From: Octopus sinensis
Taxonomy: Eukaryota
Reading direction: 5' to 3'
DNA length: 64,000 bases
Assembly: GCF_006345805.1 (NCBI RefSeq)
Contig: NC_043010.1
Coordinates: forward strand, 35,464,001-35,528,000
Of the stretch, positions 1 through 64,000 are shown in pieces. Every line of letters starts with the position of its first letter. Positions within the stretch are counted from its first letter, which is position 1. A program made the translations under genes and the position numbers. Under the pieces are notes generated by a model. The model saw only the letters and a program-made list of their open reading frames with translations. It made no database searches and was not told the DNA's origin.

Positions 1-479
1 AATATAATCTGTCCATAAAAATTAGAGATCTTTCAAGATGGTGATTAACTGATTTCCAAGGAGCAAGCTCACAATAAATATTCTCCTTTGATATAGTATT
101 AGTTTACTGTTTGCATATTGCAGCTAACTGAAGAAGTTTGGTATCTTTATACCAAATGCTTAAGTTAACTGAGATTGTAGTGACCTACTCAGGAACAAAA
201 AAAATTTTTTTTTTAACGCCTACTTGCAGATTTGAACTCAATCTAGTGAACTCATAATCTAATATCATTTAAATTTTCTGTGTACATACATATACATGCA
301 CTAAATGTGTCAGCTTTATTGTATATGCACTATGTACATCAGATCTCAGCTGTAACTTAGTATTTAATCAAATTAACACTGCTTTTGAATATACACAGAC
401 ATTAACCAACTCTTCTCATTCAAATAAAAATATATATAAAGAACATTATTAATTATCTGATACTGGAATGATTTCTGTA

Positions 480-870
480 TTCTAAGTATGGCATGACACC
501 ATTCTCCACAATCCTATGTCATCTTGTCTGTGAAGCCTAAATCCTTGGATCAGACAATAATTGTCTCCTAACATATCTTCCTCTGCCTCCATTTAGCCCC
601 AATCCAATATTTGTAATAACATCCAACCCCTTTTTTAATTTGTAACCAACAATCACCCTTATTTTAGCATCCCTTTTTCAAAACAGGAATGATTGAATAG
701 GCCTCTCATAAATCTTTCTTCAAGAGCCTTGATTTCATGTTCTTTTATATGGGGGATCTAACCTCAGACAAGATGTAACTTCAACTCTTTTCTACACAAC
801 CCGCTCTCAACCTTTGTGATCCTACTACATCATTTTGTTTAACCAGCATGTACTATCTACTTACATTACA
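480..870 (-). mobile_element. Old RTE-like LINE 3' fragment
   Basis: Minus strand reads like a decayed RTE ORF C-terminus (ends near ...caagatgacataggattgtggagaatgg); heavily mutated, judged by eye. Confidence 0.4.
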
Positions 871-2926
871 TGTCAATATCAACAATCACCTCTTCTAATA
901 TGTCAATGCTCAATTTTTCAACACACTTAGACATGCATTCACATAGACACATACAAAATGTACTTCTTTTAATGAACTTTTCATGTTCCATAAAGAAACT
1001 TGAACTTAAACATGCTAACTTTATAGTAACAATATTTGTGTTATTAAGGAGTTATCTGACAGCTTGTGCAATCACATATAAAGCTGAAAAAGCAAAATAA
1101 CCACTACTATAAATACTACTATAGGTTCTAAATAAAAAAGTAAAGTCAACAGTATAGTTTTAATAAAGAAATTGATATAGTCAATTAAGCTAATCACAGT
1201 AAATGACTACTGCTTTATCATCTTTAGAAGGAAGAAAAACAGGACTCCTCCAGCAGGGCTCAAAATTAGAACCTAAAGACACAATAAATATTATATTTTA
1301 CTCCAGTTCTTTTAGTTTTTGCTAAGTTATTGCCCTAGAAGGGATATTAAAAGACTAGGAGGCAGGAAATATCAAAGGAACTTCCTACACAGCATAGCAG
1401 CACTGCATCTGCCTCAAACATCTTAGTACCTTTAAAGTGTTGACCAGAGCAGTTTAATGTGGGACTTTCCACATTCGTTCAACCATTCTACATGATAGCA
1501 ACCAATTCTTATGTGTACTTTGTTTTATTTTTTATTAATTTTATTATCTTTTTTTAACAAAAACTACAAGGTCTAAATCTTATACATGCTACCCAAAGGT
1601 AAAGGTGGGATGATCACAACTAGAAAACAAAAATTTATCTTTTGAAGATTCAGCCTCAATCCTCTGGATACTTTATATCCATTTACATTCCAAAAATACT
1701 AGACTTACAAGATGATCTGAAGTATCTGAATAAACTGAAATATTAGATCACTGTATTAAATTTTCTCATGAAAACACTGACAGAGGAATGAAGGATTACT
1801 TGCTAACAATAAGGCACCAACAAAAAAGGTTAAAGTTAACAACCTTATTAACATTACACACACAAAGTGCAATCATTACCTCTAAATACCTTGCCAATTT
1901 TTTTCACATCTAATGTGTTTCATAAGTCAATAAAAATAATTCATTAAAAACCCCGTCCAAACAGTTTCATATGCTGCCAGCTCATTTCCTGTCAATAGCA
2001 GCAAAATACAAAGCATATGGTGATATCAATATCTTCAATATGCATGCATTCACTTAAGTTTGTATGCATCTACTTGAAGACAAAACAATAGCTTTAATTT
2101 AATGTTCTAGCTGCTATCAAATTCATCCATATAATTTATTATATTTGATAATTCTAATATTACAGATAGAGTTGACAGTATACCAAACAACCAATCAGAA
2201 GGCTCAGAATTTTTTTTATCTTATCAGTGTTTTGTTTCAAGTGAAGGTACTTATCTATAGTGAATCTTTTTTTTTTCCTTGAGCTTTAAGACTTATAAGG
2301 TCTGTTACTTAGTTTCCATGGTGTATAAATGACTGAGATCACAACATTCCATTGTAGGGATGCTGAATCTACCTGACTATCTCATAGATCTATGATCAAA
2401 GGTATTTAAATCATAATCATCACATTTATTTTTAGGAATAATGTATTCTGGATCCAATATGTTTATTTTTGATAGACTATGGTTCAAAAGGAGATTTTGC
2501 AACTTTTTCTAGCAGGTTGAGTAACCACATAAAAACTCTTCCTAGACATAACAGCATTTATAGATACTGACTGTGGAATGATATAACTTGCATCTACAAA
2601 CAGTAGCAGCACCTTGGAAGTGATGACAGATTAATTGGCTTGCAGCTTGTTTCTACTCATGGAAAAAAGCTACTAGAACTGGAAAACAAGATGTATCTTT
2701 TCCACAGATCCTTATGTTTCAGAAGAGAATTAACTTTATAAAATGTCCAATATTATAAATATACACACATGTAGTCAATGTAACAAACACATAAAGAGGA
2801 TAAATTTATTTCTCTGTAGACTGAAAAATTATGAACAGCCTTAATTGATTTTCAAACCTTATTGGGTTCTCATCAGATGTTTACATCACTTAACCAATCC
2901 CAGAGAAACAAGTAGCCAATCTGGTT

Positions 2927-5210
2927 ATCATCATCATCTGTTTTCCATGCTGGCATGGGTTGGACGGTTTGATTGAGGACTGGCAAACCAAGATGCTGCA
3001 CCAGGCTCCAATCTGATCTGGCAAGGTTTCTACAGCTGGATGCCCTTCCTAATGCCAACCACTCCAAGAGTGTAGTGGAGGCTTTTTATGTGCCACCAAC
3101 ATGGGGGCCAGTCAGGCGACACCGGCATCAATCACGCTCAAATGATGCTTTTTACACGCCACCGGCACAGGCATCAGCCACACTTGAAAGGTGCCTTTTA
3201 CGTACCACCAGCACAGGTGCCAGTCAAGGGGCATTGGCAAAGACTACGATTTCACTTGACCTAACAGATCTTCTCAAGCACAGCATATAGCCTGATAATT
3301 GAAGGGTACTTTTAAACAGGCCGGTTATGCAACATTGGCATCAACCACGGCTACAATTTCACTTGGCTTGCCAGGTCTTCTCAAGCACAGCATATCTCCA
3401 AAGGTTTCAGTCGCTTGTCATTGCCTGTGAGGCCCAACGTTCAAAGGTCATGCTTCACCACTTCATCTCATGTTTTCCTGGGACTGCCTCTTCCACAGGT
3501 ACCCTCCACTGTTAGGGTGTGACACTTTACACAGCTGTCCTCATCCATATGCAACACATGATCATACCAGTGCAGTTGTCTCTCTTATACACCACATCTG
3601 ATGCTTCTTATGTCCAACTTTTCTTTCAGGGTGCTTACACTGTCGTGTATGCACACTGACATTACACATCCAGTGAAGCATACTAGCTTCATTTCTTTCA
3701 AACCTACGCATGTTCTCAGCAGTCACAGCCCATGTTTCACTGTAGTGTAGCATGGCTGTTCACACACATGCATCATACAGTCTACTTTTCACTCTGAGCA
3801 AGAGGCCCTTTGTTACCAGCAAAAGTAGGAGCTCTCTGAACTTTGCCCAGGTTATTCTTATTTTAGCCACTACATTCTCAGAGCATCCACTCCCACTAAC
3901 TGACTTGATCACCTAGGTAACAAAAGTTATGAACTACTACTAGTTTTTCCTCCAACATGTGATGGAATCTATCTTCTGTACATCGTCGGTGTTTATTACC
4001 CCTGTGCATCTGCCACACACAAAAACTATCTTCCCAGTTAACCTTCCTTTGATATTGCTGCACCTCGTGTGTCCAAAGCTTGCACCGGGTACATCTCATG
4101 GAGTTTCAACCTATTCCTTTTCTACAGATCGAACAGGGCCATCTACCTGAAGGGATTTGTGATTTGTCTACTTACCTACTTACTAAGGCTTTGGTTTTTG
4201 CTAGATTGTCTCTAAGGCCCTTCCATTCTAGACCTTGCTCCCACACCTGTAATTTCTCTAGTTATGGTAGTGACTCAGCTACTAGTACAAGGTCATCAAC
4301 ATAGAAGAGCTCCCAGGGATAGTCTGTCTTGAATTCCTGATATTGCCTGGAGGACTATGATGAATAAGGGGGGGGGCTGAGGACTGATCCTTGGTGAACC
4401 CCTACTTCTACCCTTCTTCACTATACTCTTCACCAACTCTCACCTTACTGACAGCATCCCTGCACGTGGCTTGTACAGCTCTCACCAACCACTTGTCTAT
4501 CCCTAGTTTCCGCATTGACCACCAGATAAGGGATCAGGGGACCCAGTCAAAAGCTTTCTCCATGTCAACGAAAGCAAAATACAGAGGTTTATCTTTAGCT
4601 AGGAATTTCTCCTAAAACCGTCTTACCAAAAACATAGCATCAGTGGTGCTTCTCCCTGGCACAAACCCAAACTGCATCTCATCTAAACTAATTCTCTCCC
4701 TACAGGTGACTAGACTATAGCCTACACCACCAGATATTTTAAGCATCTCGGCAGTGATTCCTGATGAGCTGGGGGCTTTCCCTGTCTTCATACTCTTAAT
4801 TGCTTTATCTACCAAGGTACTATCAATTCGAATAGCTGGTCAACATTTGGCAGACTCTCTTTCTCCCATTCACTCTCTTTATTGAGCAACCTTTCATAGT
4901 GACATCTCCAAGTCTCTCTCTTTGCAGCAACATTAAATGTAAGTGAGCCACCATCCATGCGGACACATTTCTCTCCTGTGACATCACGATTCTCTCTCAC
5001 ACACAGTCTTGCAATACAAATCACTTCAAGTCTCTGGTCCTCACAATGCAGAACATTGGCAAATTGTTTTCTTATCTGCTTCCCCTCTGGCTAAGTAAAC
5101 CTGTCTCCTAGCTTCCCTTCTGGCAATCTGATACAGTTCCCTGCTATCACCACATTTCCAGTCCTTCCATGCCTGTTTCTTTTCCCTAATGGCCCTGTCA
5201 ACTACAACGT
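2927..5210 (-). mobile_element. 5'-truncated RTE-clade LINE (RT remnant plus long 3' UTR with (CAT)n tail), inside TMED intron 2
   Basis: Broken minus-strand ORFs MVDKAIKSMKTGKAPSSSGITAEMLK, EMQFGFVPGRSTTDAMFL and CKLWTH; the 3' UTR carries the aaaagcacc/ggcatccagctgtagaaac motifs and ends in catcatcatc at about 2927-2938. Aligns by eye with 43090-45430. Confidence 0.9.
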
Positions 5211-8200
5211 TCCACCACCACGTTACTCAATTAGAGAAATAAGTAAAAATTATTCATGCTTGTGTATATGTTTGAAATAAAAACAGATGTCACACCTAAA
5301 AGCACTAATCACTCACATGAACAAATACACTTGAAACACGCCTAAATGTTACTGTATGCTTATATACCCATGTATTATTGACATAAATATCAATACAACA
5401 GGTAGAACAGAAAATAAAATAACTGGATGAGAATACTAGATGAAATTTAGAAATTGTTTAGTTGATGAAATAATGAGAAGGCTGCTAGAGATACAAATAA
5501 TCTATAAATTAAGACCATAGAGAGAACAGGTGGTAGATTAAAATAGATACTTGAGATGAAAATGGAAGAAAAGCCAATAGTAATAAACTAACAAGCTTAT
5601 AGAAATAAAAAGACTTGTAGCAACAGCTGGATTTCTTTCTAATTGAACATGGTAGAACCATTTAAATAATGCAAATTTCTAGTTCGTTAAATATATACAT
5701 AGACGATGGGTGGAGGTAATAAAAGGTACTGGGCAATCCAATAATTTTTTAATCCCTTTTAAAAAAATACCATTAACCAAATTTATTTCACAGAAACACA
5801 AAAAAAAAATGCTGTACTGACTTTAACTATAGAAGATTATTACTAAAATTTATTGATACTCAAAATGCTTAAAACTAATGAGCTGAATAAATAACTAAGA
5901 GGGCAGTAAAAAGAAAACATGTTGATATTTCATACAGCTTGAAAATATAGAATAAAACAGACTATAGTGAAACTAAATTCTCACCATTGTTTCTACTACA
6001 GACACAAGGCCTGAAAAATTTCAAGGAACACACTAGTCAATTACATTGACCCCAGTGCTCCACTTGGTATTTATTTTATCCACCCTGATAGGATGAAAGG
6101 CAAAAAATCAACCTCAACAGAATTTGAACTGACTGCAAAGTCAGAAGAAATGCCACTGAGCAGTTTGTTTGATGCAGAAATCATTTTCCCAGCTCAACAG
6201 CCTCACCATTCCTGTAATACCATAAAACTTATATTTTACCACAGACAACTATACGGTCACATGAATTTAATAATTGAATTCTTGCTGGCAAATGGGAAAA
6301 AAAAAAAACAAATGAGTCAATGGGGAAGCCTCTCCAAGTCATGTAATCAGCTATAAATAGTAACCAAAAAAAGAACAAAACACATGGTAGTCCTAAAAAC
6401 ACTACACTCAGTAAAAACAAAAGTTAGGAGGGCCACATTTGGTATACTTCTGATCATAAATATGCTGAATCAGAGCAAATATTAGGGCTAAACATAAAGA
6501 CTGACATTGTCCATGTGTATCATGATTCAGGTACTTCAGCTGTCAGAGCAGCTTGGATAACTTGTGCAGAGAATGTCATTTGCTTCAATATCTGAGGAAT
6601 ACCAAATGAAATGAGCAAAAGATGAAACCCACAACACACCTATCAAATCACAAAAGGCTATAAGAAACCATGCCAAAATAGACATGAAGCCTGGCCAGCT
6701 CCTGTCAAACCATGCCAGCATGAAAAACAGACATTAAATGATGAATGAATGATTGCTTAGAGGAAAATTTCAATAAACTACAAATTCATGTACAGGATTC
6801 AGTACATGTCACACCATCTTATCCCACATCATCATATCAATGGCTCCTTTAAAATATTTCTTTGCTCTTTTTAATTATATAACATGCACCATGCACATAC
6901 ACATTCATTTGCTTGGAAGAAGTCAACATTGCCATTTATTACACATACCACATACATTATCATAGTTGCTATTCAATTTCCTTGTTTCCCCTGATAGGCA
7001 CAGACATGGCTTTGCGATGAAGAACTTAGTTTCAGGTTCAGTCCCACAGCAAGACATTTTGAGCTAATGTCTTCTACTATAGCCCCAAAGTAATCAAAAT
7101 TCTGCAAGTAGATTTGATGGATGCTGTAGGAAGCCTGTTGTGAGTGTGTGTGTGTATGTGTGCGCGTGCACATATTTAGCTTGACATCATAACTGAGAGT
7201 AACTGTCACAAGTGGTGCTGCGCCAATTTTCCATAGAAACATGTCCAGCCATGGGGGAAAAAATACAGATGAGATTTGGCAACAGTAAGGGCATCTGGCC
7301 ATAGAAAATCTGCCTCAATGAAATTTGTCCAACCCATGCAAACATGTGAAAGTGGATGTTAAAATGATAACAATGATGTCTACAAGTATGAAAGTCTTGC
7401 AACTTCTCTAATCGTACCTGCAAAACCAGTTCTCTGTCAGTTCTGAAATGCCATTATTATTTATTTATTTATTTACATAATCGTACATTTTTGTTGCTGC
7501 CACTGGAAAAAATAACTTCCAAAACAACATTTGTTTTAATACTATTAAGACCAAAATTCCTGTCAAACAATAATCACAAGAAACAAAAACATGTATGTGC
7601 ACCTAAAAAATTGAGCATATATTGTTCACATGAACATTTGAGCAATAACTACTGGTCAAATACATGTACATGCACACCATACAAAAAAGCTGTCTAAATT
7701 ACTTTTCTAATTCTCAAAATATACTTTGACAGAACAGATGATTCAAATTTTGTTTCATTTTTTTTTTTAATTAAAATCTCAAATTTATAAAACAGATGCT
7801 TACATAAAACCAAAAGCAGAGAAACAAGAAGTCAAATCAAGCAAAGAAGATTTTAATTCATGAAACTTGAATACCAATTTATATGAAAAGAAGTAATTCA
7901 ATTTTTCATAGATAAATGTATTTCAAAATATAGTACATAGAAAGTACTGGGAGGCTTAAGAGCTTATTAAGTAATTACATTCTAGCTTATTAAGGAATAT
8001 ATATTCTACTTTACTGATATGGTCAACTGATCTAGTTAGTATTTGCAAGGTCTTGATATTCTGACATTAATTGCAGTTAAACAAAGGTTGGTGAAGGAAA
8101 TTCATAGATATTATTGCCAAGGTTGTGACACAAGCAACTCCAAAGACAGGTTTCAGTGATACATCAATGCTAAGAGTATTTATGAAGGTTGAATCAGAGG

Positions 8201-11200
8201 AGGAAAGTTAACACTAATTAACTTAGCAGGGTTTCTAAGACTTGTGGAGGGAAAGGGAAGAGAAACCACATCTAATTAGGTACTGTCCAACAAACAAGCT
8301 TCTCCACAGGTTGGACTGACCAGGTGCATTGGTAGGTGAAACTTGCCTAAGCTGCCATATTGTGGCATCAAACCTGGATCCACATAATTGCAAAGCAAGT
8401 TTCTTAACAACACAGCCATGCCTGAGCCCACATTACCAGAAGGCTACAAAGTTTTTAGGTGGATAATTAGACCCTAGGAAGACAAAAGACAAAGTTAACT
8501 TCTGTAGGAGTCGTACTTGGAAGCAAGACATCACAGAGCATTTAGTCTATCATTTGAATATTTGTCACTCACCACCCTTATCAGTGCAAATTGTATTAAT
8601 TCACTCAATATAAATCAAGGGGGGGGGACGTATATAAAATAGAAAAACAAAACAAATATTTCAACACTAAAAGCATGATATATTTTACTCAAACTAGAAA
8701 ATCCTCTCATATTTCTTTTAAAATAAACTTTTAACACCTGTAAACAATCTATACGCATCTTTTTTAAAACTCCATATGGTGTTGTGTCAACGAAATGTCA
8801 AAGAGACTAAGGCAATGCACACAAACTGACTGCTCTAACATTTGCAAGTACAGGTTGGAGGTAGATTTTTATTTCTTTATAAATATTTAACTTATTGAAA
8901 GAAATGGGATTGTATGCATTGTTTGACAAAAATAATCAATAAAGACACCATCACTCAATGTTCGGAAAACATTTACATTAAATATTTACTTTCGTTCAGC
9001 AACAAAAAAAAAAAGTTAATTACTATGTACCACCAGGTGCCATAGTTTATAGGTAGAGTAGTCAAAACCTTCTCTTGATGTTTTAATGCATTTCTGATCA
9101 GGATATTATTTACATCACCACCATTTTACATTACCTCTACTAATGGTGGTGGGTGGAGGCTGGCAAAGTAGCAGCAAAAGGGACTAGCAGTTTTTTTTAA
9201 TTAAAGATTCATCATCAACTAATGCTACGGAAATGCATGGAACACTGATGCTAATGAATCTTGTTTTTTGATTGGTTACTGTTAAATTCCAATGAAATGT
9301 ATATTTTAAGCTAAATACATGTATCATTTATGTAACAATCATAAAAATTTAAAACAATACAACATGGCTTAAGAATAATTATGTAGGTTCCACTGAAGCA
9401 GCATTTCACCATGGAAATATATTCCAAATGGAATGTAAATTGCTCCAGCAAACTTGCTTGAGGCACGGTCTTTATGACCAAGTTAACTGTAGAAGTTACA
9501 AATCTCAACTCTACTGCATAAACTCAAAATGTAACAATGACTTCTACTAAGACAACAACAACAATATGCTTAATAAATATATATAAGAATCGTGTGAGAG
9601 AGAGACAGAGAGAATCAGGCACTATGGTTCTATTACAGGGTCTTCAGCAGCTTGGAATGAGGATTGAAGGTACTAGCTTTGTCTTCATAATCCACACTAT
9701 GTTAGTATTCAAGCTATTAAATGCTTGGGAATTAGCTTTGTTTTATTATTTTATTATGTAAATGATATTGAGCCACTCCTCACAAACTGGTTTACATTTT
9801 TAACAAGTAGTCCTAAGCAACTTGCTTTCAGATGTTTGATAAACAAAGGTAACTGATCCCTGATGAGTCTTAAAATATATTTTTTAAAAAACATCCAAAA
9901 ATTTTTGCCATAAGCTGCCAAAAGTACTGTAGTTTAACCATAAGGCCTAGCTTCATAGACTATGTCTTTAAAATTATGACTGTATATGCATTCATATATA
10001 TCAATCACAATAAATCATTATTTTTTTAGTTTACAATTAGATAAAAAGTGACAGCTAGCAAAGTCCTACTCATAGAGTAGCCATAATTTGTATCCAATAA
10101 AAATGATATTGTGCTATACAAATTTGAATCAGTATGCTTTGGTGCAGATAGGTCCAGCATGGAAGTTTAATTTAATGCTCTAAGTAGCAAGGACAATGTA
10201 TTACTAGCAAGTGATTTGTCAACTAAGAGTGATGCATACTCACCAACACATTACATTTACTGACCAACAAATGTGCTGCTTTTTTTTTTCTGTCTCTTCC
10301 TAACCACGACTACAATCACTTCTCCTCTGAAGGTGGCAAGCTACATATCTCCTACCTTGGTCCACTGAATGCACTTGTCCCATTCAAACCCTGTACTAAA
10401 CATTTTGCAGAGTCAATTCTCAAAACTAGAACTCTCCTTGCTCATGTTATTTTGCCAGTGGCATATCCCCCAACATAGAAGCAGAAATCTGACAATTTCT
10501 CGATTTTATGAAGTATTATTTTTATTCATCTATTCTTAGTTGCAAGATTGAACTACAAACTGAGAATTTCTACAAATGTAAATTTCCATAAGACACTCTT
10601 TTCAGGACACTTGAAGTGGATGCATTCTTCTTTGAGATAGAGAAAAGTCCAGAGTCTTCCCAATAGAAAATAGAACAGACAGATGTAAAAAGTAAACTCC
10701 TCACATAAAATATAAATAGTGGATTTTAAATGAATGTTTTGGAACTGGTAAACTAATTCTGGTAACCACACATTTTACATTAACAGGAGTTTCCCCCATG
10801 TATGTGCACTGAATGAGGCAATACTTAAGGAGTTCCAGTAGTATCTTATTTCAACCCTGTAAGAATATCTTCTACATATCTAACAATCATACATAGTTGG
10901 ATGTGATAGAAGGGAAATTAGGCTGCTATTTCTAGAGATCCATGCTGAGTCATATTGAATAATGTATTCCTAGATACACTATCTGAAAAAAGACTGGATG
11001 GTCACAGCTGGAATTCTTTTAATTAGAGTTGTCTGGGATTAAAGAAACAACAAAGGCTTCTCAAGCCATTGTTTTTATTGACAGGTGGCTCCAACAGTAC
11101 TTTTAGCTTAGTCCTATTTATACACCTTGTCACTAGATCAAACAATCACTGTACCAAGTCTTTAAGAAAGACTTTCACTCTAATCAACTATTCGATTACT

Positions 11201-14200
11201 TTCTCATTCTATTGAACCATAAGAGAAACCACATAAGCAATTTCTATAGTATTTGCTCTACAGAATCATAGTTTCCAAAGTTCTATTTTGAACCAACAAT
11301 TCATTAGAATTTTATTCTTTCTCTTTTGTTTATCTTTAACTGTAATCATCAACATTGGATAGCTCTTTAACACTGTCTCATTACTTGTTACATTCCAGCA
11401 TCCCAAGATCAAACCTTATTATTTACTTTTTCATGGGCTTCTTGATATTTCACTTATCCTTATCTTTTATATATACCCAAATCTCATCTTTCACCCAATG
11501 ATAGCTAAAGTAGTTTACCACAAATTACTCAAACTTTTGGGAAAATAATTTTTGTTTCAGTGATCTGGAGTGCAGTTTTATAAAAAAAAAAATATCTGAT
11601 GACATTAATAGTAGTATTTGAGTTATTATTTTTTTGACTCTAATAAAGTTGAACCTGAAAAGATTTGAACTTAGAATAGTAGAGTAACAAACTTTCATGA
11701 ATGCTGTAAAGTGTGTAAAGTACTATTAACTGTACCATAACAATGCATGTATTTAAGATTTTAAAAATTATTAATCAAAAGAAGATAATGCTTATGTAAA
11801 TTGTGTTTATGACAAAAATACATATTTAAAAACAAAAATTAGAAAGGTAAAATATGGGTATAAACCAAGTGTTTGTCTTTAAAACTTCAAAAAATAATTT
11901 ACACAATGTAATTGTTAACTCTCAGTAAAACTCATTTATTAAAAAAAAATTAAATTGGATAAGTGAATGAAAGTGTGTTGATAAATGATTTGAAGGTAAT
12001 GAGTTCCGATCTGACTTTTGAAGTTCATAATCTTTAAGACAATGAATATTAGTTATAACTAAAATAACCTATTGCACTATAAAGATCTCACTGAAATAAT
12101 CAAGTATTGTTTCTGATTTGTGCCAATATTCATAAGTAGTTTACTCAAGAGCTTAAAAATCTAGCACAGTAGCTGCAGACCACTACTACAAAGCAAGCCT
12201 GTATGCATTAGTGCTTAACTGAAAGAAAATAGCCAACAGTTTCCACTTCATGGTTGTCAGCTTAGTTATTGTAGCAAAAGTAAAAATGAAATTTTATAAA
12301 AATATGTTTTAAATGTAGGACTCCTCCACTCAAGCATGAATAAATAATGTACATGATTCTTACTTTAACTTATATTTTTAATATATGTACAATTATATTT
12401 TAAAATTTGGCTTTTTTTTTTTTTTTTAACTATTTTAAGCTCATTATTCCATATTAGTATGGATTTGATCATTCTGTAAATTCAAGTTTCAGAACGTGAT
12501 TTACTGGAAAAGCCTTTGTATATTTTCTCCAGGTGGTTGGCTGTCTCTCTAAACTGTAAAGTTACACTTTTTCTTAACTAATGGTTGCTCAAGTAATTGC
12601 TTAAGCAAACCTATGATCAAAAGTATTCTAGCCATTACTACCCAAAGTTTTTTTTTTTCAAGCAGTATGCATTCAGGACTACATTAATTTATTTGAAACT
12701 ACACAATCTAATATGATCTTTTTTCTCACAAATTAGGAAATCTTTTTGGGACAGTTAGCAGACGGAATATACAATATAATATCCATAAAGTTTAAACACA
12801 ATCCATCATAGCCCCTGGTTGGTCTGCTGGATCAGTGCAAACTTGATCACTCCTTGATTAACAAGTCTTTCAGTCAAAGGCTGATAATATGTCAACAGCA
12901 AAATTTGAATACTTTATATTCCCATTAATTATATTTTCATTTCCCAGGAGCTGTCATGCAACTCAAGACTGATCCTAACGATGAATAGATTTACACATAT
13001 TGGTGAACATATGTTCTCTATGTGCATTTACACCGGGTTAAAAGTATATATAAGCATGCATGTAAACATCTATAGACACACGTTTATATTTGCCAATGTA
13101 ACTATGTAATTGTAATAATTATTCTACTGAAAAAATATGTATATATGCTATAAGGATTTAATGGATATGTATTGTTACTTTTCTATTTTTATTGCTATTA
13201 TTGTTTCTGCAAATTGGCTTAGCCTTCTCTTCATCATAAACAATACCAAACAGAAACTGATCTGAGTAAACATCCAGTTATGTGTAATTATGGTATGTAG
13301 AATATATATCATAATCATTTTTGTGCTTGATCTTTCATACTCATAAGGGTCGGATGGAAGTGTTTCATATAGTGTTTTGTTTTAAAAAAATATACGTGTA
13401 AAACTTGTGAAGCTTATAAAATTTACGTTTATTTTGCTGATCATGTGTTCAGACAAGTTTCAGCAAGAAATATATACTAAATAGCAACAAATATTCAACC
13501 AATGAGGAAGCTTGTATGTAGTTGCTCAACCTGCTAGAATAGACAACTCACTATAAAATCACATGCAACTAGCTTAAAATAAAAAAGTTATTTAAAGACA
13601 AGAAAGGCATGTTGGAAAATGTAGTAGGAGATAACTGTTTGAAAAGAGTTATAACTGGAATGTTCTTGATCATAGGTCTGCTGAATCAGAGATGATTTAA
13701 GCTAAGTAACAGATATGTGTAACCATAAAAAAAATGAAATAAGAACAGTAAAAGATAAATAATGACTCATAACTACAGGGAGAAATGAAAGGGGGAGTTG
13801 TGATGATTATTCTTTTTCCAAGAGCATAAATAACTAAAATAAAAAGATTCCAATTGAGAAGTAAAATCAGAGAAAAATTAATAAATTTAGACATAATAGA
13901 AATTTTTTTATATATTTTCAAATTACATTATAATGAATTATGTTAGACATTGTGTCTAATACCTGTAAAAGTCCCTTCTCAAACCGCTGAACCAAATGGG
14001 GAGTCTGATTTCTCAATATGCTAGAAATAGCTAAATTTCCTTCAAATTACATCCAACCATGCAGCATTTTAAACTAAACTATAATTATACAACTTCATCC
14101 AGTTATTGTTAATCCTAGGAAAAACAGAGACAACTGGACATTTAACTCACTAGCATACTCAAAACAACAATTTTATAGTTTTTATTTTGTTAGTTGAGTA

Positions 14201-14721
14201 GAAACAACCATGAGATGGATGGTTGTGCAAGGTTTTATAACAGGAAAGGAATGTTATAAGAGCAACTGGAACGAAAACAGTGCACGCCCATAGAGGACTG
14301 AAACCTTATATCTACTACATTTGATAATCACATAAATTCAAGTCCCACCAGTGGACCTGTTGCTCTTTATATATCAAACAGACAGTTATAATATCTAATA
14401 ACATTTACATGAAAATTTCAAGGAGAGATAAATCTGGTCCAGAAGCACCACAGAGACTTTTCGATGTAAAATCAATATTGCTTAAATGCTGTAAAGAAGG
14501 AAGCGATTTGGGAGCTAAATTTAGCAGGTTAAATGGCTAAACAGAATCAATTCTTGCAGGATTTTACATAGTTACTCAAATTCAAACAACCAGGATTAAG
14601 TACCAGATCAGATGGGTAATGTTAGCAGTTTTAGACCAGCAGCCCATGAAGAGTAGTATTAATCTCTAACCTGCTTTTCAACATAGAAATGAAGATAAGC
14701 AATGGCCCTTCAGTACATATA

Positions 14722-15582
14722 CAAGGTGGTATCAAAAAGTTCTAGGACTAGATATGTTTAATAAAGAATAACTTATTTACCTAAGTCCTATCTCCTTCAA
14801 GATAATCACCTTGCACAGCAATACACTAGTCCCAGCATTCCTGCCACTTTTAGAATCCAGCTTGGAAGTTTTCTGTAAGTGAGTTGAGGACCTTCTGCAA
14901 TTTGCTCTGGATCTCAACAACAGTGTTAGAACAGCAACTTTAGGCTGCATTTTCATTTGAGGAAAAAACATGGAAGTCTGCAGGTGCTAAATCTGGTGAA
15001 TAGGGCAGGTGCAGAAGCGATACATGTTGCTTTTGGCAAGAAACTGTCGAGGGAGGAGAGCTCAGCAACAGAGTGCATTGTTGTCATGAAGAATCCAGTT
15101 CATGTTCCACAGATCCAGTTGCTTTCACTGAATGTCCTCCCTCAAACACTTCAAAACATAACAGTAGAACTCTTGATTGATGGTCTGGCCCTACAGGATG
15201 AATTCTCAATGCACAATATCACATTTCCAGGGATGATGCTTATGGCAGATCTTCCAGATCACTCATCATCTTCCAGGGATATTCTACTTTTGAAGTGCCT
15301 GTGCCACTTGAAACATTGCATACAACCCATTGCCTTGTTGCCATAAGCTTGCCAAAGCATGCTCAATGTCTCTGTAGCAGACTTCTCAAGTTTAATGCAA
15401 AATTTAACATTAGCTCTTTGTTCCTGTCCATGACAAAATTACAGACTACAGTATGTGATTGTAAAAATACAAATTTCACAACTAGCGAAGTAAACACAGC
15501 GATATCACTGCTAGCTCTCACTGCAAATCCAACCAAGTGCTGTCATCTGTTGGCACACTACAGAACTTATGATCGCACCTCA
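14722..15582 (-). mobile_element. Internally deleted mariner-family DNA transposon
   Basis: TA flanks at 14720-14721 and 15583-15584; imperfect TIRs (caaggtggtatcaaaaagttc vs revcomp tgaggtgcgatcataagttc); minus-strand remnants of the N-terminal HTH (MLWQAYGNKAMG), WILHDNNA, PYSPDLAPADF and CIAVQGDYLEGD; the central part is missing. Confidence 0.85.
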
Positions 15583-16115
15583 TAAATTTATAAGGTACTC
15601 AACAAATTTTAATCTGGGTCTAAAAGAATGGGTGTATAATCCTCAGTGAAAATGATATATAGATAAAAACATTTCACAGAAGAAAAGCCAAGTCCTTCTG
15701 CAGGGTTATTGTGCTTTCGATCTTAAACAGTGAAACAGATACAAACCGTGTTCCTAGCATTTTATTTTTGAAATTATACCCTGCAATAGTTACTGTCAAT
15801 TTTATTACCTGGTATAAAATTAATTCCTCCCACTCACAAAAACAATAAAAGTAAAAAGGATCCAATTTGAAAGTATATGCAATGAGATATATTACTGGTA
15901 TTAAATGACAATCAAGAGTGCAGAAAAAAAATAAGCATGCGACAGTGTTAAAAAGTAGATAAGTAAATGAAGAGAAGTTAAATGTTGAAGTGTAAATGAA
16001 CCAGTGGTCACTCCAACAGAATAAAGCAAGCAACACATAATACGAGACAGGTTTCCTGTTTTAATGACTGAAACCTATAATGCGGTTAATAGTTGTAAAG
16101 GTATAACATACTCAC

Positions 16116-16364
16116 CAAAGTCAGTGCCGTGGCATGTGAGTCAATATCAGCAGTCAGAGGAGGCTTGTCGCCTACCTGGAAGTCAAAGTAGACAACCTTG
16201 TGGGAGAATGTGGAGAACTCATTACTAAAGCAGAATTTATACACGCCAGTTTGGTCAGCTGTCCACGTGAAGGTATCATACTGTTTCTTAGTGTCTTTGT
16301 ATAATATCTGACCACTTGGTGCTGAAAGTTCCATATCAACATCATAACTACCACCAGTTATTAC
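16116..16364 (-). CDS. TMED7: p24-gamma cargo receptor (TMED7/TMED3-like), coding exon 2 (83 codons, GOLD domain)
   Basis: [18 protein letters not shown]...[28 protein letters not shown]...ATALTL, bounded by acceptor ttgcag and donor gtgagt, both phase 0. Matches the [10 protein letters not shown](S/T)HK..YFDFQVG signature of TMED7/TMED3; assignment between the two paralogues is not resolved. Confidence 0.95.
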
Positions 16365-18439
16365 CTGCAACAAAAACAAAACACTATATATTTTCTGATT
16401 ATAAATAATAAACACCCAGTTTTAAAGCCGTTAATGTCAATAATTAGTCTGGAGAAGCAGAGAAGTGGCCCTGATTTTTCCAAGTTCTTTGAAACTGCAG
16501 CATAGGGATAGTTGAATGTGATTATTACAGTTAATATTCACGTTAATACTCTTGATGTATATTAAGAAAATTATGGAAAGAGGCAACAGAATCAAGCAGT
16601 GTTTATAATGTAGCAATTTGGTTAGAAGACAACATAGAATAGTCAATGTATGTATCAAATGGTTTTGAGATGGAAGTGGTATATTGTTAGCAAGACCTAG
16701 ATAGTAGTGGAAAAGATATAGTGATGAACATAATTCATGGATGGGCAAGAAAAGATACTGTTATTGATGGTTTACACAAGAAAAGATTGGATATGGCTAG
16801 CCACCAGATTGAGAGAAATGGTCAGAATTTCATGTCACATCATTTACCGGATTCTCAAACTTTCACTTTGAAAATACATTCTCACTTTTTTTTTTTTTAA
16901 ATTAGAATGACTGAAATCTAATTATTTATTATTTTCAAGATAGTTCTGGGGTGAGACAATAATAGCTATGAACTAGTGCACCCTTCTCATACTTTTATCC
17001 CTCATAACCTTGGATAAAGCTGGCTCCTGAAAGTTTGTAGTTTTGCAAACTGTATGGCAGCTTCATTAGTACTGGTGACACAAAAAAGGCACCTAGTTAC
17101 ACACTGTAAAGTGGTTGGCATTACAAAAGCAACCAGCCACAGTAATCATGGCAGACACTGTCAATCTCTCAAACACATGCCAGCATAGAACATGGACATT
17201 AAATGACAATGGAGGATGATGACCTAGTCATCTCATCACAAAGTTGTTTTTTTTTTTCTTACATATGGAAACTACCACTTGCATAAGTCATTAAAATTAA
17301 TACTAGTATATTCAATGTTATTTCAGCCAGGTTTGAAAAGGATACTAAATTATGCTAAATATTCTCGATTTCTTTAATTCAGTTTTAGTGTGTCAAGAAA
17401 ATCTGCAGGACAGTTATGCAGCCAGACTACAAACTGCATAGTTATAAGTTCAAAACTCACTTTTTTTGTTATATTGTATCTATTAAACAAACAGATTCCA
17501 TTTGACTGGTTAGCAAAAGGGCATCTTGTAGTAAAAGTAATTGCTCTACCAAATAAACCATCTCACATAACAATTATGAAGGAAGTGAGCCAATGGATTA
17601 AGATTTCCTGGAGTGGAGAGCATTTCAGTGTTAGATAAGTCTTAAAAGAACCAGCTAATTGTAACTTTGCTAGCCCCATAATGGTTCATATGATACTGAT
17701 TGTCTCCAAGCAAAATATGAGGGACTTTCTAACACAAATCTACACAAAGGCTGGTGATTACTCGATATGAAAAATAAAAAGAAGTGTTAGAACATGATTA
17801 TAGAAACCTTAAGCACTTCATAAGGTTCCTCAGAAGAGTATATTTGAATAAATTAACCCACACTACTTGATTGGTATATATTTTATTAACCCTAAAAAGA
17901 TGAAAACAAAGTAGACTACAGTGGAATTTGAACTTGATGTTAAAAAAAAAGAGATGTAACTTAATGCCAAATTGCTTAACTGCAATTAAAAAAGTTTACA
18001 ATATATGTTAAAATGTTCATGAAACTTAAACTCTAATAATCAAAGTTATAAGTGTGTGTGTGTTACAACACGGATAAGGTTTGATAACAAGAAGAATCTC
18101 GAGCTGCAAAATCCTGCCTCAAATAAGCACTTGCCCAACACATGCTAGCATGGATATTAAATGAATAAGTGTGTGGGTGGGTGTGTATAATTCAGCTAAC
18201 TGTAGAAATTTAAGTCTGCTTAACAAAAATTACAAACGAGTGCTCCTTAACCATAAGAATGATTTCTAACATTGGCACAAACCCAAAAAATTTAAGGGAG
18301 AAATGACTGTGACTGATCCGATTCCAGCACATGCCCGGTTTTTATTTTCGTCAACTTCAATTGAATAGAAGGCAAAGTCAACGCCTTAAGAATGTGAATT
18401 CTGATAGTGAGAGATAGGATAAAATTCTCAAACTCCAAG

Positions 18440-18790
18440 ATCTGTTTCACAGACACACTCTCTCCACACTGCCCTTTCTACCATGCTACAATGCCCCTTG
18501 CTCCTCAAATGTGACTGCTTTCGTGTCACTTTCACGCAAGCACCCTCGATTCACTCTTTTCTCCGACTCTAAACGCTGTTCACCACCACTCCACATATAC
18601 ACCACTTCCAAGACAGACAAACTAACCACTACAACCAATCCTTTCGTCCCAGAATATCGACACTTGGGGATTCCCTCCCGGCACATATCCTTCAAGTATC
18701 GATCTCACCGGTCTCGGAGGGCCAGTGAAGGTCGTAGATACAACTCTTCCTCCAGACTAAACTATTAAAAAAAAAAACAAAAAAAAAACA
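18440..18790 (+). mobile_element. CR1/L2-type LINE 3' end with poly(A) tail, antisense in TMED intron 1
   Basis: Decayed ORF2 C-terminus-like translation (YNAPCSSNVTAFV...NPFVPEYRHLGIP) followed by an A-rich tail at 18765-18790. Confidence 0.55.
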
Positions 18791-20341
18791 ATCCTGTCCC
18801 CTACTATTTTCGCCATTCCATCAGCTTGATTTTTATTATACATAAAACATACGAGATGAATACTAGTTGTTAAACTAAGGGTAAACAACCAGTCCAATTT
18901 AATGCATGAGTGCGTATAAAATTGTCAAATTGCATTTTGTGTCAAATGATAATCTCCATATTTACAGATAAATATTGTTTAATTATTTTTGATTTTTTTT
19001 CTAGGTAATATTTAATTCTGTAAAATTTAGCCATTTGTACACCCAAATGTTTACAGTCACTAAACCTTATTTTTATTATTATTTAAATTCTTGGTTAAAA
19101 TATACAACTTTCACACCTAATATGTATCATAACGTTGGTATGCTCCTAGTTAACGTGGCAGAACAAGCAACTCAATGGAGCCATCCATTCATTAAACCTT
19201 ACATGAATTCATATAAATTATCTATTAATATACGAAAAAAATGGTCATTAAGTAACCTGAGGGGAGGAAGTACGTTCTGCCAGGTTAAATTGACCTTGAC
19301 CAGATACACGATGACAAAGTTTCTATGTGGCACCCCAAACTGAGAGACGAACCTTCCCCGAATAAATAGGGGAACGGAAGTTTTGAAGCATTCAGGGTCC
19401 TGCATAAGACACAATGAACAGGATGCCAGCTCACGACACGTGAACTGGTGTTCAAATACGTTATACCCGAGGATATTTCATTCATACATATGCACACGCA
19501 GCCGTGGTTTCATAGAGGTTTACCGACACCTCCCTCTTGTAATTACTTTATAATTTCCCACAAAAAACCCTTTTTTTTTTAAACTCAACATGCGGAGGTC
19601 CTAAGCTGCTTTAATAACAGATGTGATCGCCATGGAATGGCGAAGAAGCCAACCTAAAGACCTCGTCTTCAGTGTTACAGTCGTAATAAGTAACACCCAC
19701 TAACACCTGTATCTGTCTGTGTTCATACCTATATGATGGTTACGTTAATTAGCATTTATAAAACAAGGAAATTGAGACAACTATTTGTGAGATCGAAACA
19801 AGCATTTCCTTTCTATACCTAGATACATCACAGATGATGTGTATGTGTAACATATATTGAACCTATCCTCGCAAAAATAAAAGTTATGTATAACCTTGTA
19901 GGACTGAGCTCATAGTGTTGGTGGACATAACTAAATATTGCAAATTAGTAGTCTAAGACGTTATCGGGTTTCCCTACAACCATTTGCTAAAACCTATCTT
20001 CCACTTGTAACTCTAACTCATGAGTAAAAACCCTTTGAGAAAAATCTACAGTAGATTTTACCGACCTCAGTACTTGAGTGGTACTTTCATTTATAGACCT
20101 GGAGAGGATCAAAGACAAAGTTGTTCCAGACGAAAATTTAACTCAGAACAAAAAGATATAAATGGGGGATTTTTAACATTGGCACACATTTTTAGGGGAA
20201 AGGGTGAAACCGGTTATCCACTGGTACCTATTTTACTGATATCAAAGGAATGAAAGGCACAACTAATTACGATGTTATTTGAACGTTAAGGGATGATAGT
20301 AAATAAAATAATAGTAATAATTTTAATTTATTTTAACTCAC

Positions 20342-20521
20342 CTGGAACTCCAGTGTGCTTTTGAGGCCTTCTTTTATACTCTCGAAGAAACACATACGTT
20401 CGTTATCCGGTAGCTCAAACGTAAGTTCCCCGGACAGCACAGTATGCACATTTAAAAGACATAGCAGTCCTGTCACAAACACGAACATTGAAGTCGACGA
20501 AGTACTCGCAAGACACTCCAT
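20342..20521 (-). CDS. TMED7: p24-gamma cargo receptor, coding exon 1 (60 codons; signal peptide and start of GOLD domain)
   Basis: MECLAS...[42 protein letters not shown], then donor gtgagtt at 20341; joins exon 2 in frame (EFQ|VITGG). Confidence 0.93.
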
Positions 20522-21069
20522 TTGTAACTATTTAATTATAATAACAATAACTAGTAAAGGAAAATTTAAATATTCAACAAGCACCCACCTAAAAAAAAAT
20601 TAATTCCCCCAAAAAAACAAGTAGTTATAATAATTAAAAATCACAGTAACAAACAAACTCTAACAACTGCAGGAAGTCAGTCACTACACGACAACAAACA
20701 GTGGCGAGGCTTCGATTTGAAACCGGCTGGGTTTATGTTATTGTCGTATCGTTCAAAGAAACAGCGATTGATAATTAAATATATGCTTATATATATGATT
20801 TATACTACTCATGTGTAAATGTGTCGTATTATGTATGTATATATAAATATACACATATGCTTGTACGTGCGTATAAATATGTTTTATGGTAATATTTATA
20901 TAAACACTGTCAGAAGATGCAGACGAATATATTGTTATTTTTTTTCCAAAGAAATGACAGTCCAGAGAAGGAAATTGTTACAAAAGAAAAAAAGAGAAAA
21001 GAAAAAAAATCAAGAAGGAAGAAAGACAATATGGAGCAAACAAAATCCTCTCCTTTCTTTTTTTACAAC

Positions 21070-21250
21070 TCGAGGGGCGTGTGAGTGGTATCGGAGCCGG
21101 CCAGGTTTTATATGCTTAGTGACGGCAATGGCGACAGTGATGGCGGACCGAGTGACGTGGCTTTTCCGCTCGCCAGACGGCGTTTCGGTAGAATTTCGTG
21201 CTTCCGCTTTGATGCGTTGATATTTTGCCCCGTGTTTCTATATAAACGTG
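21070..21250. promoter_or_regulatory. CpG-rich upstream element of the TMED gene with a UPRE-like TGACGTGG (21153-21160) and two ATGGCG (YY1-like) cores
   Basis: Sharp local rise in CG dinucleotides about 550-730 bp upstream of the TMED ATG; motifs read directly. Function is inferred. Confidence 0.45.
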
Positions 21251-21625
21251 TATATCCGCAAAAAATAATAATAATAATAATAATAATAAAATATAGCTTA
21301 AAAGTATGCTAAATTATTGAAGACAGAATATAATAGTTATTAATTGTAAAGATCCGTAAGTACTTCTAATGAAAGGGGAAAGAAAAAGAAAACTTCGTAC
21401 ACAATACTATTCAATTTTTTTTTTTTAATATAGTGAGTTTGTGCCCATCTGAATAATGATGTGGGCGAGCCAAAACATCGACTAAATAAAAATATATATA
21501 CTCAGGACGTCATTCAAAACTGAAGATGATGGGAATGAAACAAGTAATCAACTGCATATGTATCGATGATACAAATGTGGGTAGAAATCAATAAGTTATT
21601 GATCACCAATAAATGTAATAAAGTA

Positions 21626-22882
21626 TTGGGTTGTCCGGAAAGTTCGTGCCGATTTTTAAAGGAAAGAAAAAGGTCAATAAATACTTGCCATTATATTTTT
21701 AATCAACCAAATATGAACCATTTTTGTGGCACAATGCGTCTCCATCTTTCCTTTAACTTGAAAATACCCTCTTCCCAGAACTGAGGTGGTTTCATGGCAA
21801 GGAATTCATCAAGGTATCTTTTTAAGTCATCCAAGGAAGTGAAATTTTTACCATTAAAACTATTCTGCAGAGACCTAAATAAGTGGAAATCCGAAGGAGC
21901 AATATATGGTGAATATGGAGGGTGGGGTAACACATCCCAGCTGAGCTGCAGCAATTTTTGTTTGGTTCCCAAAGAAATGTGTGGTCTTGCATTATCATGT
22001 TGGAAAACAACACCCTTCCTGTTGGCCAATCCTGGACGTTTCTCTTGAGTTGCTGCTTTTAACTTGTCCAGTTGTGTGCAGTATTTCTCAGAATTAATTG
22101 TCTGGTTACTTGGGAGAAGCTCATAGTACAGAATTCCTTTCCAATCCCACAAGACACAAAGCAAGACTTTTTTAGGGTGAAGACCCGCTTTTGAGGTGGC
22201 TAAGGGTGGGTCATGTCACTTATTCCAGGATTGCTTTCTCTGAACATTTCAGTAGATAATCCATTTCTCATCACCTGTCACAATTCGCTTTAAAAAAAGG
22301 CATGTTTTCATTCCATTTATAAAGCAAATTACAGATGGAAATGCGATCCAAAAGGTTCTTCTCACTTAACTCACGTGGTACCCAAACATTGTAGTGATTT
22401 GTGTACCCAAGCTTTACCAGGTGCTCATGAACGACAGATTTTGATAGGTTGAGGCTTTCTGCCAATTCTCAGGTTGTGCACTGTGGGTTATTCTCAATTA
22501 ATGACTTGATTTGGTCATCATCTGTAGTGGCTGGTCTGCCTGATCGCTCTTTATCAATAAGGCTACAATCTCCAGCTTGGAACCTTGCAAACTACTTCGG
22601 ATAAAGAAACATCACCGTAAACTGCGCATATTTCTTTGGTTGCTTGTGAGGCATTCTTCCCTTTACAGAAAAAGAAAAGCATCAAGTGCCGAAAATTAAC
22701 TTTCTTATCTTCCATTTTAAAGGGTTGCAGAATTAACACAGGTTATAGGAACATAAACCTTCTTCCACAAAAAGATAGCTTAAACTGTGCTCTAAATGGA
22801 GGTGTAGTCAAATCCTATTATATAGACTCAACCATGTTCTAAAATAAGTTGAAAGGTAAGCTACTATAAATCGGCACAAACT
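21626..22882 (-). mobile_element. Near full-length mariner (DD34D) transposon, frameshifted transposase pseudogene at about 21703-22715
   Basis: TA then TIR ttgggttgtccggaaagttcgtgccgattt at 21626; partial partner aaatcggcacaaact ending at about 22882; transposase motifs MEDKKVNFRHLMLFFF, WVPREL, IVTGDEKW, HDNARPH and YSPYIAPSDFHLF. Confidence 0.95.
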
Positions 22883-23665
22883 GAAAATAGAGAATGGTAA
22901 CAGTATCGAAACTTATAATATTGACTTGATCCTTTTATATACTGTCAGAATCACAAGCATCCAGCATAGGATGCTGGTCTCCAACAAATAGTTTTTCTCC
23001 AGCATTGAATGCGAAGAAAAAGCTTGTTAGTTTACATTACTTGCAGAGATGAATTTCACAACACCTTTCGTGATACCTATTTATGGCTGAGAGTTAAGTT
23101 TCTTGACCATGGACAAAGAGGTACAGTAATAGAATAGATAACTTTCTGGTAATCTCATATTCTCACAACTGGACCATCTGCAATTCAGACCTAATATATT
23201 ACTTGTAATTATTTTATCAATTCACAGAGAATGTAAACTCAAGATTTGCAAAATATTATCATCATCATAATGCTCTACATACCAACCTCTGCTACTCCAC
23301 GTTATGACTCTATTTAAAGTTATTTATCCCAAGCCTCAAGTGATAACTTAATCATTTACCTAAATCTATCCGAAATACCAGATGTTGTGAGATTGATTAT
23401 TCAACTGCTCCTCTTCTACAAACTTACAGAGAAAACTACCTCAACTCAAATAAACATTACTATCTATATTTATACAATAAAAATGTGAGACTTTTTGAGC
23501 TCATATCTTAGTGTAAAAAGCACACCTCCTAGCATCAACAACAGCATCTTTTTCTTTTGTTTATTTCTTTGTCCTTTTTTGTTTTGATTTTGTTGGGGTT
23601 TTTTTTCAGCCAAGATGGAAGACAATGTTCATGTTCTGAGAGTTGTGGGAAGAAGAGATCTTTAA

Positions 23666-23877
23666 CCCTTTAGTATTCAGATTACTCTATCAAATGTAAT
23701 GCTTATTGATTCACACCATTTTGAATTAATCAAACAGGATCATGTAGCTTTGAGATTTTGATGAAGTGATTGTTTATTTTTAAATAAGTCTGTAGGATAA
23801 GTGTGAACCTATCCAGTTTGAACATAAAAGAAGGTAGAATATTTGGACCTGATATGGCTGGTTTAAATGCTAAAGGG
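23666..23877. mobile_element. piggyBac-like MITE (212 bp)
   Basis: TTAA|CCCTTTAGTATT at the left end and AATGCTAAAGGG|TGAA at the right (TTAA target with one mismatch). Confidence 0.7.
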
Positions 23878-24317
23878 TGAACCTGGCTGAACTGCTTGTA
23901 TAAGAGTGGACGTTGACTAAATACACCTAAGATGCTAAATCATGTGATGTAGTAGGTCAACTACCCAGGCAGCTCACCATAACAGGATTTAAATTCAGAA
24001 TTCAAAGAAGCTGGAACAAACACTGCAAGGTAATCCGGTTTGACATTCTTATAGTTCCACTAATCCACCATACTGGGTAGGTATTTTATTGATATCAAAT
24101 AAAATAACCTGATTTTATGGTGCATGTTACCAATTTTTTTATTCAAAAATCAAAATGAAAAATCTCATGAAATTGACTAAACTTGATGATATTTCTGTAT
24201 ATAATTAATTGCTCAATTCTTCATAGATGCTAAATGAGAAGTAATATAATTAATTGTACTAGGTAATTACGCATCATGCAATTAAGCAGAATTAAATGTG
24301 CATATATGTGTATGTGT

Positions 24318-24618
24318 GTGGAGGCACATGGCCTAGTGGTTAGAGCAGCGGACTCGTGGTCGAGGGATCACGGGTTCGAATCTCAGACCGGGCAATGTGT
24401 GTTTATAAGCGAAAACACCTAAGCTCCACGTGGCTCCGGTAGAAGGTAATGGCGAACTTCTGCTGACTCTTTCGCCACAACTTTCTCTCACTCTTTCCTT
24501 CTGCATCTTTCAGCTCACCTGTGACAAACCGGCATCCCGTCCAGGTAGGGAACTTGTACACCAAGGGAACCGGGAAACCGGCCCTATGAGCCAGGCATGG
24601 CTTGAGAAGGAACAAACA
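24318..24618 (+). mobile_element. tRNA-derived SINE, well preserved
   Basis: A box tggcctagtggtt, B box ggttcgaatc, then a body with ggcatcccgtccagg and ggaaaccggccctatgag; an older relative lies at about 60470-60700. Confidence 0.8.
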
Positions 24619-24879
24619 TGTGTATGTATATATGTAATCAGTTGTGATTTTATACGAATATAGTGAGGGTGTCTAACAGGGACTTAGTTCAACTTAAATT
24701 CATTACATGCCCATCTGATGACTGTAGACTTCTTAACTAAGAATGTTGTTGACAGTGACTTGAAGTCTCAGGCAGTTAAGCCATTGTTGGACTGTAGTGC
24801 ATCAAAGTTGGTCTTGCTTTTATATAGTCTCTGTTGAGTTAAAATCTTCCTTGGGTGTGTAAGTTTGAGTGGAGTGGTA

Positions 24880-26225
24880 ATTAGGTTTCTAGGGTGGGTT
24901 GTTATGGGTTGGTGTTCTGGAGAATTTTTTTTATTAAACTTGGAGTTATTGTTTAAAACTAATCCATGTGTGTAGAATTTTGTAAAGAAGTGGGTAAGTG
25001 TTTCTCTTTTGTTAGATAGACACAGGGTGTAGCAGTATTTTTGTTGTTTTTTGTATTTGGGATTTAATCTTTCTGCTTTGACAATGTAAAGATCAAAGGT
25101 AAAAAGTCCGGTATTCAAAGTCTTAGTAATTGAGTGTGTCAACTTTTTTTTTCACAAAATAATATAGATAGGTGGTAAGTTTCTACTGATCGTTTCTTTA
25201 CTTGTTTTTATCTAGAGTATTTCTTGTTTCCATTTGTAAGATAAGGGTTATTAGTCATGTCAGTGTGCTATTAGTATAGAAAATTGTTTCTCTTGTTCTT
25301 TGATGTTCACAAAAGTATTTAAGTAAAGGTTGGTCTACATGTTTCTCTCTAAATGTTCAGTTCTATAAACAATTTGGTTTAAAGGGATTTAAACCTTTGT
25401 GTTTTATGGAGGCAGAGTATGCTGTTTGTTTATAAAACTTCTTGAATAGAACGTGTATATATGTTCATGTATAAAAATAAAATTTAACTAAAAAAAAAAG
25501 GAAAGAGGTCATTCAGTTTGCTTGCATACAAATATACATTTTTTAATGTGTATATATGTAGTTTGTATAGTTATATTAGAAAATCTTTGAGGGGATGTTG
25601 GTTGGAGATAGGGAAACTTTTAGATAATTTCTAGAGTACTTGTTTAGTGTAAAGCTGTAAGAGTTGTTTTCATTATATGTTATATTGTGGGGATTGTTTA
25701 TGATGTAAGTGGAAGGAGGGGAGTTGGTGAGATATTAACAAGTGCAGCAATGAGAAAAGATTCTTGGTTTGAAGTGTTTTAGACTTTTAAGGTTTTGTGC
25801 TTGCATAAAGAGACTAGTTCAGAGTTTCGGTTCAGCATTTGGCCCATGAATATTAGAATGTGGTAGGATTCATTAGTACAAGGTTGGCAGGGTTTCTTAT
25901 CTTGGTATGATTGTACATGTGAGAGTATTCTCCAATTGATGCTAGAGTGTTTTTATTTTAATTGCCATATATGTTTGGAGAGTGACGTATCATATTTTTT
26001 CAGTTTGAGTTGCAAAATGTATATGAGTGTGTCGTCCCTTGAACTGGTTTGCTGTAGATATAGTAGTTGGTGTCACGTTTGTGGTTACTACTTGGAGTGG
26101 GCACCCAGTGTGAATGGCAGCGACAGTATTTTTCATATTGGTGCAGCAGCTGTATGAAACTTTCATTGAACTTCTATTAAAAATTTTCATTTATCTATGG
26201 TTACCTGGGAAATGCTTAGCTACTT
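24880..26225 (-). mobile_element. Penelope-like element remnants (two tandem GIY-YIG/linker fragments)
   Basis: KIFNRSSMKVSYSCCTNMK (25990-26190) matches the Penelope post-RT linker KIFNRNTVKVSYSCMPNM; WRILSHVQSY...CQPCTNESYHIL...LNRNSELVSLCKHK and YCYTLCLSNK...LNNNSKF resemble the endonuclease C-terminus. Confidence 0.65.
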
Positions 26226-26769
26226 AAGCCAGGAATTTTCTACCTACTGTACACCCAACATTTTTTTATATGCTACTTTATGAGGAATATTATCACTTAT
26301 CTACTAATCTAATTTTGTCATTTCACCTGTGAAGCCCAGTATCCTATATTCTGACCTAATCACTTTTTCCAATGTCTTCTAGAAGTGCTAATTACATTTA
26401 TCACACATATTTATTCCTATTTCATGTTTATACAAAGATAATCATTTCTTCTGCATACCTCACATCATAACATAAAGAAGAAATGGTGAGGAACAAATCT
26501 ATACCCCTTTGAATATGGGAGTATGAGTGACCTTCTTTCTCACCTTACTCATACTCCTGGATTTCATGCAGTTCAACGTTAAACATTTAATGGATTTTAC
26601 ACCCTTTCCACAATCAATGCTATACCTCACTACCATTCTGTAGCACAATACTTACTCAGCTTTTTATTTTCAGAAAGAATCCTTTTGCAAATGAGAGCAA
26701 TGTTCCCTGTGGCACTCCATTCAGGAAATTACAAGTTCTGGAAATGATGCTCCTGTGCACTACAAAGGC

Positions 26770-27540
26770 TTGATAATTTAGTGTTGAGTATTTTTTTATG
26801 TATCATAGATTGAGGAAAATGAGGCCAAAAACTTTATTGTTGTTAATAGTAGTTAGGATGGTATGAGAGAGAGGTTTTTGTCTTGTTTTTTTTTTTCTGA
26901 AGCCATCTTGTATTCCTTGTGCTAGGTTCATAAATTGAGGTTTGAATCCATGTTGTTGTGACTTAGAGATCTGGAGAGAGGTGTATATGGATTAATGGTG
27001 TCAAGAATTAATCTTTCTAAAATTTTCAAGACAGGAATAAGGTGATGAGTTTGTATGATGTTACTTCACAAGGAATTTTGCTTGACTCTAGAATTGCTAC
27101 AATTTTGCTCAATTTCTGAATTTTGGAAATTTGATCTTGTTGGTATGAATGGTTGTGAGTGTTGTGGTGATGTGAAGTGTTTAAGGTGCATATTTATTAG
27201 TGATATTACTTAGCCCAGAAGAGCTGAGGTTTAGATTTTCACATTAATTTCTCAATGTCTATTAAAAGGAAGGGATCAAGAACTATGTGTAAGGTACATA
27301 TTTTTCATTTTGTGTTCCTGTTTTCTTTGTATGATTTTTAATAACTAATAACTAATAAGATATCTGATGGTGTACGCTTGATGTTTCAGTGTGAGTATAT
27401 CTTAATGAAATATGTAATGTGGTGTAGCCATTATTATTGTTTGTGCAATGTTTTGCAGATTTTGTGGTTTCTGTTGGATAAAAATGTTTGCCAATTTTGA
27501 TTTCCCCGAGTTAATTAATCAAGGTTATTATTTCCTCTAT
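26770..27540 (-). mobile_element. Non-LTR retrotransposon RT fragment (I/Jockey-like group)
   Basis: Minus-strand remnants PVLKILERLILDTINP, QHGFKPQ and AQGIQDGF, with many stops and indels. Confidence 0.6.
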
Positions 27541-27626
27541 TTTAAGGTCTTCTTTGGCAAGCTCTGTGATATATACACATACACACACTATAATGAGCAT
27601 GCTAAACAGCAAGAATGAATATACAT

Positions 27627-27819
27627 TCTTTAACTTGTTTCATTCATTTGACTGGGGTAGTGCTGGAGCACTGCCTTTAGTTGAGCAAATCAACCCCAGG
27701 ACTTATTCTTTGTAAGCCTAGTACTTTTTCTATCAGTCTCTTGCTGAACCGCTAAGTTACGGAGATGTAAGCACACCAGCATCAGTTAATAAGTGATGTT
27801 GGTGGGGACAAACATATAT

Positions 27820-27852
<33 letters not shown>

Positions 27853-30800
27853 CATGATGGGCTTCTTTCAGTTTCTGTCTACCAAATCCACTCATAAGGC
27901 TTTGGTCAGCCTGCGGCTATAGTAGATGCCCGCGATGCCACACAGTAGGACTGAACCCAGAACGATGTGGTTGGTAAGCAAGGTACTTACTACACAGCCA
28001 CACCTAAAAATAATTACTGCAAAGAAGTAATCTTGATCTCCAACTTTATGTGGAGGCTGTATTAGAACACAGAAACTGTATTTATTTACCTTGAAAGGAC
28101 TTGTAGTGCATTAAAAACACTGGACAGTAAAGAATCATCTGCCACTGCTGGTATGGATTCTTCAGTGACAGATGTTCAGCAGCAATGTAACAGCTGAATC
28201 TCCCATCAATGACACAATAGGATCATTGTGTTTTTGCTGGCACTAGTGTTAAAAATAAGACATAAGCAGTATTAATACTAAAAAATAATCTTGATCTCCA
28301 ACTTAGCATGGAAGTTGTGTTGGAACACATTCTCTTCCTGAGCAAAACACTTGCTCTGTGATCATTTTGACATCTACTGTGTGGCACTATATGCACCAGT
28401 ACAGGTTATGTTGATTTGGTAGGGAGAGTGAGCACAAGAATTTGATCACAATAAACAAATCTTCTGCGAAATTTTGGGGGAGGGGGACAGTCAAATAGAT
28501 TGACCCCAGTAAGCAACTGGTACTTAATTTATTGACCCTGAAAGGATGAAAGGCAAAGTCAACCTTGGCGGAATTTGAACTCAGAACCTAAAGACAGACG
28601 AAATACCACTAAGCATTTTGCCTCACCATCTGTTATTTACGATAGAAAAGTCCATAATATTTGAATATTTACATATGTATAGGAGTGGCTGTGTGGTAAG
28701 TAGCTTGCTTACTAGCCACATTGTTCCAGATTCAGTCCCACTGCATTGCACCTTGGGCAAGTGTCTTCTACTATAGCCTTGTAAATAGATTTGGTAGACA
28801 AAAACCGAAAGAAGCTCGTCATATATATGTGTGTGTATGCTTGCATCTGTGTTTGTCTCCCCCACCATTGCTTGACAACCGATGTTGGTGTGTTTACATC
28901 CCCGTAACTTAAGCAGTTCGGCAAAAGAGACTGATAGAATAACTACTAGGCTTACAAAGAATAAGTCTCGGAGTCGATTTGTTCGACCAAAAAAGGTGCT
29001 CCAGCATGGCCACAGTATGACTGAAACAAATAAAAGAATATATATATGTATATAATTCAGCAATGTAACTGCTGTTGGTGATTTCTTTCCATTCTTTGGA
29101 CTTTTCCCTTTCTCCTGTCTGACAAAGAGCTATGCTCAAATCATTAAACTCTCTCTTTTTACCACGTGTCAAGCTAATACATTCCTTGTGCACGTCCTCT
29201 TGTCTGTTAATTTTATTATTCATTTATTTGAATTGACTATATATATATATATTGTCTATTCTTATGTATTTGAGTTGCCAGTTTTTGTTTTTATAACTTG
29301 CATTTCTGATGTGGAATTCTCTGTTAGTTTATATCAATTGTATTTATGTATTGGATGCCTAATTTTATGTATGTTATGAAGCTTTTTTCTGCCTAGCTCC
29401 ATAAAGGTACTTTTAGACCATTAATGTAGTATTATTTTTAAACTTTTGTCATTCTTATGAAGTTTATTGCATGTAGAGTGTTCTTTCTGTAAAGTATTCT
29501 GTTCGGAGTTGTGACAATGTGAAGGGAGATAATAATAGCAAATCACTTACTTTCCTTGATATTGTTTCTGTAAATGCATATTGCTTTTTTTTTTTTTGTC
29601 ATTTTTGTAAATGTGGTTTGTATTTTCATACCTTTGCAAAACACATTTTTAGAGATTTTAACAGTTTGTTTTCTGTAGAGTTATAGTTTCTCTTTCTTTC
29701 TGACCCCACTTGGACATGTTATGAAAAGTACTTTTGTGTGATGAATACAAAGTGCAGGCATGGTTCTGTGGTAAGAAGTTTTGCCCACATGGTTGGAAAC
29801 CATGTGGGCAAATGATTCCCCTGCTACAATTTCAGGCTGGCCAAAAGCCTTGAGTGGATTTGGTAAACAGAAATCGAAAGAAGCTCATCATGTATGTGTA
29901 TATACATATATATATCTAAACATACCTGTGTCAGTGTTTGTCCCCCTCCCACCACTTAACAACTGGTGTTAGTGTGTTTACATTCCTCTGAGTGGTTTGG
30001 CAAGAGACCGATAGAACAAGTACCAGGCTTGAGAAGGTAAGTACTAGGACTGATTTGTTTTGGCTAAATTTCTTTAAGGCGGTGCCCCAGCATGGACACA
30101 GTCTAATAACTGAAACAAGTAAAAGATAAAAAATATATATTGTTCACTCAATATTCAAGATATGAAGGGCTAAGTTTTGAGTTCAAATTCCACCAAGGTC
30201 GACTTTGCCTTTCATCCTTTCGGGGATCGATTAAATATGAACCAGTTATGCACTGGGATCAATGTAATTGTCTCAATCCCTTTGCCTTTCCCCTCTATGT
30301 TTAGCCTCTGTGGGCAATAAAGAAATATTCAGGATATGATCATCATGTCCCTTTTTCTGGCATATTGTATTCAGGGTTACTTTAGTATATATTCTTTTGT
30401 TTCAGTTGTTTGACTGGCCATGGTGGACCACCACTTTTAGTCAAACAGATTGACCCCAGGACTTATTTTTTAGCCTAGTACTTATACTGTCGGTCTCGTT
30501 TGCCAAACTGCTAAGTTACAGGGATGTAAACACACCAACATTGATTGTCAAGTGATGTTGGGGGCACATAATCCTTTACTTGTTTCAGTCATTTTGACTG
30601 CAGCCATGCTGGAGTACTGCCCTTAGTTGAGCAAATCAACCCTAGGACTTATTCTTTGTTAGCCTAGTACTTATTCTATCAGTCTCTTTTGTCGAACCAC
30701 TAAGTTACGGGAACGTAAACACACCAGCATCGGTTGTCAAGCTATGTTGGGGACACACATACACATGCATATCTATATATGACAGGTTTCTTCCAGTTTC

Positions 30801-32045
30801 TGTCTAACAAATCCACTCACAAGGCTTTGGTCAGCCCGAGACTATAGTAGAAGACACTTGCCCAAGGTGCCATGCAGTGGGACTGAACCCAGAACCACAT
30901 GGTTGGTAAGCAAGCTACTTAAGTTAATATTCTTTGGCTCAAAAAGCAAGGCCATGTAGGGGGACATGGAGGGTGTTCATGCAAAGAGTTCAGGCCATTT
31001 CTGGTCAAGAGAGACTTTGAACCGAGTGGTTGTCGGCATCTTCTCTATCTCATCTGGCAGCTTATTCCACGGATCCGCAACCCGGACGGAGAAAGCCCCT
31101 CTCCTTCGATTGAGCTTTTCGGAGTGACCCCGCAACTGACGCTCTGGAGTAGGAGTGAAGAACAACCACTCCTGTACGACAAGCTTCTTTCAGTTTCTGT
31201 CTACCAAATCTACTCACAAGACACTGGCCAGCCCAAATCTATAGTAATAGAGACTTCCTCAAAGTGCCATACAGTAGGAATGAACATGGAACTATATGGC
31301 TGGTAAGCAAGCTACTTACCACACAGCCACTCCTGCACATATATAAACCACGTGAATTGTTGGAGATTTCCTTCCTTTCTATTGGACTTTCCTCTGTTTT
31401 TGAAGAAAAGCATTGCTCAAAACTTTAAACCAGCTTTCTTTCTTTCCCTGAGCGTCTCCTAATACTTTACATGTACCAGGTTCTCGTGTTGTTTTTTTGT
31501 TTTTGGATTTACTATATTTAAAACTTTTTGGCATTTAACAAAATCAAAAGTTTTTTTTTATTGATTCAACAATTCATTTGTTGACAACAGTATTACTGAC
31601 ACTTTTGTTACTCTAACAAGTATATCATTGCAACTGCCTTCTGCATTATATTATCCATATGACAAACTGAAGATCATAAAATTATTTCCATATGTACTTT
31701 AACTCTCTTTACTCTTTCATTTGACTGGCCATGCTGGAGCACCGCCTTTAGTCAAGCACACCAACCCCAGTACTTGTCCTATCAGTCTCTTTTGCCAAAC
31801 TGCTAAGTTACAGGGATGTAAACACACCAGCATCGGTTGTCAAGTGATGTTGGGGGAACAAACAGACACACAAGCATACATACGATGGGCTTCTTTCAGT
31901 TTCCATCTACCAAATCCATTCACAAGGCTTTGGTTGGCCTGAAGCTATAGTAAAAGACACTTGCCCAAGGTGCCACGCAATGAGACTGAACCCAGAACCA
32001 TGTAGTTCGTAAGCAAGCTACTCACCACACAGCCACTCCTACGCC
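27627..32045. mobile_element. Cluster of at least six copies of one tRNA-derived SINE family in mixed orientation (about 27627-28005 -, 28681-29040 +, 29755-30130 +, 30395-30920 -, 31170-31340 -, 31705-32045 -)
   Basis: Shared head ggagtggctgtgtggtaagtagcttgctt...gggttcagtcccactg...gcaccttgggcaagtgtcttctactatagc and shared tail gtttcagtcat; further copies at about 45711-45850 and 63420-63600. Confidence 0.9.
30925..31170 (-). mobile_element. CR1-type LINE 3' end
   Basis: LRGHSEKLNRRRGAFSVRVADPWNKLPDEIEKMPTTTRFKVSLD matches the CR1/L2 ORF2 terminal motif. Confidence 0.75.
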
Positions 32046-33199
32046 TGATATCCCAGTTATCCATACCTTCTGTACTGCAAGTGCACATTATCAAATTCAA
32101 AGCTGCCTCATTCCAATTTCCTTTCTCTTCATAATCTTTTTTACGGTTTGCTTAAAATAATATATTGCGTGCTATGTTTGCTAAATTATTATTTCATTTA
32201 CTTGTGGTCCAAACTATGCTTGCTCTGCACACTAACCCAGCTTGTACCTTCAAGTGTAACCCCACCAAGCTATTTAGCTACCTTTTTTGAAGTGGGCTGT
32301 ATAATACGTAGCTCATCAGGCAGAACTGCATTACTAATAAAAAATACAAGGTGATATTTTGTTAGGTGTGCTATGGCTGGCTGATAAAATCAAACTAATG
32401 ACCACTGAAAATAAAATATTGTCACAGGAGTCAGTAGAGAAAAATATTGTGTTGTTAGCACAGTGATGTACAGCCTGGTAGCCAAGAGGGAAATAACATG
32501 ACAATGAAGACCCTAGCGCTACGTGGACATCCAACCTGCTAGAAATAGCAGCTAAATCCAAACTACACCCTACCAATTTAATGTGTCCTTGAAAAAAAAA
32601 AAAAATCAATGCTCATTTTCCATGCTAACATGGGTTGGATGGCTTGACAGGAACTGACATGGCCAGGGTTCAAAGCAGGTACCATGGTATTTTGGCTGGA
32701 TGTCCTTCCTAACAACCACTTTACAGTGTGCTGGGTGCCTTTTACATGGCACCAGCACCAACACTAATGCTTAGACGGCACATTGACCTTCTTGAGTACA
32801 GCAATGTCTGAAAGGATATTCCTGGCCAATGTGCCTTTGATTATAGACCTACCTGATTAATCCTTTTGATACCAACTCATCTGAGACACACCTCAATATC
32901 ATATACTTCCTGTTTTAAAGTGACGTAAATTAAAGCCTCCCATCAAAATTTCATGTTAATTTATGATCCAATCACTGGATCCATCATCCATTGTCATTTA
33001 CCATCTGTCTTCTATGCTGGCATGGGTTGGACAGGAACCCATAAGCCAGGGAATTACTGTAGCAATCTCTACTATCAGTTTTGGCATGGTGTATATGGCT
33101 GGATGCCAACTATATCAGAGTGGATAAATGTCAAAGATATTTTATTTAATTGAAACAAGGACAGTAAGTTTCAACAGAAATATGGTAATGAAAAGTTTA

Positions 33200-34320
33200 A
33201 GCTAACTTAGGGATAAACAATAGGAAACCAAGTATCTCAGCAACAATTTCGATCAATTGATCACAAATCCCTTCAGGTAGATGGCTCTGCTTGATTTGTA
33301 GAAACTCCATAAGATGCACCTGATATAAGCTTTGGACACATAAATGGCGCAGCAATATCAGAGAAAGGTTAATAGGGAAACTGGCTTTTCTATGTGGAAA
33401 ATGCAGATACAATAAATGTTGAAAATAGACTCAATCAACTGCCTGGGAGCAAGCTAAAGGTAATAGATAGCTTCCGTTATCTAGGCGACCAAGTTAGTGG
33501 AGGTGGATGATCCGAGAGCATAGCTGTGAGAATAAGATTAGGCTGGGCTAAGTTCAGAGAACTCCCACCTCTGCTGGCAACAAAGGGCCTCTCAGTAAAA
33601 GGCAGATTGTATGATTCCTAGCCATGCTGCATGGCAGTGAAACATGGGTTGTGACAGTCGAGGATATGCGTAGGCTTAAAAGAAATGAAGGGCAGTGTGC
33701 ATGTTCAACATAGTGTAAGCATCTTGAAAGAAAAGTTAGGCATAAGAGGTATCAGGTGTGGTGTGCAAGAGAGACAACTGTGCTAGTATGGTCATGTGAT
33801 GCATGTAGCCAAGCACAGCTATGTAAAGAGATGCCGATCTCTAACAGTGGAAGGAACCTGTGGTAGAGGTAGATCGAGGAAAACATGGGATGACGTGGTG
33901 AATCATGATCTTCAAACTTTGAGCCTCACAAAGGAAATGACCAGTGACTGAGACCTTTGGCAATATCCTGTACTTGAGGAGACCCGTCAAACGAAATGAA
34001 ATCGTAGTCATAACTAATCTTAGTTTCACTTAACTGGTAGAGCGCTGTTTGAGCATTGGGCCTCATGGAGGCAATGACTATTGCTGAAGAAGACACACCA
34101 AGCCGAGCAAAATTGCCATCATGGCAGATACCAGTGTCATGCAAATAGCACCCATGCCAGTGATATGTAAAAGAACCCATTACACTCTCAGAGTAGTTGG
34201 CATCAGGAAGGGCATCCAGCTGTAGAAAACCATGCCAAATCAGACAGGAGTCTGGTGCAGCCTTCCAGCTCTGGTCAAACCATCAAACCTATATCAGCAT
34301 GGATACATTAAATAATGATC
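33200..34320 (+). mobile_element. RTE LINE 3' fragment plus 3' UTR (same family as 2927-5210)
   Basis: Collinear by eye with 44200-45430 (gatagcttccgttatctagg, ggtagaggtagatcgaggaaaacatggg, gacctttggc). Confidence 0.85.
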
Positions 34321-34533
34321 AGTTTCAAATTTTGGCAGAAATCCAGCAATTGTAAGTCAGTTACATCAAACAGACACTTTATCAACCTTAAAACAATGAA
34401 CATGAGTTGGGAGAAATGTTACTAAGCATGTTGTTCAATGTGCTGATTCAGCTAGCTTGTCAAAACAATCAATCATGATAGCTGATCCTTAATAAAGTCG
34501 CTTACCATAACCTACCACTTAGACCCTTTAAAT

Positions 34534-34717
34534 TAGTGGTTCCGAAACTTTTTCAGGCTGCATCCAGGCCACCACCACCCATCACAAATCCCAACCATTT
34601 TCTGCAGCAAATTCAAGACAGTATTTTACAAATAAAACTTAAACTGAAGTAACCCATGCTTTCCTTCAAAGCTCCCCATCCACTGGATCTTTTCACTGCC
34701 CACTTTGGGAACCACTG
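34534..34717. mobile_element. hAT (Charlie-like) MITE
   Basis: TIRs tagtggttccgaaa and tttgggaaccactg; 8-bp flanks ctttaaat and ctgtaaac (6/8 identical). Confidence 0.65.
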
Positions 34718-36504
34718 CTGTAAACGTTAAAAACAAACCCTATGTAATGTGACATACAGAGAGAAGGAAAATTACAGCCAAGAGTTCACCATTAGACATG
34801 TGAAACAGGTATAGGTATGTGGAGCAAAAAAAGAGGTAGAAGAAATCATGTCTCAGTATAGTATTGTCAATGAACTGTTCACAATCAGTTGACTGGCCTT
34901 TCAGATGACACAGCAGCATTGTTTCTGATTTATTTTCAGAATCAACAATGAATTAAAGCTTAGTGATCTTGAAACCTATTCATTGGGATGCACCTTTGAC
35001 AATGGTTAAATACCAGAGATGCTTAAGTTACACACTGTTCTTAAGCAGTGCAATATTTGATCTTTTGATTACTTGATGTTGCTGAAAGAAATGAGTGTAT
35101 GTACCTATTGAAAATTTCTGTTCAAAGTACTGCATCTTAGGAGATACCATTATAACTAAAAATAATAATGGTTTCATTTCTGATACCTTTAACTCACTCA
35201 TAATTCTTTTTTGTTGCCACAAATTTTATTCCTTGGTATTACACATTTGCATTTATCTATTTTTTTACCTAGTAAGCCCAGAGAATATAGTAAAATTTAT
35301 CTAGTATGCATTCTTATCTCCAAAATACCAAATGTTTATCTTTTTAGTAATTCTCATTAGTTTTGAAATGCTTTGGTGAAAAACTGATGCCTTTAGAGTT
35401 GGTACCACAAAAGAAAAAGTACTCAGTACTCTTTGATCTCTAAATCAAATTGAGCAGCAACAATGCAGAGGTTGAAAAGGCTTTTTAATGTTGCCAATGT
35501 TAAAGCACTATCTACAGTACTGCGCTACAAAGACATGCACTCAATACACTGTGAAGTGGTTGGTGGTGAGAAAGAAATCCAGCAATAGAAATCTTAAGAG
35601 ATTGGAGCAGGATGTAGGTCATTACTCTGTTGTACCGTGTCAAACTATCCAACCTAAGCCATCAGAGGTTGATACAGTAAATGTGAAACAAGTATTGGGA
35701 GCGAAGGGGAGGGGATATAAATGGCTATCAACCCAATACATACAATGTATGGCCTTGTGGATAAAATAGAAATCATTATTATTAAGCGGGAAAGTGGTAG
35801 AAGTAATGGGGTTGATGGTATCAACTAATTCCCTGAAAATCTATGGCATATCTACAAAATCTTTAATATTTTGTTTTGAGATCTACTGATAATGAAGCTA
35901 TTATGCTATGGGTATAATGTTGAAACAATTTTTCAAGTCTCCTTTTCCCTGGGTCAGATGAGACTGTGTTGTTTACTAAGCTGGACGTTCTTTCTGGTAC
36001 AGACTTACACTTGTTTCAAAACAAGAGAATAACCCCACCAGTCTATTGAGCAATGAACAGCCTGTACATGATTATATGAAGAACTTGTAAGAAACAACAA
36101 CACTTATACGAACAACTTTTGCATGATCCACACAATGTCAGGAAGTTCAGACATACTTTCAGTGGACTGCAAGCAAACAACACTGTCTATATGAAGCAAA
36201 TGCAGAAAGACAAACTTGTCCACAAGTATGTTAACACACAAGCTTCTGCAGTTTCTTTCTAATAATTTCACAAGGCATTGGTAAACCTGTGACTATAGTA
36301 GGACACCAGCCAAGTGTCCTCACAGTAGGATGGAAATGCATAATCATGTTTTCAGAAGTAAATTTCTTAACCAAACAGCCATGCCAGTGTCTAAATAACC
36401 CAATTCAAAATTCTAAAATATACATGAAAATAAAGAAAACAAACAAATCAGTTGTGTGTCTGATAAAAGAAATACAAGAATAATAATCACCTCGCTTGAG
36501 GTAG

Positions 36505-36510
36505 TTTATT
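36505..36510 (-). terminator. AATAAA polyadenylation signal of RPS3A
   Basis: Lies 3 nt after the stop codon, with T-rich sequence downstream; very short 3' UTRs are typical of ribosomal protein genes. Confidence 0.7.
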
Positions 36511-36512
36511 AT

Positions 36513-36827
36513 TTAAACCGAGTCTAGTACAGGTGGCTCATAACCCTCTGGTCTGGAAACCTTCTCTCCAGTTTCTGTGCCAGATGCACCAGTCGTGCTC
36601 TTGCCTTCACCATGCAGCTCCATCAATTTACCAAGATCAAATTTGGGTTTCTTCAATACTTTCACCTTCCTGATGAAGACATCGTGGAGAGGGTAGATAC
36701 CTTGACAAGCCTTTTCAATATCCTTGCCAATACTATCAGGGATGAGTTTGTTGACCACTTCTTTCATGTCATTAGCAGTGACCTCCCGGGTGATGATCTC
36801 AACCATCTTTTTCCTGATTAGTTTTAC
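36513..36827 (-). CDS. RPS3A: 40S ribosomal protein S3a (eS1), exon 2 (104 codons plus stop)
   Basis: Acceptor ttgcattttatag, then [16 protein letters not shown]...[47 protein letters not shown]...PPVLDSV*; with exon 1 it gives 264 aa. Confidence 0.98.
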
Positions 36828-37486
36828 CTATAAAATGCAATAAAATGTAAATATATAACATACACGCAACACAAGAAAATATGCACACAATAAAAATGAC
36901 AGGATACAGGATCACAAGCTCCTTGCATCTTGCTGCCAGTATACTAAGTAGCTAAACTCTCAAACAACCTCTGTGAATTGGGATGGATACAGTTCATTTG
37001 AATGCAGGAGACCAATAACAACAAACATTTTGCTTCACATGGTTTACTTTCTAAAACATTCATGTTTATTATTGGCCTGCAATGGATGATATGATTGTTG
37101 TATTGTCACTATTCCCAGTAAATAGGAATACTGGATTGTTTAATTACTTTTGTGGTCCTGAAGCAAATATTTGGTATAGTATGCTATCCACACCAAATAT
37201 TCAGTGGATACAAGGGAATAACCTAACTACAATAGCCCTAGTTTTTTTTTTTATACAAAATTTCCAGAAATCTTTGTTCTACAAGAAGTTACTATAACAA
37301 TGACAAGATATCTATTGTTTGCTATCCAGCCTCAAAACTAATCATTATTTTAATTAAGTCATATCACCTTGGTGTTGATGGGATTTCTTCCTGAAACAAC
37401 CTTGCCAGAACTTCTGTATTTGTAATTAGCAAAGACACAAAAGAATCTCGAGGCTCCAGTCACTAACTGATGCATGGTCAAGAGCA

Positions 37487-38280
37487 TCATCATCATCATC
37501 GTCGTTTAACGTCCGTTCTCCATGCTAGCATGGGTTGGACGGTTCGACTGGGGTTCTGGGAAGCCAGAAGGCTTCACCAGGCTCCAGTCTAATTTGGCAA
37601 TGTTTCTACAGCTGGATGCCCTTCCTAACGCCAACCACTCCGTGAGTGTAGTGGTGCTTTTTACGTGCCACCTCACAGGTGCCAGGCGGGGCTGGCAACG
37701 GCCACGGTAGATTGGTGTATTTTATTGCCCCGGCACGGAAGCCAGTCGAGGCGGTGCTGGCATCGGCCACGAGTCGGATAGTGCTTTTTACGTACCACCA
37801 GACCAGATCCTGGCTGGTTCAATTCGATTTCGATTTCGCTTGCCCCAACATGTCTTCACAACAAAGGGGTTTGGCAAGGGTGCCTGTCGTACGGTCGCAT
37901 TGGAGTATTTACGTGCCACGGCCACGAGTCGGATAGTGCTTTTTACGTACCACCAGACCAGGGATCCTGGCTGGTTCAATTCGATTTCGATTTCGCTTGC
38001 CCCAACATGTCTTCACAAGCAAGGGGGTTGGCATGGGTGCCTGTCGTACGGTCGCATTGGAGTATTTACGTGCCACACGGCCCCAGTCGGATAGTGCTTT
38101 TTACGTACCACCAGGCCAGGGATCCTGGCTGGTTCAATTCGGTTTCGATTTCGCTTGCCCCAACATTTCTTCGCAAGCATGGGGGGTTGGGATGGGTGTC
38201 TTGTCGTCGGATGAGGTTCTATATTGACTTCGCTTGCCTCAACCGGTCTTTGTGTCCAAGGGAGGAAAGGCATTCATAAG
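37487..38280 (-). mobile_element. Young RTE 3'-UTR insertion with a triplicated unit of about 155 bp, in the RPS3A intron
   Basis: (CAT)n tail at 37487-37500, family motifs, CpGs intact; units begin near 37768, 37921 and 38078. Confidence 0.8.
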
Positions 38281-40031
38281 ATGAATATAAATTTGTTGTG
38301 TTGCCATACCACCCAGCCCAGCTGTAAACCAGTAGTGGTGAAATATGCACAAACTTACATAATCACTTCAATCCTTTCTCAGTTCTAGGATTGAAAGCAT
38401 CTCAACGTTGACCAACCAACTTGTCTTTTTACAGACAGTAAATTACACAAACAGCCTCTTTCTTCGCTTTTTGTGCAAGTATGAGTGAAATGAAAGGATG
38501 GTTGACAACAGAGAATCAGTGCAACGCCAGCAATTATGTGCCACAGGGGACTTGTATCTCTTACAAATTGACGATTAAGTTCTTTCTTATTTAAAAAAAA
38601 CACATGTACAATAGAGTAACATAAATTTGGGGTAAAGTAGTCGAATGCGAACGTAAACAACGACTTTCTGTACGAAACAGAAGGGACCACACGAAGCGAC
38701 ATCGAAAGCTAAAACAGAAAATTAAATTGAGGATTTTCGAAATTCAAGCTGTAAGAAACTAATTTTTGGAAATTTTTAGCGAGAATATTTTCGAGGTCAT
38801 CTACAACCTCCTCCCCCATGAAATCAACAATCTGAATGTATTTGGTCAGAAAACAATTAGAATACCTAGCAAAAAGTCATCCATAAATTATATTCTGATA
38901 TTATAAAAAGAAAAAGCCTAACTTTGTAACATTCATTAAATACTCGTCGTAACTATACACTTAGCTTCAACCGACTCATTAACTACAACAAAACGCAGGC
39001 AATTCGGTAAAAATGGGATTAGGATTAGAAGTCTTTATATCCATTCTTAATTTTTATTTGATCGATTGTAGACGATAGAGAAAGGAAAAATAAATTTCAA
39101 CTTTAGAATAATATGGATTAACAAAAATTGGGCCTCACGTCTTCCACATTCCCTTAGTATATTTTTACCCGTATGAAAATGCTGTTACACTATCAGCTGC
39201 TTTACAGTGTCCTGCATACATGCATCTAAAATTTATTTTCGATAATCACAAATATTAAAGAATATAATAAAAATACAAGTACACACACGTGTTTCGTCCA
39301 CAGTCGAAGTTATTTTTGTTCGATGGATGGCTCCGCACTATGTGAGGGTAATCGTAAGAATACTTCAATATGCGTTGAAAGATTACTTTTTATTTTAGCA
39401 ATTTTTATTGCATTAACATGATTGTTACTTAAACATTAACCAAACGAACTAATTCTACCGCATAGAAACGGTAATAAAATCAGAAAAATACATCAACACC
39501 AGAAGCCGGCCGGTTGTCCTGTAATTTAAACACGCTATGTAAAATTCTTTCGGTAATCTATTCATTACAATCTAAATAAGAAAATCCGATTTCCAATAAT
39601 TATTTTCAAAAACACTATTTAGCAATGGAAATTCCATTTCCTAGGTCCTTCTTTCACATATGAACGAATTTTGAAAATCTCCTACCACACTGATAATGTA
39701 AATGTAACAGAAACAGCATGTCAATCTTAATTAGTCAGTGTAAAGTTTTGTCGATAATCCAAAGGTTTAAAAGAAAATCTTTTACAGGCGGAAGTATTGC
39801 ACCGAACAATTAATATTCCCAATGATTTTGTAAAAAACAAAAAAATGCTTTTCATACATAAATCGTCGCCTCGTAGCGCTGACATTTGTTGAAGATTTAC
39901 CCCTCAGATAGATACCTAATGTTAAGCAACAACGATATTAGACTGCATAAATTACAATAATTATAATAAAAACATGGATTTAAGTGCAACAATTATCATC
40001 ATAATCGCAGGGGAAAAAATAACAAACTTAC

Positions 40032-40511
40032 TTGAGCATGTTGAGCATAACATGTCTTCTTGTTTTGGTTGGGCTTCTTTTTGGTGAAACCGATACAGAA
40101 CATTCTCAACAGATATCCATCAGTGGTTCGTACATCGACATGTGCCTGAATCAGAGTCTGCCATTTCTTCACCATGGAACACAATTTATCTCTGGTCAGG
40201 TCCATGCCGTGGAAATTGGTAAGAACGTTTTTGCCTTGAACTTCTTCGGCGATCAGCTTCATCTTGCGGAAGGCAATTTCGTCATTTTGAAGATCTGCTA
40301 GAGATACTTCAAACACGCGGCCTTTCAGACCTTCGGAGGCAATTTTAGTACCTTGTGTTCTAGTTACTAAAGTTTTGCCGACTTGCCTAATGTTAAACAT
40401 ACTAGGGGCTTTGACATCATACCAATCTTTTTTCGTGAAAGGGTCTACTGGTTTCTTTTTTTGGCCCTTTTTTCCACCTTTTGTAAGCCTCTTATTTTTA
40501 CCAACCGCCAT
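40032..40511 (-). CDS. RPS3A: 40S ribosomal protein S3a (eS1), exon 1 (160 codons)
   Basis: [16 protein letters not shown]...[14 protein letters not shown]...TCYAQHAQ, then donor gtaagt at 40031 (phase 0). Confidence 0.98.
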
Positions 40512-40523
40512 GGCGAATGTTCA

Positions 40524-40541
40524 GAAGTGAGAAAGGAAGAG
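40524..40541 (-). promoter_or_regulatory. TCT initiator / 5'TOP pyrimidine tract of RPS3A
   Basis: CTCTTCCTTTCTCACTTC ends 12 nt upstream of the ATG; nearby palindromic E-box CCACGTGG (40552-40559) and ETS-like TTCCGGAA (40632-40639). Confidence 0.8.
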
Positions 40542-40997
40542 CGATTAGAGGCCACGTGGTACGTGAACTCACATTCGTGTTCGTTAATTCTAAGAGTGAA
40601 TGTAGGGGAGTAGTCGTTATTTGAAAACTAGTTCCGGAATACAGTGAAAAGAGAGAGAGTGAGAGGAGAAATCACAAACGCTTATTCTGACGGAATAAAT
40701 TTCTTAATTACCTCCCTTTAACAATACATTTTATCCTAGTGTAAAATACATCCTACGCATGTCCGGAACAGCATTTTTTTTTTACTAAACAAGAATGTAT
40801 ATTGCAAAATAAATTCTTCCTCTAAAAATATAAAAATCTTATTTTTTAACTTACTAATCTTAAAAATGAATATATTCAGGTTTGGTTGAACAAACGAGAA
40901 GACTTAATATATGAGTATATACTTTATTTTTTAGTCGGTAAAAAGTCACACAATTGACTAAAGGTCCGAGAGTTTAGGGTATGGCAATAATCAAACC

Positions 40998-41880
40998 TAG
41001 GCAATCTTTCGTAAACGTACACGAAAATTGAGACTATTTCTTGGATCTTCTCGATTTGAACGGCAGTTTTTTTTAATAATTTCCACGAAACTAAACACTT
41101 TTAAATTTCGTATACTGGTAGAATGTGTTTATAAAACATCTTTTTCTCTTGGCTTTGAGAAAATTCTATAGTTTGTAAGATATTTGCTGTTTTTTTTCTT
41201 TAATTTCTACAATTTCAACCAATCAATGACGTCTATTGAGGTAAAAAATATTCTGTGCCGTATGAATATGTCCCTCGTTTAAAAAACAGATTGGGTTTAT
41301 TTACATTTGAGAAGAAAAAAAGATACCCTTCCCCCACCCCTAACCCTAAAAGAGATTGAAATGCAATAGATCGATGCTAGGGTCATAATTATGGGTGACA
41401 ATTTCATATGACACTGCTAGAAAAAACTGCCGGGATCTTTTCGGTTTGAACGGCAGTTTTTAACATAATTTCTAGGTAACTAAAAAATTTTAAACTTCGT
41501 ATACTGGTAGAATCTGTTTATAAAACATCCTTTTCTCTTGGCTTTATTGAGAAAATTCTATAGTTTGTAAGATATTTGTTGTTTTTTTTCTGCAATTTCA
41601 ACTAATTGAGTTAAAAAGCATTCTGTGCCTTATGAATATGTCCCTCGTTTAAGAAACAGATTGGGTTTATTTACATTTCTGAAGAAAAAAAGATACCCTT
41701 CCCCCAACCCTAAAAGAGATTGAAATGCAATAGATCGATTGTAGGGTCATAATTATGGGTGACAATTTCATATGACGCCGCTAGAAAAAACTGCCTTTCA
41801 AACCGAAAAGATCCCATTTTTGTACAGAAGTTGCTGAAATAGTTTCACCCTTCGTATACAGTTAGGAAAAGATTGCCCAA
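40998..41880. mobile_element. TIR element (MITE-like) with an internal tandem duplication of about 370-390 bp and CCCTAA motifs
   Basis: Left end ggcaatctttcgtaaacgtacacg...ggatctt..gatttgaacggcagtttt mirrors right end aaaactgcctttcaaaccgaaaagatccc...cgtatacagttaggaaaagattgcc; internal units start at about 41043 and 41433. Confidence 0.75.
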
Positions 41881-42349
41881 ACTTATATGTATACGAATGT
41901 ATGTCTAAACAGTACGGTCAAATGGTTAAGAAGTTCGTATTCCAGCCACGAGTTCCAGGGTGTCAGCTTGGACAGATGCTGTTTTCTACATTTATTGACC
42001 TGAGAGAGTAAAACTGGGTAGACAGAAGCTATAGAAGCTTGTCGGATGGATTGTACATGCTATGTCATACTGATTTTGTATGAAAATTTCCCTGAAGATG
42101 CTCGTTTCTGTGGACTGCTCATCATTCAGGTGCAAGTAGTTGAGTCGAACAGACAACTAAATCCTCATCAACACCACACACACACACAAACATCAAGGAC
42201 TAGTAAGCATTAGGAAAGCCAGCCACAGGAACTATGTCAAGGCATAATGTACAAGCAAAACCCATTTAAGAAGGTAGTAAATCGAAATAAAAATAAATTT
42301 TGAGCTGTAGTATATTCTTGGTTATATGTATATATATGTATGTGTGTGT

Positions 42350-42850
42350 ATGGCACATAAAAAGCACCATCCGATCGTGGCTGTTTGCCAGCCTCCTCTG
42401 GCACGTAAAAAGCACCCACTACACTCATGGAGTGGTTGGCGTTAGGAAGGGCATCCAGCCGTAGAAACATTGCCAGATCAGACTGGGCCTGGTGCAGCCT
42501 TCTGGCTTCCCAGACCCCAGTTGAACTGTCCAACCCATGCTAGCATGAGAGGCAGACGCTAAACGATGATGATGATGATGATATATATATATATTAGGGT
42601 GTATAACTCCAAATTTACAAGGGAAAATTGTGTTGAATAACTCTCCACTGTGTGTGCGTGATCATTTTACGTCCATTTCCTATGCTGGAATGAGTTTGAT
42701 GGTTTGACTAGAGCTGGTAAGGTCAGTATCTACACTAGGCTCCATTGTCTGTTCTGGCATGGTTTCTCCAGTTGGATGCCCTTCCTAACGTCAACAACTC
42801 CACGGAGTGTATTGGGCACTTTTAAGTGGTACTAGCACCAGTGCTTTTAA
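42350..42850. mobile_element. Two RTE 3'-UTR fragments in tail-to-tail inverted orientation (about 42350-42590 +, 42655-42850 -)
   Basis: Family motifs and a (GAT)n tail on the first copy; reverse-complement motifs on the second. Confidence 0.75.
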
Positions 42851-43089
42851 CATAGCTCCATGTGTGTGTGTAACAAATACCTTCCTAGATTCTTAGCCAG
42901 GATTCAATATCTTGCCTAGATTTATTTCTATTACAGTTCTGTTGCCTAAGTGAACATTCTTAGGTTAAAAAAAGGGTTCAGATAAGATAACTGATGAAAA
43001 ATCTTTTGTTCAGTCTGACCTAATTTAGTTAGAAAAAATATAAATACAGAACCCAAAATTAGTTCTACCTCTTTTACCTGAGCACATGG

Positions 43090-45430
43090 GGGTAGCAGGG
43101 AACTGTATCAGATAGCCAGAAGGGAAGCTAGAAGACAGGTATTCAAGTTAATGGAGAAGCAGAAAAGGAGTTTGCCTATGTTCAGCCATGTGAAGACCAA
43201 AGACTTGAAGATTTTCGGATTGCAAGACAGTCTATGTGAGAAAATTGTGATGTCATAGAAGAGAAATATGTCTGCATGGATGGTGGCACTCTTGCATGTA
43301 ATGATTCTGCAAAGAAAGAAGCTTGGAAATGTCATTATGAAAAACTGCTGAACATGGAGGAGAGTCTGTGAAATGTTGACCCAATTGGGAGACCAGCTAT
43401 CTGAATTGACAGTATCTTGGTAGATAAAGCAATTAAGAATATGAAGACAGGGAAAGTTCCCAGCCCATCAGGAATCACCACTGAGATGCTTAAAATATCT
43501 AGTGGTGTGGGTTATGGTCTAGTCACCTGTATTGTAAATCAGGTGGTTCATGAAGGAATCATACCCAATGATTGGGGTAGCAGTACCATAGTCAATTGCT
43601 ACAAATGTAAAAGTGATACCTTAGATAGGAATAATTACAGAGGTATCAAATTATTGGATCAGATGATGAAAGTTATGGAGAGGGTCAGAACCCAACTAAT
43701 TGGGGAGAAAGCCTAGATGAGATGTAGTTTGGTTATGTGCCAGGTAGAAGCACCACTGATGCTATATTTCTGGTAAGGCAGCTGCAAGAGAAATACATAG
43801 CCAAAGATAAACCTCTGTACTTGTCTTTTGTTGACTCAGAAAGCCTTTGACAGGGTCCCCTGATCCCTTATCTGGTGGTCAATGTGGAAACTAGGGATAG
43901 ACAAGTGGTTGGTGAGAGCTGTACTAGCCATGTACAGTAAGGTGAGGGTTAGCAACAACTACAGCAAAGAATTCAGGGTACAAGTAGGGGTTCACCAAGG
44001 ATTGGTCCTCAGCCCCCTCTTATTCATCATAATTCTCCAGGCAATAACAGAGGAATTTAAGACAGGTAGCCCCTAGGAGCTCCCCTATGTTGATGACCTT
44101 GTTCTTATAGCTGAATAACTAGAGAAGTTTCAGGTATGGAAGCAAGGTCTAGAATTGAAGGGCCTTTGAATTAACCTAGCAAAAACCAAAGTTTTAGTAA
44201 GTAGGAAGGCAGACAAATCACAAATCTCTTCAGGTAGATGACCCTGCTCGATCTGTAGAAAAGGCACAGGTAGAAACTCCATAAGATGTACCTGGTGTAA
44301 GCTATGGACACATAAGAAGTGCAGCAGTATCAGAGGAAGGTTAACAGGGAAAATAGCTTTTGTGTGTGGAAGATGCACAGGTACAATGAACACCAAAAAT
44401 GTACAGAAAACAGACTTCATCAACTGCCAGCAGGGTAAGCTAGAGGTAATAGATAGCTTCCATTATCAAGGTGACCAAGTTAGAAGCAGAAGTGAAAGCT
44501 CCAAGAGCATAGTTGTGAAAATAAGATTAGTCCAGGCAAAGTTCAGAGAGCTCCTACTTCTGCTGGCAACAATGGGCCTCTCCCTCAAAGTGAAAGGCAG
44601 ATTGTATGATGCTTGTGTGTGAACAACTATACTACACGACAGTGAAACATGATCTGTGACAGCCAAAGACATGTGTAGGCTTGCAAAAAAATAAAGCCAG
44701 TATGCTTCACTGGATGTGCAATGTCAGTGTACATGTTTGACAGATTGTAAATATCTTGAGAGAAAAGTTGGGCATAAGAGGCATCAGATGTGGTGCGCAA
44801 GAGAGACGACTACACAAGTGTTGCTATGTGGTGCATATTGATGGGGACAGCTATGTAAAGAAGTACCGATCTCTAACTGTGGAGGGAACATGTGGTAGAG
44901 GTACATGCAAGAAGACATGGGATGAGGTGGTGTAGCATGATCTTTGAACTTTGGGCCACACAGAGGAAATTACTAATGCCTGAGACCTTTGGCATTATTC
45001 TGTGCTTGAGCAGACCTGTCAAGCCAAGTAAAATCGTAGTTGTGGCTGATGTCAGTGTCATGTAACTGGCACCCATGCTGGGGGCACATAAAAAGCACTT
45101 TTTGCATGTTGGGCCTCTTGAAGCACAGCGGCTGATGCTGGTGGCATGTGAAAAGTTCCTTTTGATTGTTGGACCTCACAGAGGCAATGACCAAGACCTT
45201 TGGCATTATGTCGTGCTTGAAAAGAAGACCCATCAAGCCAAGTAAAATTGCAGTTGTGGCAGATACCAATGTCGTGTCAGTGGCATGTAAAAGCACCCAT
45301 TATACTCTTGGAGTGGTTGGTGTTAGGAAGGGCATCCTACTATAAAAACCATGCCAAATCAGACTGGAGTCTGGTGCAGCCTTCCAGCTTGCCTGGTCAA
45401 ACTGTCCAACCCATGTCAGCATGGACAATG
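43090..45430 (+). mobile_element. 5'-truncated RTE-clade LINE (RT remnant plus 3' UTR)
   Basis: MVDKAIKNMKTGKVPSPSGITTEMLK, NYRGIKLLDQMMKV, VGVHQGLVLSPLLFIIILQA and the YVDD-region remnant ccctatgttgatgacc; broken by stops and frameshifts. Confidence 0.92.
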
Positions 45431-45859
45431 TGTACTGACCCCAGGTGGCTATGATGGCAAACAAAATGAGATAGCAGAAACATGTGCTTGCAAACAGGTT
45501 GTAAAATAGGAAAAGCAATACATGCATCATGATAGATACTGAACATAATTGCAGAGTTTGGTGCAGTAAACCTTTAGCTACACATCTATGCACATCAAAC
45601 TAAATGCAAAACATGGAAAATGAAAATACAATGTGAAAACATGGATAGGAACAATGTTTGTGAATAACTTTCTTTGAAAAAGAAATAACAGTTTGTGTTA
45701 TAATACAAAGTGCGGGAGTGGCTGTGTGGTAAGTAGCCTGCTTACCAACCACATGGTTCCGGGTTCAGTCCCACTGCGTGGCACCTTGGGCAAGTGTCTT
45801 CTACTATAGCCTCGGGCTGACCAAAGCCTTGAGTGGATTTGGTAGACAGAAAATGAATA

Positions 45860-47000
45860 GAATTGATATCCTAAAACCAAGGTACCATATGAAAAGCATT
45901 GTTCTAAATTTTGTGGTGTCTGTTCTTTCTTATTCTTTTTTTTCTTGTGGGGGAAATGGAGTGGGTGGGTTTGGTGTCTGTATGGGGAAGGTGGGTCTGA
46001 GTGATCTTGGATGGGATGGAGTTGGACTGGGGTACCACATCATACTCAGTGTCTTTTCTTTTTTTTCTCTTTCTCTTTCTGCTCTCTGTAACTTCCCATT
46101 CTTCCTCCTTTCCTCAATCTGTCTTTTCTTCCTCTCTTTTCTCTTCCATCTCCACAACTGTTTCCCCAGCCATTGTCCTCTGTAGAGGGCAGTATGCTCT
46201 AATGTGGCCCTTTTGGCCACATTTAAAACAATGTGGTACTCTACCTTCTACCTACACCCTCAGCACGATTTTCCCCAATGTCACCGTCTCTGCCAAGTTC
46301 TCCAGTTGCCCTCATCTGTCTGAATAGTGAGTTCAAGTGTCTTTCCTTTCCACCCGCCTTCTTCCGTTTCTGTGGCATGGAGGACAGCCACCTTCTCCTT
46401 GCTTCCAACAAGGACAGCTGCTGCCACCCAAGCCACTTCTATATCTGGTGGAATTGCTTCTACCCTCACCTTGGAAGTCTTTCTTCCAAGGTATGTGGGC
46501 AGAAGCACTACTTCCTCTGTTTTCACTGCTACAGTCGCCAGCTTCCTCACCTCCTCTACTGTCCTAAATTGAACGACTATTGTTCCATATCTTCTTCCTT
46601 TGGTTATGTATGTTATCTCCTTTGATTGTTCCCTCAGTGCCTTTTCCACTTCTGCTTTTTTTTCTTTTAACGAATACATCTTATAGGTGATCGTTTTCCT
46701 CTCCATAATTCCTTTGGGGAACGACGTCTACATGTCGCTGCTCACCTTCTGAGCCATCTTCTCATACTCCTTCAGACCAGCTAAGTCTAGCTCCCTTCGT
46801 GTCACTTCTGTGGCTTCAGCAAAACTCCTTATCTTCAACACTCTGTCCATCTTTATGACTGCCCTTACATGCTCCTCCTCCTCCTCCTCTGACAACTCAG
46901 ACCCATCAAGGTCTGAGTACATCTTCTATGCAACACAAAAAACTACGTCTGACTCTTACGAAATCCAGACAGCAAATAACCCAATGCATGCGCAGGAGCA
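45860..47000 (-). mobile_element. LINE ORF1 (gag-like) remnant with CCHC zinc knuckle; no ORF2
   Basis: ORFs 46728-46922 and 46281-46706 are one frame split by a single TAG; after a frameshift comes CFKCGQKGHIRAYC at 46189-46230, then an acidic/basic low-complexity tract. Confidence 0.75.
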
Positions 47001-47007
47001 AGCTTCT

Positions 47008-47230
47008 TATTTCTTTATTGCCCACAAGGGGCTAAACACAGAGAGGACAGACAAATGGATTAAGTCGATTATATTGACCCCAGTGCGTAACTGGTACTTA
47101 TTTAATCGACCCCGAAAGGATGAAGGGCAAAGTCGACCTAAGCGGAATTTGAACTCAGAACATAGCGGCAGACGAAATACGGCTACGCATTTCGCCCAGC
47201 ATACTAACATGTCTTCCACCTCGCCGCCTT
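47008..47230 (-). mobile_element. tRNA-headed SINE with a Nin/Deu-type central domain
   Basis: Minus strand has gagttcaaattccgc (B box) then gtcgactttgcccttcatcctttcggggtcgattaaataagtaccag; older copies at about 6000-6130, 28490-28620, 30170-30330, 54470-54600 and 59760-59970. Domain name is inferred from memory of the consensus. Confidence 0.75.
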
Positions 47231-47577
47231 CTTACCACACAGCCTCACCTGTGCCTGTGTATGTATTATCACCATCTACTGTTTGCAAGATGTTCTGGTT
47301 ATACAAACTAATGAAGCTGCAAATATTTTGATGAAACTGTAGCTAACTTTTTGCCAATGTTGGTAAGAACATTATATGAGAGGATTTCACCAGATACTAG
47401 TTCATTTTCTAATTTTACATGTTTGAGTATTTCATGTAAGTTTGATGAAACAAACAAGAGAAATAGGATTCAATATAAGAGTATATGTGCTTTTCCTTTT
47501 AATTAGCAGAAAGTTACACAAGTTATTCATAGGCTGAGTTTTATGAAATTTTCAGCTAAGTTACTTTTCTAACTTTA

Positions 47578-47941
47578 TCTCTCTATATATAAACGGCAAA
47601 ATGTTTGTGTGTGTATCCTTTATACAAATCCACAATTTTTCAGTTAGAGGGCTCACATTTTCTATGGTCATTCAAAACCGTCCAAGTGTGGTCGTGCTTA
47701 TCTTTACATTTCCCCAGTCACCCCGCAAAGCCATTAAAAAATCAATAGAAGTGACTTTTTTGTAAATTTTCTATCCAAAAGCCAATCAAAATGCCCGAAA
47801 CTTGATATGCCAATTGAATGCCAGCTAGCTGTATGTGATTGGTCGGAGATTTGGACAGTACTCACGTGTATGTGCGCACGCACGCAGCTGTATATGCATG
47901 CACTAGCACTATGACCAGGTGTTGCCGGGTCATAGTGCTAG
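47578..47941 (+). mobile_element. Non-autonomous Helitron-like element
   Basis: Inserted between A and T; starts TCTCTCTATATATAAACGG and ends with a subterminal hairpin and CTAG (47938-47941). Confidence 0.7.
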
Positions 47942-47990
47942 TGGGGATTAAAATAGTACTCAACACGCACACACACACACAGAACATAAG

Positions 47991-48394
47991 TGTTCAAAAT
48001 TCACAACAGCTGTTTCAGCAACATTTTATTGATGCATTCTCAGATAACATCATGGCAAAACCCCTCCATCTTTAGGTAAATTTCAAATATATAAACAGGT
48101 AAGGTAGAAATAGAGGCAACTAGTTTCCAAAATTCACAACAGCTGTTTCACTGGCAGTTTATTGATACATTCTCAGATAACATCATGGCAAAAAAACCCC
48201 ACCATCTTTAGGTAAATTTCAAACATATAAACAGGTAAGGTAGAAATAGAGGCAACTAGTTTCCAAAATTCACAACAGCTGTTTCACTGGCATTTTATTG
48301 ATGCATTCTCAGATAACATCATGGCAAAACCCCATCGTCTTTAGGTAAATTTCAAACATATAAACAGGTAAGGCAGAAATAGAGGCAACTAGTT
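47991..48394. repeat. Tandem repeat, 3 copies of about 135 bp
   Basis: Unit caaaattcacaacagctgtttca...ttctcagataacatcatggcaaaa...tttaggtaaatttcaaa..ataaacaggtaagg.agaaatagaggcaactagtt. Confidence 0.95.
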
Positions 48395-50019
48395 CACCCA
48401 CAATCATGGCAGACATTTTCCATTATGATTGTTGGTTAACTGGTGTCAATGCAGAATGTGCTACATGTCCTTGACTGAACTAGAGAATACTACTGTCTCA
48501 GCAAGAGGTGACAGATCAGCATTTCCTTCCAAGTTGATCCAGTTTTAATATAAAATAAAGAAAAGAAAAAAGAAGATACACCCTCCGTCCCATATAACTT
48601 CTCTGTCAGAATGATATCTTAACTTAGTACAACTTTTATTATGTTTGGTGAGTTGTAATGACACATTTATATTGGCGCGGTTACAAAGTTCGCTACACAA
48701 CTACGTTGTTTCAGGTTTAATCCCATTACATAACATGACCACAGTAGTTAAATTTAGTAGGCAGAGAACATATTTGGAGCGGTAGACTAATCCGCCATTC
48801 GGTTTAACATGACTATCTAACACCTTAATGTATAAAGTATGTTGCCGATAGATATCAGACACTCCCACCTCTCAGCAGTGTCCACTCAGTTGCAAGAATT
48901 CGGTCAACTCTTCGGTATGAGGACAACTCGCACTTTCTAGTTTCGGAAGCTTTGAACATGGGCGCTGCACTTCCTCCTCTTGACTAAATAGTCTACACAA
49001 ATATATAAATTTGAAAAAAAAAAAAAAAGCTTCTTTGAAAAAGTTACGGTAATAATAAAAAAGAAAGTAAAAGAGAAAGGTCCTCCATTAAATCTCATAT
49101 CTGTCATAAATGTTATGTATAAAGTTTACAGAAACAAATAATCATGCCAACAATCTCACTTTTGTGAAATTTAACATACTTTTGCTGACGCAGACCGCTA
49201 AGTTTAGCCGGGCTGGAGATTTTCTTTCCTGTTATGTAATTGTAATTGAGAGAAATTGGTTTAGAATTTAATACCACTTTTTATTTAAAACTAAATTAAA
49301 TGTCATATTCAAAAAAATATACTTCATCTGCATCCAACTGACTTTAACTTAGAAAAGAGAGAAAAAAAGAAATAAAAACAATTTTTGGTTCATACGAATC
49401 ATTCTCAGAATCTTTCCTCAGTCAAGTTCACGCTTGCTTTACCCAAAATGCAACAGGCATCCGGCTGATTATAATATTTGTCCGAAAAAAAAAAATTGAT
49501 AAATATTAATTATTCACGAATATAATTATCATATTTTATTAATATTAATACTTTCAGTCGTAAAGGAGTATGGATTTAATTTAATTTAAGCGAATAAATA
49601 TACACTAATGTCTGTCCTATTTTTATTTACTTCCTACCCACTTATCGGTTCTACGGAAAAAAATATATAACTTAAAACAATCATTTTTATTTGAGATATA
49701 TTTAATCTACATTTATTACCATTAATAAAAAAAGAAACACTTTCAGAACTTCCGTTCCAGCTTCCATTTGTATATATATATATAAATATATATTTATAAA
49801 ATAATACATTTCAGTGACTAATCATTAAAAAGGATGTCTCCTCTTCCATTTCTTTTTATAACCTAATTAGACTATGTTGATATTTGTCGTCAAATCAGAG
49901 TGTATAGAAATATAATCCTTTGAAAAAACCCAGATTACTTATTACCTAAATTAACATTGTCATATGTTAGAATAGAAATTACGAGTGAAATAAGAGATAG
50001 AAAGAAGGGACGAAGAGGA

Positions 50020-50160
50020 GGTTAAACTCCGCAGTTGATCCTGTCTCCTCCCGTTTCTGCGCGTCTAGTTTTCTACTACCGTGCATGCGCTGTCCGTTTA
50101 TCTCGGAGCTCCATTATTGTTCTGCTGCTGTTGTAGCGAGCGAAGAGGACAGCTTGCTTG
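50020..50160 (+). promoter_or_regulatory. Probable promoter/TSS region of the C6orf62-like transcript
   Basis: CpG-rich patch with a pyrimidine-rich stretch and an NRF1-like tgcatgcgc at about 50082, upstream of and on the same strand as the ORF islands and C6orf62. TSS not determinable from sequence. Confidence 0.5.
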
Positions 50161-50311
50161 TTCTCTTTCTTTATTCTTTCAGACAAATATTTCATTGCTT
50201 CTGGTACTGATTTTGTCAGTCAGCAAATCTTCCACTGAGTCTCATGCAGAAACTTGCCGTAGCAGGAAATATGCTGTCGTGCCTTTCTCGGCACTGCCTC
50301 ATACTTCGACC

Positions 50312-51133
50312 ATGGATGTTGACGAAGGACCCAGCAACATATACATAACAGCCCTGTTGGCAGAGAGACCCACCAACTCTTTTTGTAATTATAATAATAA
50401 TTACTATTATAATCTTTGTTGTCAACGCCAACGCCCCTTGCCTCAACAACTTCATTACTGTTACTATTACAGCTACTGTTATTATTACTATTACCACTCT
50501 CGTCATCTTCGCCAACTCATTGGAATCTCTTCTACTGCGACCAACAACACCAATCTCATTGCCGCTGCCCTTGCTGCTGCTACCTCTATAACCACCATTT
50601 ATATAGCCTTATTTGCTGTTGTTGACAGTTTTCTATTTCTTCTGTTTTTATCAGCGCATCAAAACACCAATAGCACCAACATAGACAACAACAGCACAAA
50701 TACTGACATTAAGACCACCTCTATTACAAATAACAGAACCAACATAAACTCCAGTAGAAACACCATTAACAATAACACGAACATTACCACAGTTGTCTCC
50801 ACGACGAATAACAACAACAACAACAGAAAGTATTTAACTAATACTCAAAGCACTTTTCTCTCTTTACCCGTCTCCTCTCACTTCTACCTCGCCAGTAACA
50901 AGTACACGACCATCGACATAGACCAGGGTGACATCGACAACATTGTCGGCATCAACCTCAGCAGCAAAAGGAAACGACGTTCGAACAGAAGTGACGGCGC
51001 ACAACAGTCAACACAATGTCTCGGAAGTGATTGCGAATGGGACTGTCTCGATGAGAAAAGCTTGTTTGAAACGATCAATTTCCTATCATCCTACTACCCG
51101 TTCACATCATCATTTGTAGATTTAATCAAATAG
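50312..51133 (+). CDS. Candidate upstream ORF1, 273 aa, low-complexity protein of unknown function
   Basis: ATG in strong context (gaccATGG); frame open from 50081; internal repeats are triplet-based; no homologue recognised. Confidence 0.45.
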   Translation: MDVDEGPSNIYITALLAERPTNSFCNYNNNYYYNLCCQRQRPLPQQLHYCYYYSYCYYYYYHSRHLRQLIGISSTATNNTNLIAAALAAATSITTIYIALFAVVDSFLFLLFLSAHQNTNSTNIDNNSTNTDIKTTSITNNRTNINSSRNTINNNTNITTVVSTTNNNNNNRKYLTNTQSTFLSLPVSSHFYLASNKYTTIDIDQGDIDNIVGINLSSKRKRRSNRSDGAQQSTQCLGSDCEWDCLDEKSLFETINFLSSYYPFTSSFVDLIK

Positions 51134-51618
51134 AACTGATAGCCAGAGAGAGATAAGAGAGCAACAACGATATTATAACAGTAATGATGATAGTAGCAAA
51201 GCTGTATTAAGTAAATTATTCGCAACTATACATACAAAACAAACATACACATTATACATTTAATATGTAAACAATATTGTATATTTATTTTGTATACATA
51301 ACTCTTATAGCAACATGTATTTAGACATAAGTTAACAGTGAATTTTCAGATGGGAGGGAATAAGGTTCTATCTTAAAACTCAGTATTTAAGCTTTTTTTT
51401 GTTTTTTTTATATGCACTCATGGTTTCTCAGAGTCCCGAATTAGATTTATGTAATAATTATTTTTATTACAACACATCTATTTCTTAGCTAAGCCAAACA
51501 CTAGTTTGCTTGTTGACTGAAAACAAATTTTTTTCAATATGCTTGCAAGTTGAAAGTGAATTTTTTTTTTTTCTTTTGTTTTTGGTGTTACTATCTGCTG
51601 TAAAAATCATTTTTCAGC

Positions 51619-51888
51619 ATGAAGTCGCTAGCAACGGGTATGAACGGGGTAGTTTCTGCCACCATTTGTGATAAACCTTGTTGTTCTTTGCCTCTGTCGA
51701 TTCAACTGCCTCCTCCACCACACTCTGTCGCCTCTAATACCACCACCACTGTTCCTCCGTTAATAGCTTTCGCCGCTGCCACCATTCCCATTGCGTCCAT
51801 CAGTCTCAGTAATACAAGCCACATCAGCATGCCACCAGCGATAACAACCGCTGCTGTTGCCCCTTGTTTGCAGACCCTGTTGTTTTGA
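51619..51888 (+). CDS. Candidate upstream ORF2, 89 aa, Pro/Thr/Ala-rich
   Basis: ATG (agcATG) 1 nt after an acceptor-like tttttcag; ORF coincides with a GC-richer island between AT-rich spacers. Confidence 0.3.
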   Translation: MKSLATGMNGVVSATICDKPCCSLPLSIQLPPPPHSVASNTTTTVPPLIAFAAATIPIASISLSNTSHISMPPAITTAAVAPCLQTLLF

Positions 51889-52155
51889 TTAAGCATTTTA
51901 ACAACAAACCCTCCATAACATATACTGGGCACTTGCCATTCCCTCCCTTCCTTATTTTCTTTCTAAACCTCTATTTTCTCCTTTCTTTTATGGGGGTGTG
52001 TGTTATCATGTGAAATGAGTTATATAAATATGTATAAATAAATGAATGTAATTTATCTATATATATTTTAGTGTATATTGAACAGTTTTCTTCAGAATGA
52101 CATCATAAAAGGAATTGGGATTTGTGTTCGAAAAAAAAAAAAAATTGTAGGAAAA

Positions 52156-52335
52156 ATGACGAAGTCGCATTTTGAAGCAGACCTTTCGGTGGGTCTGTCT
52201 ATTTTGCGAAGAACTCATTATATTGTCCATGGGCTTGTTGATGATTTCGGTGTCCCATCTCCACCACCATCACATTCGTCAGTCCTAATAGCATCACTAA
52301 TTACTTCTCTTTTCTTTCCTTTAGAATCTTGTTGA
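52156..52335 (+). CDS. Candidate upstream ORF3, 59 aa
   Basis: aaaaATGA context; MTKSHFEADLSVGLSILRRTHYIVHGLVDDFGVPSPPP...; coincides with a GC-richer island. Confidence 0.3.
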   Translation: MTKSHFEADLSVGLSILRRTHYIVHGLVDDFGVPSPPPSHSSVLIASLITSLFFPLESC

Positions 52336-53831
52336 GTAAATATATATATATATATATATAATTTTTTTCATGATAGAGTGTACAATAGACGTGTACATGT
52401 ATAATAGAAATGTGTGAGCATGAAATAGTTGTGTGAATAGGTTGGAAGTTCATAAATGATTTGAAGTTTCTTTGGGAAAGATATATTTTTGAAAAGAAAG
52501 AAAAAAAGTGGGTTAAAGAAAAAAAAAATTAAAATGTATTTTTTGTTAATGTCATTTTATTAATATCATACTATTGTGAAAAAAAATCTACAAAAAAATG
52601 TATTAGTGATGCAAAATATAGATTTTGTTGTGTTCGTGAAGGTGAGAATTTTTTTTTAAACCTCACAAAAATCCAATTAAATATATATATATATATTTAA
52701 AAATGTAGATTTATAATATGAAAAAACCCCACAAATATTTGTATGTTAGTTTGTAAAAACTAAAAAAAAAAAAATATATATATAAATATAAATCTACACA
52801 ATCCCATATTCCCTTTTTCCATTCCTTTTCTCTGCTGAGAAAACCAGTATGTTTAAGTCTACATGTATATAATACTAAATGACTTGACTATTGGGCAAAA
52901 AGAGTTATATAAAATATATCTGCGGTATGGATATAATAAGGGCTGAAAATCTTGTTCTAAACTAAAACAGGTGACAACTATGGCAAATACTTAGGAAATA
53001 TTGAAAGAGAAAAGGGAGAAAAAAAAAAGCACCAGCACAGCTTTTTTTTCCTGAAAAATTTGGTTCAGACCAAAAAGTTTTCAATAATTACAAAAATAAA
53101 AAAATTCTTTAGGTTTTTAGATGCTTTGATGAAGGGACAGGAGTTAAAAGAAAAGAAGAAAACCCAGAATTAAAAATATACAAATCACTGATAGTGTTAA
53201 CATAGTTTGTCAAATAAGATGGAAGAATGAATAAAAGAAATTAAGATAATTTTTGAGGTGATATTGGGCACGAGAATTAAGTCTTCAATTGGTACAAGCA
53301 CGACTACAACAAGTCGATACTGTACAAGTTAAAAGTTTTTGTAGTCTTGGAGTGAAATTCCATTGGCTATATATGATTATCTTCTCCAAGTAAGGTTCTA
53401 TTTGAAACTACTTCCCAATATTTCATAGGTTTGCGAACTTTTTTTTTCAAAGATTGTTGTTGACTCCTGTAGTACAACAGTTTTAATTTTTTTCCTTGGT
53501 TCTCATTTTTTTTTGTTTTCAATTGTCAGCAAATTCAAGATATACTATTCCTTTTTTTAAGTTTTCATGAAGTAAATCCCCTACATAAAGAAAAGGAAAA
53601 CGAATTACTTTTAATGATTTTTTTTTCCACAGTGTGTATAAGTTAATCTACAGTTAATTTATTTGATCTCATTCTATTCCCATTCCTTTTGTCATCAACA
53701 GTTTGTTAATCATCTTAGGTGTCTATAGTTATAAGTTTTCAAGCTCATCTCTCCTTAGTGCTATAATAGGTTTCATCCTGTTGTTGAGGAATCATATAGT
53801 TTAAATAAAAAGAAAAGAGAAAACCTGTAGG

Positions 53832-53960
53832 ATGGGGGATTCCTATACACGCAAGCAGACGGCTGTGAACCGGCTGAGGCATCGACTGAGAAAGAAACGA
53901 GAATCTTTGGCAGATCATTTTGACTTCAAAATGTACATTATGTTCCATTTCAAAGACAAG
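53832..53960 (+). CDS. C6orf62: C6orf62 orthologue (uncharacterised conserved protein), coding exon 1 (43 codons)
   Basis: [43 protein letters not shown] matches the human N-terminus as I recall it ([43 protein letters not shown]); in-frame stop upstream at 53802; donor gtatgt at 53961. Confidence 0.92.
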
Positions 53961-54129
53961 GTATGTATCAGTTTTTTTTATTTTAATTTTTTAAACTTTT
54001 CTAGTTTTGTAATCACTAATTTGATGTTTTTAGAGCCCAAACATGATTGCAACAGTTAAATTTGTTATTTATATTTCAGAAATGTATGTTCATTATGATT
54101 TATCGTTGTCTCCAATAAACACCATTTGA

Positions 54130-54435
54130 GTGTTGGGCCTCATGGAGGCAGTGACAGGTGACAGACCTTTGGTGATATACTGTGCTTGTGTAGACCTGTC
54201 GAGCCAAGTGAGACTGTAGTCGTGGCCGATGTCAGTGTCATGTCAATGGCATCTGTGCAGGTGGCATATAAAAAACACCCACTACACTCTTGGAGTGGTT
54301 GGCGTTAAGGTTAATCCAGCTGTAGAAACCTTGCCAAATCGGACCAGAACTTGGTGCAGCCCCTGGTTTACCAGTTTTCAGTCAAACTGTTTAACCCATG
54401 TCAGCATGGAAAACAGATGTTAAATGATGATGATT
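54130..54435 (+). mobile_element. RTE 3'-UTR fragment in C6orf62 intron 1 (another at about 62200-62530 +, and an inverted remnant at about 63190-63400)
   Basis: Family motifs and (TGA)n tail. Confidence 0.75.
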
Positions 54436-55318
54436 ATTGTGTGCTAAAGGCAACAAACTGGCTAGCAGCATTTTGCCCATCTTCACATTCTGAGTTCAAA
54501 TTTTGCTGGAGTTGATTTTGCTTTTCAGGATCAATAAAATAAGTACCAGTTGAGTACTGGGGTTGATGTAATAGACATGCCCACCCCACCGAAATTTGAA
54601 ACCAATATTATTGTGGACTGAAGAAAGGGATTTTGTTTTTACCCCCCAATTTGCTTAATATAATAATTATCTCTTAGAAAGTATTTGTATTCAAAGCAGC
54701 GATGGAACTTCTGTACAGTGATTCAAACTACTCAACATAGCAGCCAAGTATGCTCTTACACAATTTTAGTGCCTGTAAAATAGGAGCTTCTATGTACTTA
54801 TTGAAATTGTTGGTTGCAGCAGCTGAATCATTTTCTGAAGTCATATATTAGAATTCCTAAATCTTTGTATGATATGATGAACACAGAAATCAGGACAACC
54901 ACAATAACAGTTTACAACAAACAATTGCCAACTACTCTTGGACAATAGGTCTCGTTATAATGTTTCTGCTGTTTTATTTCTTAAATCATCAAACTATATA
55001 CTAATGTGTAGTGGTGCCTTCAGATGAGGAGAGAATAAATTTCAAGGATGCAAAGTGAGAGAGATGCAAAAACCAAGGTAACATGAAATATATAGGATCA
55101 TTATTGGCTATATGTTGAAGATCATTTCTGGCAGTTGATATATAGATGCAAACTTAGATACATATATACCATACTTAGTTTGTAGGTAGTACTCCTTATT
55201 TTGCATGAAGTTAGTAGAAAACTTCTATAACACAAGATTGATTTCTTAGCTTTGTGTACGAGTTGCACTCCTGGTGTTTTTGGTTATTGAAGGTTATGTA
55301 TAAATAGTATGACTTATA

Positions 55319-56203
55319 CAAGGTGTCCCAAAAGTTAGAGATGGGTTTCAAATTTTAATAACTTCCTTAACTTTACAAATAAATGCATGAAATTTTGATA
55401 CAGTATGAAGGACATAATGGAAATTTATGTGCACAATTTAAATTTTGCAACACCACTACATCACATGAAAAATGACATTGCTTAAATGGCAGCCATTTTC
55501 GGCTTTGTATACCAGTGCTCTTTCCAAAACTTACAACATAATACCTTTGAATTTCAGATCTCACTTTTCTGATTTCTCTATTGATGTTCTTCATTTGCAC
55601 CAGGGTCTCTGGTTTGTTGATGTAAATCCTCTCTTTCAGGTATCCCCACAAGAAAAAATCCCGGCCTGTCAACTATGGGGAACATGAAGACCATTCAGAG
55701 TAAACCTCACACATGGTTCCAGCAAGATGGGACAACTGCTCATTCTACAAGAGAAACAATGCAGTTGCTACAGCAGTGCTTTGGAGAGAGAATAATCTCC
55801 TGCTATGGTATGGCAATGTTAACTGGCCTTCTTGTTCCCCAGACTTGACTAGCTTGGATTTTTCTTGTGGGGATATCTGAAAGAGAGGGTTTGCGTCAAC
55901 AAACCAAAGACCCTGGTCCAACTGAAGGAGAACGTCAATAGAGAAATCAGAGAAGTAGGGTCTGAAACTCTGGAGGGCGTTATGGTGCAAGTTTTGGAAA
56001 GAGCACAGGCGTGCGAAGCTGAAAATGGCTGCTACTTAAGCGATGTCTTTTTCATGTGATGTAGTGGTGTTGCAAAATTCGACTCATGTACACTAATTTC
56101 CATTATGTCCTTTATATTGTATCAAAATTTCATGCATTTATTTGTAAAGTTAAGGAGGTTATCAAAAATTGAAACCCATCAGTGACTTTTGGGACACTCT
56201 ACA
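55319..56203. mobile_element. DD41D (rosa-type) Tc1/mariner derivative made of two inverted copies of the element's 3' end
   Basis: Arms at about 55319-55696 and 55821-56203 are reverse complements; plus strand carries WFQQDGTTAH...NWPSCSPDLTSLDFFLWGYLKERV, with 41 residues between the two Asp once a 5-nt duplication is removed. Confidence 0.85.
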
Positions 56204-56979
56204 TGAGTAAATATGGTATATCATTTCTGTGTCTGTTTTTCCATGCTGAATTAACATGTCACCATTTGTTGTTGTGTGTGTAGGCATGTGGCTAGATGGT
56301 TAAGGTGTTGGGCTTACAATCATAAGGTTGTGGGTTTGGTTTCTGGATTGGGTAGCATGTCCTTGAGCACTATCCCAGCCTACTCAGTTAAAGATGTGTA
56401 CCAGCAAAGTACACTCTCTCACTCTTCAGCTGTCACATCCTTAAAATTTTGTTGGATCAGAGGGTGTCTGTTCTTTATTGCATTGACATCTAAAACAATT
56501 AGTGAAAGAATTATACAAGCTACCTGGTCATACTTATGAGTGACTGCTTAGTATATATGTATATGGCTTTGCGGTTAGTGTAATCAGCTTACAATCATAA
56601 GGTTGTGAGTTTGATTCCCAGAAATATGTTGTGTCCTTGAGCAAGACACTGTATGTTACTCCATTCCACTCAGCTGGTGAAAATGAGTTGTACCTGTAAT
56701 TCAAAGGGTCGGCCTTGTCATGCTGAATCTCCCTGAGAACTATGTTAAGGGTATGCATGTCGGGTACTTGTATGTTAATTTTTTGAGCAGGCTGTTCCAT
56801 TGATCAGATCAACTGGAACCTTGTAATCAACAGAGTGCCAGTTTATGTATGTATATCCAAGGTGGGCCATAATGATGGGACAGTCATGTAATAAATATAT
56901 TTGGTATTCTGTCATTTTTATAATCCAAAATACTAGCATTTAAAATGCCCTATTGATATGGCCCACCCTGTATTATTTA

Positions 56980-57010
56980 TGTGTGTGTGTGTGTGTGTGT
57001 GTGTATGTAT

Positions 57011-57056
<46 letters not shown>
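56980..57056. repeat. Compound (GT)n(AT)n microsatellite
   Basis: Read directly. Confidence 0.95.
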
Positions 57057-57059
<3 letters not shown>

Positions 57060-57129
57060 CAACTAAACAATTTGGATTGAAGGCTTTTGGTCTGACCCTC
57101 AGCATTTGTGATCATCTTTCTGCTGTTGC

Positions 57130-57890
57130 CCCTACTGTATATATGCTGATGGGAAAGTAATTAAAAAACTGTTTCTTCCTTCACTTATCTTGATTCTATT
57201 GTGTCCAGTGATGCTAAGATGGATAAAGAAATCGAGTCCAGAATCGTGAAGGATAGCTCCACTTTCAATAAGCTTTATCTCAGGCTTTGGAACAGTTACA
57301 ACATGTTGAATTTGGAAGTTGGTGTTTATCAGTTGGTAGTCTTGACAACATTGTTTTATGGTGCTGAATCTTTGACTTTTTACTGGAAGTGCATCAAACA
57401 GCTCGATGCTTTGCATATGTGATGCTTGTGTACTATCTCTAACATAAAACCGAGTGATCATATTCATAACAATGAGGTACTAAGAAAATGCAACATTTAA
57501 GGTATTGAAGCCATCCTCCTCAAAATACAGCTTAGATGGTCAGCATCTCTCATGTATGAATGATATCAGGATTCCAACGCAACTTCTCTTTGGCCAATTT
57601 CTAACAGGAACGTCTATTGGAAGAACTTTTGCAGGTCAATTCTCTTCACTAGGGTGACTGTGAAGCACAGGTCTTGAGTACAGCAAGGCACGAGGCATCT
57701 TGGTCCTTTGTCATCTTGCCTGAAAGGTTCAGCGTCTTGAGGTTGTCCTTCAGTAATTTGCCCCATGACTTCCGGAGTCTTCCCACCTCCACTGTTCCAT
57801 CTACTTTGGGAGGTTGGCACTTCTTTATGGAGCTGTTGGCATCAATCTGCATCACATAGCCAAACCAGTGCAGCATCTAATTCCTCCTAT
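57130..57890. mobile_element. Two abutting RTE-clade fragments in opposite orientation (about 57130-57610 +, 57612-57890 -)
   Basis: DKEIESRI...VLTTLFYGAES...NNEVLRKCN on the plus strand; WFGYVMQ...GRLRKSWGKLLKDNLKTL on the minus strand. Confidence 0.7.
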
Positions 57891-60800
57891 GCTTAACTTC
57901 TCTTTCAATACATTAGAACTCTGTTGAACATGTACATTTACATTAAGCATTCAGCAGAGAAACTAGCCCCATTCCTCTCCCATCTTTGCATCTCCTCTAC
58001 ATTCAGGGATCATGTCTCACTACCATATTTCATGTTTTTATTGCACTACTTACTGCGGCTAAGTGGGCCTTGAAGAGTGTAGTGTTTTGTTTCGGTTTTG
58101 TATTTTCAATTGTATAATAATTGAATAATAATAGGGAGCGAAGTGACCCAACCCCCACCTAATTTGCTGAAAGGTGAGAGAGATGAGAATGCTCCAAATG
58201 AATGGGATTACTTCAAAGTGCACTTATTTTCTCATAACAGTTTAGAACGGTGACATGTGGAATAGTTAATCTCTCTTATTTAGAGAGACAAACAGATTTT
58301 GAATTCCTGAATCAGGAGCTCAGTATTTCATTCATTCTTGTTCTCCATTTCTGAGAGTAAATAGAGCTAACTTCCATTTTTTTTCATTTGAATGTGGTAA
58401 ATGGAATTAAGTTTTTCTAAAATCAAAGTAAGAGATTGTAACAGAAACAAAACAAAACAAAAACTTGGATAACATAATTAAAACTTAGTTTAGTCCTTCT
58501 GCATTAAGTTATTGAAGAGTTGGAACAGTGTCCGTGATCTTTTGTGGTCTTTCTCATACTGGTGAGACTGATATTTGCTTTGAATCCAACCTGAGTTGGA
58601 ATGTTAATTCCAAAGTTTCAATCTTAGGAAAGTTTAGGAGGAGTGTTTAATATGAGATCTGAGAGGGGTGTCTAAGTGAGGTGGTGTGTATATAACCAAG
58701 TTCAATGGAGTAGAGGCTTTGTAGTTTGGCAGAAGCAGCAGAAAGGAAGAAGCTTTTCTGTAATATAGAGATAGTGATATGTTGAGGAATGAATCTTTTA
58801 CTAACCAGTCAAATGATCATTTGAATGTAGTCAAGGATGTGTGTATTAACATAGCAAGAACACTCTCCAATCTTATATCTGTGAAGTTTCTGTGAGAGGT
58901 CTCTGCTGACAAAAGAAAAAGTTGCCATTTTCTTATTGTTTTGTTAGTAGGTAAACTAAATTAATCAATAACATTTTCCTAGTATTGCTGATTTAAACCT
59001 TTTGTTACCATATTTGTGATAATATAGGCTGCCTTTGTTTCAATTGATTTTAAAAATAAATAAGAATTTAGTAAAGTAACTTGCTAACTTTTAAGCTGGG
59101 GTCTGGAACAATTTAGCATAAAATTTTGACAGAAGATTATAATTTAGATCACCTTAAAAGATTAAGTTTATTATAGAACTTGGGGTGGTCTGAGGCAGGT
59201 TGATATCAAAAGGGTTACTGTATGAGTACATCAACATATTGTGAGTGGTACAAAATTAAGCAGACAAGATATTACGCTCTTACAAATGATAGATGAAGTG
59301 AGTAACATTTAACCTACGCATACTTTATCTGGTTGACTTCTAAATGGAATAGGGTTGTCTTTACGAGAATCTGGTGTAAAATATATTACCTTAATAAATC
59401 CATCCACTGGGTAAACAATGCTGTTTTGGGCCAACAGAAAACAAAAAACAGTGTTCTGTGTAGACTTTTGGAACATTGAAAATCATTGCATACTTTATTT
59501 ACAAAAATATGAAAGAAACCATGAAAAAAAAATCTATGGGTTTATAAGCCTAATTACACCTACACACAAGACTTTTTTTTAAAGAAATATTTTCATTGTG
59601 TGTAAAATTTAACTGAGTAGATGACTTGTATATTTTTCTTTTAGTTGTGAGATCTTGTAACTGGTATTTAGCAGTGAAACCCAGCTGGTGTCTGCAGAGG
59701 GTCTTACTGTGAATGCTAATAAATCTGTTTCCTGGAGTATTGCTTGCATAATATTGGTTTCGAATTTTGGCATAAGGTCAGCAGTTTTGGAGGAGGGGCC
59801 TATTCGATTAAATTGACATCAATGCTCAAATTACATTTATTTTATTGACCCTAAAAGGATGAAATGCAAAGTCGACTTTGGTGGAATTTGATCTCCGAAT
59901 GTAAAGATGAACAAATTGTCACTAAGCATTTTCCCTGTCATGCTAATGATTCTGCCAGCTTGCTGCCTTATTGGGTGTGTATTAACTTGTGAGAAAGATT
60001 GTATAGTGGAGAAAGTGATATGGCTACTGAAGTCAGATTTATTTACTGAGGGCAAGAATCATTTTGGTGTGGAATACAATGTGAATCAGTAGTACTTGAT
60101 GGGCTAGCTATATTAGATATAGGCTATAGAATATTTGAAATGAAGTAATTTAGGTTAGAAGTAAATGTTGCTTTACAAATGATGTACTGCAGATCCATCC
60201 AAACCATGATGATATGGAGCCTGCACTTTTCTCTTTCATTTTTCTATGGTTGCACGTGTGTGATGGTTTACTTATTGGAGCAATTGTTTTTACAACTAGA
60301 TACCCCCTTTTTTGCTAAGGACGCAACCTTAAAGTAAAAAACCTCATATCTAGTTAGCAAAATTCACTTTCACACTTTAAGTTATTCCAAAGTGCTAGTT
60401 CTTAGCTTTCATCCTTGTCAGATGGGATATGCCCTTAAGAAACCTTGTTTTGTATGTGACATAATACAGGTTAGTGGATGTGTGTGGTTTAGTGATTGTA
60501 AGATTGTAACTTCGATTCTTGGACAGGACGATGTGTTGTGTTGTTGAGCAGAAAACATTTCTTTCATGTTGCTCCAGTTCACTCAGCTGGCAAAAGTGAG
60601 TAATCCTTTGAGGGACTGGCATCCTGTCCAGTTAGGGAATACACACACCATGGAAACTGGGAAATTGGCCCTATGAATCTATATGACTCAGAGAAGAGCT
60701 TTACTTTTTTTACTACTAATATAGGTTAATGAACAACCCCATTCCCTCTGCCTTATTCATTCCAAAATACCTGAGCATTTTACTTAATTGTCTGAACATT

Positions 60801-62689
60801 GTCATATCTTCAGTTATATATTTTCTTTTTCTCACTTAATTGATAAATGGCTCTAAATGGTACTTGGCTTGAGGAAAGCTGTAAAAACCTCAGGATGTTC
60901 AAATGATTTGATGTGGCTCTTCTGTTGCTATGTGTATAAAATTTGTTTTTACTGACATACATTGACTTTGAGCTGATCTGATACCAAACAGAAAGTGGAA
61001 TATTTTGTGATATTTGTACTTCATGTATGTTCACAAACACTAATAAACTGATAACAAAATTCAGTTTCACTGTATCTAAGTTATTTTCAAGTTGGGTGTA
61101 ACTTAAGAACAGAACCAGTTGTTGACTGTTTGCAAATAATGAGATTAACCTGTAGCACAGGGTGTTAATATAAGAACAGCAGCTATACTGGCAGTAGTGG
61201 TGGTTGTTTAGGTCCAGGTCAGTTCTTATCATAAACACACTTATGATCAAATTTGTTCCAGCTGTGACCATTTTTATTCCAGATATAGTGTATTCATGAG
61301 TGTATTATTTATATATTTCCTATCTTTTAAAGATGATTGTGTTATATGAGTTAGGTTTGGCTATTATTTCAGGCAAGGTGATTGATCATATTAGAAATTT
61401 CATTGGTCTATGCTACTTTGGTGCATATGTGAAAGGATGGTGCATCCTTTGTTGAAAAAAAAAGTGCCTATATATTTTATGATAAAGTATACATTTAAGA
61501 CAAGGTAGTTTGCACTTCATTCTTATTAGAATGAAGAAAGGCTTGATTATTGAAAAGGTATCGTTTTGAGATGTATAAAAATATTTTTTTACTGACTTGC
61601 CTATATATTTCTACCAGTGAAATAGCAAAATGAACATGAGGAGACCTAGTTCTCCTTACATTTAGTACTTAATGTTATTCTTTATTGTTGGGTAATCTTT
61701 TATCAAAGATGTCTTAGCTTTTTCCAAACATAGTATAAACTGTTATTGTGTATGCTCTCCTTTAATGACAATATGGTGTGTTTGTGGGACATTTGTTTGC
61801 TATTTCTAACAACTTGAGTGGTTATGTAGTCACACTTCATTGGTTTGTCACAGTTAAGAAAGTAGTTGATTTATTTTGAGATTCATAGGCATGTATTGGG
61901 TCTCTTGCTAGTTAGACATTATATGCAAAGGTTGAATGAAGAAATGTGACAAAAGAGAGATTGGTGTAAAAGGCAAGCCACTTGAATGAGAGAATTCACT
62001 TTGTTTTATAATATTGTCCAGAGATTGACTACATTGAAATTCAGTGAAGCTTCAGCTTCTAATATGGTGAATTTGTACCTAAACTCCAACTTGAAATACA
62101 GGAATGTAATAGCTACCAAGCTATTATCATTGCTAAGGACTTCCTGTCTGTCTCCTGATGTCTGCCTGGTTACATTGCAACTATTATGAATTTCTCACAG
62201 TGGGTACTTTTACTGACCTCATGCCGGTGGCATGTAAAAAGCACCATCCGATTGTGGCTGTTGCCAGCCTCGTCTGGCCCCCGTGCCGGTGGCATGTAAA
62301 AAGCACCATCCGATCGTGGCCGTTTGCCAGCCTTGTCTGGCACCTGTGCAGGTGGCACGTAAAAAGCACCCACTACACTCACAGAGTGGTTGGCTTTAGG
62401 AAGGGCATCCAGCTGTAGAAACAGTCAGATCAGACTGGGCCTGGCACAGCCTTCTAACTTCCCAGACCCCAGTTAAACCATCCAACCCATGCTAGCATGG
62501 AAAACGGACGTTAAACGATGATGATGATGCTGTTTATGCTCCTTTGTGTATTTGTTTTCCTTATTATTATATTAGTATAAATATGTCATAATCTGATTTG
62601 ATACCTGTTGTTTGCCTTCTATTATATATATATATTCAAATATGAATGAGAAGCAGCCTGAGGGATATAAACAATATTGATCACACATA

Positions 62690-63139
62690 CACAAGGTATG
62701 TGTTTTGCAAATTCATGGGCAGGCTGCAAGTTATAGGCACGAGAGAATATATGCCTGTTGTTAGAACTCCTGGAAGTCATAGGCAAGTAAGATAACTTGC
62801 ATCAGCTCCTGTTGCAGGAGCAGTAGACTTTATTTACTCATTTTTGTGACTTGTCAGGTGCAAGCTAAACTGCTGTCTGTTACTATATGCAGGTAAGAAC
62901 CCTATATTGGTATGTCCCTTGGTGATTTAGCTTGTGTCTGGCCTCATTCGAGTATGTGGTATTGACAAGTTAGAAAGATAACAAAATATTTTCTACTGCT
63001 CTTGCAATGGCACCTGATGCAAGTTATCTTGCTTGTCCATCACTTTCAGATGTTTTAATACCAGGTGGATTCATTAGAATATATTCTCTTATGCCTATAA
63101 ATTGCAACCTGCCCATGAAATAGCAAAACACATCTTGTG
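62690..63139. mobile_element. Long-TIR MITE (450 bp)
   Basis: 62690-62751 pairs with 63079-63139 and 62783-62827 pairs with 62992-63035; TA at the left flank. Confidence 0.8.
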
Positions 63140-63712
63140 TGTGTGTGTGGTGTTTGATATATTTATGTGTATTTGTTTTAATTTTCATGGCCACTGTTCC
63201 ATGCTAGCATGGGTGAGATGAATATATTATTGAGGCGTTGTTCTACAATCAGATACCTTTCCTGTTGCTAACCCTTGTTTTTCAAGTAAGAGGTCACTTT
63301 TTCCATGTGTCTTTAAAAGTACAAAAGCCAGCAGATGATTTGTTGGCAGGGGAAATGACAACAATTTTACTCTTTGTAGCTCAGCAATTTTCAGAGAAGT
63401 ACAAATGTAAAGAGGCACATATACATACATACACATATATGATGGGCTTCTTTCACTTTCTTTCTACCAAAACTATTTACAAGGCTTTGGTCAGTCTCGG
63501 GATGTAGAAGCAGATGTTTGTTCATGGTACCACACAGTGGGACTGAACTTGAAACCACATGATTGCAAAGCAAACTTCTTAATCATACAGCCATGCTTGT
63601 GCCTCTTGTGCACACTCACGCACACGTGTATGTACATTACACATATGCATGTATAGATACACATACATGCATACATAAATGTATTTATCTAAATTATTCT
63701 TATATTTTTCAG

Positions 63713-63799
63713 AAAAAAGCATCTGCTCTCTTTGAAGTTGCAGAAGTTTTCCCTGTCATGACAAACAACTATGAAGACAGTATTTTACGAGGTGTTAGG
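63713..63799 (+). CDS. C6orf62: C6orf62 orthologue, coding exon 2 (29 codons); gene continues beyond the window
   Basis: Acceptor tatttttcag, then [29 protein letters not shown] (human as recalled: [29 protein letters not shown]), donor gtaagt at 63800; phase 0 join with exon 1. Confidence 0.92.
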
Positions 63800-64000
63800 G
63801 TAAGTTTTTTTCTTCTTTTTAGTGGGTTGGTTTGTTTGTGGTGGAGATAGTGCCTATCATTATTATTGTTAGGATGGTGTAGTGTTTGGCATAATTTGTT
63901 GAGTGAAATACAAATTACCTTGCAGTATTTAGTTTGGTTTTCATAGGTTCAGATTTGAAATCTTTCAGAGGTAGTCCTTATCTATCCTCTTTTCAAGGTT

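What the first reader, a model, noticed from the sequence alone, without database searches (positions are those of the whole stretch)
48420..54120. Transposon-free 5.7 kb zone with three ORF islands ahead of C6orf62: candidate polycistronic or uORF-controlled transcript
Seen: I recognise no SINE, LINE or MITE here, while the rest of the window has them roughly every kilobase. Between the CpG promoter-like patch (about 50020-50160) and the C6orf62 ATG (53832) lie three GC-richer islands, each matching an ATG-to-stop ORF on the same strand (50312-51133, 51619-51888, 52156-52335), separated by A/T-run spacers, plus several tiny uORFs (e.g. MKGQELKEKKKTQN near 53119). An in-frame stop at 53802 and the conserved MGD start argue against a simple N-terminal extension. 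Candidate splice sites: donor AAG|GTGAGA at 52642, acceptors at 51617, 53632 and 53701. Inference: one mRNA encoding several small proteins plus C6orf62, or a heavily translationally gated leader for this uncharacterised conserved gene.
Basis: partly seen in the sequence, partly recalled or inferred. Interest (0 to 1): 0.8.

Follow-up and report, generated by a model that had tools for sequence, protein, structure and literature searches.

The report
Octopod-only gene just upstream of C6orf62
The largest of the three "ORF islands" is a real protein-coding gene found so far only in octopods. It sits 2.7 kb ahead of C6orf62 on the same strand; the two smaller ORFs have no support, and nothing here shows that they all share one mRNA.

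Summary
C6orf62 (Pfam DUF4566) starts at 53832, and the three ATG-to-stop ORFs coincide with GC-richer islands separated by A/T-run spacers.

ORF1 (50312-51133, 273 aa, start context aCCATGg) is a genuine coding gene:
- A related octopus contig keeps it open, with the same start and stop.
- All 8 indels inside it are multiples of three, against 5 of 17 upstream.
- dN/dS is 0.43.
- Argonauta hians has an annotated 181-aa hypothetical protein (GAB1604272.1) with the same N-terminal motifs and the same C-terminal motif up to the stop.
- No Pfam or PDB relative exists, and AlphaFold2 gives a low-confidence model (mean pLDDT 36).

ORF2 and ORF3 are only marginally longer than chance (P about 0.03 and 0.005, with island limits chosen after the fact). 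I could get no comparative data for them.

Whether ORF1 and C6orf62 share a transcript cannot be decided from DNA. Separate or alternatively spliced mRNAs are favoured: 47 ATGs and three AATAAA signals (52037, 53095, 53230) lie between them, and the last 215 nt before the C6orf62 ATG are ATG-free. The only strong CpG, NRF1-like promoter patch lies upstream of ORF1, so a shared transcription unit stays possible. The absence of repeats is real but not exceptional in this window.

The parts
50012..50211 (+). CpG-rich promoter-like patch with an NRF1-like GCATGCGC core. It is the putative TSS region of the ORF1 gene, and possibly of the whole unit.
   Evidence: 11 CpG, o/e 1.04. It is 92.5% identical to related contig L003, whose only indels here are 1, 1, 2 and 1 nt, so it is non-coding. 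L003 carries a perfect GCGCATGCGC. Promoter function is inferred.
50212..50311 (+). Leader of ORF1, 100% identical in the related species.
   Evidence: 100 of 100 identical; together with the first 89 nt of ORF1 this makes 189 identical bases, while flanks are 86-92%. No significant RNA fold (z=-1.44).
50244..50348 (+). 34-codon upstream ORF (ATGs at 50244 and 50271, same frame) that overlaps the ORF1 start.
   Evidence: Translation; ATG list. It lies wholly in the invariant block. Function unknown.
50312..51133 (+). ORF1: 273-aa coding sequence of an octopod-restricted gene, start context aCCATGg, stop TAG.
   Evidence: P0003 from contig L003 is 87% identical over the whole ORF with the same start and stop. 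All 8 indels are multiples of 3. dN/dS=0.43. Argonauta hians GAB1604272.1 shares both termini. 0 of 2000 shuffles give an ORF this long.
51619..51888 (+). Island 2 / ORF2 (89 codons). Probably non-coding, most likely part of the ORF1 3'UTR.
   Evidence: GC 0.50, 9 CpG per 200 nt. ORF length P=0.027. A 76-codon ORF on the opposite strand of the same island shows that stop codons are scarce here by composition. No Pfam hit; no similarity to ORF1 or to the Argonauta protein.
52037..52042 (+). First canonical AATAAA after the ORF1 stop; candidate 3' end of the ORF1 mRNA.
   Evidence: A T/GT-rich stretch follows. Usage is inferred.
52156..52335 (+). Island 3 / ORF3 (59 codons). Either a candidate non-coding first exon or promoter of C6orf62, or part of the ORF1 3'UTR.
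   Evidence: CpG o/e 0.8-1.2. ORF length P=0.005. Bounded by ttgtag|G and TGA|GTAAAT; the donor scores below 2 in my crude matrix. Only a sub-threshold Pfam hit, E=0.019.
53633..53831 (+). Proximal 5' leader of C6orf62, free of ATG, starting at a candidate acceptor (ttttttttccacag|TG at 53632).
   Evidence: The last upstream ATG is at 53614; a 215-nt ATG-free run has P about 0.03 at local ATG density. In-frame TAA at 53802. The acceptor is inferred.
53832..53960 (+). C6orf62 (DUF4566) coding exon 1, start context AGGATGG, donor GTATGT at 53961.
   Evidence: Pfam DUF4566 E=1.8e-18; tblastn; donor score 9.0.
63713..63799 (+). C6orf62 coding exon 2 (29 codons), after a 9.75-kb intron.
   Evidence: tblastn; sequence. 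The related-species contigs L001 and L002 carry the same exon.

Best explanation
**What the zone contains.** It holds the promoter-proximal parts of two neighbouring same-strand genes. It is not one multi-cistron message.

**Gene 1 (ORF1).**
- It is a taxonomically restricted protein-coding gene seen so far only in octopods.
- Transcription most likely starts in the CpG/NRF1-like patch at about 50.02-50.2 kb.
- Ribosomes start at the ATG at 50312, which has the optimal aCCATGg context. The product is 273 aa, low-complexity and largely disordered.
- The parts conserved out to Argonauta are short motifs: MDV(V)DEG and ITALLAER at the N-terminus, and SDCxWDCLxEKSLF...NFLxSY...SSFVxLxK-stop at the C-terminus. 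It therefore probably acts through short linear motifs rather than a fold.
- Its mRNA probably runs through island 2 as 3'UTR to the AATAAA at 52037.

**Gene 2 (C6orf62).** It is translated from an mRNA that does not carry ORF1 in front of it. That mRNA either starts downstream (island 3 or about 53.3 kb) or comes from splicing an upstream non-coding exon onto the acceptor at 53632. Either way the leader is short and ATG-free.

**ORF2 and ORF3.** They are most likely GC-rich untranslated segments whose open frames follow from their composition.

**Shown:** ORF1 is under coding constraint; the C6orf62 exons are where stated.
**Inferred:** TSS, polyA site, splice sites, and the non-coding status of ORF2 and ORF3.
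For: **ORF1 is coding**
- Ortholog P0003 on the genomic contig L003 aligns to 49084-51145.
- All 8 indels inside the ORF are 3n (12, 9, 9, 3, 3, 3, 15, 3). Upstream, 5 of 17 are.
- Start ATG and stop TAG sit at the same aligned positions in both species.
- dS=0.144 and dN=0.062, so dN/dS=0.43.
- Only 8-18% of neutral simulations with 59 substitutions stay free of stops.
- The five other frames carry 8-27 stops in both species.
- A reading of all 1.84 billion representative proteins returned only P0003 and P0004. P0004 is GAB1604272.1, Argonauta hians, collinear from Met1 to the last residue.

**ORF1 has no known fold**
- No Pfam family and no significant PDB match.
- AlphaFold2 mean pLDDT 36, single sequence.

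**Separate messages**
- 47 ATGs lie between the ORF1 stop and the C6orf62 ATG. 24 of them are in the last 1.5 kb and all open tiny ORFs.
- AATAAA at 52037, 53095 and 53230.
- 215-nt ATG-free run ending at the C6orf62 ATG.
- CpG o/e falls from 0.5-1.7 (48.6-52.4 kb) to 0-0.6 after 52.4 kb.

**ORF2 and ORF3 weak**
- P=0.027 and 0.005 with post-hoc island limits.
- Opposite-strand ORF in island 2.
- No family hit and no similarity to ORF1.
Against: **Against two separate genes**
- No transcript data could be reached, so the TSS, polyA site and splice sites are guesses.
- The only strong CpG, NRF1-like patch, the housekeeping kind expected for C6orf62, lies upstream of ORF1. Nothing comparable sits next to the C6orf62 ATG. 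This fits a shared promoter at least as well.
- A gap of 2.7 kb between two same-strand genes is small beside the 9.75-kb first intron of C6orf62.

**Limits on the ORF1 evidence**
- The indels sit mostly in trinucleotide-like repeats, which tend to change by 3n anyway.
- dN/dS rests on 59 substitutions in one species pair.
- Nucleotide identity of the ORF1 body (0.89) is close to that of the upstream non-coding DNA (0.865).

**Limits on the ORF2/ORF3 verdict**
- Their comparative status is unknown. My combined protein search was saturated by low-complexity candidates: only 8000 were scored. Finding no homolog says nothing.
Confidence: 0.5

Rival explanations
1. **Shared transcription unit (dicistronic locus).** One promoter at about 50.1 kb drives a primary transcript containing both ORF1 and C6orf62.
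- Either alternative splicing or polyadenylation yields an ORF1 mRNA and a C6orf62 mRNA that share a first exon.
- Or a mature dicistronic mRNA exists in which ORF1 acts as a very long upstream cistron limiting C6orf62 translation.
For: - The only strong CpG, NRF1-like promoter patch lies upstream of ORF1. The unmethylated-looking domain (CpG o/e 0.5-1.7) spans 48.6-52.4 kb and there is no second patch near 53.8 kb.
- Strong-looking acceptors at 53632 and 53701 imply an upstream non-coding exon for C6orf62.
- The 189-nt block 50212-50400 is invariant even at synonymous sites. That suggests a second function laid over the ORF1 start.
- The ORF1 body has no ATG in any frame for 700 nt in both species. 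Expected counts are 6.8 (dinucleotide shuffles, 0 of 5000 reach zero) and 4.7 (codon shuffles, P=0.0056).
- Human C6orf62 carries a translated uORF in a 5' extension (bioRxiv 10.1101/523860), and its knockout has a selective viability phenotype (bioRxiv 10.1101/2023.05.04.539399).
Against: - No usable donor lies between the putative TSS and the end of ORF1. The best is CTG|GTACTG, score 4.0.
- 47 ATGs and three AATAAA signals (52037, 53095, 53230) separate the two coding regions.
- Reinitiation after a 273-codon ORF is inefficient (established knowledge of scanning).
- No homology between ORF1 and the human uORF could be tested.
- No report of nuclear polycistronic mRNAs in cephalopods turned up in the paper library.
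Confidence: 0.3
2. **The reader's full model.** ORF1, ORF2, ORF3 and C6orf62 are all translated cistrons of one polycistronic mRNA, possibly resolved operon-style at the AG that precedes each downstream ATG.
For: - ORF2 and ORF3 coincide with sharp GC and CpG islands that lack homopolymer runs.
- Both are longer than most shuffles (P=0.027 and 0.005).
- Both ATGs have A at -3.
- Each downstream ATG is closely preceded by an acceptor-like AG: tttcag|cATG, ttgtag|gaaaaATG, ctgtag|gATG.
- ORF2 and ORF3 share a frame, 537 nt apart.
Against: - There is no homolog, family or comparative support for ORF2 or ORF3.
- Island 2 is equally open on the opposite strand.
- The spacers of 486, 268 and 1497 nt are full of ATGs.
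- Spliced-leader trans-splicing is not known in molluscs (my own knowledge, not tested here).
Confidence: 0.07
3. **ORF1 is not coding.** It is a chance open frame in trinucleotide-like low-complexity DNA of a promoter-proximal region. It stays open because such repeats slip in units of three.
For: - The product is extremely low-complexity (N, T, Y, S runs).
- Several indels lie in 3-periodic repeats.
- Nucleotide identity is similar to that of upstream non-coding DNA.
- Substitutions by codon position are only weakly skewed: 16, 19, 24.
- AlphaFold2 finds no fold.
Against: - The same start and stop are kept in three taxa, including Argonauta. The C-terminal 40 residues are still recognisable there: whole-library E=1.4e-4, pairwise E=5e-12.
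- dN/dS=0.43.
- All other frames are closed.
- The start context is optimal.
- 0 of 2000 shuffles give such an ORF.
- An independent annotation pipeline called the gene in A. hians (the methods of PMC12682272 describe the GINGER pipeline for the genomes of that paper).
Confidence: 0.05

Closest known systems
Taxonomically restricted ('orphan') protein-coding genes with low-complexity, disordered products
   Same: - Relatives only within one lineage: a related octopus and Argonauta.
- No Pfam or PDB relative.
- A fast-evolving repetitive middle with short conserved terminal motifs.
- A single coding exon lying in the open, CpG-normal region next to an older conserved gene.
   Different: Expression and translation are not shown here. 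The age of the gene is unknown, because squid, cuttlefish, vampire squid and Nautilus could not be queried directly.
Human C6orf62 uORF: a translated smORF in a 5' extension (bioRxiv 10.1101/523860) whose knockout has a selective phenotype in medulloblastoma cells (bioRxiv 10.1101/2023.05.04.539399)
   Same: An ORF upstream of the C6orf62 coding sequence, on the same strand, with evidence that it matters in its own right.
   Different: The human one is a small ORF shown to lie in the C6orf62 transcript. The octopus ORF1 is 273 codons, 2.7 kb upstream, and not shown to be on the same mRNA. Sequence homology between the two was not testable because I did not have the human uORF sequence.
Animal dicistronic genes with a conserved upstream cistron (for example SNURF-SNRPN, MIEF1 microprotein, ASNSD1 uORF/ASDURF, Drosophila stoned; named from my own knowledge)
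   Same: Two conserved ORFs in tandem on one strand, apparently downstream of a single promoter-like patch.
   Different: In those genes both ORFs are documented on one mature mRNA and the spacer is short. Here the spacer is 2.7 kb, with 47 ATGs and several polyA signals, and co-transcription is unproven.
Classical uORF-gated leaders (GCN4/ATF4 type)
   Same: Many short ORFs lie upstream of the main ATG if the whole 52.3-53.8 kb stretch were exonic. A 34-codon uORF overlaps the ORF1 start.
   Different: 24 ATGs in 1.5 kb matches the background ATG density of this AT-rich DNA (0.016 per nt). The last 215 nt are ATG-free, which looks like ordinary intron or intergenic DNA followed by a clean short leader.

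Membership tests
C6orf62 / DUF4566 (PF15130) | N-terminal sequence matches the family profile above the curated cut-off | tested here: met
   53832-53960 scores 67.3 bits against a cut-off of 27, E=1.8e-18, profile positions 1-43. Exon 2 continues the match.
Lineage-restricted protein-coding gene (ORF1) | The ORF is kept open, with the same start and stop, in related genomes; indels preserve the frame | tested here: met
   L003: 284 codons, same ATG and TAG, all 8 indels are 3n. The Argonauta protein is collinear from end to end.
Lineage-restricted protein-coding gene (ORF1) | Purifying selection on the protein (dN/dS below 1) | tested here: met
   dN/dS=0.43 from 59 substitutions in one species pair. 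The sample is modest.
Lineage-restricted protein-coding gene (ORF1) | No detectable homolog outside the lineage | tested here: met
   Only P0003 and P0004 at E<=0.001 among 1.84 billion representatives. No Pfam family and no significant PDB match. Caveat: this library appears to hold few annotated animal proteomes, since no full-length C6orf62 was returned.
Lineage-restricted protein-coding gene (ORF1) | Transcribed and translated | not testable with these tools
   There is only an annotated gene model in A. hians. The paper describes its pipeline as combining ab initio, RNA-seq and homology evidence. The evidence behind this particular model is unknown.
Polycistronic / dicistronic animal mRNA | All cistrons are present on one mature mRNA | not testable with these tools
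   No transcript-derived contigs could be retrieved. Exact look-ups of every window ORF returned nothing.
Polycistronic / dicistronic animal mRNA | Each proposed cistron shows coding constraint | tested here: inconclusive
   ORF1 and C6orf62 do. ORF2 and ORF3 have only marginal length statistics and no comparative data.
Polycistronic / dicistronic animal mRNA | No polyadenylation signal or promoter-like element between the cistrons | tested here: not met
   AATAAA at 52037, 53095 and 53230 and ATTAAA at 52528, 52676 and 53169 lie between them (AATAAA at 53804 sits just 28 nt before the C6orf62 ATG). There is a CpG cluster at island 3. These are motif matches only; usage is unknown.
uORF-gated leader (GCN4/ATF4 type) | Short uORFs within the mature 5'UTR, enriched or conserved beyond background | tested here: not met
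   ATG density in 52336-53831 is the local background (0.016 per nt). The 215 nt next to the main ATG hold none. ORF1 is 273 codons, which is not a short uORF. Whether the stretch is exonic is unknown.
Spliced-leader operon (nematode/tunicate type) | Short intercistronic regions, each ending in a 3' splice acceptor, in a taxon that trans-splices | tested here: inconclusive
   An AG precedes each downstream ATG. The spacers are 486, 268 and 1497 nt, and my crude matrix gives the known exon-2 acceptor only 3.1, so it cannot discriminate. Trans-splicing in molluscs is not known (my own knowledge).

The most novel reading that the evidence does not exclude
ORF1 and C6orf62 form a conserved dicistronic unit in octopods. 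A lineage-specific 273-codon upstream cistron arose inside the leader of an ancient, uncharacterised gene.
- It would share that gene's housekeeping-type promoter.
- Through alternative splicing or translational coupling it would set how much C6orf62 is made.
- This would be an independent, much larger counterpart of the functional uORF reported for human C6orf62.
- The invariant 189-nt block over the ORF1 start and the 700-nt ATG-free ORF1 body would be footprints of that dual use.
Probability: 0.25. Interest if true: 0.6.

Novelty: new member of a known kind. Interest (0 to 1): 0.35.

Why it matters
C6orf62 is conserved across animals and still has no known function. In human cells its upstream ORF has been reported to matter independently of the main protein.

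An octopod-specific gene placed directly in front of it, apparently behind the only clear promoter-like patch, gives a concrete locus for two questions:
- How do new genes arise in the leaders or promoter regions of old ones?
- Is upstream-ORF control a recurring feature of C6orf62?

For annotation the practical point is simple. The zone contains two genes, not one gene with a giant leader. ORF2 and ORF3 should not be called as proteins without further evidence.

Tried and rejected
- **Protein searches with C6orf62 exon 1, and exon 1+2**. They returned only an unrelated 48-aa fragment and the exon-2 read-through ORF of a related octopus. No full-length cephalopod C6orf62 came back, so I could fetch no orthologous locus with its upstream region.
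- **One combined query, ORF1-X10-ORF2-X10-ORF3**. It found the ORF1 ortholog, but low-complexity candidates filled the 8000-candidate limit. It is uninformative for ORF2 and ORF3, and this was a poor use of the last search.
- **Exact look-ups of window ORFs**: ORF1 in two start versions, ORF2, ORF3 in two versions, the C6orf62 exon-1 ORF and the antisense ORF over exon 1. None is on record.
- **Two metagenome scans**: the ORF1 profile and a 29-mer from the invariant block. Nothing found.
- **Rfam and tRNA scans of the zone**. Only sub-threshold chance hits; the islands are not known RNA genes.
- **RNA fold of the invariant block**. z=-1.44, not significant.
- **Similarity of ORF1 to ORF2, and of ORF2 to the Argonauta protein**. 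None, so the islands are not duplicates of one another.
- **Home-made splice-site matrices**. The known exon-2 acceptor scores only 3.1, so acceptor calls are unreliable. Donor 52642 is strong, but one such site is expected by chance in a zone this size.
- **AlphaFold2 on ORF1 alone**. pLDDT 36, so I ran no fold search.

Full report
**1. What is in the sequence**

The window is AT-rich animal DNA with overall CpG o/e of 0.35.

C6orf62:
- 53832-53960 encodes [43 protein letters not shown]. It matches Pfam DUF4566 positions 1-43 at E=1.8e-18 and is followed by GTATGT.
- The next coding exon is 63713-63799, after a 9.75-kb intron. Only the first two coding exons of C6orf62 are in the window.

- The three ATG-to-stop ORFs are at exactly the stated coordinates.
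- They coincide with GC 0.40, 0.50 and 0.41. The spacers have GC 0.27-0.28 and are full of homopolymer runs, which the ORFs lack.
- The CpG patch at 50.0-50.2 kb, the in-frame TAA at 53802 and the donor at 52642 are all present.
- The tiny uORF is present too, at 53129 rather than 53119.

The repeat-free claim holds by self-BLAST: 0% of the zone is repeated within the window against 20% of the rest. But 7-27 kb and 55-59 kb are equally free, so it is not a distinguishing feature.

**2. ORF1 is a real gene**

*Related octopus.* The combined protein search returned one strong hit, P0003 (E=1.5e-142). It was called on a 2294-nt genomic Logan contig, L003, from run SRR11869391. L003 aligns to window 49084-51145. 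The same sample set also yielded C6orf62 exon 2 with intron flanks at 84% identity (L001 and L002). It is therefore a related octopus, about 12-18% diverged in non-coding DNA.

In the alignment:
- The ATG at 50312 and the TAG at 51131 are kept.
- All eight indels inside the ORF are multiples of three (12, 9, 9, 3, 3, 3, 15, 3). Upstream of 50212 they are 1, 1, 2, 1, 22, 3, 39, 2, 3, 8, 24 and so on; 5 of 17 are 3n.
- Upstream of about 50212 the two species' extended frames disagree. The conserved ORF therefore begins at the ATG, whose context is the optimal aCCATGg.

Selection measures:
- Nei-Gojobori gives dS=0.144 and dN=0.062, so dN/dS=0.43 over 263 aligned codons.
- 59 random substitutions leave the frame free of stops in only 8-18% of simulations.
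- The other five frames carry 8-27 stops in both species.
- No dinucleotide shuffle of island 1 gives a 273-codon ORF, 0 of 2000.

*Argonauta.* A HMMER pass over 1.84 billion representative proteins found only P0003 and P0004. P0004 is GAB1604272.1, 'hypothetical protein Ahia01_000708600 [Argonauta hians]', on a 30.7-Mb scaffold.
- It begins MDVVDEG...ITALLAER.
- It ends ...QWLTSDCKWDCLAEKSSLFVSRNFLTSYLLKSSFVYLVK.
- It is therefore collinear with ORF1 from the first to the last residue.
- The paper that presents the A. hians assembly describes the GINGER pipeline, which combines ab initio, RNA-seq and homology evidence, for its annotation (PMC12682272).
- Neutral DNA would not stay alignable across the Octopus-Argonauta split (my own knowledge), so retention of both termini is protein-level constraint.

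*What differs in Argonauta.* The middle of ORF1 is not kept there: the Cys/Tyr-rich run, the hydrophobic stretch at residues ~88-120, the N/T-rich tract and the KRKRR.

*No known fold.*
- No Pfam family.
- No significant PDB sequence match.
- AlphaFold2 gives mean pLDDT 36, with helices only over the hydrophobic stretch and the C-terminal motif.

The product looks like a disordered protein acting through short terminal motifs. The acidic W-x-x-L core in SDCEWDCLDE resembles an LC3-interacting motif. That is a resemblance recalled from memory, not a test.

**3. ORF2 and ORF3**

- Their lengths are only marginally unusual: P=0.027 and P=0.005 in shuffles of islands delimited after the fact, and P=0.039 for an 89-codon ORF anywhere in 51134-53831.
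- Island 2 has a 76-codon ORF on the opposite strand, so stop codons are scarce there by composition.
- There is no Pfam hit above threshold and no similarity to ORF1 or to the Argonauta protein.
- Exact look-ups found nothing.
- My one homology search that included them was saturated by low-complexity candidates. The lack of homologs is not evidence.
- I treat them as probably non-coding, but untested.

**4. One transcript or two?**

No tool here gives RNA evidence.

For separate or alternatively spliced mRNAs:
- Between the ORF1 stop and the C6orf62 ATG there are 47 ATGs. 24 of them are in the last 1.5 kb, which is the local background density of 0.016 per nt.
- AATAAA lies at 52037 (followed by a T/GT-rich stretch), 53095 and 53230, with a further one at 53804 just 28 nt before the C6orf62 ATG.
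- The last 215 nt before the C6orf62 ATG are ATG-free, P about 0.03. That run begins at the candidate acceptor ttttttttccacag|TG at 53632.
- This looks like an ordinary short clean leader preceded by intron or intergenic DNA.

For a shared unit:
- The only strong CpG patch lies upstream of ORF1. It has an NRF1-like core, which is a perfect GCGCATGCGC in the related species.
- The CpG-normal domain spans 48.6-52.4 kb, and nothing comparable flanks the C6orf62 ATG.
- The two coding regions are only 2.7 kb apart.
- Human C6orf62 has a translated uORF with a phenotype of its own.

Against a simple shared first exon: no good donor lies between the putative TSS and the end of ORF1.

My rough weights are 0.5 for two mRNAs, including the variant in which island 3 is a non-coding first exon of C6orf62, and 0.3 for a shared transcription unit.

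**5. Unexplained features**

- 50212-50400 is 100% identical between the two species, while the flanks are 86-92%. The block covers 100 nt of leader and the first 30 codons, synonymous sites included. At 12% divergence, a run of 189 identical sites has a probability of about 0.88^189, roughly 3e-11.
- That block contains a 34-codon uORF (50244-50348) overlapping the ORF1 start. It has no significant RNA fold.
- The ORF1 body has no ATG in any frame for 700 nt, and for 736 nt in the ortholog. Dinucleotide shuffles expect 6.8 (0 of 5000 reach zero) and codon shuffles expect 4.7 (P=0.0056).
- Either feature could reflect a second use of this RNA or DNA. Either could also be a side effect of the odd composition. 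I found both after the fact.

**6. Verdict**

It is probably wrong about three cistrons, and it is unproven about one mRNA.

The core result is an octopod-restricted gene encoding a disordered protein, already carried as a hypothetical protein in the A. hians annotation, directly upstream of C6orf62. That makes it a new member of a known kind (a lineage-restricted gene) and of moderate interest. The interest would rise if long-read RNA data showed a true dicistronic unit.

Noticed in passing
window 36516-40511 (- strand): Ribosomal protein S3a gene in two coding exons. Residues 1-161 are at 40511-40029 and the C-terminal exon (about residues 162-264) ends at 36516, with an intron of about 3.2 kb. 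It is transcribed away from the ORF1/C6orf62 pair, and its ATG lies 9.5 kb from the CpG patch.
   Followed up: partly
window 21703-22164 (- strand): Mariner-type transposase fragment (Pfam Transposase_1, E=8.8e-18). It is single-copy in the window, so the self-BLAST repeat test does not see it.
   Followed up: partly
window 47995-48394: A 136-bp unit repeated three times in tandem (92% matches), directly at the left edge of the 'clean' zone.
   Followed up: no
window 54.1-54.6 kb; also 3-5, 27-35, 37-38, 41-46 and 62-64 kb: An interspersed repeat family with up to 7-9 copies in the window. One copy starts about 160 nt after the C6orf62 exon-1 donor.
   Followed up: no
window 50212-50400: 189 bases identical to the related-species contig L003, including synonymous sites and 100 nt of leader. 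The block contains a 34-codon uORF (50244-50348) that overlaps the ORF1 start.
   Followed up: partly
window 50316-51016 and L003 1409-2144: No ATG in any forward frame for 700 nt (736 nt in the ortholog) inside ORF1. This is well below shuffle expectations.
   Followed up: partly
window 48600-52400: CpG o/e of 0.5-1.7 over about 3.8 kb, against 0.35 for the window. This unmethylated-looking domain starts 1.4 kb upstream of the promoter-like patch. The part of it covered by L003 (49.09-50.01 kb) is 86-87% identical to L003, slightly above the identity of about 81% that I estimate for the intron flanks of exon 2 alone (84% over the whole alignment including the exon).
   Followed up: no
window 46281-46706 (-) and 46810-47331 (+): Two ORFs of 141 and 173 aa with no Pfam match, in a stretch with strong strand composition skew (GC skew -0.33). 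Possibly part of an unclassified mobile element.
   Followed up: no

Follow-up and report, generated by a model that had tools for sequence, protein, structure and literature searches.

A probable octopod-restricted protein-coding gene between RPS3A and DUF4566, with a middle segment that reads as coding in Octopus and is modeled as an intron in Argonauta

Does a long open frame downstream of the RPS3A gene of Octopus sinensis encode a protein and, if it does, what kind of protein would that be? The frame lies on the plus strand of a 64,000-nt stretch of DNA (assembly GCA_006345805.1, CM016872.1:35,464,001-35,528,000), referred to here as the window, and is flanked by RPS3A (divergent, 9.8 kb away) and by a DUF4566 gene on the same strand, 2.7 kb downstream. 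Positions 26513-50511 of the window agree at 100% with a 24-kb locus retrieved via RPS3A. A sequence-only reading of this DNA had proposed that the frame is kept open by selection, and that it encodes either a membrane-anchored or secreted precursor that releases a Cys-containing peptide or a nuclear low-complexity protein. Our comparative analysis suggests, with a probability of roughly 0.7, that positions 50312-51133 are a real protein-coding gene restricted to octopods. Its transcription, splicing and localization, and any processing at the KRKRR cluster, are features that we infer from the DNA. The features of the locus are listed in Table 1.

Table 1. Positions of the features of the locus, counted from the first letter of the window
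Feature	Position	Strand	Remarks
EMP24/GOLD exon	16086-16415	minus	
RPS3A (ribosomal protein S3a)	exons 39999-40511 and 36513-36806	minus	
GTGCATGCGC	50081-50090	plus	NRF1-type palindrome GCGCATGCGC with one mismatch; the ATG follows ~225 nt further on
Open frame	50081 to TAG 51131-51133 (350 codons)	plus	ACCATGG at 50309-50315; 273 aa from ATG 50312
Conserved 5' leader	50212-50311 (100 nt)	plus	Ultra-conserved; contains the overlapping upstream ORF
Upstream ORF MQKLAVAGNMLSCLSRHCLILRPWMLTKDPATYT	ATG 50244, stop 50346-50348	plus	Overlaps the start of the frame
N-terminal module MDVDEGPSNIYITALLAERPTNSF with start ACCATGG	50312-50384	plus	Equals exon 1 of the Argonauta model
Middle segment	50385-50654 (270 nt)	plus	Tyr/Cys tract 50384-50497 and hydrophobic stretch 50555-50656; homologue of the Argonauta intron
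Asn/Thr/Ser-rich low-complexity spacer	50655-50965	plus	Start of the exon-2 equivalent; fastest-evolving part, length changes solely in multiples of three
KRKRR basic cluster	50966-50980	plus	KRKRR in O. sinensis, O. bimaculoides and L001; SDDSQ in Argonauta
C-terminal 50-aa tail	50981-51133	plus	Q[C/W]LGSDCEWDCLDEKSLF..NFLSS..SSFVDLIK and TAG stop, conserved in all species
First AATAAA downstream of the stop	52037-52042	plus	Candidate poly(A) signal; would imply a 3'UTR of ~0.9 kb
DUF4566 gene, first coding exon	53832-53960	plus	
Peptide SLFETINFLSSYYPFTSSFVDLIK			Peptide of the frame
Peptide PTNSFSHQNTNSTNIDNNSTNTDIK			Predicted junction peptide of the putative spliced form

The 273-codon frame is a real observation and lies beyond chance. 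The frame and its ACCATGG start were found where the sequence-only reading had placed them, as were the hydrophobic stretch, the basic cluster and the motif CLGSDCEWDC (51017-51046). From stop to stop the frame spans 354 codons and is the longest in the window, the next longest having 192 codons; by the ORF listing, the next ORF encodes 173 aa. In 2000 dinucleotide-preserving shuffles of the region, open frames stayed at or below 200 codons, compared with 350 open codons in the real sequence, and the ATG at 50312 is the sole Met codon of the frame. The repeats within it, described earlier as purely trinucleotide, bear out that description: run counting against the rest of the window, together with TRF, gave six trinucleotide runs of at least three units where 0.46 would be expected, and neither a homopolymer of at least 7 nt nor a dinucleotide run, for which the expected numbers are 1.39 and 0.79, respectively.

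A frame of this kind could nevertheless arise with no gene product at all, as the by-product of a G-poor, triplet-repeat-rich stretch within a cluster of conserved non-coding DNA or within a non-coding transcript that starts at the leader. Its openness would then follow from slippage in triplet repeats, which changes length in multiples of three, and from A/C-rich codons that rarely mutate to stops; the richness in triplet repeats in itself favors both open frames and indels divisible by three. We consider this explanation unlikely, and the length of the frame, far above that of any shuffle, is the first of several observations that stand against it.

Comparison with related sequences bears on this question, and the relatives recovered were few. 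A word-indexed search of 5.8 billion proteins returned a single relative, P0001, encoded on a 2.3-kb Logan contig (L001) of run SRR11869391, and HMMER, run exhaustively against 1.84 billion representatives, returned two matches, both octopod, which added P0122. The latter is GAB1604272.1 (Ahia01_000708600), a 181-aa, two-exon 'hypothetical protein' of Argonauta hians (locus L004), whose gene model comes from a pipeline combining ab initio, RNA-seq and homology evidence; it lies in the same RPS3A-DUF4566 interval and shares ~40% identity with the Octopus frame across the C-terminal half. The syntenic site of O. bimaculoides (L005), reached via members of the RPS3A cluster, holds a 274-aa open frame, and the SRR11869391 octopodid holds one of 284 aa. 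O. vulgaris differs from O. sinensis by one base in the part of the locus that was compared. The frame was found at the syntenic site in five octopod genomes, namely those of O. sinensis, O. vulgaris, O. bimaculoides, the SRR11869391 octopodid and Argonauta hians, the species identities of the relatives being taken from PMC12682272 and PMC13652810.

Among the 1.84 billion representatives scanned with HMMER, there was no homologue outside octopods, a Pfam search of the 350-aa frame gave no family at E <= 1, and an exact-sequence look-up of the 273-aa product returned no record. A homology search for further syntenic loci with the 43-aa exon 1 of DUF4566 yielded one uninformative 48-aa match. 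The 93 additional N-terminal residues of P0001 proved to be a gene-caller artefact, a TGA having been translated as Trp; under the standard code, just 99 nt of the L001 frame are open ahead of the ATG. A transposon or viral origin of the 273-codon frame was ruled out, the locus being single-copy, syntenic and without other homologues.

The annotations of the O. sinensis, O. vulgaris and O. bimaculoides assemblies hold no gene call at the frame, which is one of the points in favor of a non-coding origin. Most likely, the gene is absent from these three Octopus annotations and already on record as a hypothetical protein in Argonauta. In the manner of orphan genes, GAB1604272.1 and the Octopus frame share RPS3A-DUF4566 synteny, the N- and C-terminal modules, the lack of any domain and the lack of a homologue outside octopods. 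They differ in that the Octopus frame is continuous over 273 aa, whereas the Argonauta model has no Tyr/Cys tract, no hydrophobic helix and no KRKRR. If real, the gene would add an unannotated, lineage-restricted member to three reference octopus genomes. Its practical importance is modest, as no link to a known pathway or trait emerged.

The pattern of insertions and deletions argues for coding. Within the frame, about 22 of 22 indels are multiples of three, compared with ~39% in the flanks. This applies to all four indels that separate the frame from that of O. bimaculoides (6, 3, 3 and 3 nt), to the seven in exon 2 relative to L001 (9, 9, 3, 3, 3, 15 and 3 nt), to the three in the middle segment relative to L001 (6, 6 and 12 nt), and to the seven in exons 1 and 2 relative to Argonauta (36, made up of 3 + 33, then 54, 9, 12, 33, 3 and 3 nt). 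Outside the frame, such indels made up 0 of 5 and 0 of 4 within the leader; 1 of 7 flanking the ORF of O. bimaculoides and 5 of 17 upstream relative to L001 were of this kind. By hand arithmetic, the run of about 22 would have a probability of ~4e-4 even if each indel had a 70% prior chance of being divisible by three. A non-coding origin can draw on the downstream flank, where 23 of 50 non-coding indels (46%) relative to Argonauta are also multiples of three.

The limits of this clean zone also speak for a gene. The stretch that is free of stops and carries only indels divisible by three starts at the conserved Kozak ATG and stops at the conserved TAG; beyond the TAG, the alignment decays within ~10 nt, and the position of the stop is kept in all species. 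In Argonauta, the disabling lesions are confined to the middle segment, and exons 1 and 2 are free of them. Exon 2 of Argonauta lacks an ATG in its frame, so that it would be translatable solely through exon 1 and the splice. The sequence-only reading had named stops, frameshifts and a tail that is not conserved as signs against its proposal; the equivalents of exons 1 and 2 are without frameshifts or stops in the relatives, including Argonauta, and the C-terminal module is kept in all species compared.

Substitutions point in the same direction, with less force on the shortest branch. Protein-guided alignments, in which synonymous changes were in excess (P = 0.001-0.01), gave a pN/pS of 0.41-0.46, and nucleotide-only alignments gave 0.54-0.64, the lowest or near-lowest value of the plus-strand frames, the others having 0.5-1.5 and control frames reaching down to 0.5-0.7. 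The amino-acid constraint on the frame is weak and amounts to mild purifying selection. Together with the indels and the conserved start and stop, these values of 0.4-0.6 support the earlier claim of frame-preserving selection.

However, several measurements speak for a non-coding origin. For exons 1 and 2 on the short branch between O. sinensis and O. bimaculoides, pN/pS is 0.92, and codon-position periodicity in the frame is weak and not significant. The chance of staying free of stops under neutrality is 0.026 over the distance between Octopus and Argonauta, a value that supports coding but is not vanishing, and 0.17-0.22 for the close pair. Exon 2 is not better conserved than the DNA around it (3.4% mismatch with O. 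bimaculoides against 2.7-4.8% in the flanks; 62% identity with Argonauta against 63%), which counts against coding. Conservation by itself is also weak proof of coding at this locus, because conserved non-coding blocks are densely packed along the 4 kb that lead to DUF4566 and because a second frame among these blocks (51619-51888) stays open as well, with a pN/pS of ~0.8.

If the gene is real, a separate question is whether its middle segment belongs to the protein. The Argonauta model consists of exon 1 (10001-10109), a phase-1 intron of 715 nt (10110-10824) and exon 2 (10825-11261), and it splices at exactly the positions that bound the Octopus segment, with the frame preserved. In Octopus, these bounds read as a T/GTAATTAT donor and a TTATCAG/C acceptor, with a branch-like TTGTTGACA and a pyrimidine tract upstream of the AG, and all of these elements are kept from Octopus to Argonauta. 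The rest of the Argonauta intron is scrambled: it has in-frame stops, indels that are not multiples of three, a frameshift in its T-rich end and inserted repeats. These observations would fit a gene in which the segment is a constitutive intron in Octopus too, the true product being a soluble protein of 183 aa; the Tyr/Cys tract and the membrane helix would then be a translated intron, the hydrophobic residues FLFLLFLS being its pyrimidine tract in translation. The position of both conserved protein modules outside the segment is also in keeping with this explanation.

We nevertheless find a constitutive intron in Octopus doubtful. The segment is free of stops and divisible by three in three species of the Octopus clade (270 nt in O. 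sinensis, 276 in O. bimaculoides and 282 in L001), and the probability of finding any one frame open across 270 nt of random sequence is 0.012-0.025, to which the divisible length adds a further factor of 1/3. All four indels in the segment within Octopus are multiples of three. Its pN/pS within Octopus is 0.11 (five synonymous against two non-synonymous changes, P = 0.007), 0.36 and 0.51, so that it is as constrained as the exons. In addition, the donor (TTT/GTAATT) is weak, with no G at -1 or at +5. Translation of the segment in Octopus is the reading that we somewhat favor, and the chance that some splicing of it also takes place in Octopus seems about even. The simplest reconciliation would be a segment that is translated in Octopus, perhaps with optional splicing, and that became or stayed a plain intron in Argonauta.

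Exitrons, as Marquez and colleagues are said to have described them in 2015, are stop-free introns inside coding exons, often divisible by three in length, whose retained and spliced forms both give proteins. The Octopus segment is likewise internal to a coding frame, bounded by GT and AG, 270 nt long (a multiple of three), without an in-frame stop and coding-like in its substitutions, and we regard it as a candidate for such an in-frame, optionally spliced segment. It differs from exitrons in that splicing at this place is known solely from a gene model of another genus. Splicing out of the segment would leave the 183-aa protein in frame and without the hydrophobic segment, and the Kyte-Doolittle maximum (19-residue mean) would fall from 2.36 in the unspliced to 0.71 in the spliced form. 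Two peptides in Table 1 would correspond to the frame and to the spliced junction. More tentatively, the same 270 nt may be used in two ways, coding for a membrane anchor and a Tyr/Cys tract in Octopus and serving as an intron in Argonauta, with optional splicing in Octopus toggling between an anchored, convertase-cleavable form and a soluble one. If true, this would be an intron gain or loss ('intronization') caught in a young gene. Such a change of role between exon and intron from one genus to the other would be the sole unusual point of the gene. The segment also carries a caution for annotation: an apparent 'membrane helix' may coincide with a polypyrimidine tract and acceptor, an ambiguity that is visible solely by cross-species comparison.

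Given these observations, the best explanation of the locus would be a gene that has a conserved, promoter-proximal leader to itself, starts at a lone Met codon in a strong context and ends at a conserved stop. Its product would be a fast-evolving, predicted-disordered protein in which constraint falls on 24 residues at the N-terminus and ~45 at the C-terminus, two modules that are joined by an Asn/Thr/Ser spacer that may grow and shrink by triplet slippage. In the Octopus clade, the frame would run on through the 270-nt middle segment, with its Tyr/Cys tract and 34-residue hydrophobic helix, to give a 273-aa form that is perhaps membrane-anchored, and splicing of the segment in Octopus would give the in-frame 183-aa soluble form. 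If real, the gene would be an example of how young low-complexity genes evolve, combining triplet slippage in a spacer, conservation of short modules at both ends and a segment whose role as exon or intron differs between two genera.

The comparison of the protein parts is in keeping with this layout. Positions 50312-50384 are identical in four Octopus-clade sequences, Argonauta differing solely by in-frame insertions of 3 and 33 nt, and the conserved N-terminal pattern is MD(V)VDEG..SNI..ITALLAER. The tail is the best-conserved part of the protein, with WLxSDCxWDCLxEKSLF..NFLxSY..SSFVxLxK present in all species. AlphaFold2, run on a three-sequence alignment, gave a pLDDT of 35.9 and no confident fold; weak helices were confined to the hydrophobic stretch and the tail, and the pLDDT of the spacer was 25-35.

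The proprotein layout of the sequence-only reading would have a type II membrane or secreted precursor, N-glycosylated in its Asn/Thr tract, from which a furin-like convertase that cuts after KRKRR frees the Cys-containing 50-aa tail as a signaling peptide. The hydrophobic stretch (residues 82-115) is strong in the Octopus-clade species, with basic residues on its N-terminal side that are compatible with an N-in/C-out topology, and because it evolves like coding sequence there, a membrane-anchored form would be possible within Octopus. RKRR fits the furin consensus R-x-K/R-R, and the three Octopus-clade sequences of O. sinensis, O. bimaculoides and L001 all retain it; its exposure in the secretory pathway would depend on translation of the hydrophobic segment. 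The KRKRR cluster also matches the consensus of a monopartite NLS (K-K/R-x-K/R).

The layout is, however, not a conserved design, and we judge such a precursor improbable and the reading weak. Argonauta retains the tail without a KRKRR, which is replaced by SDDSQ, and without a translatable hydrophobic segment, and since it has neither, whatever function is conserved cannot, on this comparison, depend on the anchor or on the basic site. An N-terminal signal peptide is absent, as judged from the residues and their hydropathy: the start MDVDEGPSNIY is acidic, and the sole hydrophobic segment begins at residue 82. KRKRR is the only basic cluster. The sequons number 10, close to the ~8 that an Asn/Ser/Thr-rich composition would give (hand estimate). 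As for the Cys-containing tail, the tail itself is conserved, but Trp replaces the first Cys of CLGSDCEWDC in three relatives, namely Argonauta, O. bimaculoides and the SRR11869391 octopodid, so that just two Cys of the tail are conserved. No similarity to known precursor families emerged from Pfam or from the HMMER scan of 1.84 billion representatives. The other option raised earlier, a nuclear low-complexity protein, would fit the spliced form equally well.

Two known classes of protein invite comparison with the unspliced Octopus form. ITM2B/BRI2 proteins are type II membrane proproteins that are cut by furin near the C-terminus. The Octopus form would be alike in layout: its cytosolic N-terminus would lead into a single internal anchor, and the lumenal part would be followed by a basic site and then a short Cys-containing tail. 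The resemblance is one of layout only, as the Octopus frame has no BRICHOS or other domain (Pfam, E <= 1) and both the site and the anchor are absent in Argonauta. The Octopus protein is also small, as neuropeptide and prohormone precursors are, and like them it combines a basic motif of the cleavage type with a peptide that is conserved at the C-terminus. Unlike such precursors, it lacks an N-terminal signal peptide, Gly amidation signals and repeated copies of a peptide, and it has a single basic cluster. The conserved mono- or dibasic sites that flank the peptide in prohormones have no counterpart here, the basic cluster being lost in Argonauta while the tail is kept.

Conservation at the locus is highest not over the protein but over the leader together with the first 73 nt of the frame. 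Identity in the leader reaches 100% for O. vulgaris, O. bimaculoides and L001 and ~96% for Argonauta; in the latter, by contrast, the body of the ORF is 62% identical and synonymous divergence in the frame is near 1. The gene with the two-way segment would adjoin this 100-nt leader, whose conservation far exceeds that of the protein downstream of it. This conservation acts at the nucleotide level. RNA folding of the leader showed no excess stability (z = -0.49), and Rfam gave nothing credible, either for the window at gathering thresholds or for positions 49900-52200 at E <= 1. The leader may be a promoter-proximal or translational control element. Upstream of it, GTGCATGCGC is a candidate promoter element, with a perfect GCGCATGCGC at the corresponding place in L001 and in Argonauta L004.

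The suggestion that an acceptor at 50182 could add upstream coding sequence was refuted. The acceptor-like TTTCAG is present (50177-50182), but O. bimaculoides has a 1-nt indel in the putative extension, and L001 has indels of 2 and 1 nt and an in-frame TGA. A minus-strand frame of 99 aa (50216-50515), which has no ATG start, was taken as an antisense shadow of the conserved leader. At the other end of the locus, the first AATAAA downstream of the stop sits in a block that is identical in Argonauta and O. bimaculoides.

The 5' leader and the first 24 codons of the main frame together form a block of about 170 nt whose identity is complete across the four Octopus-clade sequences and reaches approximately 96% against Argonauta in the sequence comparison. 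Its conservation far exceeds that of the main-frame protein body. The block also contains an overlapping upstream ORF of 34 codons (50244-50348). RNA folding of the block gave no stable fold, and an Rfam search of it returned no match.

Conservation continues downstream of the main frame. The interval from its stop to the start of the DUF4566 gene (51134-53831) can be aligned to Argonauta throughout and includes many near-identical blocks, for example at approximately 52030-52130, which contains AATAAA at 52037; conserved non-coding elements are densely clustered here. A second open frame lies within it. This frame is likewise open in O. bimaculoides and in Argonauta (from position 11858 of the A. 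hians locus), with a shared stop. At the nucleotide level it is more similar between species than the main frame, and its pN/pS is approximately 0.8. Three readings would fit: a small gene, a portion of a 3'UTR, or conserved non-coding DNA in which a frame is open by chance.

In Argonauta hians, the 715-nt intron (L004, the A. hians locus, 10110-10824) that is homologous to the in-frame middle segment in Octopus contains a short repeat, ..CCCTTGTGGCTAA[A/T]TGAGAAATC.., in several copies; the repeat also occurs immediately upstream of the gene (L004 9446-9600). Because the intron holds both these copies and a tRNA-like stretch, AGCTCAATTGGTAGAGCGTCG, its sequence suggests that SINE or satellite sequences were inserted into a former coding segment.

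The database protein P0001 (377 aa; positions 1126-2259 of L001, an octopodid Logan contig) was called with TGA translated as Trp. Under the standard code, the L001 frame encodes 284 aa and starts at the conserved ATG. P0001 is thus a caution regarding eukaryotic contigs run through a prokaryote-style gene caller.

Among the neighbouring genes, the first coding exon of the DUF4566 gene shares 95% identity with its Argonauta counterpart; further exons of this gene were not found within the window. The RPS3A product matches the protein of O. vulgaris and O. sinensis at 100% identity, and the intron of the gene contains a 157-nt tandem repeat (37764-38207). The GOLD/EMP24-type exon corresponds to the EMP24_GP25L gene called beside RPS3A in O. 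bimaculoides (L005, the locus of that species, 21211-23135). Remains of mobile elements are also present, with SINE-like repeats scattered across the window.

Features located in the window
Feature	Position	Strand	Detail
GOLD/EMP24-type exon	16086-16415	-	within open frame
Mobile-element debris	21703-22164 (-), 43417-43716 (+), 47995-48394, 62222-62370		mariner-type transposase fragment (Pfam Transposase_1), reverse-transcriptase-like fragment, 136-nt tandem repeat, SINE-like repeats
RPS3A (eS1) gene	36513-40511	-	first coding exon 160 aa, last exon 97 aa
Conserved leader and start block	50212-50384		
Second open frame	51619-51888	+	89 aa (MKSLATGMNGVV...QTLLF); TTTCAG precedes it
DUF4566 (PF15130) gene, first coding exon	53832-53960	+	43 aa; followed by GTATGT donor
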